Below, piece after piece: positions 1 through 64,000 of a stretch of DNA of 64,000 nt. Position 1 is the stretch's first letter. Each line of letters starts with the position of its first letter. The notes under the pieces were generated by a model. That model worked only from the letters and a program-made list of their open reading frames with translations, was not told the origin of the DNA and ran no database searches. The translations under genes and the position numbers were made by a program. The stretch comes from Candidatus Latescibacterota bacterium. Lineage in GTDB: Bacteria; Latescibacterota; UBA2968; UBA8231. The stretch covers positions 4,608,001 to 4,672,000 of the forward strand of contig OZ242005.1 of the NCBI GenBank assembly GCA_965204725.1, in the 5' to 3' direction.

Positions 1-428
1 TCAAGTTGCTGACCGCCTTCCAGACGTTCTTCCGCGAACACTCCGAGCATTGGGTCAAGCGATTCCAGTATCAAGAGGCCGGTCCGCAGTTGCTGTTGCA
101 AGCGTTTTTACAACGAATCGTCAACAGCGGCGGGCGAATTGAGCGCGAGTATGGCTTGGGTCGCATGCGCACCGATCTGCTCATCGTCTGGCCGCAGGGC
201 GAGCGCACACGCCAGTTCGTGATCGAGTGCAAGGTTCTTCACAAGAGCTTGGAGCAGACCATCGCCGAGGGGTTGGCACAGACCGCCGAGTATATGGATC
301 GCTGCGATGCAGAGGCGGGTCATCTGGTGATTTTCGACCGGCGCGCAGGTCGGCGTTGGGACGACAAGGTGTTTCGGGATCGCCGCGTGTCGGATAGTGG
401 GACGGAGATCGACATCTGGGGCATGTGA
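1..428 (+). CDS. C-terminal PD-(D/E)XK nuclease-like part of an AAA-ATPase/nuclease protein (5' end outside window)
   Basis: EREYGLGRMRTDL...VIECK motif; highly similar to the C-terminus of 52962..54545. Confidence 0.8.
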   Translation, partial: KLLTAFQTFFREHSEHWVKRFQYQEAGPQLLLQAFLQRIVNSGGRIEREYGLGRMRTDLLIVWPQGERTRQFVIECKVLHKSLEQTIAEGLAQTAEYMDRCDAEAGHLVIFDRRAGRRWDDKVFRDRRVSDSGTEIDIWGM

Positions 429-568
429 GGATGGCGGTGGTCAGTGGCCCCTGCGTCACCACAAAGCGCAAAAAAAACCAACGGCCCGACTGCTTGGATC
501 GCGAGGCGCGGGAGACTCCTCACTCTTCACGGCAAAAGACGCGAGTTAGAAAATAACGCGATCGCCCC

Positions 569-668
569 TGTTAAACGCAGCCTTTAGCATGGCCCATCAA
601 GTGCTGTATATTAAACGCAGCCTTTAACAAGAAAAGGTTTTGCGTTCATGTTAAATATACCTTTAACA
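569..668. promoter_or_regulatory. Three palindromic operator-like boxes (TGTTAAA-N6/7-TTTAACA) at 40-bp period
   Basis: Boxes at 569-589, 609-629 and 649-668, directly upstream of the Fic ATG at 674. Confidence 0.65.
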
Positions 669-673
669 AAGCC

Positions 674-1840
674 ATGAAAGACCGTTTCAGGGCCGGTCAA
701 TACGTCTCCCAGCCAACCGGCTACCGGGCTTTCCTGCCGGCCGCGTTGCCGCCTGAGCCTCCCATCCGGTTCACCGAGGAACTGCAAGCTCTGCTGTCGG
801 AAGCGGCCCTTGCCTTGGGGCGTCTCGACGGATCGATCCAAACACTGCCCAATTCGGATTTATTCGTCTATATGTACGTCCGCAAAGAGGCGGTGCTATC
901 GAGTCAGATTGAGGGGACGCAAAGCTCGTTGCAGGATCTGTTGGCGGCTGAAGCGAGCCGGCTCAAGCCCCATCGCAACGACGTACATGAAGTGGTGAAC
1001 TATGTCCGCGCCATGAATCACGGCTTGGCAAGGCTGCCCGAGCTACCTGTTTCGATTCGCTTGATCCGCGAAATCCATGCGGAACTCCTCCAAGGGGCGC
1101 GAGGGTCTCATCTCAGGCCCGGCGAGTTGCGAACCAGCCAAAACTGGATTGGGCCGCCCGGCTGCACCTTGAACGAGGCCATCTTCGTCCCGCCGCCGCC
1201 TCACGAAGTGCCCGCCGCTTTGGGCAAATTGGAGACCTTTCTCCACAATCCGAACCGTCTTCCCCCGCTCGTCTGGATTGGACTGGCCCACGCCCAGTTT
1301 GAAACGATCCATCCCTTTCTCGACGGCAATGGCCGCGTTGGCCGGCTTCTCATCACCTTTCTGCTGTGCGAGCAAAAGGTGCTGCTCAAGCCGGTTCTTT
1401 ACCTCTCTCATTTTTTTAAGCAGCATCGACAAGCGTATTATGAGCACCTGCAATCGGTGCGCGATAAGGGGACTTGGGAAGAGTGGCTCGGCTTTTTCTT
1501 GCGCGGCGTCGTAGAAGTGAGCAACGAGGCAACGAACACGGCCCGAGCGATTCTCGCGCTCCGCGAAGAGCACCGCCATCTGATAACCGAGAACTTAGGC
1601 CGGGCCGCCGGCAATGGGCATCGCCTGCTGGAACATCTCTACGAACGCCCGATTGTGGCGGTGAGCGATGTGCAACGCTTGACCGGAACGACCTATCCTG
1701 CAGCGAACAATCTGGTCGCACGGATGGTCAATAACCGCATCCTGAGCGAATTCACCGGACAGACGCGCAACCGAATGTTTCAGTACCAGAGCTATATCGA
1801 CCTTTTTCACAAGGGCACAGAAATAGAAGGTTCGGAGTGA
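674..1840 (+). CDS. Fic family protein (class II) with C-terminal HTH
   Basis: HPFLDGNGRVGR Fic motif; N-terminal inhibitory SSQIEG; wHTH-like C-terminus. Confidence 0.92.
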   Translation: MKDRFRAGQYVSQPTGYRAFLPAALPPEPPIRFTEELQALLSEAALALGRLDGSIQTLPNSDLFVYMYVRKEAVLSSQIEGTQSSLQDLLAAEASRLKPHRNDVHEVVNYVRAMNHGLARLPELPVSIRLIREIHAELLQGARGSHLRPGELRTSQNWIGPPGCTLNEAIFVPPPPHEVPAALGKLETFLHNPNRLPPLVWIGLAHAQFETIHPFLDGNGRVGRLLITFLLCEQKVLLKPVLYLSHFFKQHRQAYYEHLQSVRDKGTWEEWLGFFLRGVVEVSNEATNTARAILALREEHRHLITENLGRAAGNGHRLLEHLYERPIVAVSDVQRLTGTTYPAANNLVARMVNNRILSEFTGQTRNRMFQYQSYIDLFHKGTEIEGSE

Positions 1841-1914
1841 GACGGGTTACTGTGGTACGCTGCTAGATATAGACCTAAGCCGACTGCGACTTCCAATCTC
1901 AACCCAATCCGCCC

Positions 1915-3111
1915 ATGCCTACTCCGCAACGCCAAGCGACGATCATCGTGCTCTTCAGTGCATTGACGGTCCTCGCCAGCATGGGGATTCGCCAATCGTT
2001 TGGTCTCTTTCTACAGCCGATTAGCGACAGCTTGGGCTTGGGGCGCGAAGTGTTCAGCTTGGCCATGGCACTGCAAAACTTGGTCTTCGGCCTACCTCTG
2101 TTCGGGATGGTCGCCGACCGCTATGGTACGCGGTGGGTCGTGTTGGGAGGCGCGTTGCTCTACGCGGCCGGGTGCTTGCTCGTGCCGGTTAGCAGCGGCC
2201 CGCTCGGCTTGTATCTGACACTCGGCCTCATCATCGGGCTGGGGCTTGGCAGCACGACGTATGTGGTCGTGCTGGGAGCCGTCGCCCGCGTCGTCCATCC
2301 TGCAAACCGCAGCACGGCGTTTGGAATCGTCACGGCGGCCGGGTCGTTTGGGACCTTTGCCTTAGTGCCCGGGGTGCAGTGGGCGATTGTCCACGCAGGC
2401 TGGCAGGGGTCCTTTGCGGTCAGTGCGGCCCTAATCGGCTGGGTCGTGCTTTTGGCCTTTGGCTTTCCGCGCCGGTCCAGTGCGACCACGGCCCGGTCGC
2501 CCGGCGAGGGTACGCTGCTGCAAGTGCTGGTGCGGGCGCGGGGCCATTCGGGCTATTGGTTGCTCAACGCGGGGTTCTTCGTCTGCGGTTTCCACGTCGC
2601 CTTCATCGCCACGCACCTGCCTTCGTTCCTCACCGACAACGGCCTGTCGCGCATGACCGGGGCCACGGCCTTGGCGCTGATTGGCCTGTGCAACATCTTC
2701 GGCTCATCTTTGTTTGGCTGGCTAGGCGACCGCTACCGCAAGAAATACCTGCTGAGTGCGCTCTACTTCAGCCGCGCCGCAGTGATCGGCTTGTTTCTCT
2801 TCGTCCCCCTGACCAGCTTTTCCGCCTTGCTCTTCGGTGGCCTAATCGGCTTCTTGTGGCTGGCCACCGTGCCGCTGACTAGCGGGACCGTGGCGCAGAT
2901 ATTCGGGGCGCGCTACCTGTCAACGCTGTACGGCATTGTCTTTTTCAGCCATCAGGCCGGCAGTTTCTTGGGCGTCTGGCTGGCTGGCCGGCTCTACGAC
3001 GCGACCGGGTCGTACGATCCGGTTTGGTGGCTAGCGATCGCCCTCGGCGTAGCGGCCGCGCTCATTCACCTGCCGATTGCCGACCGACCGCTCCAATCCT
3101 CAAACGCATAG
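1915..3111 (+). CDS. MFS transporter
   Basis: About 12 hydrophobic segments; motif-A loops GMVADRYGTR and GWLGDRYRKK. Confidence 0.9.
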   Translation: MPTPQRQATIIVLFSALTVLASMGIRQSFGLFLQPISDSLGLGREVFSLAMALQNLVFGLPLFGMVADRYGTRWVVLGGALLYAAGCLLVPVSSGPLGLYLTLGLIIGLGLGSTTYVVVLGAVARVVHPANRSTAFGIVTAAGSFGTFALVPGVQWAIVHAGWQGSFAVSAALIGWVVLLAFGFPRRSSATTARSPGEGTLLQVLVRARGHSGYWLLNAGFFVCGFHVAFIATHLPSFLTDNGLSRMTGATALALIGLCNIFGSSLFGWLGDRYRKKYLLSALYFSRAAVIGLFLFVPLTSFSALLFGGLIGFLWLATVPLTSGTVAQIFGARYLSTLYGIVFFSHQAGSFLGVWLAGRLYDATGSYDPVWWLAIALGVAAALIHLPIADRPLQSSNA

Positions 3112-3119
3112 AACGATGC

Positions 3120-3256
3120 CTTACTACACGACACCAGCGGCCGCCTTCCTAAAGGATCGAGGGCATCTTGCCCTCGTCGAGGGCGGGACGCCCTCGATCC
3201 CGGACGCAGCGGCAACACCAGAAAAGGCGTACTCAACGGAAGGGTCGCGTACTAAG
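3120..3256. mobile_element. MITE copy 1 with internal REP-like hairpins
   Basis: Ends CTTACTACACGACAC / GGGTCGCGTACTAAG; flanks GAACGATGC / GAACGACGC (8/9 match, TSD); homologous to 28134-28241 and 58286-58401. Confidence 0.8.
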
Positions 3257-3304
3257 GAACGACGCTGTGCCATGAGACGCCGCGGTTTTCTGCGCGGGGC
3301 GGTT

Positions 3305-4477
3305 TCAGCGGCTGGCTGGGTTGCGCCAAGGCAGGAATGCCAACAGACGCTCGCGGTGTGCCCGCACCTTTCGACCTTCATATATCACAAGCCCTAGATC
3401 GATCAGAGCCTTGATGTCGCGGTGCAGTGTGCGGCTCGTGACGGTTGCATAGGCGCGGCCTAAGTCTGCATCTAGTGTGGGAATATCGGCGATGCGGACT
3501 GGTGCCGCCGCGCGAGATAGGCTCAACGCTAGCGTCCGTTGGCGGCTCGCCGCAGAGCTTGAGACCGTGCGGAAGGTCTCGTGTACGTGGTTGACCCATG
3601 CGACATCCCACTGGTGCTCGCGAATTAGGTCGATTTGCTCGCCTAGGCCGTCCACCAAGCCCGCAACGGCATAGCTGATGAAGCGCACGACGCCGTCGTC
3701 TGTTTGGCGGGCGTGGTCTAACTGGCGGTAGTATTCCGACCGCGTTTGGTTGTAGTGGTTGCTCAATAGGTGGCAGGCCGGCTGCGGTAGGCCAGCCCCG
3801 ACTAGGATGTAAAACTCCAGCAATCGCGCCGTGCGGCCGTTGCCATCGCCAAAGGGATGGATCCAAGCCAGATAGAGGTGCGCGAAAATGGCCTTCAGGA
3901 TCGCATAGGCGATGGGGTTGTCCGCGGCGAGCGGAAATTGGTTCAACGTGTCGCACAGGCGATTTAGTAGAAAGGTGCAATCCCGATGCGGCGGGCATTT
4001 GTACCCCCCGACGCCTACCTCTGTGGTGCGGATTTCCCCGGGCGCGACATGGTCTTCGACTTCAAGGCCGTTTAGCACGGCTCGGTTCATCTGTTTGATG
4101 GTGGCGGTCGTAATTGGCTTGGTGTCGCTCGCGGCAACATCTTCGGTCAGTGCGTTACAGGCATTGACGATGTTTTCGATTTCTTGGCCGAGGTACTCCC
4201 GCGACGGCGGCAGTTTGAACGAGCCTGCCAGCAGCCCTGTGACCTCTTCTTCGGACAGCGTATTGCCCTCAATGGCTGTGGTAGCCAACGCGCCCTTTGC
4301 CAGATACAGCCGGTGAACGCTCTGCGCTACCTCCGGGGCCAACAGCGCCTGAGTGATGTGATCGCATTTTGCCGCTGCCGCTCCGAGTGCGACCCAAGTT
4401 TTGTGGTCTAAGCGCGATAGGTCGAGGGCGAAGGTGAGATAGGGATGGGACGCTTTGTATGGCCGCTTAGTTGTCAT
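3305..4477 (-). CDS. Fic family protein (class II) with C-terminal HTH
   Basis: HPFGDGNGRTAR; inhibitory TTAIEGN; C-terminal RTLHRDIKALID HTH. Confidence 0.9.
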   Translation of the reverse strand: MTTKRPYKASHPYLTFALDLSRLDHKTWVALGAAAAKCDHITQALLAPEVAQSVHRLYLAKGALATTAIEGNTLSEEEVTGLLAGSFKLPPSREYLGQEIENIVNACNALTEDVAASDTKPITTATIKQMNRAVLNGLEVEDHVAPGEIRTTEVGVGGYKCPPHRDCTFLLNRLCDTLNQFPLAADNPIAYAILKAIFAHLYLAWIHPFGDGNGRTARLLEFYILVGAGLPQPACHLLSNHYNQTRSEYYRQLDHARQTDDGVVRFISYAVAGLVDGLGEQIDLIREHQWDVAWVNHVHETFRTVSSSAASRQRTLALSLSRAAAPVRIADIPTLDADLGRAYATVTSRTLHRDIKALIDLGLVIYEGRKVRAHRERLLAFLPWRNPASR

Positions 4478-4633
4478 TAGTTTTTTTATTATAACTCCTT
4501 GTTATAAAATAAGTAATGAATTAATATATGATGGATTGGAGAAAGATATGTCATTGACTTTGACACGACGAATGACAAATTTTAGAAGCATAGTAAAGAT
4601 GAGTCAAGGTCGAATCATCAACTAGGAGCGTAA
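4478..4633. promoter_or_regulatory. AT-rich divergent promoter region (fic / dsr1-like) with palindromes
   Basis: TTATAAC-TCCTT-GTTATAA at 4489-4507; TGTCA-N7-TGACA at about 4549-4565; AGGAG RBS before 4634. Confidence 0.5.
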
Positions 4634-7600
4634 ATGCGATTTTTTGAAAATGGTCCGGCGATTCCAGATGAGCTGCTCCACGCCCGTGATGAGGGCCGGG
4701 TGGTTTTCTTCTGTGGGGCCGGGATCTCACAGGCTAAGGCAGGGCTGCCGGATTTCTTTGGTTTGGCAGAAAAAGTTATGGAGACGCTCGGGGTTCAAGC
4801 GGATAGCCCAGCCCGGAAGCTACTTGATGAAGCGCGTAATTTTGAGGCCCGAACCGGCGTTGCCGGTGTAATCCCGGCAGACCGGATATTCGGCCTACTT
4901 GAGCGCGAATTTTCTACGGACGTTATAGAATCGGCGGTGGCTTCCGCGCTGCGGCCGGGTGATGAACCGGATTTGACGGCCCATTGCATAATCCTCGACC
5001 TCGCAACCACTAGGGAAGGTTTGGTTCGTATCGTAACGACCAACTTTGATCGTCTGTTTGATAATTGTGGTCGCAGCCTTTCGTCGTGGCAACGACCTCG
5101 TTTGCCTAATCCGTCGCGGCCAAAAGACATGGACGGCATTGTCCATCTTCACGGCAAGGCTACCTCTGATTATCGAGGGGCTGAAGGCGATGGATTTATT
5201 CTGTCTAGTTCCCAATTTGGACAGGCGTATCTTTCGGAGGGGTGGGCGACTTCCTTCTTTCGAGAAATCATTGACAGGTACGTCGTTGTCTTCGTCGGCT
5301 ACGCGGCGGACGATCCTCCTGTTCACTATTTGTTAGAAGGACTAAACAAACAGATCAATGAACGCCAAGTCTATGCTTTTCAAGAGGGTGCTGCGGACGA
5401 TGCGGCCTCTAAATGGAACCATAGAGGGGTTCAGGCCATTTCCTATGCGGAAGATTCCGGCCACACTGCGCTTTGGGACACGTTAGAGGCATGGGCACAG
5501 AGGGCGCGAGATCCCGATAAATGGTATTCGGAGGTCATTAACAAAGCGAAGCAGGGTCCCCAAAGCCTTTTGCCGCATGAGCGCGGGCAAGTGGCTCATG
5601 TTGTTTCGACTGTTGAGGGGGTTAGAAATTTTTCGGAGGGAGAAGAACCGCCGCCGGCAGAGTGGCTGTGTGTTTTCGACAAGTACAGACGCTATGGTCA
5701 ACCGGGACGGTTAGGTGGCTGGTTTCGGGAGGGACCATACGTCGATCCATTTGATCTTTACCGCATCGACTCGGATGTGCCGCCAGACAAAGCCAGTCCT
5801 AAAGGCCATTCCTCTAAACGTAAGGTGCCAACCGACGCTTGGGATGCGTTTGCTCTGAACCGCGTCGATAGAGCTAACTTAAACGATGACAATTTTCCGT
5901 CGATAACAGGTCTTTGGGCATATAACGTGCCGCCCCTTCCTCCGCGGCTTCGCCAAATGGGTGCGTGGATTAGGGCTATCACTGGCGAGCCAGCGGCGGT
6001 TTGGTGGGCGGTACGACAAAACCCTCTTCATCCCGAGATTCGAGCCGAAATACGTCAGGCTCTTACAAGTTCACAACGGCCCATAAGTTCCGCTGTTCGT
6101 GAGGCTTGGTACTATCTGTTTGAATGTTGGGAACAAAGTAGAGATAGACACGCCGATTCGGGTGACTGGTATGGATTGATTTCAAAGGATGGCTGGAGCA
6201 GAAGCACTGTTCGTGCCTATGCTGCATGTTCCCGTCCCTACTTGTTGAAGGTAGAGCCACACTATGGGCAGCATCCCAAACCGCCCGAACCGCAGGACGA
6301 AATTCGTCGTAATGATCTTATTAGTTTGGAAGTAGCGTATCCAGATCACACTAAAGAAACCAACATTCCAGATGAATACATTGCTCCTGTTGTAGCGATA
6401 TTGCGTAAGAATCTCGAAATTGCGCTTGAGCTCGAGACCGAAATCGGCAGATACGGCCTTAGTCAGGTAAGCTCCATTGTTTCGGACAATGATACAGCCG
6501 AGAACCGTACACATGGACTATCTAGAGCCGTCATTAACTTTACATCTGTCTTTGAGCGTCTCATGCAAATCAACCTAAAAGCGGCAAGACGCGATTTTTC
6601 AAAATGGTTAGTTGAAGACGATACGATATTTGCAAGGCTGCGAATATGGGCGGCAGGCAAACCCGACTTAGTGTCGGATGATCAGTTTGGTCCCGTGCTT
6701 GCCGATGTGAGCGATAAAGCCTTTTGGGATGAGAGCCATGAGTGGGATTTGCTGCATACGCTATCGTCCCGGTGGAATGGACTGAGTAAAGATATTTGTG
6801 TCGAGATCGAAAAGCGGCTTTTGAAAGGATGTTCGCGCTGGCGAAAAGAAGAAGAAGAGGATTTTAAGAAACGACGTGATCGGTCAATACTAGCTCGGAT
6901 AATTTGGTTATCTCGAAAAGGATGCAAACTATGTTCCAATCTTGAAGAAGCAACAAATCGGCTTCGGGAATTGGTTCCAGAGTGGAATCCAGAAAATTCC
7001 GATGAAGTCGTAAGGTGTTGGGGAACTGAAGGCGGGATAGTGAGAACCGAAGACGATCATTCAGCATTACTGGACATACCTCTCGCTTCAGTACTATCAG
7101 AGGCATACCGTCGGAGCGAGAGACGAGATGATCCTTTCGTCGAATATAACCCTTTCGCCGGGTTATCGGCGGCCCGTCCTGTCAGAGCGTTTTCTGCTCT
7201 CAGGGTGGCGGCCAAGGAGGGAGATTTTCCAGACTGGGCATGGAACACCTTTCTGAATGCGGAGAAGCGAAAGACTGATAAACTCAGATTTGTCGTGTTG
7301 ATCGCCGAGCGGTTGGCCCGTTATCTGAATAACGGCGTGACGGTACTAGTCTGGCCAGCAGCAAGCTGGCTTGAGAACATGAGCGGCAGTTTCTCCGGCC
7401 AATATTCAGCAAGTTTTCGCCGAGTAACAGATGCGCTAATCAGAAGCTTGGCCGAAGAACCAGAAAGTGATGCTTCGGGAGTCTGGCAAGTCGGAGGAGT
7501 TCGGGACTGGGCGACGATTGCATTTAACGCCCCGGTCAGGAAGGTTGCACAAGCTCTACGTCCTTATCAGAAAACCGATCCCAGCGCATTTCTAAATTAC

Positions 7601-8422
7601 GCAGGTGAACTGCTGGCTTTGTCCGGTGGCCTACACCGGCATGCGCTGGCAATTTTCTCAGAGCGGATAGGTTGGTTTTACGAGACTAATTATGAGTGGT
7701 CGGAAAAGAATCTACTTTCGGTTCTCGACTCCAGCGACCTTCACGATAGGGACGCTTTTTGGAGCGGGTTTTTCTATGCATCAGTAAACCAAGAGCTGTT
7801 TATGCTCTTAAAGCCGCATTTACTCCAACTCGCAAGGGAGAATAGTGAGACTCATCGTAAGCACAGCCAAGGACTTTCAAGGATTATTTTAGACAGGTGG
7901 GGGAGCATTATTGAAGGAACGAGTGATCGTTGTATTTCCAATGAGGAATTCAGGGATGTGCTAGTGCAGGCGGATGATGAATTTCGATCTCACGTGTTAC
8001 GGCAGATGACGAATCTGTTATGCAATAAAAAACAAGAAACGAGAAACAAATGGACATCATGGTTGCCAGAGTTCTTAAGAGATGTATGGCCTCTTCATAG
8101 AAAGGCGAACTCGCCGGCAGCGTCGGCGTCCTTGTGCGACTTGGTGTTCTCCAATGAAGAGTTATTCCCGGAGTTGGTAGAGATAATTCTTCCGCTTCTT
8201 ACGAAGCTAGACGACCATGCTTGGCGATTGAATCAGACCCAAGCCTGCGCCCAAAAACACCCCCGTCACACGCTGGACCTCTTGTATGCAGTGCTGCCGG
8301 GCAACGTTTCAGGTTGGCCCTATGGCATCGGAGATATATTTGCGTCCATAAGCGAAGGCGAGCCTGCCCTAAGAACCGACGAGAAATTCCTCGAATTAAA
8401 GCGACGGTGGGACTCCCGATAA
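4634..8422 (+). CDS. dsr1: SIR2-domain anti-phage sirtuin, Dsr1-like (1262 aa)
   Basis: N-terminal SIR2 motifs FCGAGIS, TTNFD, HLHG, FVGY; start MRFFENGPAIPDELL and size resemble Dsr1; lower GC than flanks. Confidence 0.75.
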   Translation: MRFFENGPAIPDELLHARDEGRVVFFCGAGISQAKAGLPDFFGLAEKVMETLGVQADSPARKLLDEARNFEARTGVAGVIPADRIFGLLEREFSTDVIESAVASALRPGDEPDLTAHCIILDLATTREGLVRIVTTNFDRLFDNCGRSLSSWQRPRLPNPSRPKDMDGIVHLHGKATSDYRGAEGDGFILSSSQFGQAYLSEGWATSFFREIIDRYVVVFVGYAADDPPVHYLLEGLNKQINERQVYAFQEGAADDAASKWNHRGVQAISYAEDSGHTALWDTLEAWAQRARDPDKWYSEVINKAKQGPQSLLPHERGQVAHVVSTVEGVRNFSEGEEPPPAEWLCVFDKYRRYGQPGRLGGWFREGPYVDPFDLYRIDSDVPPDKASPKGHSSKRKVPTDAWDAFALNRVDRANLNDDNFPSITGLWAYNVPPLPPRLRQMGAWIRAITGEPAAVWWAVRQNPLHPEIRAEIRQALTSSQRPISSAVREAWYYLFECWEQSRDRHADSGDWYGLISKDGWSRSTVRAYAACSRPYLLKVEPHYGQHPKPPEPQDEIRRNDLISLEVAYPDHTKETNIPDEYIAPVVAILRKNLEIALELETEIGRYGLSQVSSIVSDNDTAENRTHGLSRAVINFTSVFERLMQINLKAARRDFSKWLVEDDTIFARLRIWAAGKPDLVSDDQFGPVLADVSDKAFWDESHEWDLLHTLSSRWNGLSKDICVEIEKRLLKGCSRWRKEEEEDFKKRRDRSILARIIWLSRKGCKLCSNLEEATNRLRELVPEWNPENSDEVVRCWGTEGGIVRTEDDHSALLDIPLASVLSEAYRRSERRDDPFVEYNPFAGLSAARPVRAFSALRVAAKEGDFPDWAWNTFLNAEKRKTDKLRFVVLIAERLARYLNNGVTVLVWPAASWLENMSGSFSGQYSASFRRVTDALIRSLAEEPESDASGVWQVGGVRDWATIAFNAPVRKVAQALRPYQKTDPSAFLNYAGELLALSGGLHRHALAIFSERIGWFYETNYEWSEKNLLSVLDSSDLHDRDAFWSGFFYASVNQELFMLLKPHLLQLARENSETHRKHSQGLSRIILDRWGSIIEGTSDRCISNEEFRDVLVQADDEFRSHVLRQMTNLLCNKKQETRNKWTSWLPEFLRDVWPLHRKANSPAASASLCDLVFSNEELFPELVEIILPLLTKLDDHAWRLNQTQACAQKHPRHTLDLLYAVLPGNVSGWPYGIGDIFASISEGEPALRTDEKFLELKRRWDSR

Positions 8423-8432
8423 CTCGGCAAGA

Positions 8433-10904
8433 TCACCGCTTCTTCACCGTCCGCCGCTTCTTCCGCTTCCCTCCCACTTCCGCCGCCAGCGGCGCTTGCA
8501 ACTGCTCGTACAGCGCAAAGAGATGCTCCACGCGCTCTCGTTCCGAGGCGAAGCGGGCGCGGCGATAGAGGCTATCTACGGCGCGGTCGAGGGCTGAGTG
8601 CGCTCGGCGCAAATCAGGTGGCATGGCGTCTGGGTCGTAGAGATCGGCGAGGGTGGCGTTTGGGTGGTTGGCGCGGGCCGCGAGCACTGCGTCGGCGTGA
8701 GGCGCGAGGCGTTGTAAGTCTTGCTCGGAGACAGGTGGGAGCGGAAAAGTGTTATAGACGACGCCGATGGAATAGCGGTAACTGCTTCCCAAGCGTCCAC
8801 CGAAATGGCGCATCCACGCCATGTGCATGGCAGAAGTGAGCAGGGCAAATGTCGGCTTGGTTGCATTGACGAGGACGCGGACGAGGTTGCTCGGAACGAC
8901 CGGCGGTTCTAGCCAGCCTATGGGCACATATTCGCGCCGCTCGGAACTCACTTCCGGGACGACTAGGAACGGGGCATCGGGAATGAGATTGATCTGGAAC
9001 AATGTCGGCGTATCCGCCAAGGCTTGCGTTGATGCGCGGTTGCTTTTCTTACGCAAGGCTCGCACCGCAGCCACACGCTCGCGCAGGGCCGGTGCCTGAC
9101 GCAGCAGATTAGGCGGTGCTTCGCCGAGCCAAAGAATCCAGCGTTTCTTACCGTTGAGATACTCTTGACTGCCGACGAAAGGACGAATGTAGGGTTCGGC
9201 CTCGGGACACTCCTCAAGCAGCTTGGCGCGCTGGTCTTCATTGAGGATGTAGAGACCACCATCAATGGGTTGTGACCCGGTCACGAGCTTCGCCAGCCCA
9301 TTGATCGGCTGGCTCGCCGTGCCCACGACCAAATGCGGATTGGCCAGCCCGCCGCCGTCGAACAGGTACGGCGTGATTGCCGCGAGGTTGGTTTCCTCCG
9401 GCTCGCCGTGGATGTCGGGATAGGCAAACAGCCGCTTTTCCCGGGGCGTCGCTTCCCGTTTGTCCAGCCCGATAATCACCACGTGAACGTGCGCCTTGCC
9501 ACGCGCATCCGAACCCCAAGCAAACGTGCGGTGAGCAAAGGCAATGTCGAGGCGGCAGCGGTTGAACAAGATCGGCCAAAGCTGCGCCACCTGCTCGCCC
9601 TGCGTAATGGAATTAGTCGCCACAAACCCAATGCGCGGATTGCCCTGCTGCGCGTACTCGCCAGCGCGTATAAACCAAGCCGCCACGTAGTCGAGGGTGC
9701 CGCCGCTGCCGCCCAGTGCGGCGACCTGTTGCACCCGCTGCCGCTGCTCAGGCGACTGAAACTTCGCGCCCACAAACGGCGGATTGCCGAACACATAAGA
9801 GCATTCCACCGGCGGCAGCAGCTCGGCCCAGTCCATGGTGAGCGCGTCCGCGTTGCGGATGTGCGGCGACTGCTCAATAGGGATGCGCGTGTAGGTCTGG
9901 CCGAATTCTAGGCTCAGCCGGTTGTTCATAATGTGGTCCATCATCCACAGCGCGGTCTCGGCGATGCGCGCTGGAAACTCGCTAATCTCAATGCCATAGA
10001 ACTGATCAACATTGACTACGGAAAGCAGTTCGGCGAAGGCAGAAAGTTGGCCGGATGGGTGCAACTGGCGCAAGACCTCAATCTCGAGCTGCCGCAACTC
10101 GCGGTACGCAATGATGAGAAAGTTTCCGCAGCCGCACGCCGGGTCGAGAAACCGCAACTGCCCCAGCTTTTGCTGAAAAGCGTATAGATCGGGGATGCGG
10201 CGGTTGTCGCGCCGGGCCTTCAGGCGAGCGAATTCGGCCCGCAGGTCGTCTAAAAATAGCGGCTCAATTACCTTGCGGATGTTCTGCTCGGTGGTGTAGT
10301 GAGCACCCTGAGCGCGGCGCGCGGCGGGTTCCATCACCGATTGGAACAACGCGCCGAAGATGGCCGGAGAAATCGCGGTCCAGTCGAACAAGCAAGCGTC
10401 AATCAGGCTCTGGCGCATTTCAGCGTCAAAGTCGGGGATGCGCAACGGCGCGGCGAACAACGCGCCGTTGATATACGGGAAGTGCGCCAAGTCCTCGTCG
10501 AGCTTGGCCTGCCGCCGATCTTCCGGCGTGTTCAAGGCTTGAAACAGCCGCGCCAGATAGGGGCCGAGGTCGCTGCCGTCGGCTGAGGTGCGCTCCTCAA
10601 TGAATTGCAAGAAAATGTCGCGTGGCTCAAAGATGCCGGTGTCGTCGGCAAACAAGCAAAACACCATGCGGACGAGGAAAAGCTCCAAGTCGTGGCCGTC
10701 GTAGCCCGACTCCGCGAGCGCGTCGTGCAGGCGCGCAATGCGCTCGGACGCCTCGATGTTGACCGGGTCTTGGTCGCGGAAGGTGCGCCGCTGCACCCCG
10801 ATGATAAAGCCAAATTTTTCAACGTGCTGCGGCAAGTCGGCGAGGGCAAAGCGCGTCTGTTCGCGGCCGGCGCGAGCGCGAATTTCGTTCCACGAAAGGC
10901 GCAT
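8433..10904 (-). CDS. MmeI-like type IIL m6A methyltransferase-TRD, N-terminal endonuclease domain apparently deleted in-frame
   Basis: FLDPACGCGNF (motif I), GNPPF (motif IV), GAHYT, MmeI-type C-terminus LADLYDP; MRLSWNEIRARA joins directly to the post-nuclease segment. Confidence 0.85.
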   Translation of the reverse strand: MRLSWNEIRARAGREQTRFALADLPQHVEKFGFIIGVQRRTFRDQDPVNIEASERIARLHDALAESGYDGHDLELFLVRMVFCLFADDTGIFEPRDIFLQFIEERTSADGSDLGPYLARLFQALNTPEDRRQAKLDEDLAHFPYINGALFAAPLRIPDFDAEMRQSLIDACLFDWTAISPAIFGALFQSVMEPAARRAQGAHYTTEQNIRKVIEPLFLDDLRAEFARLKARRDNRRIPDLYAFQQKLGQLRFLDPACGCGNFLIIAYRELRQLEIEVLRQLHPSGQLSAFAELLSVVNVDQFYGIEISEFPARIAETALWMMDHIMNNRLSLEFGQTYTRIPIEQSPHIRNADALTMDWAELLPPVECSYVFGNPPFVGAKFQSPEQRQRVQQVAALGGSGGTLDYVAAWFIRAGEYAQQGNPRIGFVATNSITQGEQVAQLWPILFNRCRLDIAFAHRTFAWGSDARGKAHVHVVIIGLDKREATPREKRLFAYPDIHGEPEETNLAAITPYLFDGGGLANPHLVVGTASQPINGLAKLVTGSQPIDGGLYILNEDQRAKLLEECPEAEPYIRPFVGSQEYLNGKKRWILWLGEAPPNLLRQAPALRERVAAVRALRKKSNRASTQALADTPTLFQINLIPDAPFLVVPEVSSERREYVPIGWLEPPVVPSNLVRVLVNATKPTFALLTSAMHMAWMRHFGGRLGSSYRYSIGVVYNTFPLPPVSEQDLQRLAPHADAVLAARANHPNATLADLYDPDAMPPDLRRAHSALDRAVDSLYRRARFASERERVEHLFALYEQLQAPLAAEVGGKRKKRRTVKKR

Positions 10905-10924
10905 GACGATGGGTTGCGGACTGA

Positions 10925-11974
10925 TTAAGGACGGGTCGCTTCCGCATTTTGCCGCCTAATGGGATATTGCGGAAGGTCGCGCTCAATTTCTCGGTCGTAG
11001 AGTTCAGTGAAGGTATCCGCAATCGCGTTGGGATGAATGTCGAGATAGTTACTTGCCGTGCGACAAGCTATCTCGCCCGTCTCGTCAAAGTATAGCGAGT
11101 GGAAGGCGACCGCATCCTCGGCTCGCGTACGGAGGTCAATCTCCTTGAGAACGACGTAGTCGTGAGTTGCTAGGAATACCTGAACGCCAGCGCGTTGCAG
11201 TTGCAGCAGGACATCAATTAGCGCACCTAACAGCTTAGGGTTCAGGTTGGTCTCAGGCTCATCCCAAAACAGTACCGAACCGTTCTGCAAAGTGCCATTT
11301 TGTATTAAAAGCCACAACAATCCCAACTTACGCATGCCCTCGGCAAGCAGGGTGAACTCCAAGGTTCCCTTTTTGTTCTTGAGAAAAAACTCCTCACTCT
11401 TGATCGTCACTTTTCCATCGATCTCTTCTTGCAAACGAGCGAGCAAACGTCTGTTCAGAGCATCCGACTTGCCGCGCAGTAACGGGATGTAAGCCCGGTC
11501 CAGAATATCCGCATAAACTTCTTCAAAGTGTATTTCGCGTTCCGAGTAAAGCGAGCGAAAGCCAGGTGCATTAGAGAGCATCTCCTTCACCGGAATATAG
11601 GTGCTTTTTAATGAAGAATCTTTCCAAGAATCAGCACCAGTTACAGAAACATAGGCGGAATTTGGTGATTTAATGCGATTGGAGAAACGGACTCCCAATC
11701 GTCGGTCGCCGCGATACACGTCCACGGATGCGACTCCCGGCTGCCGTTTGACGAGGCGTCCTAGGAAGCGGCCTGACGGAAGTAGCACCCGCATCAACTT
11801 CTCGGCGAAGTGGACGTCCGCTTTAGAAGAGTCACACGCCGCATATAGGACCTTCATCAAATGGGTCTTGCCGGTGCCGTTTGCGCCCACTAAGACGTTA
11901 ATCCCGGGGCAAAGCTCCAATTCCAAGTTCGAGAACGCAGTAAAGCGTCTCAATTGTACTTTCGTCAGAGTCAT
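10925..11974 (-). CDS. ABC/AAA_21-type ATPase (defence-associated type)
   Basis: Walker A GANGTGKT, signature LAEGMRK, Walker B LFWDEPE, H-loop ATH; no TM partner. Confidence 0.85.
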   Translation of the reverse strand: MTLTKVQLRRFTAFSNLELELCPGINVLVGANGTGKTHLMKVLYAACDSSKADVHFAEKLMRVLLPSGRFLGRLVKRQPGVASVDVYRGDRRLGVRFSNRIKSPNSAYVSVTGADSWKDSSLKSTYIPVKEMLSNAPGFRSLYSEREIHFEEVYADILDRAYIPLLRGKSDALNRRLLARLQEEIDGKVTIKSEEFFLKNKKGTLEFTLLAEGMRKLGLLWLLIQNGTLQNGSVLFWDEPETNLNPKLLGALIDVLLQLQRAGVQVFLATHDYVVLKEIDLRTRAEDAVAFHSLYFDETGEIACRTASNYLDIHPNAIADTFTELYDREIERDLPQYPIRRQNAEATRP

Positions 11975-12104
11975 AACATCCTCACTCGGCTACACGCGCC
12001 TCACATAGGCTCCCTATGGTCTTAGAGGTTGGGTGAGATTTTTGGTCCGCGTACTGTGAGTCCCCACCGCCTTGCGGTATCTCTTTTGGTTCTATGACCG
12101 CTTG

Positions 12105-12839
12105 CTACTGAAACAACTGCGTCGTCGGCTTGATCACCAAGAGGGGGACGCAGGCGCGGGCCGGTAGCGAGGCGACGAAGAGCGCGGCTTGGGCCAACTC
12201 TTCCGGTTGCAGCATGGCGGCCCGGCGTTGGGCACTGACGGGTTCGGGTCGCTGGGCCAAAATCGGCGTCTCGACCTCGCCGGGGCAAATCGCGCAGGCG
12301 CGGATGCCGGACGCGGCTTCTTCCTCGTTGATCGAGTTCGTCAGCGCTACGGCTCCGTGCTTGGAGGCCGAGTACGCGGCACCGGCTAGCTTGCTGGCCC
12401 GCAGGCCGGCGATGGACGAAATCGCGATGATGAGGCCGTCGTTTTGTCGTCGCATCCCCGGCAACACCGCCCGCACCATGTTGTACACCCCGGTGAGGTT
12501 GATGGCAATGGTTTGGTCCCAGGCCTCGGGCACCACTTCGCCGACCGAGCGCGGATTGGTGTTGATGCCGGCGTTGTTGACTAGCACATCGACGGCACCC
12601 CACTCGGCTTCAACCGCGGACGCTAGGGTTGCGACCGCGCCGCGGTCAGAGACGTCGCAGGAGTGGAGCAGGACCCGCTCGGCATCGAGGCCAGCGGCCG
12701 CGGCCGCGAGCGGCTCGACACGGCGGCCGACAAACGCCACCCGCGCTCCGGCCTCGGCAAAACCGCGCGCTATGGCCGCGCCGATCCCAGTGCCCGCGCC
12801 GGTGACTACAACCACTTTATCAGCGAGTTGCCGCATCAT
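12105..12839 (-). CDS. SDR family oxidoreductase
   Basis: [17 protein letters not shown]. Confidence 0.92.
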
Positions 12840-14295
12840 CCTGCTCCTTTTTGAGTGCCCGCAAGCGCGAGGCTTCCTCGCGTTGCTTGTAAAACGAGTC
12901 GAGGGGAAAGCAACCCGAAATCATGCCGTTGCGCGGCGCGGTCGTGCAATCGGAAAACGTGCGGCAGAGGACGCGGCGTTGCAGGTGGCCGGTTTGCAGC
13001 ACGTCGCAGGGCAGGTCGGGATAGGACAAAACCATCCGCCCCAAGCCGATAAAATCCACCATGCCCGCCCGCACGAGGGCTTGCCCCACGTGCGGCAGAT
13101 ATTCTTGCAAGTAGGAATACCCCGATCCGACGAATAGGCTGCGCGGGAAGCGCGCCTTGAGTTGGGCGACCATGGCTACTTGCCGCGCCACCCCGCACAG
13201 CGGGTCTTCCGGCGGCAGGTAGCCATCGGACGGGGGAAAGAGTGCCGGCCGCTGGATGTGCGGATTGTAATAAGGGCTGCCGCAGGACAAGTTAAACAGG
13301 TCAACCCCCAAGCTCTCCAGCAAGGCGATAAACTGCTCGGCCTCGCCTAAGTCCATCTGCCGAGGATCGTCCCGATTGACGCCAAAGCCGTACTCGTAGG
13401 GTAGGCAGTTTTGGTACGGCTCGGGCACCCCGTGCCTTTTGCCCTCGTTGGGTGCGGGCCGGAAGGGCACCAAGTCGAAAGCACTCAGCCGCACCCCAAT
13501 GCCGAGGCCGGGGGCTCGGCTGCGGATCCCCTCGATGATGGAGCGGACAAAGCGCGTACGATTTGCAAAGGAGCCGCCAAAGGGACCGGGCCGCGTAAAC
13601 GCGCTGAGAAATTCGTGCCCTAGATAGCCGTGGCAATGCTTGATATCTACAAAGTGGTAGCCCAGCTCGTGGGCGATTTGTGCGCTGTCAACGTAGCGGC
13701 TGATCAACTCCTCGATATAGGCGTCCGTCAGGAGCGGATAGTCCGCGTCGAGGCCAAATTTGCGATCTAAGATGGGGTGGTGGTAGAGGATGGCCGGGGC
13801 GGCTTGGTCCTTGCGATAGGGTCGGCAAAACCGCCCCGAATGCGTCAGTTGCAGGCCGAGGAGCAGGTCGTCGGTGGTGCCGAATCGCTCGCGGTGTGCC
13901 GACAGGAGCAGGTCGCGCAGCTCGGCCATGCCGGCGCGGTTCTCCTCGTGCGCCATGAGTTGGTTCGGATTGGCGCGGCCCTCCGGCACCACGGCAAAGG
14001 CCTCCCCGCCCCATATCAGCTTGGCCCCGCTGCGCCCGAAATTCCGCCAGCGTCGGCGCGTCAAATCGCTCGGCTGGCCGTCTTCCGTCCCGTCCCATCC
14101 TTCCATCGGCTGAATGGCAAAGCGGTTGCCGATGTGGGCACCGCCGCTACGGGCCGGTTGGGCCAATGGGGAAGTGGGAGCGCTTTCGATTTGGTCGTCG
14201 CAGGGCAGTTGTGCGCCCAACCGGGCCAGATGAGCGCGAAAGTCCGCGGCCCGCTTAAAGCTGGAGATACGCGGATAGTGCGTCTGGGTCGTCAA
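12820..14295 (-). CDS. NADH:flavin oxidoreductase (Old Yellow Enzyme family)
   Basis: [33 protein letters not shown]; start placed at TTG 14295, overlapping the lgt stop. Confidence 0.85.
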
Positions 14296-15050
14296 GGCGT
14301 CTCTCGCTCCCGGCGTTGCAGGTACAGCATCAACCCCAAGCCGAAGACCATCATGGCGATGCTGAGGAACTGGGCTTGGCTCAGGCCCCACAGCACCCGC
14401 GGATTGACCCGAATGAACTCCACCGCGAACCGCGCCAGCCCGGCGAGGATGAGATAGAAGCTGAACGACAGCCCCGCGATCGCCAAGCGGGTCCGCATTT
14501 TCCACAAGAAGGCCGCAATCCCTAAGTGCGCGAGGGTTTCGTACACCGGCGCGGGATGGACCTTTTCAAGAGTCGGCACCACCCCATTGGGATAGGCCAT
14601 GCCCCAAGGAAGGTCCGTCGGCACCCCGTAGTCGCCATCGCCGGCGAGTTGGCAGCCGATCCGCCCAACCCCATAGCCCACAGCGAGGGCAATGCCCACC
14701 GCGTCGGCGACTTGGCCCAGCGGCGCGTTGTGGCGGCGAATTTGCCACAACACGCCAGCCGCGGCGACGACGAACCCCCCGTACCAAGTCAAGCCGTAGC
14801 CGGAAAACAGCAGGTCGGATAGCTCGGCCCAACTCTCAGGCGAGGTCTCAAATAACACAAAGTAGAGCTTGGCCCCGACTAGCCCGCCGATCATGCAGGT
14901 GGTGACAATCGTCGATCCCAGCTCTTCGTGCAGCCCTTGACGCCTGAACTCGCGGTTGAGCACGTGCAGGGCCGCTAGGAAACCGAGGGCGACCATGAGG
15001 CCAAACGTGCCAATGCTAATGGGGCCGATCTCAAATAGGTAGGGGTACAT
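14292..15050 (-). CDS. lgt: Prolipoprotein diacylglyceryl transferase
   Basis: [33 protein letters not shown] motifs; multi-TM. Confidence 0.9.
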
Positions 15051-15052
15051 AG

Positions 15053-18000
15053 TCAGATATTTTTGCGGCCCAGTGCTTCGATCTGTCGCTTGAGTGCCGT
15101 GGCGATCTCGTAGTAAATCTCATAGGGACTCAACGCCTCGCCGCATTCCTTAAAAGAGGTGGTTTCGAGGGGGGGGCCAAAGAGCAAGCGCAAGGGGTGG
15201 CGCACGGGTTTGCGCGTCCCCTTGGGCAGGGCCTCGCGGGTGCCGGCAATGTGCAGGGGGACTACGGGTGCGTCGAGCTCGTACGCCAAAAGCCCCACGC
15301 CGGCCTTAAAGGGCTGTAGCTGGCCGTTGACCGAGCGCGTGCCTTCGGGAAAGACCAGCAAGGGGCGGCGCACTCCCACCAATTGCCGCGCCCGCACCAA
15401 GCCGGCGGCAAAATCGCCGGGGCCGTCCAAGGGAACGGCGTTGGCAAAGGTGTACAAAAACAGGCGCAGCTCGGAGTCGGCGAGGGAATGCTCGCTGGTT
15501 GCGATGTTGAGGTGATCCACTCGGGAGCGCACGGCCGCGTACACGCAAGCACCGTCGAGGTGGCTGGCGTGGTTGGCGGCAATCAGGTAGGGCCGATCTT
15601 GCGGCAGGTGCTCTAGACCGCCAGCCCGGAAGTCGAAAAAACGGCGGAATAGGGGGCCGCCGGTCTCCCACAGAATCTCTTGCAGCATCTTTTTGCCGGC
15701 CTCGCTCTCTGGCTCGACGCTCGGCTCGGCATGCAACACACCCGACCAGTACGCGGGCGATGGCTCGACCTCCCAGTTCACCCCGTCGCGCAAGTGAGCC
15801 TCTATCCGCGCCAAGACGCGGCGGAGCGTGTCCTGTGGGCGCAAAAGCCCCTCGACTGGGGTCCCGAGCCGCTGGCCGAGCCATGCGGCGAACTCCACGG
15901 TCATCAGCGAATCCAACAAGGTGTCGAGCGGCGCGTCGATGTGCGCGGCTACCTCCCCAGTGCTCAGGCCGGCGAGGAGGCCGATTTGACGCTGGATCGC
16001 CTGCTCCCATTCCGGCAGGGCCGTGCCCGGGCAGTCTGCGCGCTCGATGGCAGACAACAGGGCTTGGCGGTCCACCGCGCCGTCGTCCAGCCTCGGCAAG
16101 GGTCGGGTCCAAAAGTGTAGGCACTGGATCCGGTGATGGCTGGGCAAGGTGCGCGAAACCTCGTAGGAGTGCGCTTGGATGGTCGTGCGCAAGTCCTCAA
16201 CCTCCTCGGCAGCGCGGTTGAGCACTGCGACGCCGTGTAATTCTTCGCCTCCGGTGCGCGCCGAAGGCACGCCGACCACGCACAGATCGGCCACGTGTGG
16301 CAAGCCTCGGTAGAGGGCTTCGACTTCGCGGGGATAGACGTTGTGGCCGGCCCCGTTGACGATGAGGTCTTTGCTCCGCCCCGCGACGAAGAGATAGCCG
16401 TCGTCGTCGAGGTGGCCCAGATCGCCGGTGTGGAGCCAGCCGTCGCGCAACACCGCTTGGGTCAGTGCCTCTTGGGAGCAGTACCCTTCCATGACGTTGG
16501 AGCCGCGCACCAAAACCTCGCCGACGCCGCGCTCGTCCGGTGCGGCGATCCGCACTTGCTGCCCCGGCAACACCTGCCCCACGGACCGGGCCTTGCACTG
16601 CTTGGGGGTGTTGACCGCCACGACCGAGGCCGCTTCGCTCAGGCCATAGCCTTGGCAAATCGCCACGCCGAGACGCTCGTACGCGGCGATGAGGTCGTCG
16701 GACAGGGCCGCGCCGACGCTGACGACCCGCCTCAGAGCAGCTAGCCCGGCCGTGGCCTCGGCCCCGAGGCGCTCGACGCGCTCGACCAAAACGCGCAACA
16801 GGCGCGGCGCGGTCAACAGCACGGTCGTTTCCGTATCGCGCAGGGCGCGGAGCATCTCGCGGCTGTTGACAGCCTCTAAATACGTGATGGTGGCCCCGCC
16901 GAGCAGCGGCAAGAGCAAGCCCCCAGTGAATTCGAGGGCTTGGTGCAGGGGCAAGGTCGAGAGCATGCGATCGGACTCGTAGATGCGGAGCACCTCGCCT
17001 TGGGCGAGGACGTTGGAGATGAGGTTGCGATGGCTCAACACCACCCCGCGCGGCTCGACGACCGAGGTAAAGAGGATCGACGCCGTGGCCGCAGGCTCAA
17101 CCTTTGGCAGCTTCGACCGGCCCTCTCCGACGGACGCGGCAGGCTCGGGTGCGCACCCGAACGGCAGCCCGTTGCGATCGACATTGAAAAAGGCCATTTC
17201 CCGGTGGGCTGCCACGCCCTCGGGCGAGAGCTGGGAAAAGCGCTTTTCGGTTGCAATCAGCGCCCTCGCTTGGACAAAGTCGCCCAGCCGCCAGATGTCT
17301 TGCTCGCGCGTCTGCGGACCGACGGGCACGACCGCGAGCCCAAGCAGGCTGGCCGCCATGTAGGCGACGACCCACTCCGGCCCGTTGTCTCCGCACAGCA
17401 GGACCCGCGCCCCAGCCGACACCCCTTGGGCACGCCAACTGCGTGCCACGCGCTCGGCGCGGGCGAGCAACTCGTCGTAGCTGACCCGCGTCCAGCCGGA
17501 CCGACGCTCAATTTGCAGGGCCGTCCTAGCTGCGTAGCGGCCGCAGGCCCAGCGCAACAGGTCCGGGATGGTGCGGATGCTTTCCTCAATGCGCCAGCGC
17601 TGTTCTTCGCCCCCTACTTCGCCGGGGGTCGCGCTCAACGGCTCTTGGTCGTCGGCCGCCCCACCCAGCTCGTGCCGCCGGAGGCCGGGCAGGTGGGTTT
17701 TCTGATAGTATTGATACCAGTCAATCCGCCGCACATCCATGTTGAAGAGCCGCTGCTCTTCTGGGGGCAGCGACTCGTAAAGGGCCAACATGCGCTTGGT
17801 TTCATAGCGGCAATCGAGGGTCGTGTACGGGCTGAATAAGTCGGTGAAGTACTGGACGCGCTTGAGTCGCGTCTTGAGTGCGGCCAAGCGGCGTTTCTTC
17901 TGGGCCGATGCCCAGCGCTCGGGCAGATACTCGTAGAGCTTTTGCTTTATCTCCAGCGGATAGAGGTACTTCCAGTTGAAAACGCGCTGGAAGCGGGCCA

Positions 18001-19249
18001 CCGGCGGGAAGGTCCAATCCGCGAGTTCGGGCCGCGAGCCGTCCTTGTTGAGCAGGGGGTATTCCTCAAAGTAGGACTTGATGTACTTGAACATCCGGGT
18101 GTTGGGCAGTGGATTTTCTTCGCTCGTCGCCGCGTGAAAGACTTCCACGGTGGAGGCGGTGGCCTGCGCGGCCGCCGCCAGCACGGTATTGACGACGATG
18201 TCCACGGGCACCAAGTCCATGGGCGCGCCAACGGCGGCCGGGAAGTCCGGGACGATGCCCCGCCCGTAAGCCACCACCAGCGGATCGGTCACTTTGAGCC
18301 CGTGGATCCAGCCGGGGTGCGGGTCTTGGAGCGCGCCTTCGGTGACGCTGGGACGCACGATGGCCAGTGGCACTTGGCCGCGGTGCTTGACGAGCAATTG
18401 TTCGCCCATGGCCTTGGTAAAAGTGTACACGTCATTCCAGCCGTAATGGCGCGCTCGGCGCATCCCTTCCTCGACCAACTCGCGCTCGGTCCAGCGGCGA
18501 CAGCGGTCGTCGATCAGCTTTTGCAAGCGGCTGTCCGACAGCGTCCGGCGGTGGCTTTGCTCGACGATCTCGCGGCGGAATGCTTGCTGTTGCTCGGCAC
18601 TGCGCGCTTGGGCGCGGATGGCTTGGCAGGTGGCTTGCGCTTGGGCGATCTCTTCTTCGGGGACGAAAGGTTGCGAAGGGGTGCGGCCATCGATTAGGTG
18701 CTGAATCGTGCGGTCTGTCGGCAGTGTGCGCTCGGGGACGGTTCCGGTGAGGCGACCGTTGACGTACGCGGTGGATACGTGGACTAAGACGGGATTTTTG
18801 CGGCCTTCGCGGGCCAGCCGCAAAAGCTCCTGCGGGGCCAAGGTGTTGAATTGGACCGCCGAGTCGAGCGGCTCGTCAAAGGTGACGCTGGCCGCGTTGC
18901 CGATGATGAGGTCCACTTCCGCGAGCAGTTCGTCGCGGGCCGCTTCGTCTAGCCCGAGGCCGGGCTGCTGCATGTCGCAGGCGAGGGCGCGCACCTTCTG
19001 CCGCGCCGCAGCAAAGGCGGCTGGCTCTTCGCGGCGGAAGCGGTCAAAGACGACTAGCTTAAAAAGCTCGTCTAGCCGCTCCTCTACCGGCCGCGCCACT
19101 CCACCCGGACCGCGACCGGGCCGCAGCGCGAGGTACACGCGCCGCACACCGGGCAAATAGCGCAGGATCTTGGCCGTCAGCCCCTGCCCGTAAAACCCGG
19201 TGCCGCCGGTCAGCAACACGGTGCGGTCCTCGTAGAATTCTCTGATCAT
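15053..19249 (-). CDS. Multidomain fatty acyl reductase-adenylation-ACP-acyltransferase (ElbD-like)
   Basis: FAR TGGTGFYG / HVSTAYV / YTFTK; A-domain GYGLSE, TGDLG, GRSKD; ACP LDSL; PlsC NHASHLD and FPEGTRS. Confidence 0.85.
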   Translation of the reverse strand: MIREFYEDRTVLLTGGTGFYGQGLTAKILRYLPGVRRVYLALRPGRGPGGVARPVEERLDELFKLVVFDRFRREEPAAFAAARQKVRALACDMQQPGLGLDEAARDELLAEVDLIIGNAASVTFDEPLDSAVQFNTLAPQELLRLAREGRKNPVLVHVSTAYVNGRLTGTVPERTLPTDRTIQHLIDGRTPSQPFVPEEEIAQAQATCQAIRAQARSAEQQQAFRREIVEQSHRRTLSDSRLQKLIDDRCRRWTERELVEEGMRRARHYGWNDVYTFTKAMGEQLLVKHRGQVPLAIVRPSVTEGALQDPHPGWIHGLKVTDPLVVAYGRGIVPDFPAAVGAPMDLVPVDIVVNTVLAAAAQATASTVEVFHAATSEENPLPNTRMFKYIKSYFEEYPLLNKDGSRPELADWTFPPVARFQRVFNWKYLYPLEIKQKLYEYLPERWASAQKKRRLAALKTRLKRVQYFTDLFSPYTTLDCRYETKRMLALYESLPPEEQRLFNMDVRRIDWYQYYQKTHLPGLRRHELGGAADDQEPLSATPGEVGGEEQRWRIEESIRTIPDLLRWACGRYAARTALQIERRSGWTRVSYDELLARAERVARSWRAQGVSAGARVLLCGDNGPEWVVAYMAASLLGLAVVPVGPQTREQDIWRLGDFVQARALIATEKRFSQLSPEGVAAHREMAFFNVDRNGLPFGCAPEPAASVGEGRSKLPKVEPAATASILFTSVVEPRGVVLSHRNLISNVLAQGEVLRIYESDRMLSTLPLHQALEFTGGLLLPLLGGATITYLEAVNSREMLRALRDTETTVLLTAPRLLRVLVERVERLGAEATAGLAALRRVVSVGAALSDDLIAAYERLGVAICQGYGLSEAASVVAVNTPKQCKARSVGQVLPGQQVRIAAPDERGVGEVLVRGSNVMEGYCSQEALTQAVLRDGWLHTGDLGHLDDDGYLFVAGRSKDLIVNGAGHNVYPREVEALYRGLPHVADLCVVGVPSARTGGEELHGVAVLNRAAEEVEDLRTTIQAHSYEVSRTLPSHHRIQCLHFWTRPLPRLDDGAVDRQALLSAIERADCPGTALPEWEQAIQRQIGLLAGLSTGEVAAHIDAPLDTLLDSLMTVEFAAWLGQRLGTPVEGLLRPQDTLRRVLARIEAHLRDGVNWEVEPSPAYWSGVLHAEPSVEPESEAGKKMLQEILWETGGPLFRRFFDFRAGGLEHLPQDRPYLIAANHASHLDGACVYAAVRSRVDHLNIATSEHSLADSELRLFLYTFANAVPLDGPGDFAAGLVRARQLVGVRRPLLVFPEGTRSVNGQLQPFKAGVGLLAYELDAPVVPLHIAGTREALPKGTRKPVRHPLRLLFGPPLETTSFKECGEALSPYEIYYEIATALKRQIEALGRKNI

Positions 19250-19574
19250 GGCAGAAACGGAAAAGCCCCATCCCGTGCAGCGAGTGGCCCGTCAGGACAG
19301 GGCTGAAAACGTTGTAATATAGAGAGCGGGCTTACCTGCCACAAGGCGGCTCAGCGCGTGGGACGCCGAGGCTTGCGACCTTTGGCGCCGCGCTGATTCT
19401 GGGCGAGCCCTTGCTTGGTGATATAGGGGTGTTCGACCTGCTTTTCCAACTCGCGCCGCTGGTCAGCCCACTCGATGTCTCGTTTTCGCTTGGCCATGTT
19501 TTGATGTTATCTTTGATACCTTAATCCAATCTACGCAATCTACGCGCTAGGCCGCTGATAGGGCAACCCAAGCT

Positions 19575-20480
19575 ATGTCCAACCACTGGGTCTTGATAGC
19601 CAATCCAACGGCGGGCCGTGCCCGCGCCCAGCGTTTTGCCGAGCAAGCGGCCTTAGTGCTGCAAGACGCCGGGCGAGCGGTCGAGTTGCGCTACACGCGG
19701 GCCAAGGGGCACGGAACCGAGTTGGCGCAGCAGGCCGTGGCCGAGGGTGCTGAGCGGCTCGTGGTCTGCGGCGGCGATGGCACCATCCGCGAGGCCCTCG
19801 TACCCCTCGCTGGTTCGCCCACGGCCTTGGGGCTGCTGCCCTGCGGTACGTGCAACGACTTGGCCCTCGCCCTCACCGTGCCGTTGCGAGAGGAAGCGGC
19901 CATCGGCAACCTGCTGCGCGGCGAGGTGCGTGCCATAGACCTAGGACGGGCCGGCGACCGCCTTTTCGCGACCATCGCCGCGTTTGGCTTTGACGCCCAA
20001 GTCAGTCGCCGCATGGAGCGGGCCCAAGGGCCGCTGTCCGGGCGGGTCCGCTATGTCTTGGAAGCACTGCGGCACCTCGCTCGCTACCAACCCGCTCGGG
20101 TTCGCCTCAGCGGCGATTTCGGGGAAATTGAGCAAGAGGTGCTGCAAGTATCCGTCGCCAATGCGCGGAACTATGGAGGCAATTTGTGCGTTGCCCCAAA
20201 TGCCGACCTCGGCGATGGCCTCTTTGACGTCGTCGTCGTCAATGCAGTGCCGCGGCGGGCCATTCTGTCGCTGATGCTCCGCCTCTTTTGGCGAGGCCAC
20301 CTCCGCCATCCAGCGGTGCGCGTTGAGCGCACAGGCCGCCTAAGGCTGCACACCGACGAGCCGCACAGCGTATATGCGGATGGCGACTATCTAGGCCAGA
20401 CGCCACTCGCGCTGGAAATCAGCCCGGCGGCCCTGCGGGTGGTGGTGCCAAGTTCTTGTTCGCAGGGGGTGCGTTGCTGA
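19575..20480 (+). CDS. Diacylglycerol/lipid kinase family (YegS/BmrU-like)
   Basis: NPTAG, GGDGT, LPCGTCND, YGG, DGD motifs. Confidence 0.9.
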   Translation: MSNHWVLIANPTAGRARAQRFAEQAALVLQDAGRAVELRYTRAKGHGTELAQQAVAEGAERLVVCGGDGTIREALVPLAGSPTALGLLPCGTCNDLALALTVPLREEAAIGNLLRGEVRAIDLGRAGDRLFATIAAFGFDAQVSRRMERAQGPLSGRVRYVLEALRHLARYQPARVRLSGDFGEIEQEVLQVSVANARNYGGNLCVAPNADLGDGLFDVVVVNAVPRRAILSLMLRLFWRGHLRHPAVRVERTGRLRLHTDEPHSVYADGDYLGQTPLALEISPAALRVVVPSSCSQGVRC

Positions 20481-20537
20481 TATTGCCCTAAGAAGCGGAG
20501 CAGCAATCCACTAACCACTGGTATTCCACAGCATCTT

Positions 20538-21515
20538 ATGGCTACTCGCGCCCAGCAAATACGCCTCGGCATCTTCTTCTTGGTTTCGCTCGCGGTCCTC
20601 GCGCTGTTCTTCATCGTCGTCGCGGGCAGCCATCTCCTGAGCCAGCGCGACACCTATTACATCGAGTCCAACTCGCCCGTCAGCGGCCTCAACAAAGGCG
20701 CGGACGTCAAGTACTTGGGCTTCAGCATTGGCCGAGTCGAGGACATCGCAATCTCACCGGACGATCTCACCACTGTGGTGGTCGAGATTTCGGTCGAGAG
20801 GCGGCTAGCCGAAAACGCCATCCGCACCGACACGCAAGCGCGCATAGCCTCGCAGGGAATCACCGGCCTGAAGTACATTGAGCTTTTGGGGGGCAGCAAC
20901 GACGCCCCGGTCCTCGCACCGGGGGCCAAAATTGCTGCGGGCGCGACCTTTTTTAGCACCATGCAAGAGCGCGCCGAAGTGCTCAGCTCTAAGGTTGAAC
21001 AATCCATCGACAACCTAAACGCGCTGCTCAGCAGCGAAAACCAGCGCGTCCTCACCGAGCTCCTCAGCAACGCGGGCAATCTGCTCGCCACGGCCAACTC
21101 GCTGGTTGCGGACAACCGCTCCGCGCTCGACGAGACGGCCGCCAATATGGTGGCGACCAGTCGCTCGCTGGCCACGGCTAGCGAGGCGTTGGCGGCGACG
21201 GCCGATTCCCTGCACGTGTTGCTCATGGGCGCGAAGTTGCAACAGACGGTTGACGACCTGCAAGGGACGATGCACGCGGTGCGCCAACAAATGGACGGCC
21301 CGGTCCCCTTGCTCGTCGCCCGGCTGGACACCGTGATAGGCCATATTGACCGGACCTTTGTGGGCATCGATCAGACTGTGGGGGCCAGCCGGCAAAACAT
21401 CCTGCGCGCCATGCAGGAATTGGAGGAAACTTTGCAGAATATCCGCGAAACCACCGAACTCATCCGCGAGAACCCCGCGGTACTCATCCGAGGTCGCAGC
21501 GGTGCGGCCCAATAG
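20538..21515 (+). CDS. MCE/MlaD family protein with helical C-terminal stalk
   Basis: N-terminal TM, GLNKGADVKYLGFSIGRV, GITGLKYIEL, coiled coil ending NPAVLIRG. Confidence 0.88.
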   Translation: MATRAQQIRLGIFFLVSLAVLALFFIVVAGSHLLSQRDTYYIESNSPVSGLNKGADVKYLGFSIGRVEDIAISPDDLTTVVVEISVERRLAENAIRTDTQARIASQGITGLKYIELLGGSNDAPVLAPGAKIAAGATFFSTMQERAEVLSSKVEQSIDNLNALLSSENQRVLTELLSNAGNLLATANSLVADNRSALDETAANMVATSRSLATASEALAATADSLHVLLMGAKLQQTVDDLQGTMHAVRQQMDGPVPLLVARLDTVIGHIDRTFVGIDQTVGASRQNILRAMQELEETLQNIRETTELIRENPAVLIRGRSGAAQ

Positions 21516-22257
21516 CCGAGTGTGCCGCTTCGGCCAAGCCCTCGTCTTGGTCGCCGCTTTATCCGGCTGCGCCCAGTTGCTAGGCGGCGAGACCAAGTTG
21601 CCGCAAAAGCGCTATTTTAAGTTGCCTATCGAACCCTTGCGCGGCAGCGTAGAAGGTTCCGAGCGTCCATACCCTTTCCAAGTGCAGGTCAAGGGCTTTG
21701 AGGTGCCCCGAGCCTATGACCGCACCCACATCATCCGCCGCCGCGATCAGTACGAGTTGCGGCGCGACAACCTCCACCACTGGATGGAGCGCCCCGGCGA
21801 CATGATTACCGACGCGGTCAAGCAGTACTTGCGCCAAGCCGACCTCTTTACCTATGTCGGCGGGGACCGCGACTTTTTCGAGCGCCGTCCAGATTACGTG
21901 CTCAGCGGCTCGGTCAAAGCCATTGAGCTCTTCGACAGCGGCGACCTGTGGGCGGCCCATTTAGTTATGACGATGGAACTGGTGCGGCAAGCCGATGGCA
22001 AAGTTATATGGCAGGACGATTTCGACGAGGAGAAACAGGTGTTTTCTCCGGCCATGATACACACTGTGGCCGCGTTGAGCGGGATTTTGGGCCAGCGGAT
22101 GCAAAAGGCGATTGAGGTGATCGACTTCAAGTTCCTCAACAAGCAGCGGCCCGCGCCCGCCGCGCCCAGTGGGGAAACCGCCCCGGCGGCCCGAGATACG
22201 GTGCTGCAAACCGAATCCGATCACTACGAACTCATTCCGGGAAAGCTGGCCCGCTAG
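21502..22257 (+). CDS. ABC transport auxiliary (PqiC-like) lipoprotein
   Basis: Lipobox LSGC; W..RP motif; follows MCE gene; GTG start inferred. Confidence 0.75.
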   Translation: MRPNSRVCRFGQALVLVAALSGCAQLLGGETKLPQKRYFKLPIEPLRGSVEGSERPYPFQVQVKGFEVPRAYDRTHIIRRRDQYELRRDNLHHWMERPGDMITDAVKQYLRQADLFTYVGGDRDFFERRPDYVLSGSVKAIELFDSGDLWAAHLVMTMELVRQADGKVIWQDDFDEEKQVFSPAMIHTVAALSGILGQRMQKAIEVIDFKFLNKQRPAPAAPSGETAPAARDTVLQTESDHYELIPGKLAR

Positions 22258-22265
22258 GACTTGGT

Positions 22266-23768
22266 ATGTACAAGGTACTCTACATCCTGATCGCCCTGCC
22301 GTTGCTCGCCAACCCCGCCTTGGGCACCAGCTACACGTGGCTCGCCTCACCCGGGCGCGGCCAACTCGAACAGGATCCAACCCTGATTCCCAAGGGCAAG
22401 GGCTTCCTCTTTGTACCGACGATGACCGGAGCCCTCAACGAGCCGAGCTTTCTCGTCTTGCAAGGCAACAAACCTATCCGCGAAGCCGCCCCCGGCACCG
22501 GCGTGTTGCTCGCGCCCGGCACCTACGAATTATTGGTCGGCTCGGGTACGGACCTCCAGATGATGAGCCGCGCCGTGCCGGTCCGCGAGGGCATGACGAC
22601 CCTGATAAAGCCCTTCTGGGCCGGACTCATCATCAACGTCGTATCCGAAAACCGCGCCCCGCTCAATGAAGCGTACGAGCTGTACCGGGAGTCCTCGCAG
22701 GAAAACTACGGCCTCGGCTTCGGGGTCGAGGAGGAGCGAGGCGAGGCGGTCAAAACGTGGCTCCTGCCTCCGGGGGTTTACTCGGTCGTGCGAGTCGGCG
22801 ACAACGTGTCAACCACCCGCAAGTTCAGCGTCCGCCTAGAGCCGGGCGAGTTGGTCCAGCGCAATCTAGTGGTGGATACCAGCGATGACTTCATCGGCTT
22901 CTATCCCCCGGCTCAGCAGGGACTCCTCACCCAAGTAGCGGACTCGCGCTGGAAAACCTCCTTTCAGCTCAGCGGCGCGCCCCGGCTTTCTACCTCGCAG
23001 AACACCACCGGTGCCGATCGCTCAATCCTCGCGCTTTCCGCTGAGGTCATCGGCAGCAGCGTCTATAACACGGACCGCCACTACGTCAATCTGCGGCTAG
23101 ACTTTGAAGAAGGCTTCACCCGCGAGGAGGGCGACGACTTCCGCAAGTCCATCGACAAGTTCGAGGTCCGCGCCACGTACATCTACCGGCTTTCCAAGCG
23201 GGTCGGCCCCTATTTGCGCGGGGTGTTCAACACCAAGCTATTCGCCACAGAGGACCACTTTGACCAGCCTAAGTCCCTGCTGGTCCGCAAGGGCGACGAG
23301 ATCGAGCCCATGAAGGGCGTTAGCAAGTTTACGCTCTCTCCGCCCTTCAGCCCCCTCGAGCTGCGCCAAGGCATTGGCATCAACGCCCAAGTCATCAGCA
23401 GCTTTCCCCTGAACTTCGACATGCGCGTTGGTTTTGGGGCGCGTCAGAGCTATGTCACCGAGACCTTTGACCTAAACTCCTCCCGCACCATTGCCCGCAA
23501 GTTGAACGACACGGCCACCACCGGCTTGGAGGCCGTGTTGCTCCTCCGGTCGCGTTTCTCGCGCTTCCCCAGCTTGGACTCGGAGTTTGACCTCCTCATC
23601 CCAGAGACGGGCACCGACGCTTGGGAATTCAATTGGGAAAACCGCTTGCGCTTGCCGCTTAGCCGCTTCGTCAACATGGTCGTCGTCTTCGACTTTGAGC
23701 GCGAGCAGGCGGTGCAGGGGCTGCAATCTACGCAACAGGTTCTGCTGCGCCTCAACTATTTGCTATGA
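22266..23768 (+). CDS. Exported hypothetical protein, probable C-terminal outer-membrane beta-barrel
   Basis: Signal peptide; alternating amphipathic strands ending QQVLLRLNYLL; inside the Mce/Mla operon. Confidence 0.6.
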   Translation: MYKVLYILIALPLLANPALGTSYTWLASPGRGQLEQDPTLIPKGKGFLFVPTMTGALNEPSFLVLQGNKPIREAAPGTGVLLAPGTYELLVGSGTDLQMMSRAVPVREGMTTLIKPFWAGLIINVVSENRAPLNEAYELYRESSQENYGLGFGVEEERGEAVKTWLLPPGVYSVVRVGDNVSTTRKFSVRLEPGELVQRNLVVDTSDDFIGFYPPAQQGLLTQVADSRWKTSFQLSGAPRLSTSQNTTGADRSILALSAEVIGSSVYNTDRHYVNLRLDFEEGFTREEGDDFRKSIDKFEVRATYIYRLSKRVGPYLRGVFNTKLFATEDHFDQPKSLLVRKGDEIEPMKGVSKFTLSPPFSPLELRQGIGINAQVISSFPLNFDMRVGFGARQSYVTETFDLNSSRTIARKLNDTATTGLEAVLLLRSRFSRFPSLDSEFDLLIPETGTDAWEFNWENRLRLPLSRFVNMVVVFDFEREQAVQGLQSTQQVLLRLNYLL

Positions 23769-24862
23769 CTTGGGTGCAGAGCGACGAACAGGGAATCGCG
23801 CTCGGGGCCGCGCTTTCGCTACACACCATCGGCGCACTCGCTCCGCAAGTCCGCGCCCTCATCGCCGCGCATCCGCGCTCCGCGCTCCGCGCAGATTTGC
23901 GCCAAGTCGAACACCTCGACACGGCCGGGGCCATCTTCCTGCGCGGCTTGCCCGCCCTCGCCCGCTCCTTGGACAAGGAACTCCGCCTCGACGGGCTGCC
24001 CGCCCACTTGCAGCCCTTTTTCGACTTTGCCGCGCCCGTGCTGCCGCCCGCGCCGGCAAAGCCGCCCGCACCCGCCGCCCTTGAACGCCTCGGCGCGTGG
24101 GTCCGCGCTCGCGGCAACCGCGCCGCCGATTTTCTCTACCTGATGGCCGACCTGAGCGTTTTCGCGGTCGTAGCCCTGTTTCGCCGCGATCTGATTCGCC
24201 GGGGCAGCTTTGGCGAGCAAGCATACGCGATTGGTGCCCAAGCCCTGCAGATCGTCGGGCTAGTGCTCTTTCTCGTCGGCGCGGTTTCGGCGCTTCAGTC
24301 CGCGGCTCAGCTCCGCCAATTCGGGGCCGACATTTTCGTCGCCAACCTGCTGGGCATTGGGTTGACCCGCGAGTTGGGGCCGCTGATGACCGCGATCATG
24401 GTGTCGGGCCGCTCCGGTTCGGCTATTGCCGCCGAGATCGCCACGATGAAGTTCACCGAGGAATTGGACGCCCTGCAAACCATGGGCATTGACCCCCTGC
24501 GCTTTGTGGTCGTGCCCAAGCTGTGGGCCATGGTCGTCTGCATGCCGCTTTTGACGATCATGGCCAATTTTGTCGGCATCCTCGGCGGGACCTTCATCGG
24601 CTTGGTTTCGCTGGACATCCCGGTCGCTGTGTTTCTCAACCAAGTTTTCTCGGCGCTCTTTCTCAAGGATTTGCTCACCGGGCTGGTCAAAAGCGCGTCC
24701 TTTGCGTGGCTTATTGCGGTCATCTCGGTTCACCACGGCCTCCATTTCAGCGGCGGGGCCGAGGGCGTCGGCCGGGCGACTACTGCGGCGGTCGTATCGT
24801 CGCTGTTTGGCATCATCGTCCTCGACGCCTTCTGGGGCATTGTCTTCTACCTCCAATGGTGA
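23765..24862 (+). CDS. mlaE: STAS-MlaE fused ABC permease
   Basis: N-terminal STAS (HLDTAG); RELGPLMTA, GRSGSAIAAE, GVGRATT. Confidence 0.9.
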   Translation: MTWVQSDEQGIALGAALSLHTIGALAPQVRALIAAHPRSALRADLRQVEHLDTAGAIFLRGLPALARSLDKELRLDGLPAHLQPFFDFAAPVLPPAPAKPPAPAALERLGAWVRARGNRAADFLYLMADLSVFAVVALFRRDLIRRGSFGEQAYAIGAQALQIVGLVLFLVGAVSALQSAAQLRQFGADIFVANLLGIGLTRELGPLMTAIMVSGRSGSAIAAEIATMKFTEELDALQTMGIDPLRFVVVPKLWAMVVCMPLLTIMANFVGILGGTFIGLVSLDIPVAVFLNQVFSALFLKDLLTGLVKSASFAWLIAVISVHHGLHFSGGAEGVGRATTAAVVSSLFGIIVLDAFWGIVFYLQW

Positions 24863-25602
24863 CGCGCGCCATCGAAATCCAAAACCTCTGCGTGTCCTAC
24901 GGCGAAACGGCCGTCCTGCACGGGATTGACGCACACGTAGAAGAGGGGGAAATCGCCGTCGTCCTCGGTGGTAGCGGCTGCGGCAAGAGCACCTTGCTCA
25001 AGGCGGTCATCGGCTTGGTGCAACCCGCCTCGGGCCGCGTCGAAATCCTCGGCCAAGATGCGACGGCCCTCGGCGAGGAGGAGCTGGCCCTCCTGCGCAA
25101 GCGGCTGGGCGTGATGTTTCAATACGGCGCCCTGCTCAACTCGTTGACGGTGGAGCAAAACGTCGCCCTGCCCTTGGAAATGCACACGGGCCTAGAACCA
25201 GCCCTGATTGGGGAGATCGCACGCACCCGCCTCGCTTCGGTGGGCTTGGGGCACGCCGGCGAGCGCTACCCCGGCGAGCTATCGGGCGGGATGCGCAAAC
25301 GCGCCGCCCTCGCCCGGGCCATGGTCATGGACCCAGAGATTCTCTTCTGCGACGAGCCGGGCGCGGGGCTCGACCCGGTCACCGCCGCTGAGATCGATGC
25401 GCTGCTCCTCGCGCTCAACCGCGAGCTGGGCATCACCATCGCCATTGTCACCCACGAGCTACTCAGCATCGAGCGGCTCGACGGACGCCTCATCATGCTC
25501 GACCAAGGCCGCGTGGCATTTACCGGCACGGTCGCCGAGGCCAAGGGTTCGGAATATCCGGTCGTCCGCTCCTTCTTCAACCCGTCCGGTTCGGCGGAAT
25601 GA
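24856..25602 (+). CDS. mlaF: MlaF-type ABC ATPase
   Basis: GGSGCGKS, LSGGMRKR, DEPGAGLDP. Confidence 0.9.
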   Translation: MVTRAIEIQNLCVSYGETAVLHGIDAHVEEGEIAVVLGGSGCGKSTLLKAVIGLVQPASGRVEILGQDATALGEEELALLRKRLGVMFQYGALLNSLTVEQNVALPLEMHTGLEPALIGEIARTRLASVGLGHAGERYPGELSGGMRKRAALARAMVMDPEILFCDEPGAGLDPVTAAEIDALLLALNRELGITIAIVTHELLSIERLDGRLIMLDQGRVAFTGTVAEAKGSEYPVVRSFFNPSGSAE

Positions 25603-26075
25603 AAACCATTATCATCGCCGCCTTGAGCAAGAACAGGGTCATTGGCCGCGACAACGCCATCCCTTGGCGCTACCCGGCCGACCTAAAGCACTTCCGCCGC
25701 GTCACGTGGGGCCACGCGGTCGTGGCGGGCCGCAAAACCTACGAGACCTTTCAGACGCGCCCCTTGCCCCAGCGCCTCAACTTCGTCGTCACCCGCAAGC
25801 CAGACTACCCAGTCGCCAAGGGCGTGGTGGTCTGCGCGAGCTTGGCCGAGGTGTTGCAGCGCGCCCGCACTCTCGGTCGCGCAAAACTCTTCGTGCTCGG
25901 CGGCGGCCAAATCTATGAGCAAGCCCTGCCCTTAGCCGACGAAATGATCCTGACGCACCTACCTATCGAAGTTGAGGGCGACGTGTATTTCCCAGCATGG
26001 GACGAAGGGGAATGGGAGACGGTGGAAAGGCGCGGCGCAGGCGACTTGGTCTTTGCGACGTATCGCCGCCGCTGA
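25599..26075 (+). CDS. folA: Dihydrofolate reductase
   Basis: IG..N.IPW..P.DL, GRKT, RPLPQR, GGGQIY, GDVYFP. Confidence 0.93.
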   Translation: MKTIIIAALSKNRVIGRDNAIPWRYPADLKHFRRVTWGHAVVAGRKTYETFQTRPLPQRLNFVVTRKPDYPVAKGVVVCASLAEVLQRARTLGRAKLFVLGGGQIYEQALPLADEMILTHLPIEVEGDVYFPAWDEGEWETVERRGAGDLVFATYRRR

Positions 26076-26085
26076 GGATGTACGC

Positions 26086-26120
26086 AAAAAGGGCCTGCGT
26101 TTCAGCAGGCCCTCTTTCTC
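26086..26120. terminator. Bidirectional intrinsic terminator
   Basis: AAAAA-GGGCCTGC-GTTTCA-GCAGGCCC-TCTTT between convergent genes. Confidence 0.75.
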
Positions 26121-26146
26121 AATACGCGCCACCGAATTGACTCGGC

Positions 26147-26404
26147 TCACTCCACGACGACGACGTTGTTCTCGGAGCCAAATTCGTTGGGCACGACCGG
26201 GGCCTTGGGGTCGTTGCGCCATTCGCCGTCAATCTGATAGCGGTATTCGTACCGCCCCGGAGTCAGGGTGGTCCACGTCGTCCACAGGCCCTTTTTCTGC
26301 TGCCGCAACGACCGCCGTTCCCAGTTGTTAAAATCACCCAACACCGCAACGGCGTTCGCGCTGGCAACCTGCAAGCGAAAGTAAACGCGTTTTTTGCTCG
26401 TCAT
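26147..26404 (-). CDS. Small glycogen-binding (CBM48/isoamylase early-set) domain protein
   Basis: V.G.FNNW, L.PGRYEYRY.IDG.W..DP, N.FGSEN; start at ATG 26404. Confidence 0.85.
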   Translation of the reverse strand: MTSKKRVYFRLQVASANAVAVLGDFNNWERRSLRQQKKGLWTTWTTLTPGRYEYRYQIDGEWRNDPKAPVVPNEFGSENNVVVVE

Positions 26405-26541
26405 AGCAATCCTCAGTAGAATATCAAGAGTGGAAAAAGTGGTCTTAGTAACGATAGATGCAATCCCGCAGAAGTCAAGGATAGGACTTCTCCGCTCTAA
26501 CATTCATTTTTTTCAATCCCCTATTTGCCGGAGGTCGTGTT

Positions 26542-28122
26542 ATGCTCGGTGTACGCCATTCCTCGTCTCCTATTCGGTTGCGTCCCAAGCTCGTGCGTCC
26601 GGCGAGGGGCTGTCTGGTGCTGTTGCTGCTGGTGCCTGTTGGGCTTTTGGGGCAAGAGACGCGGCAGGTGACCTTGTACACACCGGATGGCTCGCAGCAG
26701 CGGCTGCTCAGTGCGCCGCTGGAGGTAGATGTGAAGCTACCCATCCCACCCCTTCCCGAGCACGATCCTGTCTCAGAAGTGATCGGCACGGGCACGGGTA
26801 CACGGCGAACAGAGATGGAGGTTGTGGTTAGTGACAGCGCGGGTGGGCAATCGACGATCAGCTATGCGCATGGAAAAATTGGGGCCTTAGCGGCGGACCC
26901 GTCGGGCAATGTGTGGGTGGCGACGTCAGCGGGTCTGAGCCGGTTCGATAGCGGGCAGTGGACGACCTTTACCCAAGCGGATGGCTTGGCGGACGACCAT
27001 ATCCACTCGGTGGTCGTGGATGGTCAGGGTCAGGTGTGGGCTGGGAGTTTGAATGGGCTTTCCCGCTTTGACGGCCAGCGCTGGACCCGCTATCGGTTTG
27101 AAGAGAGATGGGGCCGCGAGATCGCGATAGCACCGAATGGGGATATGTGGTGTACCGGCGGCCAAGATTTCCTTCTAGCACGTTTTGACGGGCAGGCTTG
27201 GTGGACCTACGACCATGCCGATATGGGGATCATCGGACTAGCACGTTTTCACTGGCAGGGTTGGTCGACCTACGACCACGCCAATATGGGGATCATCGAA
27301 AGCGAGGCGAGCTTCGATGACGTCCACGTTACCAACATTGCGGTTGATCGGTCCGGCACACTCTGGGCGGTTCTTGAGTTCTGGAAACACCTAGACTCAG
27401 GGTGGACGAGGAGATGGAACCGCCTGCTCACGTTCAATGGGACACAGTGGACGTCATACCAGTCACGCCTGTTAGACTCCCCCAAGAGGCTCCAGATGAT
27501 CTTCCCGGACAGCCAAGGTCGCGTCTGGTTGGATTGTGCGGCATTGTGTGTCACGGACGGTTCGACGTGGAAGTCCTACTATAACGAGCTCGGGATATTC
27601 TGGAATGTTTTTGAGGTGACAGAGGACGCCGAGGGCCGACTGTGGATCGTGGTAGGGAGCCACTTTGGTATGTTGGAGGGGACCACTTGGACCGGGTTCT
27701 CTTGGGAGGAGTTCCGAGTCGCTCGTGCCCCGGTCTTCGACAGTCGGGGTGATCTGTGGATTCCCTCATACGAGGGCCTGTACCGATGGCACCGTACCGA
27801 TCTACCTACGGCGATTGCATCCTCGTCTATGTCCGGTGCGCCGCATTCGTTCCACCTAGCACAGAATTATCCCAACCCCTTCAATCACGCCACGCACATC
27901 GGCTTTACCCTCCAACAGCCATCGGCGGTATCGCTGCAAGTGTTCAACACCCACGGTCAGTTGGTGGCCACCTTGGTAGAAGGCATGCGGCCGGCGGGGA
28001 CCTATCAGACAGCTTGGGACGGACGCGATGCTCACGGCCAAGTCGTCAGCAGTGGGGTGTATATTGTGCGGCTAGACGCCGAGGGTCGGCAGGCTACTCG
28101 CAAGATGCTGCTGATTCAATAA
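26542..28122 (+). CDS. Secreted Reg_prop-type beta-propeller with FlgD-Ig/T9SS-like C-terminal domain (copy 1)
   Basis: D..G.VW....GL.RFDG..W blades; QNYPNPFN...WDG.D..G..VSSGVY...KMLLIQ. Confidence 0.8.
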   Translation: MLGVRHSSSPIRLRPKLVRPARGCLVLLLLVPVGLLGQETRQVTLYTPDGSQQRLLSAPLEVDVKLPIPPLPEHDPVSEVIGTGTGTRRTEMEVVVSDSAGGQSTISYAHGKIGALAADPSGNVWVATSAGLSRFDSGQWTTFTQADGLADDHIHSVVVDGQGQVWAGSLNGLSRFDGQRWTRYRFEERWGREIAIAPNGDMWCTGGQDFLLARFDGQAWWTYDHADMGIIGLARFHWQGWSTYDHANMGIIESEASFDDVHVTNIAVDRSGTLWAVLEFWKHLDSGWTRRWNRLLTFNGTQWTSYQSRLLDSPKRLQMIFPDSQGRVWLDCAALCVTDGSTWKSYYNELGIFWNVFEVTEDAEGRLWIVVGSHFGMLEGTTWTGFSWEEFRVARAPVFDSRGDLWIPSYEGLYRWHRTDLPTAIASSSMSGAPHSFHLAQNYPNPFNHATHIGFTLQQPSAVSLQVFNTHGQLVATLVEGMRPAGTYQTAWDGRDAHGQVVSSGVYIVRLDAEGRQATRKMLLIQ

Positions 28123-28133
28123 AAGGAAGTGCC

Positions 28134-28241
28134 CTAAGTACGCGGCACCTACTTTGCGTACGCATTTTCTGCTGTTGCCGATGCGTCCGGGACCGAGGAC
28201 AAGATGCCCTCGATCCTTGAAGGCTGGTGTCGTATAGCAAG
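28134..28241. mobile_element. MITE copy 2 (degenerate, no clean TSD)
   Basis: Ends CTAAGTACGCGGCAC / GTGTCGTATAGCAAG; core homologous to the other two copies. Confidence 0.7.
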
Positions 28242-28297
28242 GGTTTAGCCGCTCGCCGATAGAATGGATTTCTCATCTCTCACGGAGGAGACGTATC

Positions 28298-29107
28298 ATG
28301 AAAATGAAGAAGATTCGCTTGCTCTTGGTAGTGCTGCTCGGCTTGAGCCGGGTGCTGCCAGCCGACGCCACGGACGACGAGGCGTCGGATTACCTGCCGC
28401 TGGCCGTGGGCAATTCGTGGACCTACGGCTACTGGTACTATGACCGAGTCAATGAGTTGGACAGTGTTGAGCGGTATCCCGCGTACTATAAATGGCCGGA
28501 TCGCGATGAATCTATCCAACTCCCCAAGTTCACCATCACGGTGCGGGGCACGGAGGTCATCGATGGTAAGACGTATTACGTGCTCAGTGATATGCCCGCC
28601 AATTGGCCACCGGCCCCCCCGCACTTCATCGCCGGCAAGAAGCTACGCTGGGCGGGTACGCACCTGATGGAACGCACCGCCGATGGCGAGCAGGCCATCT
28701 TTCGCTTTGACGGGGCTACCGACGATTATAGCCCGACCGATTCCCACTATGGAGGATATCTGAATTTCCGCTTTGAGGAATCGAAGGTGTACAGGACCGA
28801 ATACGCCATCCCAACGACGGAGGGAGACAACCGGGTCGAAGTGGAAGCGGGTCTGAAACCGGTACCGTGGTATGTGTTCCAGTTTTATGGCAACGATGTA
28901 GGGGGGCGTATGTGCGTCTTTCTTGCAGGCTACGGTTGCAATCTGTGCGGGTGGGGAGTATTCGGATCCGATGTTTTCTTGTTCTTCAACGAACTGACCC
29001 CTCTCCGAGCGGTTATCGACGGCACTTCGGTGGAATTTGCCGATGCGTTAGTTCCTACGAACATCTCGTCGTCGTCTTGGGGCCAAGTCAAGAAGGAGGT
29101 TCACTGA
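28298..29107 (+). CDS. Secreted hypothetical protein with SWGQVK C-terminal tag (copy 1)
   Basis: Signal peptide, YLPLAVGNSWTY motif, GGAGG RBS; near-identical paralog at 34945. Confidence 0.8.
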   Translation: MKMKKIRLLLVVLLGLSRVLPADATDDEASDYLPLAVGNSWTYGYWYYDRVNELDSVERYPAYYKWPDRDESIQLPKFTITVRGTEVIDGKTYYVLSDMPANWPPAPPHFIAGKKLRWAGTHLMERTADGEQAIFRFDGATDDYSPTDSHYGGYLNFRFEESKVYRTEYAIPTTEGDNRVEVEAGLKPVPWYVFQFYGNDVGGRMCVFLAGYGCNLCGWGVFGSDVFLFFNELTPLRAVIDGTSVEFADALVPTNISSSSWGQVKKEVH

Positions 29108-29226
29108 TGTACAATAGATACGTATTGCTCGCTATCCTCTTGATACAGACGCTCGGTGCGTCTGTTGTCGGTGCTCGCGGAGTCGGGCGTATCTTCGTGC
29201 TGACACGACATATCCCTGTACGGTAG
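29107..29226 (+). pseudogene. Truncated 5' remnant of the giant protease gene
   Basis: MYNRYVLLAILLIQTLGAS identical to the gene at 35754; small deletion shifts frame and it stops at 29226. Confidence 0.8.
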
Positions 29227-29264
29227 TTCCACAACCCCCTATCACGAGCACGATCTGCTCAACA

Positions 29265-29478
29265 GGACGAGTGACGACGGCTAACCAACGAAGCGTAGAA
29301 AAGCCCCTTCTACATTTTAAGCTCCTGTTTTTTTCAATCCTTTAGGGCATTCCTGAAGGATTTTTTTGTGCGTGGTCGGCTCGTTGGGATGCAGATAGCC
29401 TCTGTTCATTCGTTATATCTCGTTGCATGTTTAGACAAACATATATTCCATCCCCCCTTTGATGGAGGTCGTGTTATG
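29265..29478 (+). promoter_or_regulatory. Repeated cassette A: UAS palindrome, IHF-like site, hairpin/U-tract, sigma54 -24/-12, RBS
   Basis: GTAGAA-N7-TTCTAC 29295-29313; hairpin 29336-29367; GG(29386)-N10-GC(29398). Confidence 0.65.
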
Positions 29479-29626
29479 AGTGGAATCATACCCACGGGTT
29501 GGCCGAACTCCAGCCCGAACGGGTGTAGTAGCCTGTGTTTGATTTTGACGGTTCTCGGCAACGCCGATGAACAAACACTTATTCAAACGAACAAAAGTAT
29601 ATTCAAACCAACAAAAGGTTGTTCAC

Positions 29627-29770
29627 GTGACGAGCAACAAAGGCTGAGTGGCGAAGCGTAGAAAAATTTCTCCTACATTTCTAACATTCATGTTTTTCAA
29701 TCCTTTAGGGACATTCCTAAAGGATTTTTTTGTGCGTGGTGCGGCCCGTTGGCACACAATATGCGTATAT
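29627..29770 (+). promoter_or_regulatory. Repeated cassette B with near-consensus sigma54 promoter
   Basis: GTAGAA 29658; perfect stem AATCCTTTAGG/CCTAAAGGATT plus T-tract; TGGCACACAATATGC (GG 29751, GC 29763). Confidence 0.75.
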
Positions 29771-29848
29771 GCCAGCGGAGTTGAAGCCGAGCGTATTTGA
29801 AAACCTTGTCCTCGTGTACACGGGGGCAGCCTTCAAAGGAGACTTCTA

Positions 29849-31852
29849 ATGAAGAAGAGGATTCGCTTGATCCTGACGATTCTGCTCAGCTTGAGCGGGG
29901 CGTTGCCAGCCGCCGCCACGGACTACGAGACCGCGAACGATCTGCTGCTAGTTTTTCTCCCCTTGGCCCCGACAACCTTGGTCGCGGAACCCGGCGATGG
30001 CGCGGCCATGTTACGCTGGGACTATCCGCACCACGCTATCGATGATTGGCAATATCGACAGAATGCAGGGGACTGGCAGGATATACCCGACGCCGACGAG
30101 TATAGGGTGACGGACCTGACTAATGGGGCCACCTACACCTTTGAGGTGCGGGCACACAACGCCTCCGGGTGGGGTCCGGCCTCGAATACGGCGACGGTGA
30201 CGCTCAACGCCGCGCCGATGATCACGGGCCTCGAAAGGGCCTCTTTTGCTGAAAACGGCCAAGGGCCGGTGACCACCTTCTTGGCCCGCGATGCAGAAGG
30301 CGACCCAATTACGTGGTCGCTGTCGGGGCGGGATGCAGGGGCTTTCACGTTCACCACCGACGTGGAACGCAATACGATGGACCTTTTGTTCCAGTTGGTG
30401 CCCGACTACGAACATCCTTCCGATGTTTCTCCTACTGACAACGACTATCAGGTGACCCTAGTGGCCTCCGACCACGGCCTGCCAGCGCTTTCTACCAACT
30501 ACTTGGTGACAGTGAGGGTGGTAAATGTGGATGATGCCGGTTCGATGCCGGTGATGGCCGAGCCAGAGCGGTCTCGCCACACCTCGCAGGCCGAGTATGT
30601 GGGCCGGGTGATGCGGGCCGTATTCAGGTACTACAAAGGCATTATAGCTTGGGTGTTGCGGGGCGCGGTCAATCACGTGCGCGACGTATTCGGTGCCGGC
30701 AAGCGCACCCAGCGCGATGCGGACGCGCTGGCGCAAGCAAAGGTGCCGGATGCGCCGAAGGTGTCGGTGGACTCGGCTGCGACTCGGGTGGACGTGTCGG
30801 TGTTCAAGCCCGCGTCCAACGGCTCAGCACTGACTGCCTATGAGTACCGTCTGGTCATAGACCGCCTACAGGAAAAGGTAGAGCGGGTGGCCAAGAGGAG
30901 TACGAAGGTGCTGCTGTTGGGCGAGACCGGCGTGGGCAAGGGCTTACTCGCCCGAGTCATCCACCACAAGAGCCTGCGCTGCACGAAAGACTTCATCTCC
31001 GTCAATTGCGGTGCCTTACCCCCCGGCTTGGTCGAAAGCACACTGTTCGGCCACGAGAAAGGGGCCTTTACGAGCGCGGTAAGCCAGCACATCGGCTATT
31101 TTGAACAGGCACACGGCGGCACCTTGTTCCTCGATGAGATCGGCGATTTGCCGCTGGACTCGCAACGGGTGTTGCTCAAAGTCTTGGAGGATCGTTGCCT
31201 GACCCGGGTTGGCGGCAGGAAGTCGATCCCAATAGATGTGCGGATCGTGGCGGCGACCAATCGCGATCTACAACGAGCGATCCGGGAAAAGACGTTCCGG
31301 GACGACCTGTACTATCGCTTGAACGTGTTTCCGTTGAGGTTGCCACCGTTGCGGGATCACCAGGAGGATATTCCGCTGTTGGCGGATTATTTTTTGCGCT
31401 GGTATGCCAAGGAGCAACAGCAGTCAGTGCTGACGTTGAGCGACGAGGCACTGGCATACTTGCAGGGGTATGCTTGGCCGGGGAATGTGCGCGAGTTGGA
31501 TCACTGGATTCAGCGGGCGTTAATCATGTGCGATGGGGAGCGCATTGAGGTGGCGGATGTGTTGACGGCAGAAGCCATGGAAGCGGAGTTGTCGTCTTCG
31601 GCGGCTACTTTGCCGGTTGCACCGGAGGCTGAAGGCGCGGGAGCGATGCAGCCGGTTGATGAGAAGCAGCGAATTGCTGAGGCCCTTCGGCTCACCAATT
31701 GGGTGGTCTCTGGAAACCGGGGAGCGGGGCGCTTGTTGGGTATGAGCGCGCAGACGCTGAGGTATCGGATGCGCAAGTATGGGATACAACGGCCGAAGGA
31801 AGAGCTTGGGCCGGAGGATTGGGAAAGGTTGTCTCGACAAGCGATTACATGA
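29849..31852 (+). CDS. Chimeric protein: signal peptide-FN3-cadherin-(partial FN3)-sigma54 activator AAA+-Fis HTH
   Basis: GETGVGK, ESTLFGHEKGAFTSA, FLDEIG, WPGNVREL, TLRYRMRKYGI; FN3 YTFEVRA; cadherin PDYE..D...DNDY. Confidence 0.8.
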   Translation: MKKRIRLILTILLSLSGALPAAATDYETANDLLLVFLPLAPTTLVAEPGDGAAMLRWDYPHHAIDDWQYRQNAGDWQDIPDADEYRVTDLTNGATYTFEVRAHNASGWGPASNTATVTLNAAPMITGLERASFAENGQGPVTTFLARDAEGDPITWSLSGRDAGAFTFTTDVERNTMDLLFQLVPDYEHPSDVSPTDNDYQVTLVASDHGLPALSTNYLVTVRVVNVDDAGSMPVMAEPERSRHTSQAEYVGRVMRAVFRYYKGIIAWVLRGAVNHVRDVFGAGKRTQRDADALAQAKVPDAPKVSVDSAATRVDVSVFKPASNGSALTAYEYRLVIDRLQEKVERVAKRSTKVLLLGETGVGKGLLARVIHHKSLRCTKDFISVNCGALPPGLVESTLFGHEKGAFTSAVSQHIGYFEQAHGGTLFLDEIGDLPLDSQRVLLKVLEDRCLTRVGGRKSIPIDVRIVAATNRDLQRAIREKTFRDDLYYRLNVFPLRLPPLRDHQEDIPLLADYFLRWYAKEQQQSVLTLSDEALAYLQGYAWPGNVRELDHWIQRALIMCDGERIEVADVLTAEAMEAELSSSAATLPVAPEAEGAGAMQPVDEKQRIAEALRLTNWVVSGNRGAGRLLGMSAQTLRYRMRKYGIQRPKEELGPEDWERLSRQAIT

Positions 31853-31924
31853 CCTAGACAGTGCGCGGGATATTGTTGAGCAGTATCCCGCGTACTAACT
31901 AAATGATCGACCCGCGAATCTATA

Positions 31925-32090
31925 GGACGAGTGACGACGGCTAACCAACGAAGCGTAGAAAAGCCCCTTCTACATTTTAAGTTCATGTTTTTCAATCCTT
32001 TAGGGCATTCCTGAAGGATTTTTTGTGCGTGATCGGCTCGTTGGGATGCAGATAGCCTCTGTCCATTCGTTATATCTCGTTGCATGTTTA
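31925..32090 (+). promoter_or_regulatory. Repeated cassette C (its 5'UTR interrupted by the IS)
   Basis: Near-identical to cassette A; GG(32043)-N10-GC(32055); UTR resumes at 32935. Confidence 0.65.
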
Positions 32091-32934
32091 GAAGCTATCT
32101 CATAAATACCGTAGCAGTATGAGGATGCATCCGAGTTGTACAAAGCCGAGGTAGTTTTCAGCATAGTATTCGTATCGAACCACGATGCGGCGGAAGTTAT
32201 GCAACCAAGCAAACAGTCTTTCTATTTTCCAGCGTCTTTTGTAGCCCCGCAACCGCCGCCCGTCCTGGGTTTTGGCCTGCGTACGATTGCGGCGATGCGG
32301 CGCGATCATCTCAATGCCTTGGTCGGCCAGGCTCGCATCCAATCGATCCGAGTCGTAGGCTCGGTCCCCGATGAGTCGTTGCGGTCGGGGCTGGACCCAT
32401 CGGTTTTCCAGGGTGGCTTCTACGAGGGTGACTTCGTGCGGCGAAGCACTTTGGATGAGTACGGCGATAGGAAGACCAGCGCGGTCTGCCACTGCCATGA
32501 GCTTCGTACCTTTGCCCCGCTTGGTCGGACCCACTTGGTCCCCCCTTTTTTCGCCGCGACAAACAGGCCATCGATGAAGCATTCGCTCACATCAAGGCCC
32601 CCGCGCTCATGCAAGTCGTGCGCGAGGGTGCGCAGAATATGTTCAAAGGTGCCATCAGACGACCACTGTTGGAATCGACGATGGCAGGTCTGGTAGGACG
32701 GATAGCGAGCAGGCAGGTCATGCCCAGGCGCCCCGGTGCGGAGAATCCACAGAATACCATTGAGCACCGCTCGGTTACAACGCCACGGACGACCCCGGCC
32801 ATCGCGGCGTTTGGGACACGCCGGCAGCAGTGGGGACACTATCGACCACTGTTCGTCTGTAAGATCCATAAGAGATACCTCCGAAAGGGAATACCACTAA
32901 CGTAGCACAGCCAGACTATTTATGAGATAGCTTC
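32091..32934 (-). mobile_element. IS5 family element (IS427-like), 844 bp
   Basis: Perfect 18-bp TIR GAAGCTATCTCATAAATA; TA duplication; the uninterrupted site is visible in cassette A. Confidence 0.92.
32100..32869 (-). CDS. IS5-family transposase, two ORFs joined by probable -1 frameshift
   Basis: OrfA 32869-32420 (DLTDEQW, RFQQW); OrfB to 32100 ([17 protein letters not shown]); slippery A6G6 at 32540-32551. Confidence 0.88.
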
Positions 32935-32978
32935 TAGACAAACATATATTCCATCCCCTATTTGCCGGAGGTCGTGTT

Positions 32979-34556
32979 ATGCTCGGTGTACGCCATTCCT
33001 CATCTCCTATTAGGTTGCGTCCTAGGCTCGTGCGTCCGACGAGGGGCTGTCTGGTGCTGTTGCTGCTGTTGCCTGTTGGGCTTTCGGGGCAAGAAACCCA
33101 GCAGGTGACCCTATATACGTCGGATGGCTCGCAGCAGCGGCTGATCAGTGCGCCGCTGGTGGTCGATGTGGGACTACCCAGCCCGATGGAGGCCCCTATC
33201 TCAGCGGTGATCGGCACGGGCACGGGTACGCGGCGGACGGAGGTGGAGGTCGTCGTCCGTGACAGCGCGGGTAGGCAATCCAGCTATGCGAAAGGAGGGG
33301 TTCGGGCCTTGGCGGCTGACATGTCGGGCAATGTGTGGGTGGGGACTTCAACGGGTCTGAGCCGGTTCGATGGCCAGCAGTGGATGACCTTCACGTACGA
33401 TCACATCCGCCTGGCCGTCCGCTCGCTGGCCGTGGATGGTCAGGGGCAGGTGTGGGTCGGAAATTGGGGGGATGTCACCCGGTTCGATGGCCAGCACTGG
33501 ACCTGCTATAAAGGACTATGGGGACACAGGATCGCGGTAGCACCGAATGGGGATGTGTGGTGTACCGGCACCGTCTACGGAAGTTCGGTTGGGTTCTCCC
33601 TGCTGGCGCGTTTCGACGGGCAGGCTTGGTGGACCTACGACTACGCCGATATGGGGGTCGTTGATAGCGAGCCTTGGTGGACCTACGCCATCGGCCTGCT
33701 GGAGCGTTTCGACGAGGAGGGTGGGTGGTGGAAAGAGGCCAATATTACACGGGGCTTTAGTAGCGTCCTCGTTACCGACATCGCGGTTGATCGATCCGGC
33801 ACACTCTGGGCGGTTCTTGAGTTTTACAAGCCTAGGGGCACCTCTGGGGAATATATATGGAGTAGCCTGCTCTCCTTTGATGGGACGCGGTGGACATCGT
33901 ACTTGGGCAGTTTCGGGAATATCTTCTCTGACAGCCAAGGTCGCGTTTGGTTGGATTGTGGGGTATTGAGTGTCAAGGACGGTTGGACGTGGGGATTGTG
34001 TTTCAAGGAGGGTTCGACGTGGAGGTATTACAAAGGTTTGAATCTTTATAATTGGGGGGCTGCCAGGAGCCGCCTGTGGGCGAGGAAAGGAGAGTATTTT
34101 GGCATGCTGGAGGGGACCACTTGGACCGGGTTCTCTTGGGAGGAGTTCCGAGTTGAGCATGCCCCGGTCTTCGACAGTCGGGGTGATCTGTGGATTCCCG
34201 CACGCGATGGCCTGTACCGATGGCACCGTCCCGATCTACCTACGGCGATTGCATCCTCGTCTATGTCCGGTGCGCCGCGCTCGTTCCACCTAGCACAGAA
34301 TTATCCCAACCCCTTCAATCACGCCACGCACATCGGCTTTACCCTCCAACAGCCATCGGCGATGTCGCTGCAAGTGTTCAACACCCACGGCCAGTTGGTG
34401 GCCACCTTGGTAGAAGGCATGCGGCAGGCGGGGACCTATCAGGCTGCTTGGGACGGGCGCGATGCTCACGGCCAAGCTGTCAGCAGTGGGGTGTATATTG
34501 TGCGGCTGGACGCTGAAGGGCGGCAGGCTACTCGCAAGATGCTGCTGATTCAATAA
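32979..34556 (+). CDS. Secreted beta-propeller with FlgD-Ig/T9SS-like C-terminal domain (copy 2)
   Basis: Paralog of 26542..28122 with conserved ends and divergent core. Confidence 0.8.
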   Translation: MLGVRHSSSPIRLRPRLVRPTRGCLVLLLLLPVGLSGQETQQVTLYTSDGSQQRLISAPLVVDVGLPSPMEAPISAVIGTGTGTRRTEVEVVVRDSAGRQSSYAKGGVRALAADMSGNVWVGTSTGLSRFDGQQWMTFTYDHIRLAVRSLAVDGQGQVWVGNWGDVTRFDGQHWTCYKGLWGHRIAVAPNGDVWCTGTVYGSSVGFSLLARFDGQAWWTYDYADMGVVDSEPWWTYAIGLLERFDEEGGWWKEANITRGFSSVLVTDIAVDRSGTLWAVLEFYKPRGTSGEYIWSSLLSFDGTRWTSYLGSFGNIFSDSQGRVWLDCGVLSVKDGWTWGLCFKEGSTWRYYKGLNLYNWGAARSRLWARKGEYFGMLEGTTWTGFSWEEFRVEHAPVFDSRGDLWIPARDGLYRWHRPDLPTAIASSSMSGAPRSFHLAQNYPNPFNHATHIGFTLQQPSAMSLQVFNTHGQLVATLVEGMRQAGTYQAAWDGRDAHGQAVSSGVYIVRLDAEGRQATRKMLLIQ

Positions 34557-34662
34557 AGTGTTGCCTTGGCCTTAGCAGCTTGAGCGGCGTGGTTCCGACG
34601 ACCAAAAAGTTGTTCACATAAAGAAAAAGCTGCCCAACATGACCAAAAAGCTATCCAACATG

Positions 34663-34800
34663 GTGAGCAACAACGGCTGATCTGCTAAGTGTAGAAAAGT
34701 TCCTTTTACATTTTTTAAGTTCATGTTTTTCAATCCTTTAGGGTAATCCTGAAGGATTTTTTTGTGCGTGGTCGGCTCGTTGGCACGAAATGTGCTTATA
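34663..34800 (+). promoter_or_regulatory. Repeated cassette D with near-consensus sigma54 promoter
   Basis: GTAGAA 34691; hairpin 34732-34763; TGGCACGAAATGTGC (GG 34782, GC 34794). Confidence 0.75.
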
Positions 34801-34944
34801 GCTGATTGAAGTCGAAGCCGATGCAGGAAAGGAGGCCGCGCTCGGTATTCGGTATATTGATCATTCCGCACCACTCACATTCCGTCTCTGTCTGGCCGCT
34901 CGCCGATGGAACGGATTTCTCATCTCTCACGGAGGAGACGTATC

Positions 34945-35754
34945 ATGAAAATGAAGAAGATTCGCTTGCTCTTGGTAGTGCTGCTCGGCTTGAGCCGGGT
35001 GCTGCCAGCCGACGCCACGGACGACGAGGCGTCGGATTACCTGCCGCTGGCCGTGGGCAACTCGTGGACCTACGGCCACGATTACTATGACCTATTCAAT
35101 CATTTGGATGCGGTTCAGTGGTATCCCGCGTACTATAGATCTTCGACCCTCGATGAATCTACCCAACTTCCCAAGTTCACCATCACGGTGCAGGGCACAG
35201 AGGTCATTGATGGCAAGACGTATTACGTGCTCAGCGATATGCCCGCCTATTGGCCGCCAGCCCCCCCGCACTTCATCGCCGGCAAGAAGCTACGCTGGGC
35301 GGGTACGCACCTGATGGAACGCACCGCCGATGGCGAGCAGGCCATCTTTCGCTTTGACGGGACCACCGACGATTATAGCCAGACCGATTCCTTCTATGGA
35401 GGATATCTGAATTTCCGCTTTGAGGAATCGAAGGTGTACAGGACCGAATACGCCATCCCAACGACGGAGGGAGACAACCGGGTCGAAGTGGAAGCGGGTC
35501 TGAAACCGGTACCGTGGTATGTGTTCCAGTTTTATGGCAACGATGCAGGGGGGCGTGCGTGCGGCTTTCTTGCAGGCTACGGTTGCAATCTGTGCGGATG
35601 GGGGACATTCGGCTCCGATTTTCTCTCGTTCTTCAACGAACTGACCCCTCTCCGAGCGGTTATCGACGGCACTTCGGTGGAATTTGACGATGCGTTAGTT
35701 CCTACGAACATCTCGTCGTCGTCTTGGGGCCAAGTCAAGAAGGAGGTTCACTGA
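34945..35754 (+). CDS. Secreted hypothetical protein with SWGQVK tag (copy 2)
   Basis: Near-identical to 28298..29107; stop overlaps the next start (TGATG). Confidence 0.8.
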   Translation: MKMKKIRLLLVVLLGLSRVLPADATDDEASDYLPLAVGNSWTYGHDYYDLFNHLDAVQWYPAYYRSSTLDESTQLPKFTITVQGTEVIDGKTYYVLSDMPAYWPPAPPHFIAGKKLRWAGTHLMERTADGEQAIFRFDGTTDDYSQTDSFYGGYLNFRFEESKVYRTEYAIPTTEGDNRVEVEAGLKPVPWYVFQFYGNDAGGRACGFLAGYGCNLCGWGTFGSDFLSFFNELTPLRAVIDGTSVEFDDALVPTNISSSSWGQVKKEVH

Positions 35755-38700
35755 TGTACAATAGATACGTATTGCTCGCTATCCTCTTGATACAGACGCT
35801 CGGTGCGTCTGAGGTCGGTGCTCGCGGTTCGGCGATTACGGGTCGGGCGTCTCTTCGTGCGGACACGACATATCCCTGTACGCTGGATGTGGTGTTGGTC
35901 ACCTTCCAAAATGCGACAGTGCGCGTGGGCAACTTCGACTATCACCTCCATGACCGGCCCCACGGCTCCAACGACGACGGGACGTATCCTGACCCTGATA
36001 CTAGTTACACGTTGCGCGATTTTGAACGGCTGTTCAGCGGCGGCTACGGTCGCTTGGAGAATTTGCCTCTTGTCGGCGACACGGTCACGGTGGGCAATCG
36101 GGAGGCTAACCGCGAGACGCTGAAGGAAGTGTTCGGCAGTGTGCGGGCGTATTACGACTCGGTGTCCAATGGGGCGTTCCAACTGCACGTGCGCATGATC
36201 AATCCGGCCGATGACAACGGATTCCCTCGCTGGGTCGAACTGCCGCAAACCAAGGCCCGTTATGACAGGACCAACTTGACGATAGGTGAGCACCGATTCT
36301 GGCGAGACGCGTATGCGGCGGCGTGGGATTCGGTGCGCTGCTGGAATTCGGATCCGAATCTATTCCCTCCGGATCCTCCTAACTGCGGGGCGTCGGTAGA
36401 AGGATACGCCATCGATGACCTCCCCAATAACTCTTACAATACTGATCGCCGCTTACGTCGTAAAGTGGTTTACCTGTATTCCGGGACGACCTATCACAAC
36501 TACGGCCTGCTACATCCGCATGCGGATAGGACTACACTGCCCAACCCAAGTCCAAGGTTTCCCACAGATGTCGGCTACCGCTATGTCATGGGTGAGCGTC
36601 AAGGCTGGGGCAACAACGACGATGACATTGACGAGTTCGCCGGTATCGGCATGCACGCCCATGAAATCGGCCATCTGCTGGGCCTCCATCACGGGGACGG
36701 CCTGTGGACTGATCCCGATAATCAGTATGTTGATGGCGCACAAGAATATAACAATGATGGTGGTGCCAACATGCTGGGGTGGACGTTGATGCAAGGCGGG
36801 GGCGAACAGGGGCCGGCATTAGAAGACACCAATAACGATGAGGGTGAGCGATTAGTAGGTTACCGCTCGTGCCCCAATCCGATCAATCCCTTTTACCTGA
36901 TGGACCTCGGCTGGATCAATCCGCCCACGATTAGTGGGAGTCAGGATAATTACGCCATCGCGGCTGGGACGACCCATCGGATTGACCGCGGCGGGGTTTC
37001 CTATTTACTCAATCGCCGCACGACTCAGCCGTTTGGCGGGCGCTACCTCGCGTTCTACGACTACGCCGCCGAAGACAGCGAAGATCAGGGTCTGATGATT
37101 TGGCGGCGAGAGATTAACGGGGAAGAGCGGCCGATTCTGATCGTCGCCGACGGAAGGCGTTACCGAGACGCTCGGCCGGGGTATCCCCGGAGGGAATACT
37201 TTGACATGCTCTCCGACCCGTTCCCGGGCAGGGAGAACATCACGGCGGTTGATGCTCTGTCAGACTCAGTAGGTCTGCGCCAAAAAACCTATCCTAGCAT
37301 TGACAGGAATAGACAACCTCGCGGCGAGAACGTGGACCCGGGCCGCTTGAACTTGGCACTTACCGACATAACCTACAATAGCACCACCGATGTGATAACG
37401 GTGGACATCTACATGGCCCCTCCGACTACCCCGACCGGTCTGACGGCGGCAACCCAAAACGGGCAGGTGACGTTGAGTTGGCGGCCTCTGTCCTACTCTG
37501 GTCCCCCGCCTAGCTACGAGTACCGACAGAGCATCGATAGGGGCACCAATTGGGGAGAGGAGATACAGGTAGATGCCAATGCGTGTAGCCAGACGGTGTG
37601 CAGTCAGACGATAAGCGGGCTGACCAATAGTACGGACAACGCTTTCGCGGTACGGGCAGTCAACCCCGTAGGTTCCAGCGACTGGGTAAGCATACGCCCC
37701 TTGGTGCTGGCAGGCTCGACCGCGATAGAGGGTTTTTCCGAGGTCGTCTCGCCCGAGCCCGGCCGTCGCACGGTGGCTAACTACACGGCGACCGATCCGG
37801 AGGGCGGCTCGATTACGTGGTCCTTGGGGGGTACGGACGCGGCGGATTTCCTCCTGAGTCCGAACGGTCAGTTGACCTTTCGGACGGGTCCAGACTTTGA
37901 GGCCCCGACGGACCAAGATACCGACAATATCTACCAAGTGACCGTGCAGGCCAGTGCCGGGCAGCAGTCGGCGGCGCTAGACGTGACCGTGACCGTGACG
38001 AATGCGAATGATCCCGGCGTATTGTCGCTGGGTACATCCCCGCCGCAGGTGGGGGTGCCGTTGACAGCCGAACTGACCGACCCAGATGGGGGGGTGAAGC
38101 ACCTAAGCTGGCAATGGCATGGACAGCAACCGCCTACGACGGTGTGGCGATCTCTTATGGAGGAGGGGTCGGACAACTCGTCTGCGAGCTATACGCCGAA
38201 GGCCGAGCAGGTGGGCTGGGCGCTGCGAGCAATGGTCAAGTCCTATCACGACGCACTCGGCGGGAACAGTACTGTTACGAGCACGACGACCGATCCGGTG
38301 CGAGCCGGGGTGCCGGGTGCGCCACCGAATTTTATACCCTCGCCGGGGGATGGTCGCGTGGTCTTGGGGTGGGATGCGGCTTCGACCAATGGCTCGCCCA
38401 TCACTCGCTATGACGTTCAATGGCGGGTGGCCAATTCGGGGCACGGCTGGCCGGGTTGGTCCCCTGTGTTGGGCGGCGGCACTGCCCGCGATAGTACGGT
38501 TACAGGACTGACCAATGGGGTGCTCTACGAGTTCGCGGTGCGAGCGGTCAACAGCGCTGGCGGGGGTCCGTCGGCCTCGCAATCAACGATACCGCAGGCG
38601 CCGCCGCAGAATTGGTCCGGGACCGCATCGTTTGGGGCCGTGTCGTACCAAGCGACCGAAGGGGGTGCTAGCGCGTCCATCACGGTGTCGCTGTCGCCAG

Positions 38701-41587
38701 CACCCGCGCAGACCTTGCACATTCCGGTGGTGGTGTCGGCGGATGCGGGCACTGAGGCGGGCGACTACGCGGTGGCGAATCTGACGGATGGAACGGTGTG
38801 GTTGTCGTTTGCCGCTGGCACATCGTCGCAGTCGTTTACCCTGACGGCCAACGAGGACACCGATATTGCCGACGAGACCGTGACGCTGTCGTTTGGGAGT
38901 CTGGTTTCGGGAGTGGCCGTCGGTACGACGCGACAGGCGACGGTGACGCTGCTCGACAACGATACCGATCTCATGCCGACGTTCGCCTCGTTGGGCACTT
39001 CCAGAGCCGCGGTTGCGGGCCAGTATTTTAGTTTTACTCGTCCGTCGGCCAGCGGCGGCAATGCCCCTTTGAGCTACTCGGCCAGCGGTGCCTGCTCTGG
39101 CCTAGCGATTAGGGCCTCGTCGGCCAGCGGAGTCCCTAACTCAATCGGCCAATGTAGGATTACTTGGACGGTTACAGACTCCGATGGCGACACGGACACG
39201 TACTTGCTCCGAGTCGCGGTTGTCGCCGACACCGAGCCTACGTTTGCCTCGTCGGGGGCTTCCAGATCCGTGATTGCAGGCCAGTCTCTCAGTTTTGCCC
39301 GTCCATCGGCCAGCGGTGGCAACGCCCCTTTGAGCTACTCGGTCAGCGGCACCTGTCCCGGCCTAACGGTTACGGCCTCTGAGGTCAGCGGGTCGCCCAC
39401 CACGGCAGGAGAGTATGCGATTACTTGGACGGTGCGCGATACGGATGGCGACACGGACACGTACTCGCTGCAAGTCGCGGTGGCCGCCGACACCTCTCCT
39501 GCGTTTGCCGCGTCGGGCGTCTCCAGATCCGTGATCGCGGGCCAGTCTTTCAGTTTTACTCGTCCATCGGCCAGCGGTGGCAATTTGCCCTTGACGTACT
39601 CGGTCAGCGGCAGTTGCGATGGCCTAACGGTTACGACCTCTGCGGTGAGTGGCTCGCCGAGGACGGCTGGACAGTGTGGGATTACTTGGACAGTACGGGA
39701 CACCGATGGCGACACGGACACGTACTCGCTGCAAGTCGCGGTGGCCGCCGACACCTCGCCTACGTTTGCCGCGTCGGGTGTCTCAGAGGGCGCGATTGTA
39801 GGTCAGCCTTTCAGTTTCAGCCGTCCGTCGGCTAGCGGCGGCAACTCGCCCTTGCGCTACTCGGTTAGCGGCAGTTGCGATGGCCTAACGGTTACGACCT
39901 CTGCGGTCAGCGGAACACCTAGCTCGACCGGGCAATGTGGAATTACTTGGACGGTGCGCGACACCGATGGCGACACGGACACGCACTCGCTGCAAATTTC
40001 CGTGGCCGCCGACACCTCGCCTACGTTTGCCTCGTCGGGTGCCTCAGCGGGCGCGATTGTGGGTCAGCCTTTCAGTTTCAGCCGTCCGTCGGCTAGCGGT
40101 GGCAACTCACCTTTGCGCTACTCGGTCAGCGGCAGTTGCGACGGCCTAACAGTTACGACCTCTGCGGTCAGCGGAAAGCCTACCACAGCAGGAGAGTATG
40201 CGATTACTGGACGGTGCGCGACTCCGATGGCGACACGGACACGTACTCGCTGCAAGTCACGGTTGCGGCTGACACCTCTCCTACGTTTGCTTCGTCAAGC
40301 ACCTCAGAGGACGCGATCGTAGGGGTGAATTTCAGTTTTACCCGTCCGTCCGCCAGTGGCGGCAACTCGCCCTTGCGCTACTCGGTCAGCGGCAGTTGCG
40401 ATGGCCTAACGGTTACGACCTCTGCGGTCAGTGGAACACCTAGCTCGACCGGGCAATGTGGAATTACTTGGACGGTGCGCGACACCGATGGCGACACGGA
40501 CACGCACTCGCTGCAAATTTCCGTGGCCGCCGACACTTCGCCTACATTTGCTTCGTCAAGCACTTCGAGGTCTGCGATCACGGGCCAGTCTTTCAGTTTT
40601 AGCCGTCCGTCGGCCAGCGATGGTAACTCGCCTCTGCGCTACTCGGTCAGCGGCAGTTGCGCTGGCCTCACAGTTACGACCTCGTCGGTCAGCGGGTCGC
40701 CGCGATCGGCCGGCCGATGTGGGATTACTTGGACGGTACGTGACACGGATGGCGACACGGATACGCACTCGCTGCAAATTTCCGTGGCCGCCGACACCTC
40801 GCCTACGTTTTCCTCGTCAGGCACTTCCCGGTCTGTGATCGCAGGCCAGTATTTCAGTTTTAGCCGTCCGTCGGCCAGCGGTGGTAATTCGCCTCTGCGC
40901 TACTCGGTCAGCGGCAGTTGCGCTGGCCTCACAGTTACGACCTCGTCGGTCAGCGGATCACCGCGGTCGGCCGGCCGATGTGGAATTAGCTGGACGGTGC
41001 GCGACACCGATGGCGACACGGATACGTACTCGTTGCAGATTTCCGTAGCCGCCGACACCTCGCCTACATTCGCCTCGTCGAGCACTTCGAGGTCTGCGAT
41101 CACGGGCCAGTATTTCAGTTTTAGCCGTCCGTCGGCCAGCGGTGGTAACTCGCCCTTGCGCTACTCGGTCAGCGGCAGTTGTGCTGGTCTAACGGTTACG
41201 ACCTCGTCGGTCAGCGGATCACCGCGGTCGGCCGGCCGATGTGGAATTAGCTGGACGGTGCGCGACACCGATGGCGACACGGATACGTACTCGTTGCAGA
41301 TTTCGGTTGCCGCCGATAGGTCCCCTACGTTTTCCTCATCGGGGGCGTCTAGGTCCGCGATTGTGGGTCGGTATTTCAGTTTCACCCGTCCATCGGCTAG
41401 GGGCGGCAACTCGCCTCTGCGCTACTCAGTCAGCGGCAGTTGCGCTGGCCTCACGGTTACGACCTCGTCGGTCAGCGGTTCGCCGCGGTCGGCCGGCCAA
41501 TGTGGGATTACTTGGACGGTACGCGACACCGATGGCGACACCGCCACGTACTCGCTGCAACTAAGCGTCCGTCAACTTGGGGCTTGA
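35754..41587 (+). CDS. Giant secreted M6-like zinc metalloprotease/adhesin (FN3, cadherin, Calx-beta, 10 Ig-like repeats), frameshifted near 40208
   Basis: GSVRAYYDSVS.G, HEIGHLLGLHH; ORFs 35754-40322 and 40136-41587 are joined by a 1-bp deletion in repeat 5. Confidence 0.8.
38976..41575 (+). repeat. Ten tandem 261-bp (87-aa) Ig-like repeats
   Basis: Unit starts 38976, 39237, 39498, 39759, 40020, 40280, 40541, 40802, 41063, 41324; motif ASGGN.PL.YS...D(T/S)DGDT. Confidence 0.95.
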
Positions 41588-41592
41588 ACTAA

Positions 41593-41633
41593 GCGGGCCG
41601 GCCCTCCACCGCGATGGTCGGCCCGCAAAAAAA
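41593..41633. terminator. GC-rich hairpin, probable terminator
   Basis: GCGGGCCGGCC...GGTCGGCCCGC followed by an A-run. Confidence 0.5.
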
Positions 41634-41944
41634 CCGCTTGTCAACTGACGAAAGGAGGCTCGACAGCGGCTAGCGCATAAAGAGGCCGACGGCGCAGACG
41701 ATGTGTGCCGCCGGCCTCTTTATGTCATCTGGAGACTCCCGTCCTGTTCACACCCGCTCGCGCCATCCTATCTTGCTAACAGGTCGCAAGAAACCCGCAT
41801 CCCTCAAGGGCGTCTGATCCCGGAAGGACGAGCCGTTGCAAGGCGACCCTCTGAAATTTTCCCGTCAACAGTCTTTATCTTTATTATCTTGTCTCGGTTC
41901 CTACGTGCAGAAATTTCTGCGCTAAACCCAAGAGAGGTACGCCA

Positions 41945-43645
41945 ATGAGAACCTTTTCCAGACTTCTATGCCTTTGCCTCGTCGCGGCCGGCGTCCGAGC
42001 CGAGACCCCTTCGCCGCTGCTACAGGCCATGCGGGAAGAGTTGACGCGCTCCTCCAGTCTGCTTGCGGAGCAGCCGGTCTCGCCCTACTTCCTCAGCTAC
42101 GAAATTACCGAGACGCAGGGAATCAATGTCAGAGCCTCTTTCGGCGCGCTGACTTACAGCAATGAATCGCGCCGCCGCCAACTCGACATCGACCTGCGCG
42201 TGGGAGACTACGCCTTCGACAATACGCATCAGGTCCGCGGCGGCCCTAGGAATTGGTCCGACCGCTATTCGATGATCGAGATTCCCGTTGAAGACGACCC
42301 AGACGCCATTCGCAGCGTGCTCTGGTATCACACCGACAAAAAGTACAAGCGCGCCCTCGAACAACTGACCACAGTCAAGACCAACGTCCAAGTCAAGGTG
42401 GAAGAGGAGGACCAGTCGGACGACTTCTCCAAAGAGCCGGTTGAGCACTACGTCGAAGACATCGCCTCCTTTGACATTTCCCGCGACGAATGGGAGGCCA
42501 AGCTCAAAAAATACACGGCCCCCTTCGCCCAATACGGCGACATGTACGAAGCTGACGCTAGCCTGTGGGCCAATATCTCGACTCGCCAATACGTCAACAG
42601 CGAGGGCAGCGAGATCCAGACCTCGCAAGTGCTCTACCGCCTGTTCATCTACGCCTTCACCAAGGCCGACGACGGCATGGAATTGCCGCGCTACGAATCC
42701 TTCTCCGCCTTTGCCCCAGAGGGCCTGCCCAGCGACGACGAAGTCCTCTCCTTAGTGGATCGCATGATCGACGACTTGCACGCCTTGCGCGACGCTCCGG
42801 TGGTGGCCCCCTACGCCGGCCCGGCGATTCTCTCGGGCCGCGCCAGCGGCGTCCTCTTCCACGAAATTTTCGGGCACCGCATTGAGGGCCATCGCCAAAA
42901 GCGCGAGGACGAGGGCCAGACCTTTAAGAAGAAAATAGGAGAGAAAGTCCTGCCCGAGACCTTCTCGGTTTACTTTGACCCGACTCAGACGCGCAGCACC
43001 GGCAAGGATTTAGTGGGTGCTTATGCGTACGACAATCAAGGGGTCAAAGGACAGCGGGTGGCGGTGGTCGAGAACGGGATTTTTCGCCGCTTTCTCATGT
43101 CGCGCTCGCCGATCGAGAATTTCCCCCATTCCAATGGGCACGGACGCAAGCAGCCGGGCTATACCCCGGTGGCGCGCCAGTCCAACCTCATCGTCGAGAC
43201 CTCGGAGCCGCTGACCCGGGAGCAACTCAAGGAAATGCTCATTGACCAATGCCGCATGGAGGACCAGGAGTTCGGTCTCTATTTCGAGGACATCCAAGGG
43301 GGCTTCACCATCACGGGCCGCACCATACCCAACGCCTTCAACGTGCTTCCCATCATGGTGTACCGCATTTACACCGATGGGCGCGAGGAACTAGTGCGCG
43401 GCGTGGATCTAATCGGCACGCCGCTCACCGCCTTCAGCCAGATCGCCGCGGCCGACGATCAGATCGACGTGTTCAACGGCATCTGCGGGGCCGAGTCGGG
43501 CGGGGTGCCGGTGGCTGCGGTCTCGCCCGGCATTTTCATCTCGCAAATCGAAGTGCAGAAGAAGGAGAAGTCCCAAGAGCGCCGGCCCATCCTCCAAGCA
43601 CCGTTCTCCGAGTCCGCTGAAGAAGAAGCGGACGACCTCCCTTGA
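41945..43645 (+). CDS. TldD-family metalloprotease with signal peptide
   Basis: HEIFGHRIEG, YDNQG, SNGHGR, C-terminal CGAESG. Confidence 0.85.
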   Translation: MRTFSRLLCLCLVAAGVRAETPSPLLQAMREELTRSSSLLAEQPVSPYFLSYEITETQGINVRASFGALTYSNESRRRQLDIDLRVGDYAFDNTHQVRGGPRNWSDRYSMIEIPVEDDPDAIRSVLWYHTDKKYKRALEQLTTVKTNVQVKVEEEDQSDDFSKEPVEHYVEDIASFDISRDEWEAKLKKYTAPFAQYGDMYEADASLWANISTRQYVNSEGSEIQTSQVLYRLFIYAFTKADDGMELPRYESFSAFAPEGLPSDDEVLSLVDRMIDDLHALRDAPVVAPYAGPAILSGRASGVLFHEIFGHRIEGHRQKREDEGQTFKKKIGEKVLPETFSVYFDPTQTRSTGKDLVGAYAYDNQGVKGQRVAVVENGIFRRFLMSRSPIENFPHSNGHGRKQPGYTPVARQSNLIVETSEPLTREQLKEMLIDQCRMEDQEFGLYFEDIQGGFTITGRTIPNAFNVLPIMVYRIYTDGREELVRGVDLIGTPLTAFSQIAAADDQIDVFNGICGAESGGVPVAAVSPGIFISQIEVQKKEKSQERRPILQAPFSESAEEEADDLP

Positions 43646-43670
43646 GCCATTCCATCCGGCAGGAGCCATC

Positions 43671-45440
43671 ATGTACAAAAGGACCTTTATCCACGTTCTG
43701 ACGACCGCGACCGCGCTGGCGTTTTCCGCGGTCCACGCCGAAGATAGCATTCTGCAACGCGCCCTGCGCGACGAACTGGTGCGCTCAACGCAGCAACTCC
43801 AACTCGAAGAGCTAGAGCGGCCCTACTTTGTCTCCTACCTCGTGCGCGAAGTAAAAACCAAGAGCAGCTCGGCGACCTTCGGCAGCCTGCTCAACAGCGA
43901 CGAGGGGCACTCGCGCCAACTCAGTGTCGAAGTGCGGGTCGGCGACTACGCGCTCGATAACACCAACTTCCGCTCGTTCTCCTTTGGCGGTTCGGGAGTG
44001 GTGCGCATGTACGGGGGTAGCATGCAACTGCCCCTTGAGGACGACTACGACGAATTGCGGCGCAAAATCTGGCTGGCCACCGACGGCGCTTATAAGAAGG
44101 CTCTTGAAGATCTGGCGAGGAAACGCGCGGCCTTGCAGAACAAAACCCGCACCGAGGAAATTCCCGATTTCAGCCGGGAAGAACCTGCCCCTGCAGTACG
44201 CGCAGAGCGGCCCGCTGTCTTGGATCTCGACTCGCTAGACCAGCGAGTGCGCCTGCTTTCGGGCCTATTCCGCGAGATGCCTGACGTCTATACGTCGCGG
44301 GTCCGTTTCAGCGGGTCCAACACCTTGGTCCACTATCTCAACAGCGAAGGCTCTTCCTTCTCCCGCACGCGCTCGTCGCTGGCCTTCACCGCAGTTGCCG
44401 CGACCCAAGCTCCCGATGGGATGCCGCTGGAGGACTTCGTCGCGGTGTACGCCCGTTCACCGGAAGACCTGCCTAGCTACGACGAGTTGGCCGCGCAGAT
44501 CAAGGCCATGGGCGAGCGTCTCAAGCAGCTCCGTCAGGCACCGCTGGTCGAGCGCTATACCGGCCCGGTAATTTTCGCGGGTCAAGCGGCCACCGAACTG
44601 TTCAACCAAGGGTTTGTACCGTACATGCTATCGACGCGGCGGGCACTGACCGACAACCCGAGCTATGAGCGTTTCTACCCCCAGAAAAAGGAAAACCCTT
44701 TCTTGGACAAAATTGGCGTGCGCGTCCTGCCCGAATTCCTCAGCGTGCGCGCCGAGCCGCTCATGGACGCCTACAAAAAGCAGCCCCTGTTCGGTGGCTA
44801 CCGGGTTGACGACGAAGGCGTACTGGCGCGCCCTATCCGCCTAGTGCGGAACGGTGTGCTGGAGACGCTGTTGACCACGCGGACGCCCGTGCGCGGTATT
44901 GACCAGAGCACCGGCAGCCGCCGAGGCGCGGGCGTCGCCCCCAGCAACATTCTGGTCGAGGCGGAGAAGGGCCTGAGCGAAAAGCAGGTCCGCAAGGAAT
45001 TCTTCAAGCTGATCAAAAGACAGAAGAAACAGTACGGCTACATCGTCACCCACATCGCCAACTCGTCATACAACATTCTCGAACCTCAGGTTATCTACTA
45101 TTCCTCTGGTTCCGACGACGAGGACGAGTTGGAAAACGCGATCTTCGTCTATAAAGTCTATCTCGACGGCCGCGAGGAGCTCGTGCGCAATGCGGAGTTT
45201 GCTGGCATCGGCCTTTATACCTTCAAGGACATCGTAAAGGTGTCCAAGACGCATGCGGTCAACACCGTCCCCTTTCGCTCGGAGGACAACTCCTCTCCTT
45301 TTTCTAGAGGGCGCAGTGATGAAGTCCTAGTGAGTATTGTCACGCCTCGCTTGATCCTGTTTGAGGACATCACGCTCAAGCCTCCTAGCGGCGAGATCCC
45401 CAAAGCACCTGTGTCCGTACATCCCTACTTCGACAAGTGA
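43671..45440 (+). CDS. TldE/PmbA-like non-catalytic partner with signal peptide
   Basis: Paralog of the upstream gene (PYF.SY, RVGDYALDN, DDEG) without HExxH. Confidence 0.8.
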   Translation: MYKRTFIHVLTTATALAFSAVHAEDSILQRALRDELVRSTQQLQLEELERPYFVSYLVREVKTKSSSATFGSLLNSDEGHSRQLSVEVRVGDYALDNTNFRSFSFGGSGVVRMYGGSMQLPLEDDYDELRRKIWLATDGAYKKALEDLARKRAALQNKTRTEEIPDFSREEPAPAVRAERPAVLDLDSLDQRVRLLSGLFREMPDVYTSRVRFSGSNTLVHYLNSEGSSFSRTRSSLAFTAVAATQAPDGMPLEDFVAVYARSPEDLPSYDELAAQIKAMGERLKQLRQAPLVERYTGPVIFAGQAATELFNQGFVPYMLSTRRALTDNPSYERFYPQKKENPFLDKIGVRVLPEFLSVRAEPLMDAYKKQPLFGGYRVDDEGVLARPIRLVRNGVLETLLTTRTPVRGIDQSTGSRRGAGVAPSNILVEAEKGLSEKQVRKEFFKLIKRQKKQYGYIVTHIANSSYNILEPQVIYYSSGSDDEDELENAIFVYKVYLDGREELVRNAEFAGIGLYTFKDIVKVSKTHAVNTVPFRSEDNSSPFSRGRSDEVLVSIVTPRLILFEDITLKPPSGEIPKAPVSVHPYFDK

Positions 45441-45515
45441 ACGTTGTGTTATGACGCTGAGGAACGGTCTGAAAACTCATGTTGCTTTTAGCTCGCCTTG
45501 CCTGACGACGCTAGG

Positions 45516-45570
45516 CGTCATTCCCGCGAAAGGACGTCACCCCGTGCCCCGACACGGGGCGGGAATCCAG
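45516..45570. repeat. Nested palindromic REP/dRS3-like element
   Basis: CGTCATTCCCGC...GCGGGAATCCAG enclosing CCCCGTG-CCCCGA-CACGGGG. Confidence 0.6.
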
Positions 45571-45605
45571 AAAAGGACCCAGCCGAGTTTCTAAGGAGGA
45601 ATGCC

Positions 45606-46307
45606 ATGAAAACTATCCAGCGGGGCCTATGCCTTGTTGCAGTGCTCTTTGTTTTAAGCTGTTCGCAAGAAAAAACCATTGCCAGAAATGGTTCGTCGAT
45701 GCCCGAGTCGTTTGTCGTGGTCAACGATGCGATCCCATCTCTCATTTTTGATATCCGATATTATTCAGATGATAATTTTTTGGGAACAAAAGTGAGAGGG
45801 TATGAAAGCGCGAAGTGCATTCTCACCAAGCCGGCCAGTGAAGCACTCAAAGAAGTACAGCGCGAACTAAGCGAGGCAGGGTACACGTTGAAAATTTTTG
45901 ATTGCTATCGCCCGCAAGAAGCAGTGGATCATTTTGTAGCATGGGTACGCGATGTAGGCGATCAAAAAATGAAGGCGCAGTACTATCCCAACGAAGACAA
46001 ATCTCAACTCATCGACAAGGGTTATATCGCAGACCAATCGGGCCACAGCAGGGGCAGCACACTCGATTTGACTTTGGTCGAGAACTCGAGTTCTACAGAG
46101 TTGGATATGGGTACGCCGTTTGATTATTTCGACACATTGTCCAACACGGACGATCCGCGAATTTCGGCGCAACAGAGACGCAATCGGCTGCTATTAAAGG
46201 CCGCGATGGAAAACCACGGCTTTGTGAATTACGACAAAGAATGGTGGCACTATACGCTTAAAGACGAACCGTATCCAGACACGTACTTTGATTTTCCTGT
46301 GAGGTGA
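45606..46307 (+). CDS. ddpX: D-Ala-D-Ala dipeptidase (M15D, VanX/DdpX family), lipoprotein
   Basis: DCYRP, SGHSRGSTLD, MGTPFD, EWWHY; lipobox VLSC; AGGAGG RBS. Confidence 0.88.
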   Translation: MKTIQRGLCLVAVLFVLSCSQEKTIARNGSSMPESFVVVNDAIPSLIFDIRYYSDDNFLGTKVRGYESAKCILTKPASEALKEVQRELSEAGYTLKIFDCYRPQEAVDHFVAWVRDVGDQKMKAQYYPNEDKSQLIDKGYIADQSGHSRGSTLDLTLVENSSSTELDMGTPFDYFDTLSNTDDPRISAQQRRNRLLLKAAMENHGFVNYDKEWWHYTLKDEPYPDTYFDFPVR

Positions 46308-46508
46308 TGCTCGCGTTCACAGCAAACGTTGCAGGCTATAGGTTTATCTTCGTATAATAAATAACCTTGACATAGCAGGCAATTTCGGGCTATCTTGATT
46401 AAGTATTCAACGCGACGTCTCAACGCAATTTACTTGTTCTATCACGTGCAACACTGCACGAGAGCAATCTCAGCACTGAATAGTGATTCTAATATAGGGG
46501 TGATTCCC

Positions 46509-47279
46509 ATGACTAATGCGACCTATCCTATTACACTTAGAAATGCTGAGCCTGAAACTACTCCCTTGGGAGAGTTCGCGAAACTGATTGGTAACTTAAA
46601 TACTATCATCGTTGAGACGGCTCATGCTTGCAACATAGAGCTACCCGAAGACCAAGCCGTTATTTCGCTAGTTGACGTAGAAAAGGGCAGCAATCGGCTC
46701 ATTTTTTCTTTTTTGCCTGCTATATGCCAGATTTTCGCCAAGGTAACGGATTCGGTTGAAGAAGGAGACTTTACTGCACTTCCGATAAAAGCTCACAATG
46801 CACTGCACGATATTTCTCATCAGGCAGAGAAGCAAAGATGGGATGTTTTGTTTGCAGAAGAACAAATGTATCGTATTCGGGAAACCGAAATATCGGCGCG
46901 ACGGCCAATAGCTCCTCCTCGACTTCAATTTATTAAAGGCACAACCACGATTTTTGGTAGGTGTGTACGGGTCGGTGGAAAAACGCCTAAAGTGGACCTC
47001 GCATTGCCTAATCGAAGACTACTTATTCACTGTGAGACGACGATGGAAATTGCAATCAGCCTGTCCCGGAGTCTGTACAAGAATGTCGCTTTACACGGAC
47101 GCGCTTTATGGGATCCTCATACTTTGGAATTGGTCGAGTTCAAGGCTACAGAAATCGCCAAGCAAACACACCATTCGCCGGTAAAAGCACTAGAAGAAAT
47201 TTCTGAACTAGTAGGGGACCAATGGAAAGATACTGACGTCATTGACTTTATCAATAAGACTCGTGCGGAAGGTGCTTAG
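46509..47279 (+). CDS. Hypothetical protein (256 aa), putative antitoxin/sensor partner of the PIN protein
   Basis: Low-GC ORF ending 3 bp upstream of the PIN gene; start ATG 46509 inferred. Confidence 0.65.
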   Translation: MTNATYPITLRNAEPETTPLGEFAKLIGNLNTIIVETAHACNIELPEDQAVISLVDVEKGSNRLIFSFLPAICQIFAKVTDSVEEGDFTALPIKAHNALHDISHQAEKQRWDVLFAEEQMYRIRETEISARRPIAPPRLQFIKGTTTIFGRCVRVGGKTPKVDLALPNRRLLIHCETTMEIAISLSRSLYKNVALHGRALWDPHTLELVEFKATEIAKQTHHSPVKALEEISELVGDQWKDTDVIDFINKTRAEGA

Positions 47280-47282
47280 ACG

Positions 47283-47762
47283 ATGGTCTGTCTCGACACA
47301 CATGTTATCATCTGGGGCATTAAAGGGGAAGCAACTCAAGGCCAAGAGGAAATGGTGCAACGAGCGAAGAGTTATATCAGACATCAGGACGAACAAGATG
47401 TGGAACTAATGGTTCCTGCACCAGTCGTAGCGGAAGCGATGGTACGAGGCGATGTTGATCAATTGCGAACCATCCGAACCATTCTCGAGCGATCCTTTTT
47501 TATCGCTTCATTTGACTCTCCCGCTGCGTTCCTAGCGGCAGAACTAGAGCGAGGTCGTAGTGTGGCTAAATTACTTGAAGAAGGAGAAGTTCCTCGTAAG
47601 CACATAAGAATAGATGCTCAGATTGCTGCCATTGCCATCGCCCAAAAGGCAGAAAAGATAATATCTCACGATCCACATATGCGTACGGTAGCACAAAATC
47701 ACATTCAAGTTACTGAATTACCGGATATTCTCGAACAGGGAGATTTGCAATTTCCTCAGTAA
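47283..47762 (+). CDS. PIN-domain (VapC-like) nuclease
   Basis: LDTHVII, VVAE, DAQIAAIA, SHD acidic PIN residues. Confidence 0.85.
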   Translation: MVCLDTHVIIWGIKGEATQGQEEMVQRAKSYIRHQDEQDVELMVPAPVVAEAMVRGDVDQLRTIRTILERSFFIASFDSPAAFLAAELERGRSVAKLLEEGEVPRKHIRIDAQIAAIAIAQKAEKIISHDPHMRTVAQNHIQVTELPDILEQGDLQFPQ

Positions 47763-47870
47763 GCATTTCTCTTCAGCTAACGTGCGTTCCCGCCTCAAGC
47801 TCACTCCAACTCCGGCGGCCCTTCGACGATGCGATTGGTTGCCATGCGCTAGTTCCGATAGCGTATTGTT

Positions 47871-49967
47871 TTAACAGGCTTCTGTCGCTGTCAGCACCAT
47901 CAGTCCAACCTCGTCAACGCGCACTTGGTACTGCGGATGGACGACCGTGGTTGAATCGATCTCCTCGACGATGGCCGGTCCTTGCACCTCTGCGCCAGCC
48001 CCCAGCGCATAGCGGTCGTACACCGGGCAATCGACGAATCCCTCGCGCTCGGCAAAATACACCGGGCGGTTTCCCTTTGTCGTTACCTCTCCGGCGGCCT
48101 TCGCCAGCGGCGCCAGCGCGGGTTTGGCGATCTGGCCGATGGCTGAGAGCCGCACACTGACCAACTCGATGTCCTCACCCGGTGCGCTGAAGCCATAGGC
48201 GCGCTCGTGTGTGCGGTGGAACTGGGCTAATAGCTGCTCTAGCTGGGCTGGGCCCAAGGCGCCGGTCGTCAACGGCAGCGTCAGCTCGTGGCTCTGCCCA
48301 ACGTAGCGCAGATCCACTTGGCGTCTGAATTCCATGGCCGCTTCCGCCATCCCTTCGCGCCCCAGCGTTTCCCGACCCTGCGTCTCCAACGTGCGGAAGG
48401 TCTGCTCTAGGGTTTGGGGAGCTACTTGGTCTAGCCGCTGGATAAGGGTGGTTGCGTAATCGTGTTTTAAGTCCGTCACCAACAGGCCCAACGCCGAGGC
48501 CGTGCCTGGGCTTTGGGGTATGATCGCCACGGGGATCTCGGTCAGGGCGGCGAGGCGATTGGCGTGAGCCGGCCCCGCGCCACCAAAGGCCACTAGCGCG
48601 AAGTCGCGCGGATCGTAGCCTCGCTGCACGGAGACCAACCGCAGCGCGTTGACCATGGCGGTGTTGGCGATCTCGACGATGCCATAGGCCGCCGCGACCA
48701 AATCCATGCCCAGCGGCCGGGCGCAATGTTGTTCGATGGCGCGTTGGGCGGCCGCCGGATCAATGGCGATTTCGCCGCCGAGGAAATAGCTCGGGTTGAG
48801 CCGTCCCAATACGAGGTTGGCATCGGTGACCGTGGGGTGCGTCCCGCCTTGGCCATAGCAGGCCGGCCCGGGATCGGCCCCGGCACTTTGAGGGCCGACC
48901 CGCAGGATGCCGCCGGGGTCCACCCAAGCGATGGACCCGCCGCCCGCGCCGATTTCCACGAGGTCAATCACAGGGGTGCGGATGGGATACCCCGCGCCGC
49001 GCGTCGCCCCAATGCCCGCTTGCGCGGTCGTTCCGACCTCGTAGTCCTTGGTTACGCTCGGCGCACCGTCTTGGATCAGCGCGGCTTTGGCCGTCGTTCC
49101 ACCCATATCGAAGGAAATCACGTGCTGATACCCCCGCGCCTGCCCCAGATGCGCGGCCGCAATCACACCGGCGGCCGGGCCGGACTCAACCATGTAAACC
49201 GGCTTTTGCCGTGCCGCCGCAAAGGGGTACACCCCGCCGCTGCTCTGCATTACGAGTAGCTCGGCGGCAATACCGGCCTGTGCCAACCGATTTTCGATCC
49301 GCTGCAAATAGCGTGCGACGACCGGACGGATGCAACTATTGATCGCGGTCGTGCTAGCCCGCAAATACTCGCGGAACTCGGGTGCCACTTCGGCCGACAG
49401 CGAGACGATGGCCTCGGGAAAGACTTCGGCGAGAATCGCCCCGGCCCGCCGCTCGTGGACGGGGTTGGCGTAGGCGTGCAAAAAGCAGACGGCGATGGCC
49501 TCCACGCCCTCCGCTCGCAGTGTGGCCGCTACTTGGCGCAGGGCGTCTTCGTCGAGCGGTGTCAGCACGGTGCCGCCGGCATTGAGGCGCTCGGGTACGC
49601 CAAAACAGCGGTGGCGCGGCACGAGCGGCCGGGGCTTTTCAAACTGCAAGTCGTAGAGAGCGGGACGAATTTGGCGGGCGATCTCCAGCATATCGCGGAA
49701 ACCCTCGGTGGTGATAAAGCCCGTTGGCGCGACCTTGCCCTCAATGATGGCGTTGGTGGCGATTGTGGTGCCGTGAACGATGTAAGCCACGTCTTTAGCG
49801 GCGATCTGCTGCTTGGCGAGCAGCCGCTGCACAGCTTCCATAAACCCGCCAGACGGGTCTTGGGGGGTCGAAGAGACTTTGCCGGTGTAGATGCGCCCCG
49901 TCGTCTCGTCAATGAGCGCAATATCGGTAAAGGTGCCGCCGATATCGACGCCGAGTCTATAGGCCAT
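47871..49967 (-). CDS. hyuA: Hydantoinase A / 5-oxoprolinase alpha subunit
   Basis: DIGGTFTD, HGTT, SGPAAG, DMGGTT, GAGGGSIA. Confidence 0.9.
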   Translation of the reverse strand: MAYRLGVDIGGTFTDIALIDETTGRIYTGKVSSTPQDPSGGFMEAVQRLLAKQQIAAKDVAYIVHGTTIATNAIIEGKVAPTGFITTEGFRDMLEIARQIRPALYDLQFEKPRPLVPRHRCFGVPERLNAGGTVLTPLDEDALRQVAATLRAEGVEAIAVCFLHAYANPVHERRAGAILAEVFPEAIVSLSAEVAPEFREYLRASTTAINSCIRPVVARYLQRIENRLAQAGIAAELLVMQSSGGVYPFAAARQKPVYMVESGPAAGVIAAAHLGQARGYQHVISFDMGGTTAKAALIQDGAPSVTKDYEVGTTAQAGIGATRGAGYPIRTPVIDLVEIGAGGGSIAWVDPGGILRVGPQSAGADPGPACYGQGGTHPTVTDANLVLGRLNPSYFLGGEIAIDPAAAQRAIEQHCARPLGMDLVAAAYGIVEIANTAMVNALRLVSVQRGYDPRDFALVAFGGAGPAHANRLAALTEIPVAIIPQSPGTASALGLLVTDLKHDYATTLIQRLDQVAPQTLEQTFRTLETQGRETLGREGMAEAAMEFRRQVDLRYVGQSHELTLPLTTGALGPAQLEQLLAQFHRTHERAYGFSAPGEDIELVSVRLSAIGQIAKPALAPLAKAAGEVTTKGNRPVYFAEREGFVDCPVYDRYALGAGAEVQGPAIVEEIDSTTVVHPQYQVRVDEVGLMVLTATEAC

Positions 49968-51696
49968 CGCCGGTCATCTCCCGCCGTTGCGCCGCGGTCG
50001 CGGCTTGATCGGCTTGCCCGGTGGTGCTGTCGATGACCACGCCATACTCCGCCCGCGCCCGCTCCGCGCTCACCTTGCCCTCGCGCACATCCTCGGCCAC
50101 CGCTTGAGGGTCGCGGCGATGGGGCGGTCCGTAGCCGCCGCCGCCGCAAGTGCGATAGCTGAAGACGGTATCGGCCGCGAGCGCAATCGTCGTCTTGGAC
50201 CCCAATTCGACGTGCTCCCCTTGGGGATCGAGGATGTACCGAGCCTTGCCCCCGGCTTGCCCTCCAGCCAGTCCTTCCGGTCCCCAGCGGTCCCGGTCCG
50301 ATAGAACGGTAAAGGACACTTCGTGATCGATAAATCGGTAGTCTCGCCGCAGTCCCAAGCCGCCGCGATATTGCCCGGCACCCTCTGAATCCTCTATCAG
50401 CTCATAGCGATCAATCCGCAACGGATAGTTAATCTCGATTTCCTCAATCGGCGCGTTCTCGGTGTTTTGACCGTGGCACTGCACGGCGTCCGGCCCGTCC
50501 TTAGTACTGCGCCCGCCATAGCCGCCCGCCATCGTCTCATAGTAGGAATAAAGCTGCCCGGTGCGCGGGTCTGTGCCGCCAAACCCCACTTGGCACATCG
50601 TCCCCTTGGTCGCGGCCGGTATTGTCTCGGGCAGTGCCGGATGCAGTGCCCTGAGCAGGACATCGGTGAGCCGCACTTGGGTCTCCCAGCCCCCAACCAC
50701 GGGCGAGGGGGCCGTGCAGTTGACGACCGTCCCCGCGGGAGCGACGAGCCGCACTTGGTCGTAAAACCCAGCGTTGACCGGCACGTCTTGGTCAATCAGG
50801 CACTTGAGTACGTACGCGCAAGCCGCATAGGTCTGCGCGTACGTGGAATTGACCGGGGCCCGGCGCTGGGGGTCGCACCCGGTTAGGTCGAAGAGCACCC
50901 CATCTTCGTCGATGACGACGCGGGCTTGGAGCCGCACGGGTTCGTCGGTAAAGCCGTCGTTATCGACGACACCAGCGGCCGTGAATTCCCCCTTGGGCAA
51001 TTTGCCTAACTCGGATAGGGTCCGCTCCCTAGTGTAGTCAATGAGCCGATCCATGTAGAAAGACGCCGGGGCCAGTCCAACCTGCTCGACGAGGGCGTTG
51101 AGCCGACGAATCCCCGAGTTGTTGGCCGCCACTTGGGCGCGAAAGTCGCCGCGCGTCTCCCGCTTGGAGCGAATTTGGGCAATGACCAACTCAAAGACAT
51201 CGGTCGCGATTTCCCCGCCGCGCACCAACTTTACCGGCGGGATGATGACGCCCTCTTGGTACACCTGCTGGAAGGCTCCAATGCTGGCGGGCGCACCGCC
51301 CCCCACATCGACGTGATGGGCGAGATTGGCGACATAGCCAAAAAGTTCCTCGCCGCAATAGACCGGCGAAATCAGGGTGATGTCGTTGAGGTGGACTCCG
51401 CCGCGATAGGGATCGTTGACGAGGATCGCGTCGCCGGCTTGCAAGCGCTCAGGCCCGTATTCGGCGACTGCGCGGGGCGTGAGGATGGTCAGCGAGCCGA
51501 GGTGGACCGGCTGGGTAAAGGCTTGGGCGACGGGCCGCAACTGGCGGTCGAAAAAGGCGCAGGAGAAATCGGCGCGGGTTTTGATGTTGGTGGAATACGC
51601 GCTGCGCCGGAGGGCGATGGCCATCTCCTCGGTAGCTTCGAGCAGGGCGTTGCGAATGACCTCGAATTGGATGGGGTCGATCTGGTCGGGCCGCAT
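49957..51696 (-). CDS. hyuB: Hydantoinase B / 5-oxoprolinase beta subunit
   Basis: NDPYRGGVHLND, HHVDVGG, GGGGYG. Confidence 0.9.
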   Translation of the reverse strand: MRPDQIDPIQFEVIRNALLEATEEMAIALRRSAYSTNIKTRADFSCAFFDRQLRPVAQAFTQPVHLGSLTILTPRAVAEYGPERLQAGDAILVNDPYRGGVHLNDITLISPVYCGEELFGYVANLAHHVDVGGGAPASIGAFQQVYQEGVIIPPVKLVRGGEIATDVFELVIAQIRSKRETRGDFRAQVAANNSGIRRLNALVEQVGLAPASFYMDRLIDYTRERTLSELGKLPKGEFTAAGVVDNDGFTDEPVRLQARVVIDEDGVLFDLTGCDPQRRAPVNSTYAQTYAACAYVLKCLIDQDVPVNAGFYDQVRLVAPAGTVVNCTAPSPVVGGWETQVRLTDVLLRALHPALPETIPAATKGTMCQVGFGGTDPRTGQLYSYYETMAGGYGGRSTKDGPDAVQCHGQNTENAPIEEIEINYPLRIDRYELIEDSEGAGQYRGGLGLRRDYRFIDHEVSFTVLSDRDRWGPEGLAGGQAGGKARYILDPQGEHVELGSKTTIALAADTVFSYRTCGGGGYGPPHRRDPQAVAEDVREGKVSAERARAEYGVVIDSTTGQADQAATAAQRREMTGDGL

Positions 51697-51708
51697 GGTT
51701 CGAGGCCC

Positions 51709-52785
51709 TCAGCCCAAGTCCAAACCAAAATCCGCCGGGTTGAGGCCACTGTCTTCGGCTAGGCCCCGTAGGCTGATCAGGACGTCCTCGGGCATGACAA
51801 TACCCTCGGCTAGTGCTTGTTCCCGCTTGTTCCACTCGATCTCGCCCGGCAGGAAGATGGTTCCGCCCTTCGCTGTGGACGCACCCTTGATCTCTTTGCA
51901 GACGGCGTCCATGCGGGCGTGGAATTCCGCCAGCGGCATCATCGCGCCGACGTCGAGGGCCACAAAGGCATGGCCTTGGTTTGAGGGCGCGTCCGTGTCT
52001 GCCACCCAGCTTTGGACGCCGCTCATCATGGCCGCTCCAGTCAGGGTGGCCGTCAGCAGTTCCACTAGCACGGCCAATCCGTACCCTTTGTGTCCGGCCA
52101 TGGGCAACTGCGCCCCTTTTTCCGGGAACTCGGTGGGATCGGTCGTTGGAATGCCGTCTTCATCCACCAGCCAAGTGTCTGGAATGCTGCGCCCTTCGTT
52201 TTTGGCGGCGAATATCTTGGTGGCCGCAACCGCGCTCGTGGCAATGTCCAACATGACGGTGCGGTCGGTGCCGGTCGGGGCGGCGTAGGCGATCGGGTTG
52301 GTCCCCAGAACGCGGCTCTTGCCGCCCGGCACGGTCATGCAGGGTTCCACGTTGCACATGGAAAGGCCGATCATGTCGTTTTCGGCGATCATGTTGGCGT
52401 AAAACCCGGCCGCCCCGTAGTGGCTGCTGCCGCGGATGCCGATGTAGCACATACCGCTTTTGCGGGCTTTTGCAACGGCGAGTTCAACGGCGCGGCAGGA
52501 GATGGCGGGCGGCATGCCGTCGCAGGCGTCGATAATGGCCCAAGACGGGCCTTGAGCGACGATATGCTCTTTCGCGGTTGCAACCAGACGACCGCGCCGC
52601 GCATTCTGCATCAAGCCGCGGATTTGCCGGGTGCCGTGCGTAAAGGTGCCCCAAGTGTCGGTGGTGACGAAGACGCGGGCGCTCAGTTCGGCGTCTTCTC
52701 TGCTGAGGCCGGCTTTGACCATGGCGGCGATGCAAAAGGCCGTCAGGTCGTCCGGTCGGATGCTTTGGCGGGTAGATTCAGTCAA
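51709..52785 (-). CDS. Ldh_2 family (malate/L-lactate/sulfolactate/ureidoglycolate) dehydrogenase
   Basis: THG, SSHYG, GTNPIAY, DIATS, HKGYGL, LPGE. Confidence 0.9.
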   Translation of the reverse strand: MTESTRQSIRPDDLTAFCIAAMVKAGLSREDAELSARVFVTTDTWGTFTHGTRQIRGLMQNARRGRLVATAKEHIVAQGPSWAIIDACDGMPPAISCRAVELAVAKARKSGMCYIGIRGSSHYGAAGFYANMIAENDMIGLSMCNVEPCMTVPGGKSRVLGTNPIAYAAPTGTDRTVMLDIATSAVAATKIFAAKNEGRSIPDTWLVDEDGIPTTDPTEFPEKGAQLPMAGHKGYGLAVLVELLTATLTGAAMMSGVQSWVADTDAPSNQGHAFVALDVGAMMPLAEFHARMDAVCKEIKGASTAKGGTIFLPGEIEWNKREQALAEGIVMPEDVLISLRGLAEDSGLNPADFGLDLG

Positions 52786-52961
52786 TGGGTAGGCTCCTTT
52801 TTGATTGGTGCGGGATTCGCAAGTAGGATAAAGAGATTTTTCGCGGCCCGGTCAAGGTCCCTGAGAGGCGTCCTTTATTGACGACGGACGGGTATAGGGC
52901 CTTGTCCACAGCAATAGAATTGGGCATTATTGCGCAGGTCCTAAACGGAAGTGAGCACACT

Positions 52962-54545
52962 ATGCGTTTCTTCAACACAACCGGCCCCATCGTCGCGGCC
53001 GATCACTACCACATCCCGCCGCTGGAGCGGATCGACCGCGACGAAGTCCTGCTGCGGATCGAGCAGCAGCGGTACTGTGTGCTACACGCGCCGCGGCAGA
53101 CGGGCAGGACCTCCGTGCTACTGGCACTGCGGGACGAACTGAACGCCAGCGGGCGGTATCGCTGTCTGTACATCAACGTCGAGATCGGCCAGTCGGCGCG
53201 GGAGGATGTAGGGGAGGCTATCCGGGCCATTCTCGGTCAGCTCGTCTTAGAGGCGGAGTTTGTTTTGCGCGACCTGACGCTACGGGACATAAGCCTCGAC
53301 ACGCTAAAGACGTTTGGCCCGCACCAAGCACTACAAGAGACGTTGCGCCGCTGGTCGGCGGCCGATGATAAGCCGCTGGTGCTGCTGATTGACGAGATCG
53401 ACGCGCTGATCGGCGACACGCTCTTGGCCGTGCTGCGGCAACTGTGCGCCGGCTATCCCGACCGGCCGCAGCACTACCCGCAGACCGTCGTTTTGTGCGG
53501 CGTGCGCAATGTGCGCGATTATCGCATCCAATCCACGGCCGAGAACGCCATCGTCGCTGGAAGCAGCGCGTTCAACATCCGCGCCGAGTCCCTGCGGCTG
53601 GACGATTTCTCACCGGGCGAAGTGCAGGCGCTGTTGGCGCAGCACACCGAGACCACCGGGCAGGTGTTTGCCGAGGACGCACAAAACGAGGTTTGGCAAT
53701 TGACGCAGGGGCAGCCGTGGCTGGTGAATGCTTTGGCGGATGAAGCGTGTTTTAGGAACAAGGCCGGGCGCGACCGCAGTCGCATTATCACGGCCGAGGC
53801 GATATACGACGCCCGCGAGCAACTCATCCTGCGGCGCGAACCCCACCTCGACCAACTCACCGACAAGCTGCAAGAGAAGCGCGTGCAGCGCGTGGTCGAG
53901 CCGCTGCTGAGCGGCACCGACTTCGACTTGGCACTCCCCCGAGACGACTTGCAATACGTGCGCGATTTGGGCCTTTTGTGCCGACAAGGAGCCTTCGCCA
54001 TTGCCAACCCGATCTATCGAGAAGTCATCCCCCGCGACCTGACCTACACCACGCAGGAATACTTAACGCAAGACCCGGCTGGGTACGTGGATGCCGAAGG
54101 TCGGCTGCGCCTCGACGACTTGCTGACTGCGTTCCAAGCGTTCTTCCGCGAACATTCGGAGCACTGGATCGAGCGATTCCAGTACAAGGAAGCCGGTCCC
54201 CAACTGCTATTGCAGGCGTTCTTGCAGCGCATCGTCAACAGCGGCGGGCGCATGGAGCGCGAGTATGGCTTGGGTCGGATGCGCACAGACCTGCTGATCC
54301 TATGGCCGGTCCCCGGCGACGCGCCAGCGCAGCGGGTGGTGATCGAATGCAAACCGCTGTACAACAGCTTGGAGCAGACCCTCGTCGTGGGCCTCAACCA
54401 GACCCGCGTCTATATGAATCGCTACGCCGCCAGCGAAGGCCACCTCGTGATCTTCAACCGCACCGCCGGGGTGTCGTGGGACGACAAGATATTCCGCCAC
54501 GAGGAGGGCATAGGCGAGGCGAGAGTCACCGTGTGGGGTATGTGA
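52962..54545 (+). CDS. AAA-like ATPase with C-terminal PD-(D/E)XK domain
   Basis: MRFFNTTGP, APRQTGRTS (Walker A K>R), LLIDEID, GQPWLVN, RTDL...IECK. Confidence 0.85.
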   Translation: MRFFNTTGPIVAADHYHIPPLERIDRDEVLLRIEQQRYCVLHAPRQTGRTSVLLALRDELNASGRYRCLYINVEIGQSAREDVGEAIRAILGQLVLEAEFVLRDLTLRDISLDTLKTFGPHQALQETLRRWSAADDKPLVLLIDEIDALIGDTLLAVLRQLCAGYPDRPQHYPQTVVLCGVRNVRDYRIQSTAENAIVAGSSAFNIRAESLRLDDFSPGEVQALLAQHTETTGQVFAEDAQNEVWQLTQGQPWLVNALADEACFRNKAGRDRSRIITAEAIYDAREQLILRREPHLDQLTDKLQEKRVQRVVEPLLSGTDFDLALPRDDLQYVRDLGLLCRQGAFAIANPIYREVIPRDLTYTTQEYLTQDPAGYVDAEGRLRLDDLLTAFQAFFREHSEHWIERFQYKEAGPQLLLQAFLQRIVNSGGRMEREYGLGRMRTDLLILWPVPGDAPAQRVVIECKPLYNSLEQTLVVGLNQTRVYMNRYAASEGHLVIFNRTAGVSWDDKIFRHEEGIGEARVTVWGM

Positions 54546-54574
54546 AAAAGATCAAAAGCTAGGAGATAGAACTT

Positions 54575-55360
54575 ATGAACGAGAGTACGGGGCTTGAGCA
54601 GTACGTAACAATACAAGAATACCTCAAGGATCGGCGCTGCATTATCACCGGCTCTAGTGGGACGATTGGGAAAGTTTTTGCGACCTTTATCGCCTCGTGC
54701 GGCGGAATCCCCATTCTGGTAGATGTCGTGCCCCAAGACGACACAGTGGAGGCCGTCGCGTCCTACGGCGGCAAGTACAGCACCCATCGCGTGGATCTCA
54801 GCGACGTTGCCCAGATCAAATCCTTGTACGCTGAAATAGCCGAACAGTACGACGGCCTCGATATGCTCATCAACAACGCCGGGCTCCTCAGCGAGGTAAA
54901 GCTGCTCGATATGACCGAGGACAACTGGGACCGCGTCCTCAATGTAAATGCCAAAGGCGCGGCCTTTATGAGCCAAGGGGCGGTCGGCCTGATGAAAGGC
55001 GGCAGCCGCGATCGGCAAATCATCAACATCGTGTCGCTAGCCGCACTGGTGGGCGGGCTGTACGTAGGGGCACCCTATGTTTGCAGCAAGGCGGCCCTGC
55101 TCGGTCTCAGCCGCAACTATGCGGTGCAAGCCGGTAGGGAATTCGGGATTCGCGTCAATTCCATCAGCCCGGTTATTGTCAGCGGCCAGATGATTTCCAA
55201 CACGCCACGCGAAGCCATTGACGGAGTCAAAAACCTAATGAAGGTGTGGAAGCAAGAAGTTCCCCCCGTGCATCTGCTCTATGTTTTTGAAATGCTGTGT
55301 AGAACCCCGTCGATGACCGGCAAAAACATCGTCCTCGATGGCGGCATTTTGTTGGAGTAG
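54575..55360 (+). CDS. SDR family oxidoreductase
   Basis: TGSSGTIG, NNAG, YVCSK, DGG. Confidence 0.85.
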   Translation: MNESTGLEQYVTIQEYLKDRRCIITGSSGTIGKVFATFIASCGGIPILVDVVPQDDTVEAVASYGGKYSTHRVDLSDVAQIKSLYAEIAEQYDGLDMLINNAGLLSEVKLLDMTEDNWDRVLNVNAKGAAFMSQGAVGLMKGGSRDRQIINIVSLAALVGGLYVGAPYVCSKAALLGLSRNYAVQAGREFGIRVNSISPVIVSGQMISNTPREAIDGVKNLMKVWKQEVPPVHLLYVFEMLCRTPSMTGKNIVLDGGILLE

Positions 55361-55390
55361 AACAGAATTGCTTGTGGAGGCGATACACCC

Positions 55391-56038
55391 ATGCACAGTT
55401 CAATACTCAGCGACAGCGACTTTGAGATGATCGCCCGCGGCCACCCGGTCGCGCTGGCGGAGTACTTTCGCGGCTTTACCAACACCAAAAGGCTGGGGCT
55501 GCTAGCGCCCAATCGCCTAGAGGGCGTCGGGGCCGTCAATTTGGTCATGGCCCACACAACCGCCTTTTACAACACGTACCGCGCCCGCGGCGAGGATTTC
55601 TTCTCGTACCCCGACTACTTCACCTTCCAATCGCGTGCGCCCAAGGCGGCCTACGGAATGTTCGACATCTGGCCGGCGCACAAAGACGTGTTGGTCGGTG
55701 CCGATGCGGCCGAGCGGCTCAACGCGATCACCGACCGTGCGGTCAACATCTTGCTCGTGCCCGACGGCCCCCCGGCCCCGTGCGAGTACCAGCGGCAGCA
55801 GTTAGCCGCGGCCGAGCGGCTCATCGAAACCTGCTATGCGTATTCGGCCACCGGCGCGGTCGCTGACCCCGACTTGGTCATCCGCTGCCCGGTCGATCCG
55901 CTCGCCGCTTGGTGCCAAAGCGTTGTTGAGTCCGTGCCCGACAGCGAGCGCGGAAAGGGCTGGCATGGCCAAGGTCCCGTCCTCGAACAGTCCTTCCGCC
56001 GCATCAGCCGCCAAGACGCGCTCGCTCGCCTCGCTTAA
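55391..56038 (+). CDS. Hypothetical protein
   Basis: 215-aa ORF with GGAGG RBS, in an operon between SDR and PhyH genes. Confidence 0.65.
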   Translation: MHSSILSDSDFEMIARGHPVALAEYFRGFTNTKRLGLLAPNRLEGVGAVNLVMAHTTAFYNTYRARGEDFFSYPDYFTFQSRAPKAAYGMFDIWPAHKDVLVGADAAERLNAITDRAVNILLVPDGPPAPCEYQRQQLAAAERLIETCYAYSATGAVADPDLVIRCPVDPLAAWCQSVVESVPDSERGKGWHGQGPVLEQSFRRISRQDALARLA

Positions 56039-56053
56039 CCCAAGGAGCTTGCC

Positions 56054-56839
56054 ATGACCGTTCTCCACGCCCCCGCGCTCAGCGCCGCCGAACTCGACCA
56101 GTTTCACGAGCAGGGATACGTGCGCCTCGGCCACGTCGCCCCGCGCACAGAAATCGACGCCCTCTGCCAGCGCATTGACCAGATCATGCTCGGCACAGTG
56201 CGCTACGACGACATGCTCATGCAGCTATGTCCTTCGGTTGGCAATCCCGATCTTGCGCGGCAGACGAAGGAGTTTAAGGGCTCTTCGCTCAAGTACCGCA
56301 AAATTCAGGACTTGGAGCAGGATCCGCTGTTCTTGGGCTATTTGCAAAAGCCACTCTTCCGCGACCTAACCGGCAAAATTATCGGCGCGGAGGTCTCGAT
56401 CTTCCGCGCCATGTTTTTCAACAAGCCGGCCGAGCAGGGCATCACGATCAACTGGCACCAAGACGGCGCGGGCGGCTGGCATCTGAGCATTCCCCCGCAA
56501 GTCACGGTGTGGACCGCGCTCGACGACACGTGCGTTGCCAACGGCTGCCTGCAAATCATCCCCGGCTCGCACCACAGCATGATCCCCGAAACGGGCGACC
56601 TGCTTTCGGCGGACGAGCGCGCGCTGCATGCACCCGATGAGAAGCGGCTCTATTTGGAAATGGAAAAAGGCGAGGTGGTGCTTTTGCACAACTGGACCTT
56701 GCACCGCTCGGAGACGAATAACACCAACCGCCCGCGCCGTGCGTTCAGCGTCTGCTACATTGACGCGGCTACCCGCCAAACGACTACGGGCCGCGCCTTC
56801 CCCGGCGTCTTCCCGACCTACCGGCCTATTGGTAGTTGA
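56054..56839 (+). CDS. Phytanoyl-CoA dioxygenase (PhyH) family Fe/2OG enzyme
   Basis: WHQD, NGCL..IPGSH, LHRS..N....RR. Confidence 0.9.
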   Translation: MTVLHAPALSAAELDQFHEQGYVRLGHVAPRTEIDALCQRIDQIMLGTVRYDDMLMQLCPSVGNPDLARQTKEFKGSSLKYRKIQDLEQDPLFLGYLQKPLFRDLTGKIIGAEVSIFRAMFFNKPAEQGITINWHQDGAGGWHLSIPPQVTVWTALDDTCVANGCLQIIPGSHHSMIPETGDLLSADERALHAPDEKRLYLEMEKGEVVLLHNWTLHRSETNNTNRPRRAFSVCYIDAATRQTTTGRAFPGVFPTYRPIGS

Positions 56840-58274
56840 TAAAAGCGACCTTGTGCTCGGTGAAAAACTCGATCCCGGTGTCGCCCGATTCTGGAATCCC
56901 GTGCCCGGAAGCCTTCACCCCGCCAAATGAGAGCTGAGGCTCGCGGTAGGCCGTCATCATGTTCACGTGCGTCAGCCCCACGTCGGTCTTTGCCAAAAAC
57001 TCGAAAGCCCGCGCAAGGTCCCGCGTGAAAATGGACGACGCCAGCCCAAACTCCACGCCATTGGCGATTGCTAGGGCCTCAGAAAAATCCGCTGCTACCA
57101 TTAGGCACAACACCGGGCCGAAAATCTCCTCCTGCGCGATGCGCATCTGCGGCTGAACATCGGTAAAGACCGTCGGCGCGATAAAACACCCTTTGTCCAG
57201 CCCATTGGCGATCAAGCGCTCGCCCCCATGCGCGATGCGGCCCCCTTCCGCTTTGCCGATCTCGATGTAGCCCTCAATGGTTTCGAGTTGGTCCGTGCCG
57301 CACACCGGCCCCATATCCACCCCAGCCGCCACCCCATTCCCCACCCGAATTTGCTGGACGCGCGCTAGCACCTTGTCGGCGAAGGCGGCGGCGACCTCGC
57401 GCACGACGATGGCCCGGCTCGTCGAAGTACACCACTGCCCAGCGCAGGCGTAGGCCGCCTTGACGACCGCATCCGCCGCCAAGTCGAGGTCGGCGTCTGC
57501 CAAGATGACCGCGGGGTTTTTGCCGCCCATCTCTAGCTGGGTGCGGATTAGCCCTTGGGCCGCGCGCTGCTGAATGCCCTTGCCCACTTGGGTCGAGCCG
57601 GTAAAGGAAATCGACTGCACCAACGGATGCGTAATCATGGTTTCCCCGACCGTACTCCCCCCGCCGCAGACGAAGTTCAGTACGCCCGCTGGCAGCCCGG
57701 CCTCGACGAAAATATCCACGAAGGCCCGCCCGGCCCCGGGCGTTAGGCTCGCCGGCTTGAAGACGATGGTGTTGCCGCTGATCAGGGCCGGCGTACACTT
57801 GCGCCCCGGCACGTTGAACGGAAAGTTCCAAGGGCTGATGATCGACGCCACCCCGAGGGGCCGCCGCATGCTGTAGGCAAACACCTTAGGTTGCGCCGAG
57901 GGCGCGGTCTGGCCGCATAAGGAGATCCCTTGGGCGATCTGGAACTCCATCTCACGCACCGCCGACCCCACTTCGGTGCGCGCTTCGTCGAGCGTCTTGC
58001 CGTTTTCCGCGGTGAGGATGGCGGCGATTTCTTCGGATCGCCCCTTTAGCACTGCGACCGCCCGCGACAAGCACTCTGCCCGCTGGTACACCCCCATGTC
58101 GGCCCACGCCGGAAACGCCGCGTGTGCCGCTTCAATGGCCTGCTCGGCGTCGGCTCTGGTGCCTTGGGGCCACTCCCCGGTTACGTGTTCTAGGTCGGCT
58201 GGATTGCGCTGGGCAAAGGTCTGTCCGTCCGAGGCCCCGACCCACTGGCCGTCGATGTAGTTTTGGGATTTCAT
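56826..58274 (-). CDS. Aldehyde dehydrogenase (KGSADH-like)
   Basis: PWNFP, FTGS, LEMGGKN, GQWCT, EEIFGP, FGGVKASG. Confidence 0.92.
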   Translation of the reverse strand: MKSQNYIDGQWVGASDGQTFAQRNPADLEHVTGEWPQGTRADAEQAIEAAHAAFPAWADMGVYQRAECLSRAVAVLKGRSEEIAAILTAENGKTLDEARTEVGSAVREMEFQIAQGISLCGQTAPSAQPKVFAYSMRRPLGVASIISPWNFPFNVPGRKCTPALISGNTIVFKPASLTPGAGRAFVDIFVEAGLPAGVLNFVCGGGSTVGETMITHPLVQSISFTGSTQVGKGIQQRAAQGLIRTQLEMGGKNPAVILADADLDLAADAVVKAAYACAGQWCTSTSRAIVVREVAAAFADKVLARVQQIRVGNGVAAGVDMGPVCGTDQLETIEGYIEIGKAEGGRIAHGGERLIANGLDKGCFIAPTVFTDVQPQMRIAQEEIFGPVLCLMVAADFSEALAIANGVEFGLASSIFTRDLARAFEFLAKTDVGLTHVNMMTAYREPQLSFGGVKASGHGIPESGDTGIEFFTEHKVAFINYQ

Positions 58275-58285
58275 AATAGCTCCAG

Positions 58286-58401
58286 CTAAGTACGCGACAC
58301 TTGCGTTGAGTCCGCCTTTTCTGGCGTTGCCGCTGCGTCCGGGATCGAGGGCGTCCCGCCCTCGATCCTAGAAAGGTTGACCGCTGGTGTCGTGTAGTAA
58401 G
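58286..58401. mobile_element. MITE copy 3 with perfect 9-bp TSD
   Basis: TAGCTCCAG at 58277-58285 and 58402-58410; ends CTAAGTACGCGACAC / GTGTCGTGTAGTAAG. Confidence 0.88.
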
Positions 58402-58433
58402 TAGCTCCAGTTAAAAGTGATCCGCCGATGCGT

Positions 58434-59594
58434 TCAGGACCACAGCGGCACCCCGGCCGGTAGCACGGCGGCGATGGCCTCTTCGTCTAGATTGACGCCC
58501 AAGCCCGGGCCGTCGGGCACGGCGATGTAGCCTTGCTGAATGGGGTTTTTGATGTCGAGCATGGTGCTCCACAGCGGGATGTTGCGCGAGTGGTGCTCTA
58601 AGGCGAGGAAATTGGGCAGGGTGGCGCAGATATGGACCGCGGCCATGCCCGTAACCGCGCTCCGCATGTAGTGGGGCGCTAGCGATATATGGTACATCTC
58701 GGCCAGTTCGGCGATGCGGCGGATTTCAATGGCGCCGCCGCTGTGGGGGATGTCCGGCTCCAGCAGGTCGCATGCCTGTTGTTCCATTAGCTCGCGGAAC
58801 ATCTTGGCGCCGTAAAAAATCTCGCCGGTGCAGATCGGCGTCTCGGTCTGTCGGCAGATTTTGGCCAAGGCGGCGACATTGCCCCATTCCCAGCGAATGG
58901 GATCCTCCAACCAAAGCAGGTCGAGGTGCTCCACGTCTTTGCATATCCGCAGGGCGTCGGCTAGGTTGAAGGAACCGTGCAAGTCGATAGATAAGTCGAT
59001 GTATGGGCCAATCGCTTGGCGCAGGCTTTCGATGGTGGTGACGATGTGATGGTGCTGCCGACGACTGATGGAGCGGTCGTACACGTCAAGCTTCCAAGGG
59101 TTGGGCACATCGAGATCGAATTTGACCGCGGTGTATCCCTCGGCCACCACCTCTTGGGCCATGGATACGTAGGCACTGGTTTCGTACACCGGGTCCAATT
59201 GCCCGCTGGCCCGCGTCTCCCGCCAGCGCCGCTCGTAGTCTTCTCGCGTCCAGTGTGCCCCCGAGTGGCAGTCGCAGTACACGCGGATGCGGTCGCGCAG
59301 TTTGCCGCCCAGCAACTCGTACATGGGCGCGTTTAGCTGCTTGCCGCGAATGTCCCACAGGGCGATTTCCACGCCGGCGCCGCGGCCCTGCATCTGCCAC
59401 AGGTGGTCGTAGTGTAGCCGATTGATGTTGGTCGGGTCGCGGCCGATGAGCATTTGTTTGAGCTGCTCAATGGGGCCTCCAGCGGTCCACTCGCCGAGGC
59501 CGACAATGCCTTCGTCCGTGAAAATTTTCAGCAAGGACCAGTGGCGATTTTCCGCGCCGAGGGAGGGCGTGACCTTAATGTCGGTGATCTTCAT
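58434..59594 (-). CDS. Mandelate racemase/MLE family acid-sugar dehydratase
   Basis: ALWDIRGK, KFD, DLH, LED, TGE, PDGPGLG. Confidence 0.9.
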   Translation of the reverse strand: MKITDIKVTPSLGAENRHWSLLKIFTDEGIVGLGEWTAGGPIEQLKQMLIGRDPTNINRLHYDHLWQMQGRGAGVEIALWDIRGKQLNAPMYELLGGKLRDRIRVYCDCHSGAHWTREDYERRWRETRASGQLDPVYETSAYVSMAQEVVAEGYTAVKFDLDVPNPWKLDVYDRSISRRQHHHIVTTIESLRQAIGPYIDLSIDLHGSFNLADALRICKDVEHLDLLWLEDPIRWEWGNVAALAKICRQTETPICTGEIFYGAKMFRELMEQQACDLLEPDIPHSGGAIEIRRIAELAEMYHISLAPHYMRSAVTGMAAVHICATLPNFLALEHHSRNIPLWSTMLDIKNPIQQGYIAVPDGPGLGVNLDEEAIAAVLPAGVPLWS

Positions 59595-59818
59595 GTTCTC
59601 GCTTTCGCTGGCAAACGTAATTCGTTGATTTACGGATCGTTACAAACATCAGTGTATGACTCTTCGAGGTGCTGATCACGGAAGTTTTCGCTTTCTATGG
59701 TCAAAGTAGGCTCCGCTGAGACATGGAGTCAAGGTTGTCCAAGTCGTCGTTCAGGACGCTGTTCACTCTGGTGCTGACGGCCAGCCTCTCGCACGGACTG
59801 CGTCCCAAGATTGCGCGA

Positions 59819-60850
59819 TTACGACCTTTTCGAGTCACGATCTTTTGTTAGGTCATTTAGTTCATCTTCCTCGAAAGTGGCCGGAATCCATCCCCGCGGA
59901 TGCGGAGTATATAGCTCGTCCAGCTTCAACGCGTCACGATACCACTTGGGCAAACCGGCCGTTGGTAGTTTGTCCTCTTCGTAGATGGGTTGGTTCCATT
60001 GGGGCATCCCCACGGTCGGCCAATGGTCGTCGTCGCGCTTTATGAGATATACCCACCAAGGATTGATGCCGGTTTCCACCAAGTAAATCTCATCCGGCGC
60101 ATCCGTGTGCTCCGCCAACAACTTGGGAAGCAGATTGCCAATGAGGTCAAATCTCGTGCGAGCGATGTCGCCGCTTTCCAGCACTAGGACGGTTCGCGCC
60201 CCCTCTTTCTTGCACTTCTGTAGCTTGGGAGACTTTTTGGAAAATGCCCGCCTCAGCCTGTCAATACGACGATCTTCCAAATCGCTGAAATCGTTGGGAC
60301 AATAAAGCCTCATTCTAAGAGAACCCGGTTTTCGCCTTATGAGAGCCGCATCCGGCCAGCGCAGTAATTCGATTATGCAATTGAAACCCGTTGGTGTGTC
60401 CTGCACGTAATCATCAGACCAAATGGGGCTATGCGCTGATCTAGTTCGCCCTAAGTTCCTTTCATGCAGACATTCCGCGTTCGTCTGAATCCATTCGACA
60501 AGATTGTTCAGAGCTTGGTCGCGCTTTTTCTTTTTTTTAGGAAGGCGAACATTAACCGGAAGATGCAACTCGTAATACGCTGATCCCGGCAGTGAGGCCG
60601 AAAGTCTTTCTCTGAGGTAGTCACTAATCTTTTTGAGTACCAGATCGGTCTCGATTTGATTCTCGAACGGCTCGATTCGCGTGTGCTCGATCGCATACTC
60701 TTGGGTGCCTAGCTTTAGACGTAATTCCACGGGAGGACCGTCACCATCCTTTTCGGGATGACGAATGCCCACGCTTGTTTCGCCTGTCCATTTTTCAAGG
60801 AGCCTCACAATGGCATCGCAGGCCTTGCCCTCATTGTCTGGGATGTGCAT
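59819..60850 (-). CDS. Hypothetical protein, possible restriction-endonuclease-like fold
   Basis: 343 aa, lower GC; PPVE...YAIEHT and K..KL...VLVLES patterns. Confidence 0.55.
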   Translation of the reverse strand: MHIPDNEGKACDAIVRLLEKWTGETSVGIRHPEKDGDGPPVELRLKLGTQEYAIEHTRIEPFENQIETDLVLKKISDYLRERLSASLPGSAYYELHLPVNVRLPKKKKKRDQALNNLVEWIQTNAECLHERNLGRTRSAHSPIWSDDYVQDTPTGFNCIIELLRWPDAALIRRKPGSLRMRLYCPNDFSDLEDRRIDRLRRAFSKKSPKLQKCKKEGARTVLVLESGDIARTRFDLIGNLLPKLLAEHTDAPDEIYLVETGINPWWVYLIKRDDDHWPTVGMPQWNQPIYEEDKLPTAGLPKWYRDALKLDELYTPHPRGWIPATFEEDELNDLTKDRDSKRS

Positions 60851-60886
60851 AGGCGGTGGCTCCCCTCAGCCCTTTCTTTTGCTCAC

Positions 60887-61378
60887 TCACTCGTCCACGA
60901 TCTCTAGTATAGAGCCGTCGGGCTGAATCCGCCGCCGTTCCGGCTCAACCCCCTCAAACCACCCCTCCAACGCCCCGAGCATCCGGCTCGCACGTTCCGG
61001 CTCGGACGACGCCATGTTGTTCTGTTCCAGCGGGTCGTCGTCAATATTATACAACTCCAAATCAGCCGGCGGCGGTATAATCATCTCCGGATCCGGTTCG
61101 CTCATCAGTTCCGTCACCTCGTCAAGCGCGATGCGGTCCATCCCGCGCACCTCCATCGGCGTCAACGCGCCAGTGCGGTGAGGGTAACGACCCGTCAGCA
61201 GTGCCGCCCGCGATGGCGAGCAGGCTGGCGACCCGGCGTAGTGTTGGGTTAGACAGACCCCCTCGCCAACCAGCGCGTCGAGATGGGGGGTGCGGGCCGG
61301 GCCGTCGTTAAAAACGCCGAAATCGCCATAGCCCATGTCGTCGGCGACGATAAGAATCACATTGGGTCGTTTTGGCAT
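60887..61378 (-). pseudogene. Sulfatase with large in-frame internal deletion
   Basis: PNVILIVADDMG and CSPSRAALLTG fused to C-terminal ELYNIDDDPLE; only 163 aa. Confidence 0.8.
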
Positions 61379-61489
61379 TACGATTATCCTGAGTCGTAGA
61401 GAAATTTCAAGCGGGTCTCATGTGCTCTCGTGTGCTTATTGATAGGCGTGCGCCCTTCTGGAGTAGGTGCGATGAAGGAAACGCCCCGT

Positions 61490-61630
61490 CGGAGGGCGTT
61501 GAGATTCCGATGTCGCCGTGCGCTACCGATCGAGATGGCTTGCAGCAGGTGTTGACCCGCTTGGGTGCGTCCGGCGTAGCCCGGTTACGTAAACTGTGGG
61601 GCGATGGCGGCTATCGAGGCGAGGCGATCG
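61490..61630 (+). pseudogene. IS5-like transposase fragment
   Basis: DRDG...RLRKLWGDGGYRG resembles the IS5 W.DGGY segment. Confidence 0.5.
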
Positions 61631-61660
61631 TCATGCCCGAGATTATGAGGTGTTGAATAG

Positions 61661-61694
61661 AAAGCGCGACTCCGAATGTGCAGAAGTCGCGCTT
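61661..61694 (-). terminator. Terminator downstream of tmRNA
   Basis: AAGCGCGACT...AGTCGCGCTT stem with T-run on the minus strand. Confidence 0.65.
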
Positions 61695-61699
61695 AAAGA

Positions 61700-62058
61700 T
61701 GGTGGAGGCGGCGGGAATCGAACCCGCGTCCGAAACCGGTTCTACCGAAATATGCTACGTGCGTAGTCGGGCTTAGTTATCTCGCCTGTTGCGCTGCCGA
61801 CCGACGGGCCGCGCAACAAGCCAGCCCGAAAAATCTCATCCCATCCCCTCGGGCGCGAGTTTGGGACCAGCCTGCTAAGAGATGGCATTGGGACCTGTCG
61901 CGCAGGCTCAACAGGCCCCAATGGGCTGCGCTAAATTTAGGCAGCCAGAGCGTACGTGTTATTTTCGTCGCTTAATTGTTTCCCGAGGATTTACGAGGTG
62001 TCGGGACCTCGGCACGCAATTTGGGCTTTTCCGACCCCGTCGAAGCCATGTCGCCCCC
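61700..62058 (-). ncRNA. ssrA: tmRNA; tag (A)DENNTYALAA*
   Basis: 5' GGGGGCGACATGGCTTCGAC; 3' GGTTCGATTCCCGCCGCCTCCACCA; tag ORF 61969-61937. Confidence 0.95.
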
Positions 62059-62143
62059 TGTGCAGATAATAACAGACAATCGGGCACGATGTCAACGCTC
62101 GGCAGTGGGTCCGGTTGAAATGACGCACGACCGATTGACGTTT

Positions 62144-62389
62144 TTATCTGAGATTTTCCAAGAAATCTTCTATTTCCACGTTAGCTTTTTTTAAGTTGGT
62201 CTTCAGCGTCCCTTTGGCCATCTCGTTGCCTTGAATAAGAACCATTGTATCGATCTGGTCGGTGTCTGGGTATGTTCTGGTCATCACTATATGACTTCCC
62301 CTTTGTCGCTTAAAAGTAAACCCTAAGCGTTGAAGGGCGTTTTGGGCTTTCTCCGACGAGATACCAGAGGGAATTTTGGGATTAGGCAA
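62144..62389 (-). CDS. hicA: HicA family mRNase toxin
   Basis: LGF...RQRGSH, GTLKTNLK.A; TTG start overlapping the hicB stop inferred. Confidence 0.85.
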   Translation of the reverse strand: MPNPKIPSGISSEKAQNALQRLGFTFKRQRGSHIVMTRTYPDTDQIDTMVLIQGNEMAKGTLKTNLKKANVEIEDFLENLR

Positions 62390-62579
62390 GGTGCAGTTCT
62401 CTCTGGTGGCTTTCTGTAACTTCTTCAAGGTAGAGAGATACGGCTTCTTTGAGGTTGTTAAAAGCCTCTTCCTCATCCTTGCCTTGGCTGGCTATTCCGA
62501 TCTGAGGGCAATGGGATACGTACAGTCCTTTCTTCTCTTGATAAATTTCAGCCGTTAGGATTGTTCCTTGTTTCGGCAT
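62382..62579 (-). CDS. hicB: HicB family antitoxin (short, no DNA-binding domain)
   Basis: CPQIGIASQG...EEAFNNLKEAVSLYLE. Confidence 0.88.
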   Translation of the reverse strand: MPKQGTILTAEIYQEKKGLYVSHCPQIGIASQGKDEEEAFNNLKEAVSLYLEEVTESHQRELHLA

Positions 62580-62683
62580 AAGGAGCTCCTTCTTTGGGAT
62601 GAGTGTTAGAAGAAAATTTGGAGGGAGTTCTTTTCCTTAGCAAGTTGAGCCACTTCCCCACCAACTAGCCCACTTCCCAACGC

Positions 62684-63640
62684 TCAATTCACCACGTTGA
62701 TCGGCGCACCGGCCAAGAAGGCCCGCACGTTTTCTGCCGTCATTTGCATCAGTCGCTGGCGCGCCTCTAGAGTGGCCCAAGCGATATGGGGCGTGATGAG
62801 TAGATTCGGTGCCTGTAAGAGCGGGTTGCCGCTGGCCATCGGCTCGACCGAAGCCACGTCGGTCGCTGCCGCTCGGGGCTTGCCGGCGCGCAGGGCCTGC
62901 AAAAGGGCCTGCTCATTGACGAGTGCCCCGCGTGCCGTGTTGATAAAAAGCGACCCTTCCTTCATGGTTGCCAACAATTCGGCGTTGACAAAGCCCGTGT
63001 TGTCCGGGGTCTGTGGGCAGTGCAAGCTGACCACGTCGGCCCCGGCGAAAATCTCCGCCGTGCTCTTGAGGGCAAACGGCGCGTACCCCGGCGGGTCCTT
63101 GGGCGACGGCGCGTAAGCCCAGACCTCCATGCCAAAAGCGTGGGCCAGCTCGCCGACGCGCTGGCCGATGCGCCCAAAGCCCACTAGGCCGATAACCTTT
63201 CCCACGAGCTCCATCAGCGGAGTCTCCCAAAAGCACCAATAGCCCGATTCGGCCCACCCTCCTCGATGCACGGCCGCGTCGTGATGCCCGATTCGGTGGC
63301 ACAACTCCAGCAGCAGGGCCATGGTGTATTGGGCGACCGAATCGGTGCCGTAAACCGGAATGTTTGACACCGGAATGGCGCGGGCGCGGGCCGCCTCCAC
63401 ATCGACGATGTTGTACCCGGTGGCCATAACCGACACAAAGCGCAAGTTGGGTAGCTGGGCAAACGTCTCGGCCGTCAGCGGCACCTTATTGGTCAAAATC
63501 ACGTCGGCGTCCGCAGCCCGGGCCAAGATCAGGTCGTCTGGAGTGGTGTCGTGTACTGCAAACTCGCCCAATGCCGAGACCGGGTCCCAAGGATTGTCGC
63601 CGGGGTTTAGGGTGTGTCCGTCTAGCACTGTGATCTTCAT
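62684..63640 (-). CDS. D-2-hydroxyacid dehydrogenase (glycerate dehydrogenase-like)
   Basis: LNPGD, GFGRIG, LHCP, INTARG, TPHIAW. Confidence 0.9.
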   Translation of the reverse strand: MKITVLDGHTLNPGDNPWDPVSALGEFAVHDTTPDDLILARAADADVILTNKVPLTAETFAQLPNLRFVSVMATGYNIVDVEAARARAIPVSNIPVYGTDSVAQYTMALLLELCHRIGHHDAAVHRGGWAESGYWCFWETPLMELVGKVIGLVGFGRIGQRVGELAHAFGMEVWAYAPSPKDPPGYAPFALKSTAEIFAGADVVSLHCPQTPDNTGFVNAELLATMKEGSLFINTARGALVNEQALLQALRAGKPRAAATDVASVEPMASGNPLLQAPNLLITPHIAWATLEARQRLMQMTAENVRAFLAGAPINVVN

Positions 63641-63654
63641 AGAGTTCCTTTTAG

Positions 63655-64000
63655 CTATTTCTGGAGTTGTCCCACGTCTCGCACTGCCCCGTGCGCCGCG
63701 CTCGTCGTCAGTGCAGCATAGGCTTGTAGCGATTGAGGGATGTGGCGTTGGCGGTTGCGGGGCCGATAGGCGTCTATTTTTTGCCGTCGGGCGGAGAGCG
63801 CGGCGTCTGCGATCTGCACGTCAATTTTGCGATTGGGAATGTCGATGCGAATCCGGTCGCCGGTTTCCACGAGGGCCAGTGCTCCGCCCTCGGCCGCCTC
63901 TGGCGAGACGTGGCCAATCGACAGGCCGGAGGTGCCGCCGGAAAAGCGGCCGTCGGTCAACAGCGCACAGGTCTTGCCCAGCCCCATGGACTTGAGATAC
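63655..64000 (-). CDS. ilvD: Dihydroxy-acid dehydratase, C-terminal part
   Basis: [31 protein letters not shown]. Confidence 0.92.

Follow-up and report, generated by a model that had tools for sequence, protein, structure and literature searches.

A putative family-specific envelope-lipid gene neighbourhood combining an ElbD-like protein with the sole Lgt of a Gemmatimonadota bacterium

The M. xanthus protein ElbD has an N-terminal FAR1-like domain followed by ACS, ACP and AGPAT-like domains (Lorenzen et al. 2014, via PMC9131029), and as far as PMC9131029 is drawn upon here, this four-domain architecture is tied genetically to alkyl ether lipids in that organism. ElbD homologues have been published for Acidobacteriota, Poribacteria and Latescibacterota (PMC9426513; bioRxiv 10.64898/2026.06.23.733905), so the occurrence of such a pathway outside myxobacteria, put forward in a first-pass annotation of the present locus, is not new. 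In sponge symbionts, DAG kinases adjoin elbD (bioRxiv 10.64898/2026.06.23.733905). The passages of these two reports drawn upon here mention neither a Gemmatimonadota carrier nor a link to lgt or lipoproteins, and our literature search found no connection of Gemmatimonadota with ElbD or glycerol ethers.

The locus described here lies in a window of 64,000 nucleotides (the whole stretch of DNA analysed) from a Gemmatimonadota bacterium. Profile searches bear out the gene order initially read from it: a FAR-A-ACP-AT gene followed by lgt, an OYE gene and an SDR gene, with a kinase and MlaD/E/F genes divergent (Table 1). We consider it somewhat probable that these genes form an envelope-lipid neighbourhood specific to one family, whose Lgt is not dedicated to the ElbD pathway. 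Housekeeping genes of the envelope have probably been brought together here, rather than a special ether-lipoprotein pathway; the ElbD-like protein would be the one pathway-specific element, with a function predicted from its domains and from published M. xanthus ElbD.

Table 1. Predicted features of the locus, numbered from the first position of the window.
Feature	Coordinates	Strand	Basis or remark
Conserved small ORF, 48 aa	19351..19497	-	motif H-P-Y-I-T-x-Q-G-L; 101 nt upstream of elbD
ElbD-like protein, 1398 aa	15053..19249	-	FAR / AMP-binding / ACP / acyltransferase; Pfam and alignment
Fatty acyl reductase (FAR) domain	17672..19213	-	NAD_binding_4 and Sterile, residues 13-526
AMP-binding (adenylation-type) domain	16124..17554	-	residues 566-1042; Pfam 209 bits
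Acyl carrier domain	15770..15997	-	approximately residues 1085-1160; phosphopantetheine serine Ser1114 in D-S-L
PlsC/AGPAT-type acyltransferase domain	15248..15625	-	Pfam Acyltransferase, residues 1209-1334
Lgt, prolipoprotein diacylglyceryl transferase, 252 aa	14292..15050	-	PF01790, 160.6 bits
OYE-family flavin oxidoreductase-like protein, 491 aa	12820..14295	-	PF00724; PDB OYE matches
Classical short-chain dehydrogenase/reductase (SDR), 244 aa	12105..12839	-	PF00106, 189.7 bits
YegS/DAGK-family lipid kinase, 301 aa	19575..20480	+	PF00781, PF19279; TIGR00147 166 bits, above cut-off
MlaD/MCE-domain protein, N-terminal membrane anchor	20538..21515	+	PF02470
ABC-transport auxiliary (ABC_trans_aux) lipoprotein, Aux	21502..22257	+	PF03886; lipobox L-S-G-C
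DUF3078-like secreted protein, 500 aa	22266..23768	+	weak PF11276, 28.6 bits; signal-like N-terminus
MlaE permease with N-terminal STAS (MlaB-like) extension	23765..24862	+	PF02405, 252 bits; TIGR00056 above cut-off
MlaF-like ABC ATPase	24856..25602	+	start overlaps MlaE stop
folA, dihydrofolate reductase, last of plus-strand run	25599..26075	+	PF00186

The elbD TGA stop and the lgt ATG (15050) are separated by 2 nt, the SDR and OYE genes overlap by 20 nt, and 325 bp lie between elbD and the divergent plus-strand run, which begins with the kinase. From the 2-nt spacing and the overlapping stop and start codons we infer a single transcription unit comprising the small ORF, elbD, lgt, OYE and SDR genes. 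The longest OYE-like reading starts at GTG 14505 and would overlap lgt by 214 nt; since homologues align only from about residue 55-80 of that ORF, and an alternative start, TTG 14295, forms TTGA with the stop codon of lgt, the shorter gene of Table 1 is the likely one. The Aux lipoprotein has two candidate starts, GTG 21502 and GTG 21520, while MlaF truly starts at ATG 24856.

The domain order of the window protein is that of ElbD, as had been recognized earlier, judging from Pfam matches, the ACP alignment and the description in PMC9131029. The FAR domain carries both the Rossmann motif TGGTGFYG and Y-x-x-x-K. The ACP gave no Pfam match at E 1e-3 and was called by its D-S-L motif (D1113, S1114, L1115), unchanged in 13/13 aligned sequences and shared by every one of the 20 full-length family proteins. 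The acyltransferase domain has intact H-x4-D and F-P-E-G-T-R-S motifs; the former is destroyed in 6 of the 20 full-length family proteins, which counts against our preferred reading. Motif A3 of the adenylation domain reads T-S-V-V-E-P-R-G, having a 2-residue deletion and no canonical P-loop, and this deletion is, among the 20 full-length proteins, a feature of the host's genus. The A10 lysine is replaced by Ala here and is missing from all 20, with A, T, D, E or R instead. The activation step that M. xanthus ElbD carries out in vitro may thus not apply here. Purifying selection acts on all four domains (dN/dS 0.11-0.27 in four close pairs within the genus): FAR is the most constrained (0.11-0.12), the A, ACP and AT domains range over 0.14-0.27, and the adenylation domain alone over 0.21-0.27. 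An adenylation domain devoid of the canonical P-loop and A10 lysine despite purifying selection on all four domains is a new observation.

The reductase is the sole ElbD part retained by all family members. Of 64 family genomes that give a match, G000 included, 16 have FAR-only forms, and these nest at no fewer than three points among the full-length proteins in a quick FAR tree; such repeated loss of the A-ACP-AT part inside the family is likewise new. Sister families possess stand-alone FAR only, at 36-43% identity. The share of FAR-only genomes suggests that the essential function in the family needs only the reductase, which again speaks against our preferred reading. All of this would agree with an alternative in which the products of FAR are fatty aldehydes or alcohols destined for wax esters or some other envelope lipid, without any glycerol ether, and A-ACP-AT is a dispensable accessory under loss. 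Adenylation motifs degenerate throughout, acyltransferase motifs degenerate in some proteins and the lack of a Ger/PlsA-type PF09989 match in the genome point the same way. However, the purifying selection on A, ACP and AT, the intact ACP serine and acyltransferase motifs of the window protein, and the genetic tie of the full four-domain form to M. xanthus alkyl ether lipids (PMC9131029, in the part used here) make this alternative unlikely in our view.

The order small ORF, ElbD/FAR, Lgt, OYE is retained in 24 of 25 loci of the host's family, and the Mla genes are divergent in 24/25 as well. ElbD identity among these 25 loci spans 42 to 90%, so the recurrence argues against chance juxtaposition. 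Outside the family, linkage to lgt or OYE was found at none of 12 ElbD loci, nor at any of the 7 sister-family loci with a stand-alone FAR; the conservation of synteny that the first-pass annotation proposed to check holds within the one family. Genus g3 has neither the small ORF nor the OYE gene nor an adjacent Lgt, its only Lgt being a canonical one, and this joint absence counts against our preferred reading.

Lgt, OYE, kinase, MlaD, MlaE and Aux each gave a single tblastn hit in the genome. The lipid kinase is present in 18 of the 25 family loci, and of the 12 ElbD loci from other lineages 4 have one close by (Phycisphaerae L006, Acidobacteriota L007, L101 of genome G015 and Myxococcota L156). 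Within the plus-strand run, the position of folA and the DUF3078-like protein inside the Mla cluster (43-87% identity) are conserved in family loci; the STAS_2 match in the MlaE protein, 27.5 bits, falls below cut-off. To call the Mla system complete was an overstatement: MlaC is encoded elsewhere in the genome, outside the cluster, and MlaA was not found in the genome. One may ask whether the genes are functionally unrelated and simply preserve one rearrangement in the family ancestor that is still unbroken. A single origin of the adjacency, neighbours that are each single-copy housekeeping genes, and missing linkage outside the family would fit such inertia. We nevertheless hold it to be quite unlikely, as the order outlasts ElbD divergence to 42% identity and several independent 2.6-kb elbD deletions, after which lgt adjoins the stop codon of FAR; moreover, there are stop-start overlaps, and in four unrelated lineages a lipid kinase again lies close to ElbD.

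In the OYE-like protein the TIM barrel bears an insertion and the C-terminal tail contains Cys. Its gene is single-copy, with 61-73% identity across the class. Of 151 genomes from the phylum, 121 carry it, identity being 56-93% inside the class and family f8; in sister families it adjoins mreC-mreB in 4/4 f2/f3 loci read. An SDR gene comes after it at 8 of the 25 family loci, all of them from genera g1 and g7. The small-ORF motif is found between the divergent operons in 24/25 family loci, with synonymous third-position changes, occurs once in the genome and at 0/21 other loci, and the ORF has no Pfam match; a conserved 48-aa ORF ahead of the operon is new. We also observe that FAR-Lgt-OYE is kept family-wide even after A-ACP-AT loss, which could mean a functional tie between the reductase and Lgt/OYE and would run against our preferred reading.

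The lgt gene of the operon is the only PF01790 gene in the genome (94% complete, 2 contigs), the profile being covered over positions 1-240 of 240; the second, housekeeping copy that the first-pass annotation proposed to look for is not there. The same genome encodes one Lsp, two Lnt above cut-off and, on a rough count, 44 ATG-start ORFs with a signal-plus-lipobox pattern. Its being the sole PF01790 gene, accompanied by Lsp and Lnt, indicates a general housekeeping Lgt rather than one reserved for a single pathway. The 25 adjacent Lgts group in a single clade with support 99, and its branching largely mirrors the FAR tree.

The first-pass annotation suggested an ether-lipid pathway, possibly one that anchors lipoproteins with ether lipid. 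Spelled out in full, ElbD/FAR, Lgt, OYE, SDR and the small ORF would act jointly in a dedicated pathway: the reductase would supply alkyl/alk-1-enyl chains, OYE or SDR would reduce an intermediate, and Lgt would transfer an alkyl-acyl-glyceryl group. If true, this would place an ether-linked anchor on all lipoproteins of these bacteria. The ElbD-type domain order and the family synteny stand on its side, together with the tight coupling (2-nt gap, then TTGA overlap), the inclusion of 6 fetched loci without A-ACP-AT among those keeping FAR-Lgt-OYE, the co-divergence of adjacent Lgts with FAR, and the joint absences in genus g3; moreover, any ether phosphatidylglycerol made would reach the operon Lgt because it is the only one. 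Yet both this Lgt and the MlaD/MlaE set are the only ones in the genome, and the linkage is missing elsewhere. Related Lgts, 47-48% identical in genus g19 and 42% in G015, are the sole Lgts there and are unlinked to FAR/ElbD and OYE; the R-x-G-C signature variant also occurs in sole Lgts of genomes without a FAR/ElbD match, e.g. G009; and OYE is class-wide, adjoining mreBC elsewhere. In E. coli Lgt, the essential R143 hydrogen-bonds both oxygens of the sn-1 ester (PMC4728403, as far as that structure report is used here), suggesting that an sn-1 ether donor is not obviously accepted. We judge the dedicated pathway very unlikely.

In the housekeeping neighbourhood that we prefer, a fatty acyl group would be carried on Ser1114 of the ElbD-like protein, whose adenylation domain lacks a canonical P-loop and the catalytic A10 lysine; the FAR domain with NAD(P)H would convert it to an aldehyde or alcohol, and the PlsC-type domain would acylate a glycerol-phosphate-type acceptor. 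The lipid so formed is predicted to be of the 1-O-alkyl(acyl)glycerol type. The YegS-type kinase, the best-supported partner, may re-phosphorylate alkylacyl- or diacylglycerol, and the SDR could be an acyl/alkyl-DHAP-reductase-type step. Lgt would lipidate lipoproteins throughout the cell in the ordinary way, using whichever phosphatidylglycerol species are present in the membrane. Its operon position presumably goes back to a single ancestral juxtaposition that was passed on vertically and would provide co-expression.

Like Mla (MlaFEDB), the plus-strand run has MlaD/MCE, MlaE with fused STAS (MlaB-like) and an MlaF-like ATPase; unlike it, the run also includes the Aux lipoprotein (PF03886) and the DUF3078-like protein of 500 aa, and contains no MlaC or MlaA. 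The window Lgt matches PF01790 over its full length, as E. coli Lgt (5AZB/5AZC) does, and aligns to 5azb, its signature-motif Arg and TM6 R...E corresponding to R143, R239 and E243. It is shorter (252 versus 291 aa), departs from the E. coli signature G-R-L-G-N-F-I-N-G-E-L-W-G in its R-x-G-C form, and has Tyr at the H103 and Phe at the Y26 position; in E. coli, H103Y and Y26F fail to complement according to the part of PMC4728403 considered. However, Tyr or Phe at the H103 position is also seen in sole Lgts of other lineages, as is the R-x-G-C variant.

Relative to the M. xanthus elbA-E operon, the same four-domain order is found in one polypeptide (PMC9131029, within the part cited). A myxobacterial ElbD with HAD, Lar_N and NAD-epimerase neighbours finds its top match in this genome in the window gene (30.5% over 1122 aa); the two are reciprocal best hits, at only ~30% identity. 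Of 61 Myxococcota genomes, 29 match the window protein at E <= 1e-60, most with both halves in a single open frame of ~1500 aa. The FAR Rossmann motif, Y-x-x-x-K, D-S-L, H-x4-D and F-P-E-G-T-R-S are common to both, whereas the canonical A3 T-S-G-T-T-G-x-P-K-G and A10 Lys of 6/6 myxobacterial sequences are absent from the window protein and all 19 other full-length family proteins. The neighbours also differ: HAD (ElbB), Lar_N (ElbC) and NAD-epimerase (ElbE) in myxobacteria, Lgt, OYE, SDR and the small ORF here. The absence of ElbB, ElbC and ElbE at the locus counts against our preferred reading; ElbC and ElbE have weak, distant matches only, elsewhere in the genome, and a CarF-type desaturase search gave no match, its control being silent too. 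The sponge-symbiont and Acidobacteriota ElbD clusters are likewise non-myxobacterial; their neighbours vary, DAG kinases and oxidoreductases among them, and they include split or stand-alone forms (PMC9426513; bioRxiv 10.64898/2026.06.23.733905, both as far as drawn upon here). The Acidobacteriota homologue L007 has non-canonical A3 and A10 motifs as in the window protein, and a kinase directly upstream.

Two divergent gene runs fill positions 12105-26075 of the window, and their features are collected in the table below. On the minus strand the genes follow one another with operon-like spacing: 2 nt separate the elbD stop from the lgt start, and the OYE gene and the start of the SDR share 20 nt. 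Alignments of the OYE-like protein with its homologues begin only at residue ~55-80 of the long ORF, and a TTG codon at 14295 interlocks with the lgt stop (TTGA); the gene model in the table is therefore the most likely one, and its overlap with lgt is 4 nt instead of about 200. The plus-strand run begins 325 bp from elbD; its PF03886 lipoprotein carries the lipobox L-S-G-C, and the true start of MlaF is the ATG at 24856. Gene content and arrangement are otherwise as that annotation described, except that the Mla system is not complete: the cluster holds MlaD, STAS-MlaE and a MlaF-like ATPase, MlaC is encoded elsewhere in the genome, and MlaA was not found. A scan of 11800-26300 returned no promoter-like sites and 18 terminator-like ones, against 13.6 +/- 4.1 in shuffled sequence, an uninformative outcome.

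Features of the locus and its surroundings, in window coordinates
Feature	Position	Strand	Length	Domains and remarks
SIR2_2-domain protein	4634-8422	+	1262 aa	
MmeI-family restriction-modification enzyme	8433-10904	-		
AAA_21 ATPase	10925-11974	-		
SDR	12105-12839	-		classical
OYE-like protein	12820-14295 (most likely)	-	491 aa	PF00724
Lgt	14292-15050	-		PF01790
ElbD-like protein	15053-19249	-	1398 aa	Pfam domains in the next three rows
FAR domain of the ElbD-like protein	residues 13-526			NAD_binding_4 + Sterile (Pfam)
AMP-binding domain of the ElbD-like protein	residues 566-1042			Pfam
PlsC-type acyltransferase of the ElbD-like protein	residues 1209-1334			Pfam
Small ORF	19351-19497	-	48 aa	
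Divergent run		+		in order: YegS/DAGK lipid kinase, MlaD, PF03886 (Aux) lipoprotein, DUF3078-like secreted protein, STAS-MlaE, MlaF, folA
Reg_prop/FlgD_ig protein	26542-28122	+		downstream of folA; Por_Secre_tail (type IX secretion sorting domain)
Sigma-54 activator	29849-31852	+		downstream of folA; fn3 domain

The three genes directly past the SDR (4634-11974) have a G+C content of 0.48-0.59, compared with ~0.64 in the operon, and likely form a defence islet; the AAA_21 ATPase has a counterpart in none of the 37 related loci mapped.

The protein encoded by elbD shares its architecture with the myxobacterial enzyme. Pfam reports no carrier domain in it at an E-value of 1e-3; the presence of an ACP follows from a D1113-S1114-L1115 triplet, invariant in an alignment of 13 homologues and placed between the AMP-binding and acyltransferase domains. 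M. xanthus ElbD is described as having the same order in one polypeptide, FAR, acyl-CoA-synthetase-type, ACP and AGPAT-type (PMC9131029), so the four-domain order of ElbD proposed in the first-pass annotation is borne out. The window protein and myxobacterial ElbD are also mutual best hits: ElbD of a Myxococcota locus (L152) retrieves the window gene as its best match in the genome (2e-113, 30.5% identity over 1122 aa), and the window protein as query matches 29 of 61 Myxococcota genomes, mostly within a single open frame that spans both halves.

The FAR Rossmann motif and Y-x-x-x-K are intact, as are the D-S-L of the ACP and, in the window's genus, the acyltransferase motifs H-x4-D and F-P-E-G-T-R-S. 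The adenylation domain departs from the canonical A3 P-loop and A10 lysine: A3 of the window protein reads T-S-V-V-E-P-R-G, with a 2-residue deletion, and the A10 Lys position is occupied by Ala. The family, that is, the organism's GTDB family within Gemmatimonadota, has a glycine-poor A3 (T-S-G-T-x-V-x-P-R-G or a close variant), to which the window's genus adds the further 2-residue deletion, and none of its 20 full-length proteins has the A10 Lys (A, T, D, E or R instead, with Arg in 6). In contrast, all six myxobacterial ElbD proteins combine a canonical A3 (T-S-G-T-T-G-x-P-K-G) with the A10 lysine, and ACS activity has been reported in vitro for the M. xanthus enzyme (PMC9131029). An Acidobacteriota homologue (L007) has the non-canonical A3/A10 state in common with the family, whereas the Phycisphaerae homologue and that of G015, a genome of the phylum outside the family, keep the A10 lysine. 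Six of the 20 full-length family proteins (L093, L094, L095, L098, L099 and L100) no longer have an intact acyltransferase H-x4-D. All four domains are nevertheless under purifying selection in the window's genus, and the gene is not decaying: four close pairs (dS 0.31-0.65) give dN/dS values of 0.11-0.12 for FAR, 0.21-0.27 for A, 0.14-0.21 for ACP and 0.15-0.16 for AT.

Proteins 88% identical to the window protein bear the NCBI label Gemmatimonadetes/Gemmatimonadota. Within a sample of 151 genomes of the phylum, 65 belong to the family (the window's own genome counted); 42 of these have one open frame matching residues ~1-1390, 16 encode only the reductase (residues 1 to ~540, in a frame of 540-600 aa), five have truncated matches, mostly on short contigs, one has a fragmentary match and one has none. 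Outside the family, G015 is the only genome of the sample with full-length ElbD, and sister families have a stand-alone reductase at 36-43% identity. In a quickly computed maximum-likelihood tree of reductase domains the family is one clade (support 100) with full-length outgroups, and reductase-only forms are nested among full-length ones at no fewer than three places; this topology indicates that the A-ACP-AT part has been lost repeatedly. A further, recent loss is seen in G126, a genome of the window's own genus, where only the reductase part is encoded (C18:54947-59135; residues 1-536, 79% identity) and lgt and OYE follow directly.

A contig search with the ElbD alignment relied on generic AMP-binding/Rossmann patterns and gave full-length ElbD relatives at 3 of 79 loci (L006-L008); the others are ordinary acyl-CoA ligases and were left out. 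ElbD relatives of ~50% identity labelled Latescibacterota or Handelsmanbacteria might be read as spread of the operon across phyla, and were set aside as evidence. Two such proteins (P0055 and P0091, labelled 'Handelsmanbacteria' and 'Latescibacterota' by NCBI) cannot be told from L091 and L098, both loci of the family, in any of the ten motif windows compared, and judging by these motifs they probably belong to the window's GTDB family; published 'Latescibacterota' ElbD hits may thus overlap this lineage. As to habitat, 31-mers sampled from 12105-20480 recur, half or more of them, in seven public runs, several labelled sponge metagenome, and just under half in marine-metagenome runs, which is a habitat lead only.

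To follow the neighbourhood, window proteins were mapped onto 25 fetched family loci with ElbD identities of 42-90%, six reductase-only loci included. Lgt and then OYE directly follow ElbD/FAR in 24 of them, and the divergent Mla run is likewise present in 24; the lipid kinase is found in 18, and the SDR in eight, from two genera only. The sole Lgt/OYE exception is genus g3, where unrelated convergent genes follow ElbD, no OYE gene is present and the only Lgt is of the canonical kind. The conserved synteny expected from the first-pass annotation thus holds inside the family and stops there. At 12 ElbD loci outside it (Phycisphaerae, Acidobacteriota, Planctomycetota, G015 and eight Myxococcota) neither lgt nor OYE lies within the fetched flanks, nor does either accompany the seven stand-alone reductase loci of sister families. 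A lipid kinase is near ElbD in four of these 12, which makes the kinase link the one recurring across lineages and the lgt/OYE link (0/12) a feature of one family; DAG kinases are also described next to elbD in sponge symbionts (bioRxiv 10.64898/2026.06.23.733905).

The small ORF, 101 nt upstream of elbD, belongs to the same arrangement. Its motif H-P-Y-I-T-x-Q-G-L, with synonymous codon changes, recurs in 24 of the 25 family loci, occurs once in the genome and is absent from 21 other loci; the ORF matches no Pfam family. It is missing in g3, the genus that likewise has no adjacent Lgt and OYE.

The window Lgt matches PF01790 over positions 1-240 of 240 (160.6 bits, cut-off 24.9). This is the single match in the genome (5.43 Mb, 2 contigs, 94% complete), and tblastn agrees. 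The genome further encodes one Lsp, two Lnt and, by a rough count, 44 ORFs that start with ATG and show the pattern of a signal plus a lipobox, so this enzyme must serve the whole lipoprotein pathway. The first-pass annotation had left room for a second, housekeeping lgt; none was found, and the window gene is the genome's only Lgt, not a dedicated copy. Lgt is present in 145 of the 151 genomes of the phylum, mostly as one copy, and comes in two kinds. The window kind has a 14-residue signature, and a single clade (support 99) unites its 25 copies adjoining ElbD/FAR; sister to this clade are the only Lgts of genus g19 (47-48% identity) and of G015 (42%), both unlinked to FAR/ElbD. The canonical kind (G/I-R-x-G-N-F-x-N-x-E; 27-32% identical to the window kind) is the only Lgt of other families; in the window's family, about a dozen genomes have it as a second copy. 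Such second copies (loci L127-L133; 27-30% identical to the window Lgt) were seen in G121, G122, G139, G145, G095, G107, G111, G133 and G148, the last with three PF01790 matches, and they group with the Lgts that sister families have as their only copy.

Taken by its motifs, the window Lgt could pass for an unusual, pathway-specific paralogue. It reads W-Y-G-G-F and G-R-I-G-C in place of the canonical H-G-G-L motif and signature Asn, and relative to E. coli Lgt it has Tyr for H103, Phe for Y26 and Cys for N146; according to PMC4728403, E. coli H103Y and Y26F fail to complement. The signature Arg and the TM6 R...E are kept, the residues matching E. coli R143, R239 and E243 standing as G-R and R-x-x-x-E (5azb alignment and a 52-sequence alignment); the same paper gives R143 and R239 as essential. 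The R-x-G-C variant and Tyr or Phe at the H103 position also occur in the sole Lgts of three other sampled genomes (G003, G006 and G009), and G009 has no FAR/ElbD match at all. The altered motifs are therefore no argument against Lgt activity, their divergence is lineage variation and not the mark of a special donor, and the idea of a pathway-specific paralogue is rejected.

The other partners are housekeeping neighbours as well, as lgt is: OYE-like protein, MlaD, MlaE, Aux lipoprotein and kinase are each single-copy in the genome. The OYE-like protein occurs in 121 of the 151 genomes of the phylum; within the class, its identity among the four families is 61-73%. At four loci from families f2 and f3 its gene adjoins mreC-mreB, three times together with purC, and no lipid genes accompany it. 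In the Atlas it falls into an OYE subfamily of 480-495 aa, known from Bacteroidota and Planctomycetota, that bears no specific name. Old Yellow Enzymes are FMN TIM barrels with a H-x-x-H/N pair and a Tyr as proton donor; here the PF00724 match covers profile positions 4-231 of 342, and alignment with 5nux keeps H-G-Y, the first His being shifted by one position. The C-terminal ~60 residues form a tail with three spaced cysteines (C-x6-C-x11-C), which recalls, without matching, the iron-sulfur motif with four cysteines found in 2,4-dienoyl-CoA reductases. The kinase scores 166.4 bits against TIGR00147 (YegS/Rv2252/BmrU; cut-off 118.65) and contains PF00781 and PF19279 (DAGK_cat, YegS_C).

By analogy with M. 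xanthus ElbD (PMC9131029) and from the protein families involved, the FAR domain would make an aldehyde or alcohol by reducing an acyl chain carried on the ACP, a glycerol-phosphate-type acceptor would be acylated through the PlsC-type domain, and the product could feed an alkyl-glycerolipid route. The kinase may phosphorylate the resulting alkylacyl- or diacylglycerol, and a role similar to that of an acyl/alkyl-DHAP reductase is conceivable for the SDR. No Ger/PlsA-type protein (PF09989) was found in the genome, and a search for a CarF-type desaturase (PF10520) gave no match in the genome, but as the search control was likewise silent this negative carries no weight. Lgt would lipidate all lipoproteins from the existing phosphatidylglycerol pool, and should that pool include ether lipids, lipoproteins with ether anchors could result. 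That Lgt would accept an sn-1 ether donor is not a given, since in E. coli Lgt both sn-1 ester oxygens hydrogen-bond R143 (PMC4728403). A bolder reading takes the sole Lgt, translationally coupled to a FAR/ElbD-type enzyme, an OYE-like reductase and a conserved small protein, as part of a module building alkyl-ether or otherwise reduced glyceryl anchors; we consider this quite improbable. Were it true, the whole lipoproteome of these bacteria would be ether-linked, a bacterial counterpart of the ether-anchored lipoproteins of archaea, with a bearing on lipoprotein recognition and the lipid-divide debate. The portions of PMC12345273 dealing with ether-linked lipids and lipoproteins mention no ether anchors of bacterial lipoproteins, and further papers on the subject deal with archaea or Mycobacterium ulcerans; the operon tie to the sole lgt offers a way into whether such anchors can exist.

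ElbD homologues outside myxobacteria, with variable neighbours, have been published for Acidobacteriota, Poribacteria and Latescibacterota (PMC9426513; bioRxiv 10.64898/2026.06.23.733905). A full-text literature search for Gemmatimonad* with elbD met the phylum only in a figure legend, the preprint's supplementary tables lying outside the search, and one pairing Gemmatimonadetes with glycerol ethers and membrane lipids gave no result. New here are Gemmatimonadota as a carrier phylum, a family-wide operon that unites the sole lgt with OYE and a conserved small ORF, an adenylation domain of non-canonical type and the repeated truncation to a reductase. For soils, sediments and sponge microbiomes, ElbD homologues are used as genomic markers of the potential of bacteria to make ether lipids, and the locus adds Gemmatimonadota to their carriers; an ElbD match alone does not predict myxobacterial chemistry, since adenylation domains of the family and of L007 are without the expected residues and the three C-terminal domains have repeatedly been lost in the family. 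In a textbook-type Myxococcota locus ElbD is flanked by HAD (ElbB), Lar_N (ElbC) and NAD-epimerase (ElbE) proteins; the window contains none of these neighbours, and a genome search with the myxobacterial partners gave no match for ElbB and weak, distant matches only for ElbC and ElbE. All told, the locus is a genuine and conserved variation on a known system, of moderate interest.

Follow-up and report, generated by a model that had tools for sequence, protein, structure and literature searches.

A predicted sigma-54 promoter core with exchangeable palindrome arrays in a sponge-type Latescibacterota genus

Comparison with described sigma-54 systems

The NifA-nifH and NtrC-glnH promoters share one layout, in which a UAS is followed by an IHF site and a -24/-12 element. 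PspF and HrpRS are sensor-less activators, and in the cascades of enhancer-binding proteins (EBPs) of Myxococcus, activator genes lie behind sigma-54 promoters. DmpR-Po is likewise a UAS-IHF-(-24/-12) promoter (PMC13682980). In Desulfovibrio vulgaris, many paralogous EBPs each have their own predicted motif, often beside the target (Kazakov et al. 2015, PMC4641369).

The window analysed here is a 64,000-nucleotide stretch of a Candidatus Latescibacterota genome. Its repeated promoter core resembles DmpR-Po, NifA-nifH and NtrC-glnH in the order and approximate distances of the predicted enhancer, IHF-like site and -24/-12 element, and in the AAA+/Fis-type HTH activator. Unlike in those systems, a single core, present in as many as 20 copies per genome, is combined here with different predicted enhancers, the IHF-like site overlaps a terminator-like hairpin, and the arrays hold 2-5 sites. 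The many EBPs per genome with their own predicted motifs, often beside targets, recall D. vulgaris, whereas the pairs here have one promoter core by descent. Moreover, helix and array appear to be exchanged together between near-identical genes, for which the accessible part of the D. vulgaris account (PMC4641369) gives no counterpart. The short activators, which have 335-420 aa and lack a sensor domain, resemble PspF and HrpRS, and activator genes behind predicted sigma-54 promoters resemble the Myxococcus cascades; unlike in either, the tiers here would stem from tandem copies of one chassis within surface-protein islands. The Propeller/Y_Y_Y-AAA+-HTH activators of the genus share activator family and gene-enhancer-promoter layout with the window member, which differs in being of the short type and, by prediction, deletion-fused to a secreted FN3 protein.

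The gain of a new DNA specificity by paralogous sigma-54 activators without loss of targets is hard to observe, and linked exchange followed by copying to other promoters would be a visible mechanism for it. The dozens of natural helix-operator pairs in a near-constant background are predicted to form a directly testable recognition code. They also offer candidates for orthogonal components of sigma-54 circuits, and they hint at how FN3/propeller surface proteins may be controlled in an uncultured sponge symbiont.

The promoter core and its conservation

A repeat of ~130 bp occurs in four copies in the window (A, B, C and D; 80-96% identity between them), accompanied by one deleted copy (E). 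The preliminary description had reported this set, and the nhmmer E values of 1e-19 to 1e-22 in a genome-wide search place it far above chance. That search, which the description had suggested, returned 12 core copies in this genome (G000), and the core was found in 19 of the 24 same-genus genomes at diverse chromosomal sites, ahead of many predicted surface-protein genes.

The core consists, in order, of an AT tract, TTTCAA-N4-TTA, a hairpin plus T7, and the -24/-12 element. TTTCAATCCTTTA is present in copies A-D at 29332, 29695, 31990 and 34728, and the GG-N10-GC spacing noted earlier is indeed found in all four (first G at 29386, 29751, 32043 and 34782). Copies B and D carry the sigma-54 consensus GG-N10-GC with TGGCAC/TTGC, and A and C retain the spacing with the flanking consensus lost at a junction. 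In the family alignment, whose copies were partly chosen by pattern, GG was conserved in 154/156, GC in 151/156 and TGGCAC in 140/156; GG and GC were also retained in 38 of 46 unselected copies, which do not fit the search pattern. The genome encodes rpoN, and sigma-70 sites showed no excess (6 detected versus 4.6 expected).

Specifically, the segment 29695..29733 (+ strand) of copy B holds the IHF-like site TTTCAA-N4-TTA, which overlaps the hairpin (29699-29726) and T tract, and sequence alignment places the -24/-12 element TGGCAC-N5-ATGC at 29750..29765 (+ strand), with a predicted start at ~29776. Copy D (34657..34796, + strand) comprises a linker, the IHF-like site (34728), the hairpin (34732-34758) and TGGCAC-N5-GTGC (34781-34796), with a predicted start at ~34807. 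TTTCAA-N4-TTA has 1 mismatch to the E. coli IHF consensus WATCAA-N4-TTR. TCAR-N4-TTR was found in 31 of the 46 unselected copies, and the IHF-like site is also kept in two other genera. Three HU/IHF proteins are encoded in the genome, two of which score higher with IHF than with HU models, all three under the curated IHF cut-offs.

The hairpin plus T tract described before was found in each full copy, with 12 pairs. With 4 G-C pairs, the stem consists mostly of A-T pairs, and some copies have it broken. Among 99 copies, 8 two-sided changes occurred at one pair, and another pair showed 33 U-G and 3 C-G combinations and none broken; such compensatory or G-U stem changes, followed by a U tract, are those expected of an intrinsic terminator. 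Assignment to a known RNA family was dropped, as Rfam at gathering score gave no match in 26000-36000. Family-wide conservation supports a reading of the core as a sigma-54 promoter, with an IHF-like site overlapping a terminator-like hairpin ahead of -24/-12, and likewise upholds the terminator-like insulation and spread by duplication proposed earlier.

Alternatively, the cassette could be a non-autonomous MITE-like element or a recombination site with a promoter, its hairpin being bound as DNA by a recombinase or dimeric protein. The high copy number at diverse chromosomal places, the many deletion junctions in or near copies, and the common 5' boundary of A and C with different flanks would agree with this. 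We regard it as very unlikely, since no terminal repeats or target duplications were seen around the copies, the copy boundaries vary in alignments in a manner that does not fit a MITE, the stem changes favour U-G pairs as in RNA, and motif tags revealed no linked recombinase in 40 mapped regions.

A second alternative, put forward in the preliminary description, takes GTAGAA-N7-TTCTAC as the operator of the local activator, with all four copies, the TGGGAT type of A and C included, working in one self-contained regulon. The palindrome, at about -115, is exact in A and C and near-exact in B and D (1 mismatch each, in the right half), the family alignment shows moderate conservation of its left half, GTAGAA, and A and C keep the GG-N10-GC spacing. 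However, it is exact in 2/168 family copies and present with <=2 mismatches in 13/168, and it occurs regardless of the helix of the adjacent activator. The TGGGAT form was seen in 2/156 copies, and A and C are junctions at GG without an array. In addition, the core is common to 12 genome copies whose arrays and activators differ, which speaks against a self-contained local regulon. This alternative therefore seems highly improbable, the least credible of those considered, and the array upstream of the sigma-54 core is the better operator candidate.

Damaged copies and the window activator

Only B and D look intact in the window; A, C and E are predicted deletion products. Copy A (29255..29387, + strand) is a core that lacks an array and is homologous to relatives only as far as the -24 GG; after it come the leader of a propeller gene (29406-29478) and the remnant of a gene. 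The DNA from 29406 equals a leader found after the activator 3' end in another genome (G046), and TGGGAT was thus rejected as a promoter class. Copy C (31924..32044, + strand) is 96% identical to A, also lacks an array and has a fragment of a 269-aa-family gene upstream. Both copies appear to result from deletions with their junction at the -24 GG, and have a common 5' boundary with different flanks. An IS5-family element (32091..32934, - strand), with 11 more full-length copies in the genome at 96-100% identity, cuts C off from the gene at 32979. Copy E (26496..26519, + strand) is a remnant that lost the hairpin and -24/-12; it ends within TTTTCAATCC and is joined to a gene leader.

The gene at 26542..28122 (+ strand) encodes 526 aa with a signal-peptide-like start, a Reg_prop propeller and a FlgD-Ig/T9SS-like tail, and has a paralogue of 525 aa at 32979..34556 (+ strand; 78% DNA identity). 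A 269-aa predicted secreted protein (28298..29107, + strand), without a Pfam or NCBIfam family, has an interspersed repeat upstream instead of a cassette. Its paralogue (34906..35754, + strand) is the first gene after copy D. At 35724..41587 (+ strand) lies the gene of a large M6-like metalloprotease/FN3 protein, predicted to be secreted; it contains 261-bp repeats and a frame break at ~40322. A cassette before each secreted-protein gene, as had been claimed, does not hold: 28298 has no copy, A precedes a remnant, and C precedes the IS5 element. Nor do all copies look like functional variants, as three of the five in the window appear damaged.

The sigma-54 AAA+/HTH gene located within the locus by the preliminary description (29849..31852, + strand) is chimeric: a signal peptide, an FN3 domain, a cadherin-like domain and an FN3 stub are fused in frame to an AAA+ domain and an HTH with the helix AQTLRYRMRK. 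It has the features of an EBP, namely a Sigma54_activat AAA+ domain, Walker A/B, a GAFTGA-type loop (GAFTSA) and a C-terminal Fis-type HTH, and its best PDB matches were 2M8G and NifA 9QQ6. The product has an N-terminal hydrophobic signal-like stretch and no later transmembrane segment, and the absence of a second hydrophobic segment argues against a membrane sensor. A conserved FN3-activator sensor was also discarded because, among the 120 homologues listed, two other fusions were found, each with a different junction and one without Walker A; the near-identical P0004 and P0005 are unfused FN3 proteins. The window activator appears to have been placed after a signal peptide by a deletion that fused two genes and, carrying this peptide, may not function in the cytoplasm. 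Because independent assemblies show different junctions, the window junctions seem to be real, strain-variable deletions rather than assembly errors.

Pairing and exchange of helices and arrays

The predicted enhancer of copy B consists of three 16-bp GAACA-N6-TGTTC-like palindromes with a 20-bp period (29569, 29589 and 29609; 29569..29624, + strand), and that of copy D (34600..34656, + strand), recognised by alignment with relatives, of three degenerate palindromes with a 20-21-bp period and one good TTGTTC half. Neither array figures in the preliminary description. A search of contig C1 (motif with <=2 mismatches, units 18-24 bp apart) found such a tandem array at 29569-29624 alone on this chromosome. 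Family-wide, arrays of 2-5 palindromes of 16 bp with a 20-22-bp period lie ~130-230 bp upstream of one core, differing between copies. Activator genes often end 156-358 bp ahead of -24, and in relatives a GAACA-N6-TGTTC-type motif also lies 3' of activator genes with a TLRYRMRK helix. The array upstream of each copy is likely the binding site of the neighbouring activator.

Across the genus, PE[RK]LRSRMR helices accompany CGTAT arrays, PEKLRYR[MI][QK]K helices CGTGG/CGTGT, PEKLRY[RY]MRK helices CGTTC/CGTGC, xQTLRYRMRK helices TGTTC/TGTGC, HQxLVYRMEK helices TATGC, and DKTLDY/DRMLQY helices TCCCC/TGCCC. The helix of the activator ending just upstream matched the array in 32/36 loci of a first set and 52/55 of a second; these counts are partly circular because the classes were defined from adjacent helix-array pairs, and the two sets overlap in genomes, with related genomes not independent. 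The non-matches numbered 4 and 3, respectively, and PEKLRYRMRK pairs with three array types. Orphan arrays, which have no adjacent activator, matched a helix of the same genome in 33/44 cases (shuffle mean 19.4, p~0.0004) and 33/46 cases (shuffle mean 21.7, p~0.0008); among the loci compared, no matching helix was found for 11/44 and 13/46.

On these grounds, it is quite probable that a genus-wide sigma-54 core takes its specificity from an exchangeable array of 16-bp palindromes to which members of a family of Fis-type EBPs would bind through their recognition helix, with B and D as the predicted working copies for an AQTLRYRMRK activator. Activator dimers would occupy the array, an IHF-like protein would bend the DNA, and the AAA+ ring would then open the sigma-54 polymerase, while the hairpin would block read-through from the upstream gene. 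Where short activators lacking a sensor are encoded after TGTTC promoters, they would add second tiers and feedback loops to the control of FN3/propeller surface proteins; TGTTC/TGTGC sites were found at 13 of the 16 intact promoters before short activator genes.

The helix-array match could instead be hitch-hiking on a real sigma-54 core, the arrays being repeats that arose by slippage, are passed on together with the end of the gene, and are read by another protein or through a looser code. Covariation is possible without binding, given the physical linkage of helix and array and the origin of orphans as copies of a master cassette within the genome, and the PEKLRYRMRK class is ambiguous. 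On a tree of the AAA domain only, the S/Y helix state changes 10 times and CGTAT 9 times; five independent pairs changed in the same direction, none in the opposite and one was a tie, which with six independent pairs falls short of significance (p 0.0625). Even so, both palindrome halves and all array units change in concert, at least six helix classes each have their own half-site, and array spacing and distance are typical of enhancers. Moreover, TATGC sites stand ahead of a TATGC-class activator gene at two loci (L164 and L198), and the match persists in another genus, where L212 combines an S-type helix with ATACG-N6-CGTA arrays. Hitch-hiking is accordingly held to be unlikely, though less so than the alternatives above. 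Among loci outside the initial sample, from which 9 promoters were read by eye, 10 of 19 parsed activator ends had no promoter behind them; two S-type loci from outside the genus (L213 and L219) showed only weak CGTAT sites and retained both TTCAA-N4-TTG and a hairpin whose stem letters differ.

For the preferred helix-array reading, mosaic loci suggest how specificity changes. L057 and L125 are 96% identical in AAA, 92% before the helix, 67% in helix plus tail and 95% in the core, and L048 versus L038 gives 96%/63%/91%. At the syntenic orphan promoters L005 and L194, the flanks are 90-94% identical and the array is replaced, each array matching the resident activator of its own genome. Helix and array thus appear to be swapped together by recombination, with distant promoter copies switching alongside. 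Crossovers just before the helix and just after the array would replace both; because the helix ends the gene and the array directly follows, one double crossover would swap the two and keep pairs matched, and the cassette behind the activator would also be copied onto distant targets.

More tentatively, and with somewhat less than even confidence, we propose a recombination-based specificity switch in which a helix-array cassette of ~150-300 bp is exchanged between conserved flanks and copied over distant promoters, giving at least six mutually orthogonal pairs and cascades from sensor to sensor-less activator to adhesin with positive feedback.

Copies and elements of the predicted sigma-54 promoter core

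Four full copies of a promoter module of about 130 bp, designated A to D (starting at 29255, 29625, 31924 and 34657; pairwise identity 80-96%), and a remnant, E (26496-26519), were located in the window, bearing out the repeat noticed in the preliminary description; overall, its observation was partly confirmed and its interpretation partly supported. Each full copy contained an AT tract, TTTCAATCCTTTA, a 12-pair hairpin (-14 to -15 kcal/mol) with a T tract, and GG-N10-GC. A profile search revealed 12 core copies on the source contig (C1). With a 171-bp query, 19 of 24 same-genus genomes were matched (at most 20 matches apiece), and none of 16 genomes from other families. When all species representatives were scanned with a pattern, 111 stretches were recovered; the 80 with titles were labelled Latescibacterota or carried older 'Gemmatimonadetes' names given to bins of this kind. 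The literature searched (supplements and subscription journals lay outside its scope) yielded no paper describing this promoter family, a search combining Latescibacter, sigma54 and sponge returned nothing, and the main text of a study on sponge Latescibacterota (PMC12993501) contained neither 'sigma' nor 'promoter'.

Among 156 unique copies, GG was kept in 154, GC in 151 and TGGCAC in 140, although most were picked by a pattern that includes TGGYAC; the fair figure comes from the 46 copies outside this pattern, in which GG and GC were kept in 38, TGGCAC in 29 and TCAR-N4-TTR in 31. Together with the presence of rpoN in the genome, these counts uphold the earlier proposal that the core is a sigma-54 promoter, as predicted from sequence. 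The layout resembles that described for DmpR-Po, with a UAS followed by an IHF site and the core promoter (PMC13682980). Three HU/IHF proteins are encoded in the genome, two of them nearer to IHF models yet below the cut-offs of those models.

In the hairpin, one pair showed 8 two-sided changes and another 33 U-G plus 3 C-G among 99 distinct rows, counted without a shuffle control in a partly pattern-selected alignment. In L213 and L219, loci from two other genera, the stem letters differed while TTCAA-N4-TTG and pairing were retained; the stem was broken in some copies. An IHF-like site probably overlaps a terminator serving the upstream gene. Before four short activator genes (L161, L173, L174 and L176), -24/-12 was lost in the same way, with the IHF-like site and hairpin retained. 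A second small sigma-54 promoter family with its own common upstream sequence was also present in the source genome (L008-L010; C1 2106893, 2123484, 2128330 and 2137697).

Decay of the window locus

Copies A and C had no upstream array. Because their homology to relatives stopped at the -24 GG, and in the relative genome G046 the leader following this point comes immediately after the end of the activator, the TGGGAT previously read as a promoter type in A and C was rejected as such and assigned to a deletion-type junction. An IS5 lies between copy C and gene 32979, and copy E has lost its hairpin and promoter. The sigma-54 activator AAA+-HTH reported for this locus is indeed encoded (29849-31852), but its ORF joins it to a secreted FN3/cadherin protein. 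Near-identical database proteins were unfused or fused at different points, suggesting that the fusion is a strain-level deletion. The product has a signal peptide without a transmembrane stop and may lack activity if translation does not begin at an internal start. A propeller protein at C1:4873005, with its own arrays of TGTGC/TGTTC half-sites, is a possible trans activator.

A potentially hairpin-forming interspersed repeat of 60-120 bp, which gave about 75 BLAST matches on C1, occurred at 28131-28243 and 58286-58401; the former occupies the expected cassette position before gene 28298.

Upstream arrays and the recognition helix

The proposed operator, GTAGAA-N7-TTCTAC, did not hold: it was exact in only 2 of 168 copies and present with up to two mismatches in 13. 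The operator would lie elsewhere, the candidate being the array further upstream. Most copies had, 130-230 bp from the start, two to five palindromes of 16/17 bp with an A-tract centre and a 20-22-bp period; some had 11-bp tandem half-sites, which in L006, L007, L001 and L003 replaced the palindromes as three forward and three reverse units. On C1, a tandem GAACA-N6-TGTTC array was found only in front of copy B (29569-29624); three weaker sites precede copy D.

Of the 156 copies, 61 had an activator gene ending 156-358 bp before the -24 element. The last helix of the activator, which aligns to Fis-type HTHs (2M8G, NifA 9QQ6 and 4L5E), tracked the half-site of the array; equivalent LuxO residues are required for DNA binding (PMC11407668). 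Specifically, TGTTC arrays accompanied the window activator's helix, AQTLRYRMRK, in L016, L068, L071 and L088, and S-type helices (PE[RK]LRSRMR) were paired with CGTAT; PEKLRYRMRK was ambiguous. With an adjacent activator, helix and array matched in 32/36 handle loci and 52/55 titled loci, figures that are partly circular. Where no activator lay next to the array, a same-genome helix matched it in 33 of 44 cases (13 genomes; p~0.0004 against a shuffle mean of 19.4) and 33 of 46 cases (17 records; p~0.0008 against a shuffle mean of 21.7), in two overlapping sets of fetched loci from genomes with a helix found, a test that kinship inflates. Out of sample, a sigma-54 promoter followed 9 of 19 parsed activator ends (20 fetched); the S-type L212 had the predicted ATACG-N6-CGTA array, and L213 and L219, also S-type, had no more than weak sites. 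Many EBPs, each with its own motif, are described in Desulfovibrio (PMC4641369).

Another family of the class (L222-L226) has related activators with PSSTLYG/PPSTLYN helices; other palindromes and a sigma-54 promoter lie behind these. Two further sites on C1 (376347 and 4900564) comprise a short S-helix activator that no cassette follows and a stand-alone HTH remnant.

Mapped onto a tree of 46 AAA domains, the S/Y helix state changed ten times and the CGTAT array nine times; five independent pairs changed the same way, none the opposite way and one was tied (p 0.0625), the tie probably being L099, whose visible CGTAT array was missed by the regex. Nearest neighbours by AAA, pre-helix or core segment agreed in helix class in 27-29 of 38 cases, against 35 of 38 for neighbours by the tail after the helix. 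L057 and L125 were 96% identical in AAA, 92% in pre-helix, 95% in core and 67% in helix plus tail, where L057 instead resembled other S-type genes (85-87% identity). The same mosaic was seen between L048 and L038. Helix and array are thus swapped together as a single tract. The significance of the family rests on this exchange and a testable code, less on the decayed window copies.

At a syntenic site without an activator gene (L005 vs L194), the flanks were 90-94% identical and the arrays differed, each resembling that behind its own genome's propeller activator (L003 and L192; proteins 71% identical), a comparison indicating that arrays are copied within genomes. Helix-array co-variation is thus partly mechanical, so that binding of the matching array by the activator is something we infer. 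A common leader and short Cys-rich ORFs were found 3' of the -12 element behind several copies (L005 and L192-L194).

Target genes and wiring

Among 175 copies, the DNA available was too short for 32. In the remaining 143, 99 lay before an ORF that a crude rule scored as signal-peptide-like (control across the genome, 1006/2563), and 25 preceded an activator gene, 12 another gene and 7 none. Target proteins included FN3, Calx-beta, C25/M6-like peptidase and propeller-FlgD proteins. The cell exterior has been described as a recurrent object of regulation by sigma-54 (PMC3162934).

In L157, L158 and L198 there were chains of the type that leads from a propeller activator through a TGTTC promoter, a short HQQLVY activator and a TATGC promoter to an FN3 protein, and TGTTC/TGTGC sites occurred in 13 of 16 intact promoters preceding short activator genes. 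Activator cascades and feedback are suggested by this arrangement. The sensor-less activator PspF is reportedly constitutive. Receiver-less LuxO is also constitutive (PMC11407668).

Elsewhere in the window, an M6-like/FN3 gene contained ten 261-bp coding repeats (38885-41587) and an apparent frame break near 40322, and a likely defence cluster (4634-11974) encoded a SIR2-like protein, an MmeI-like type IIL enzyme and an AAA_21 ATPase.
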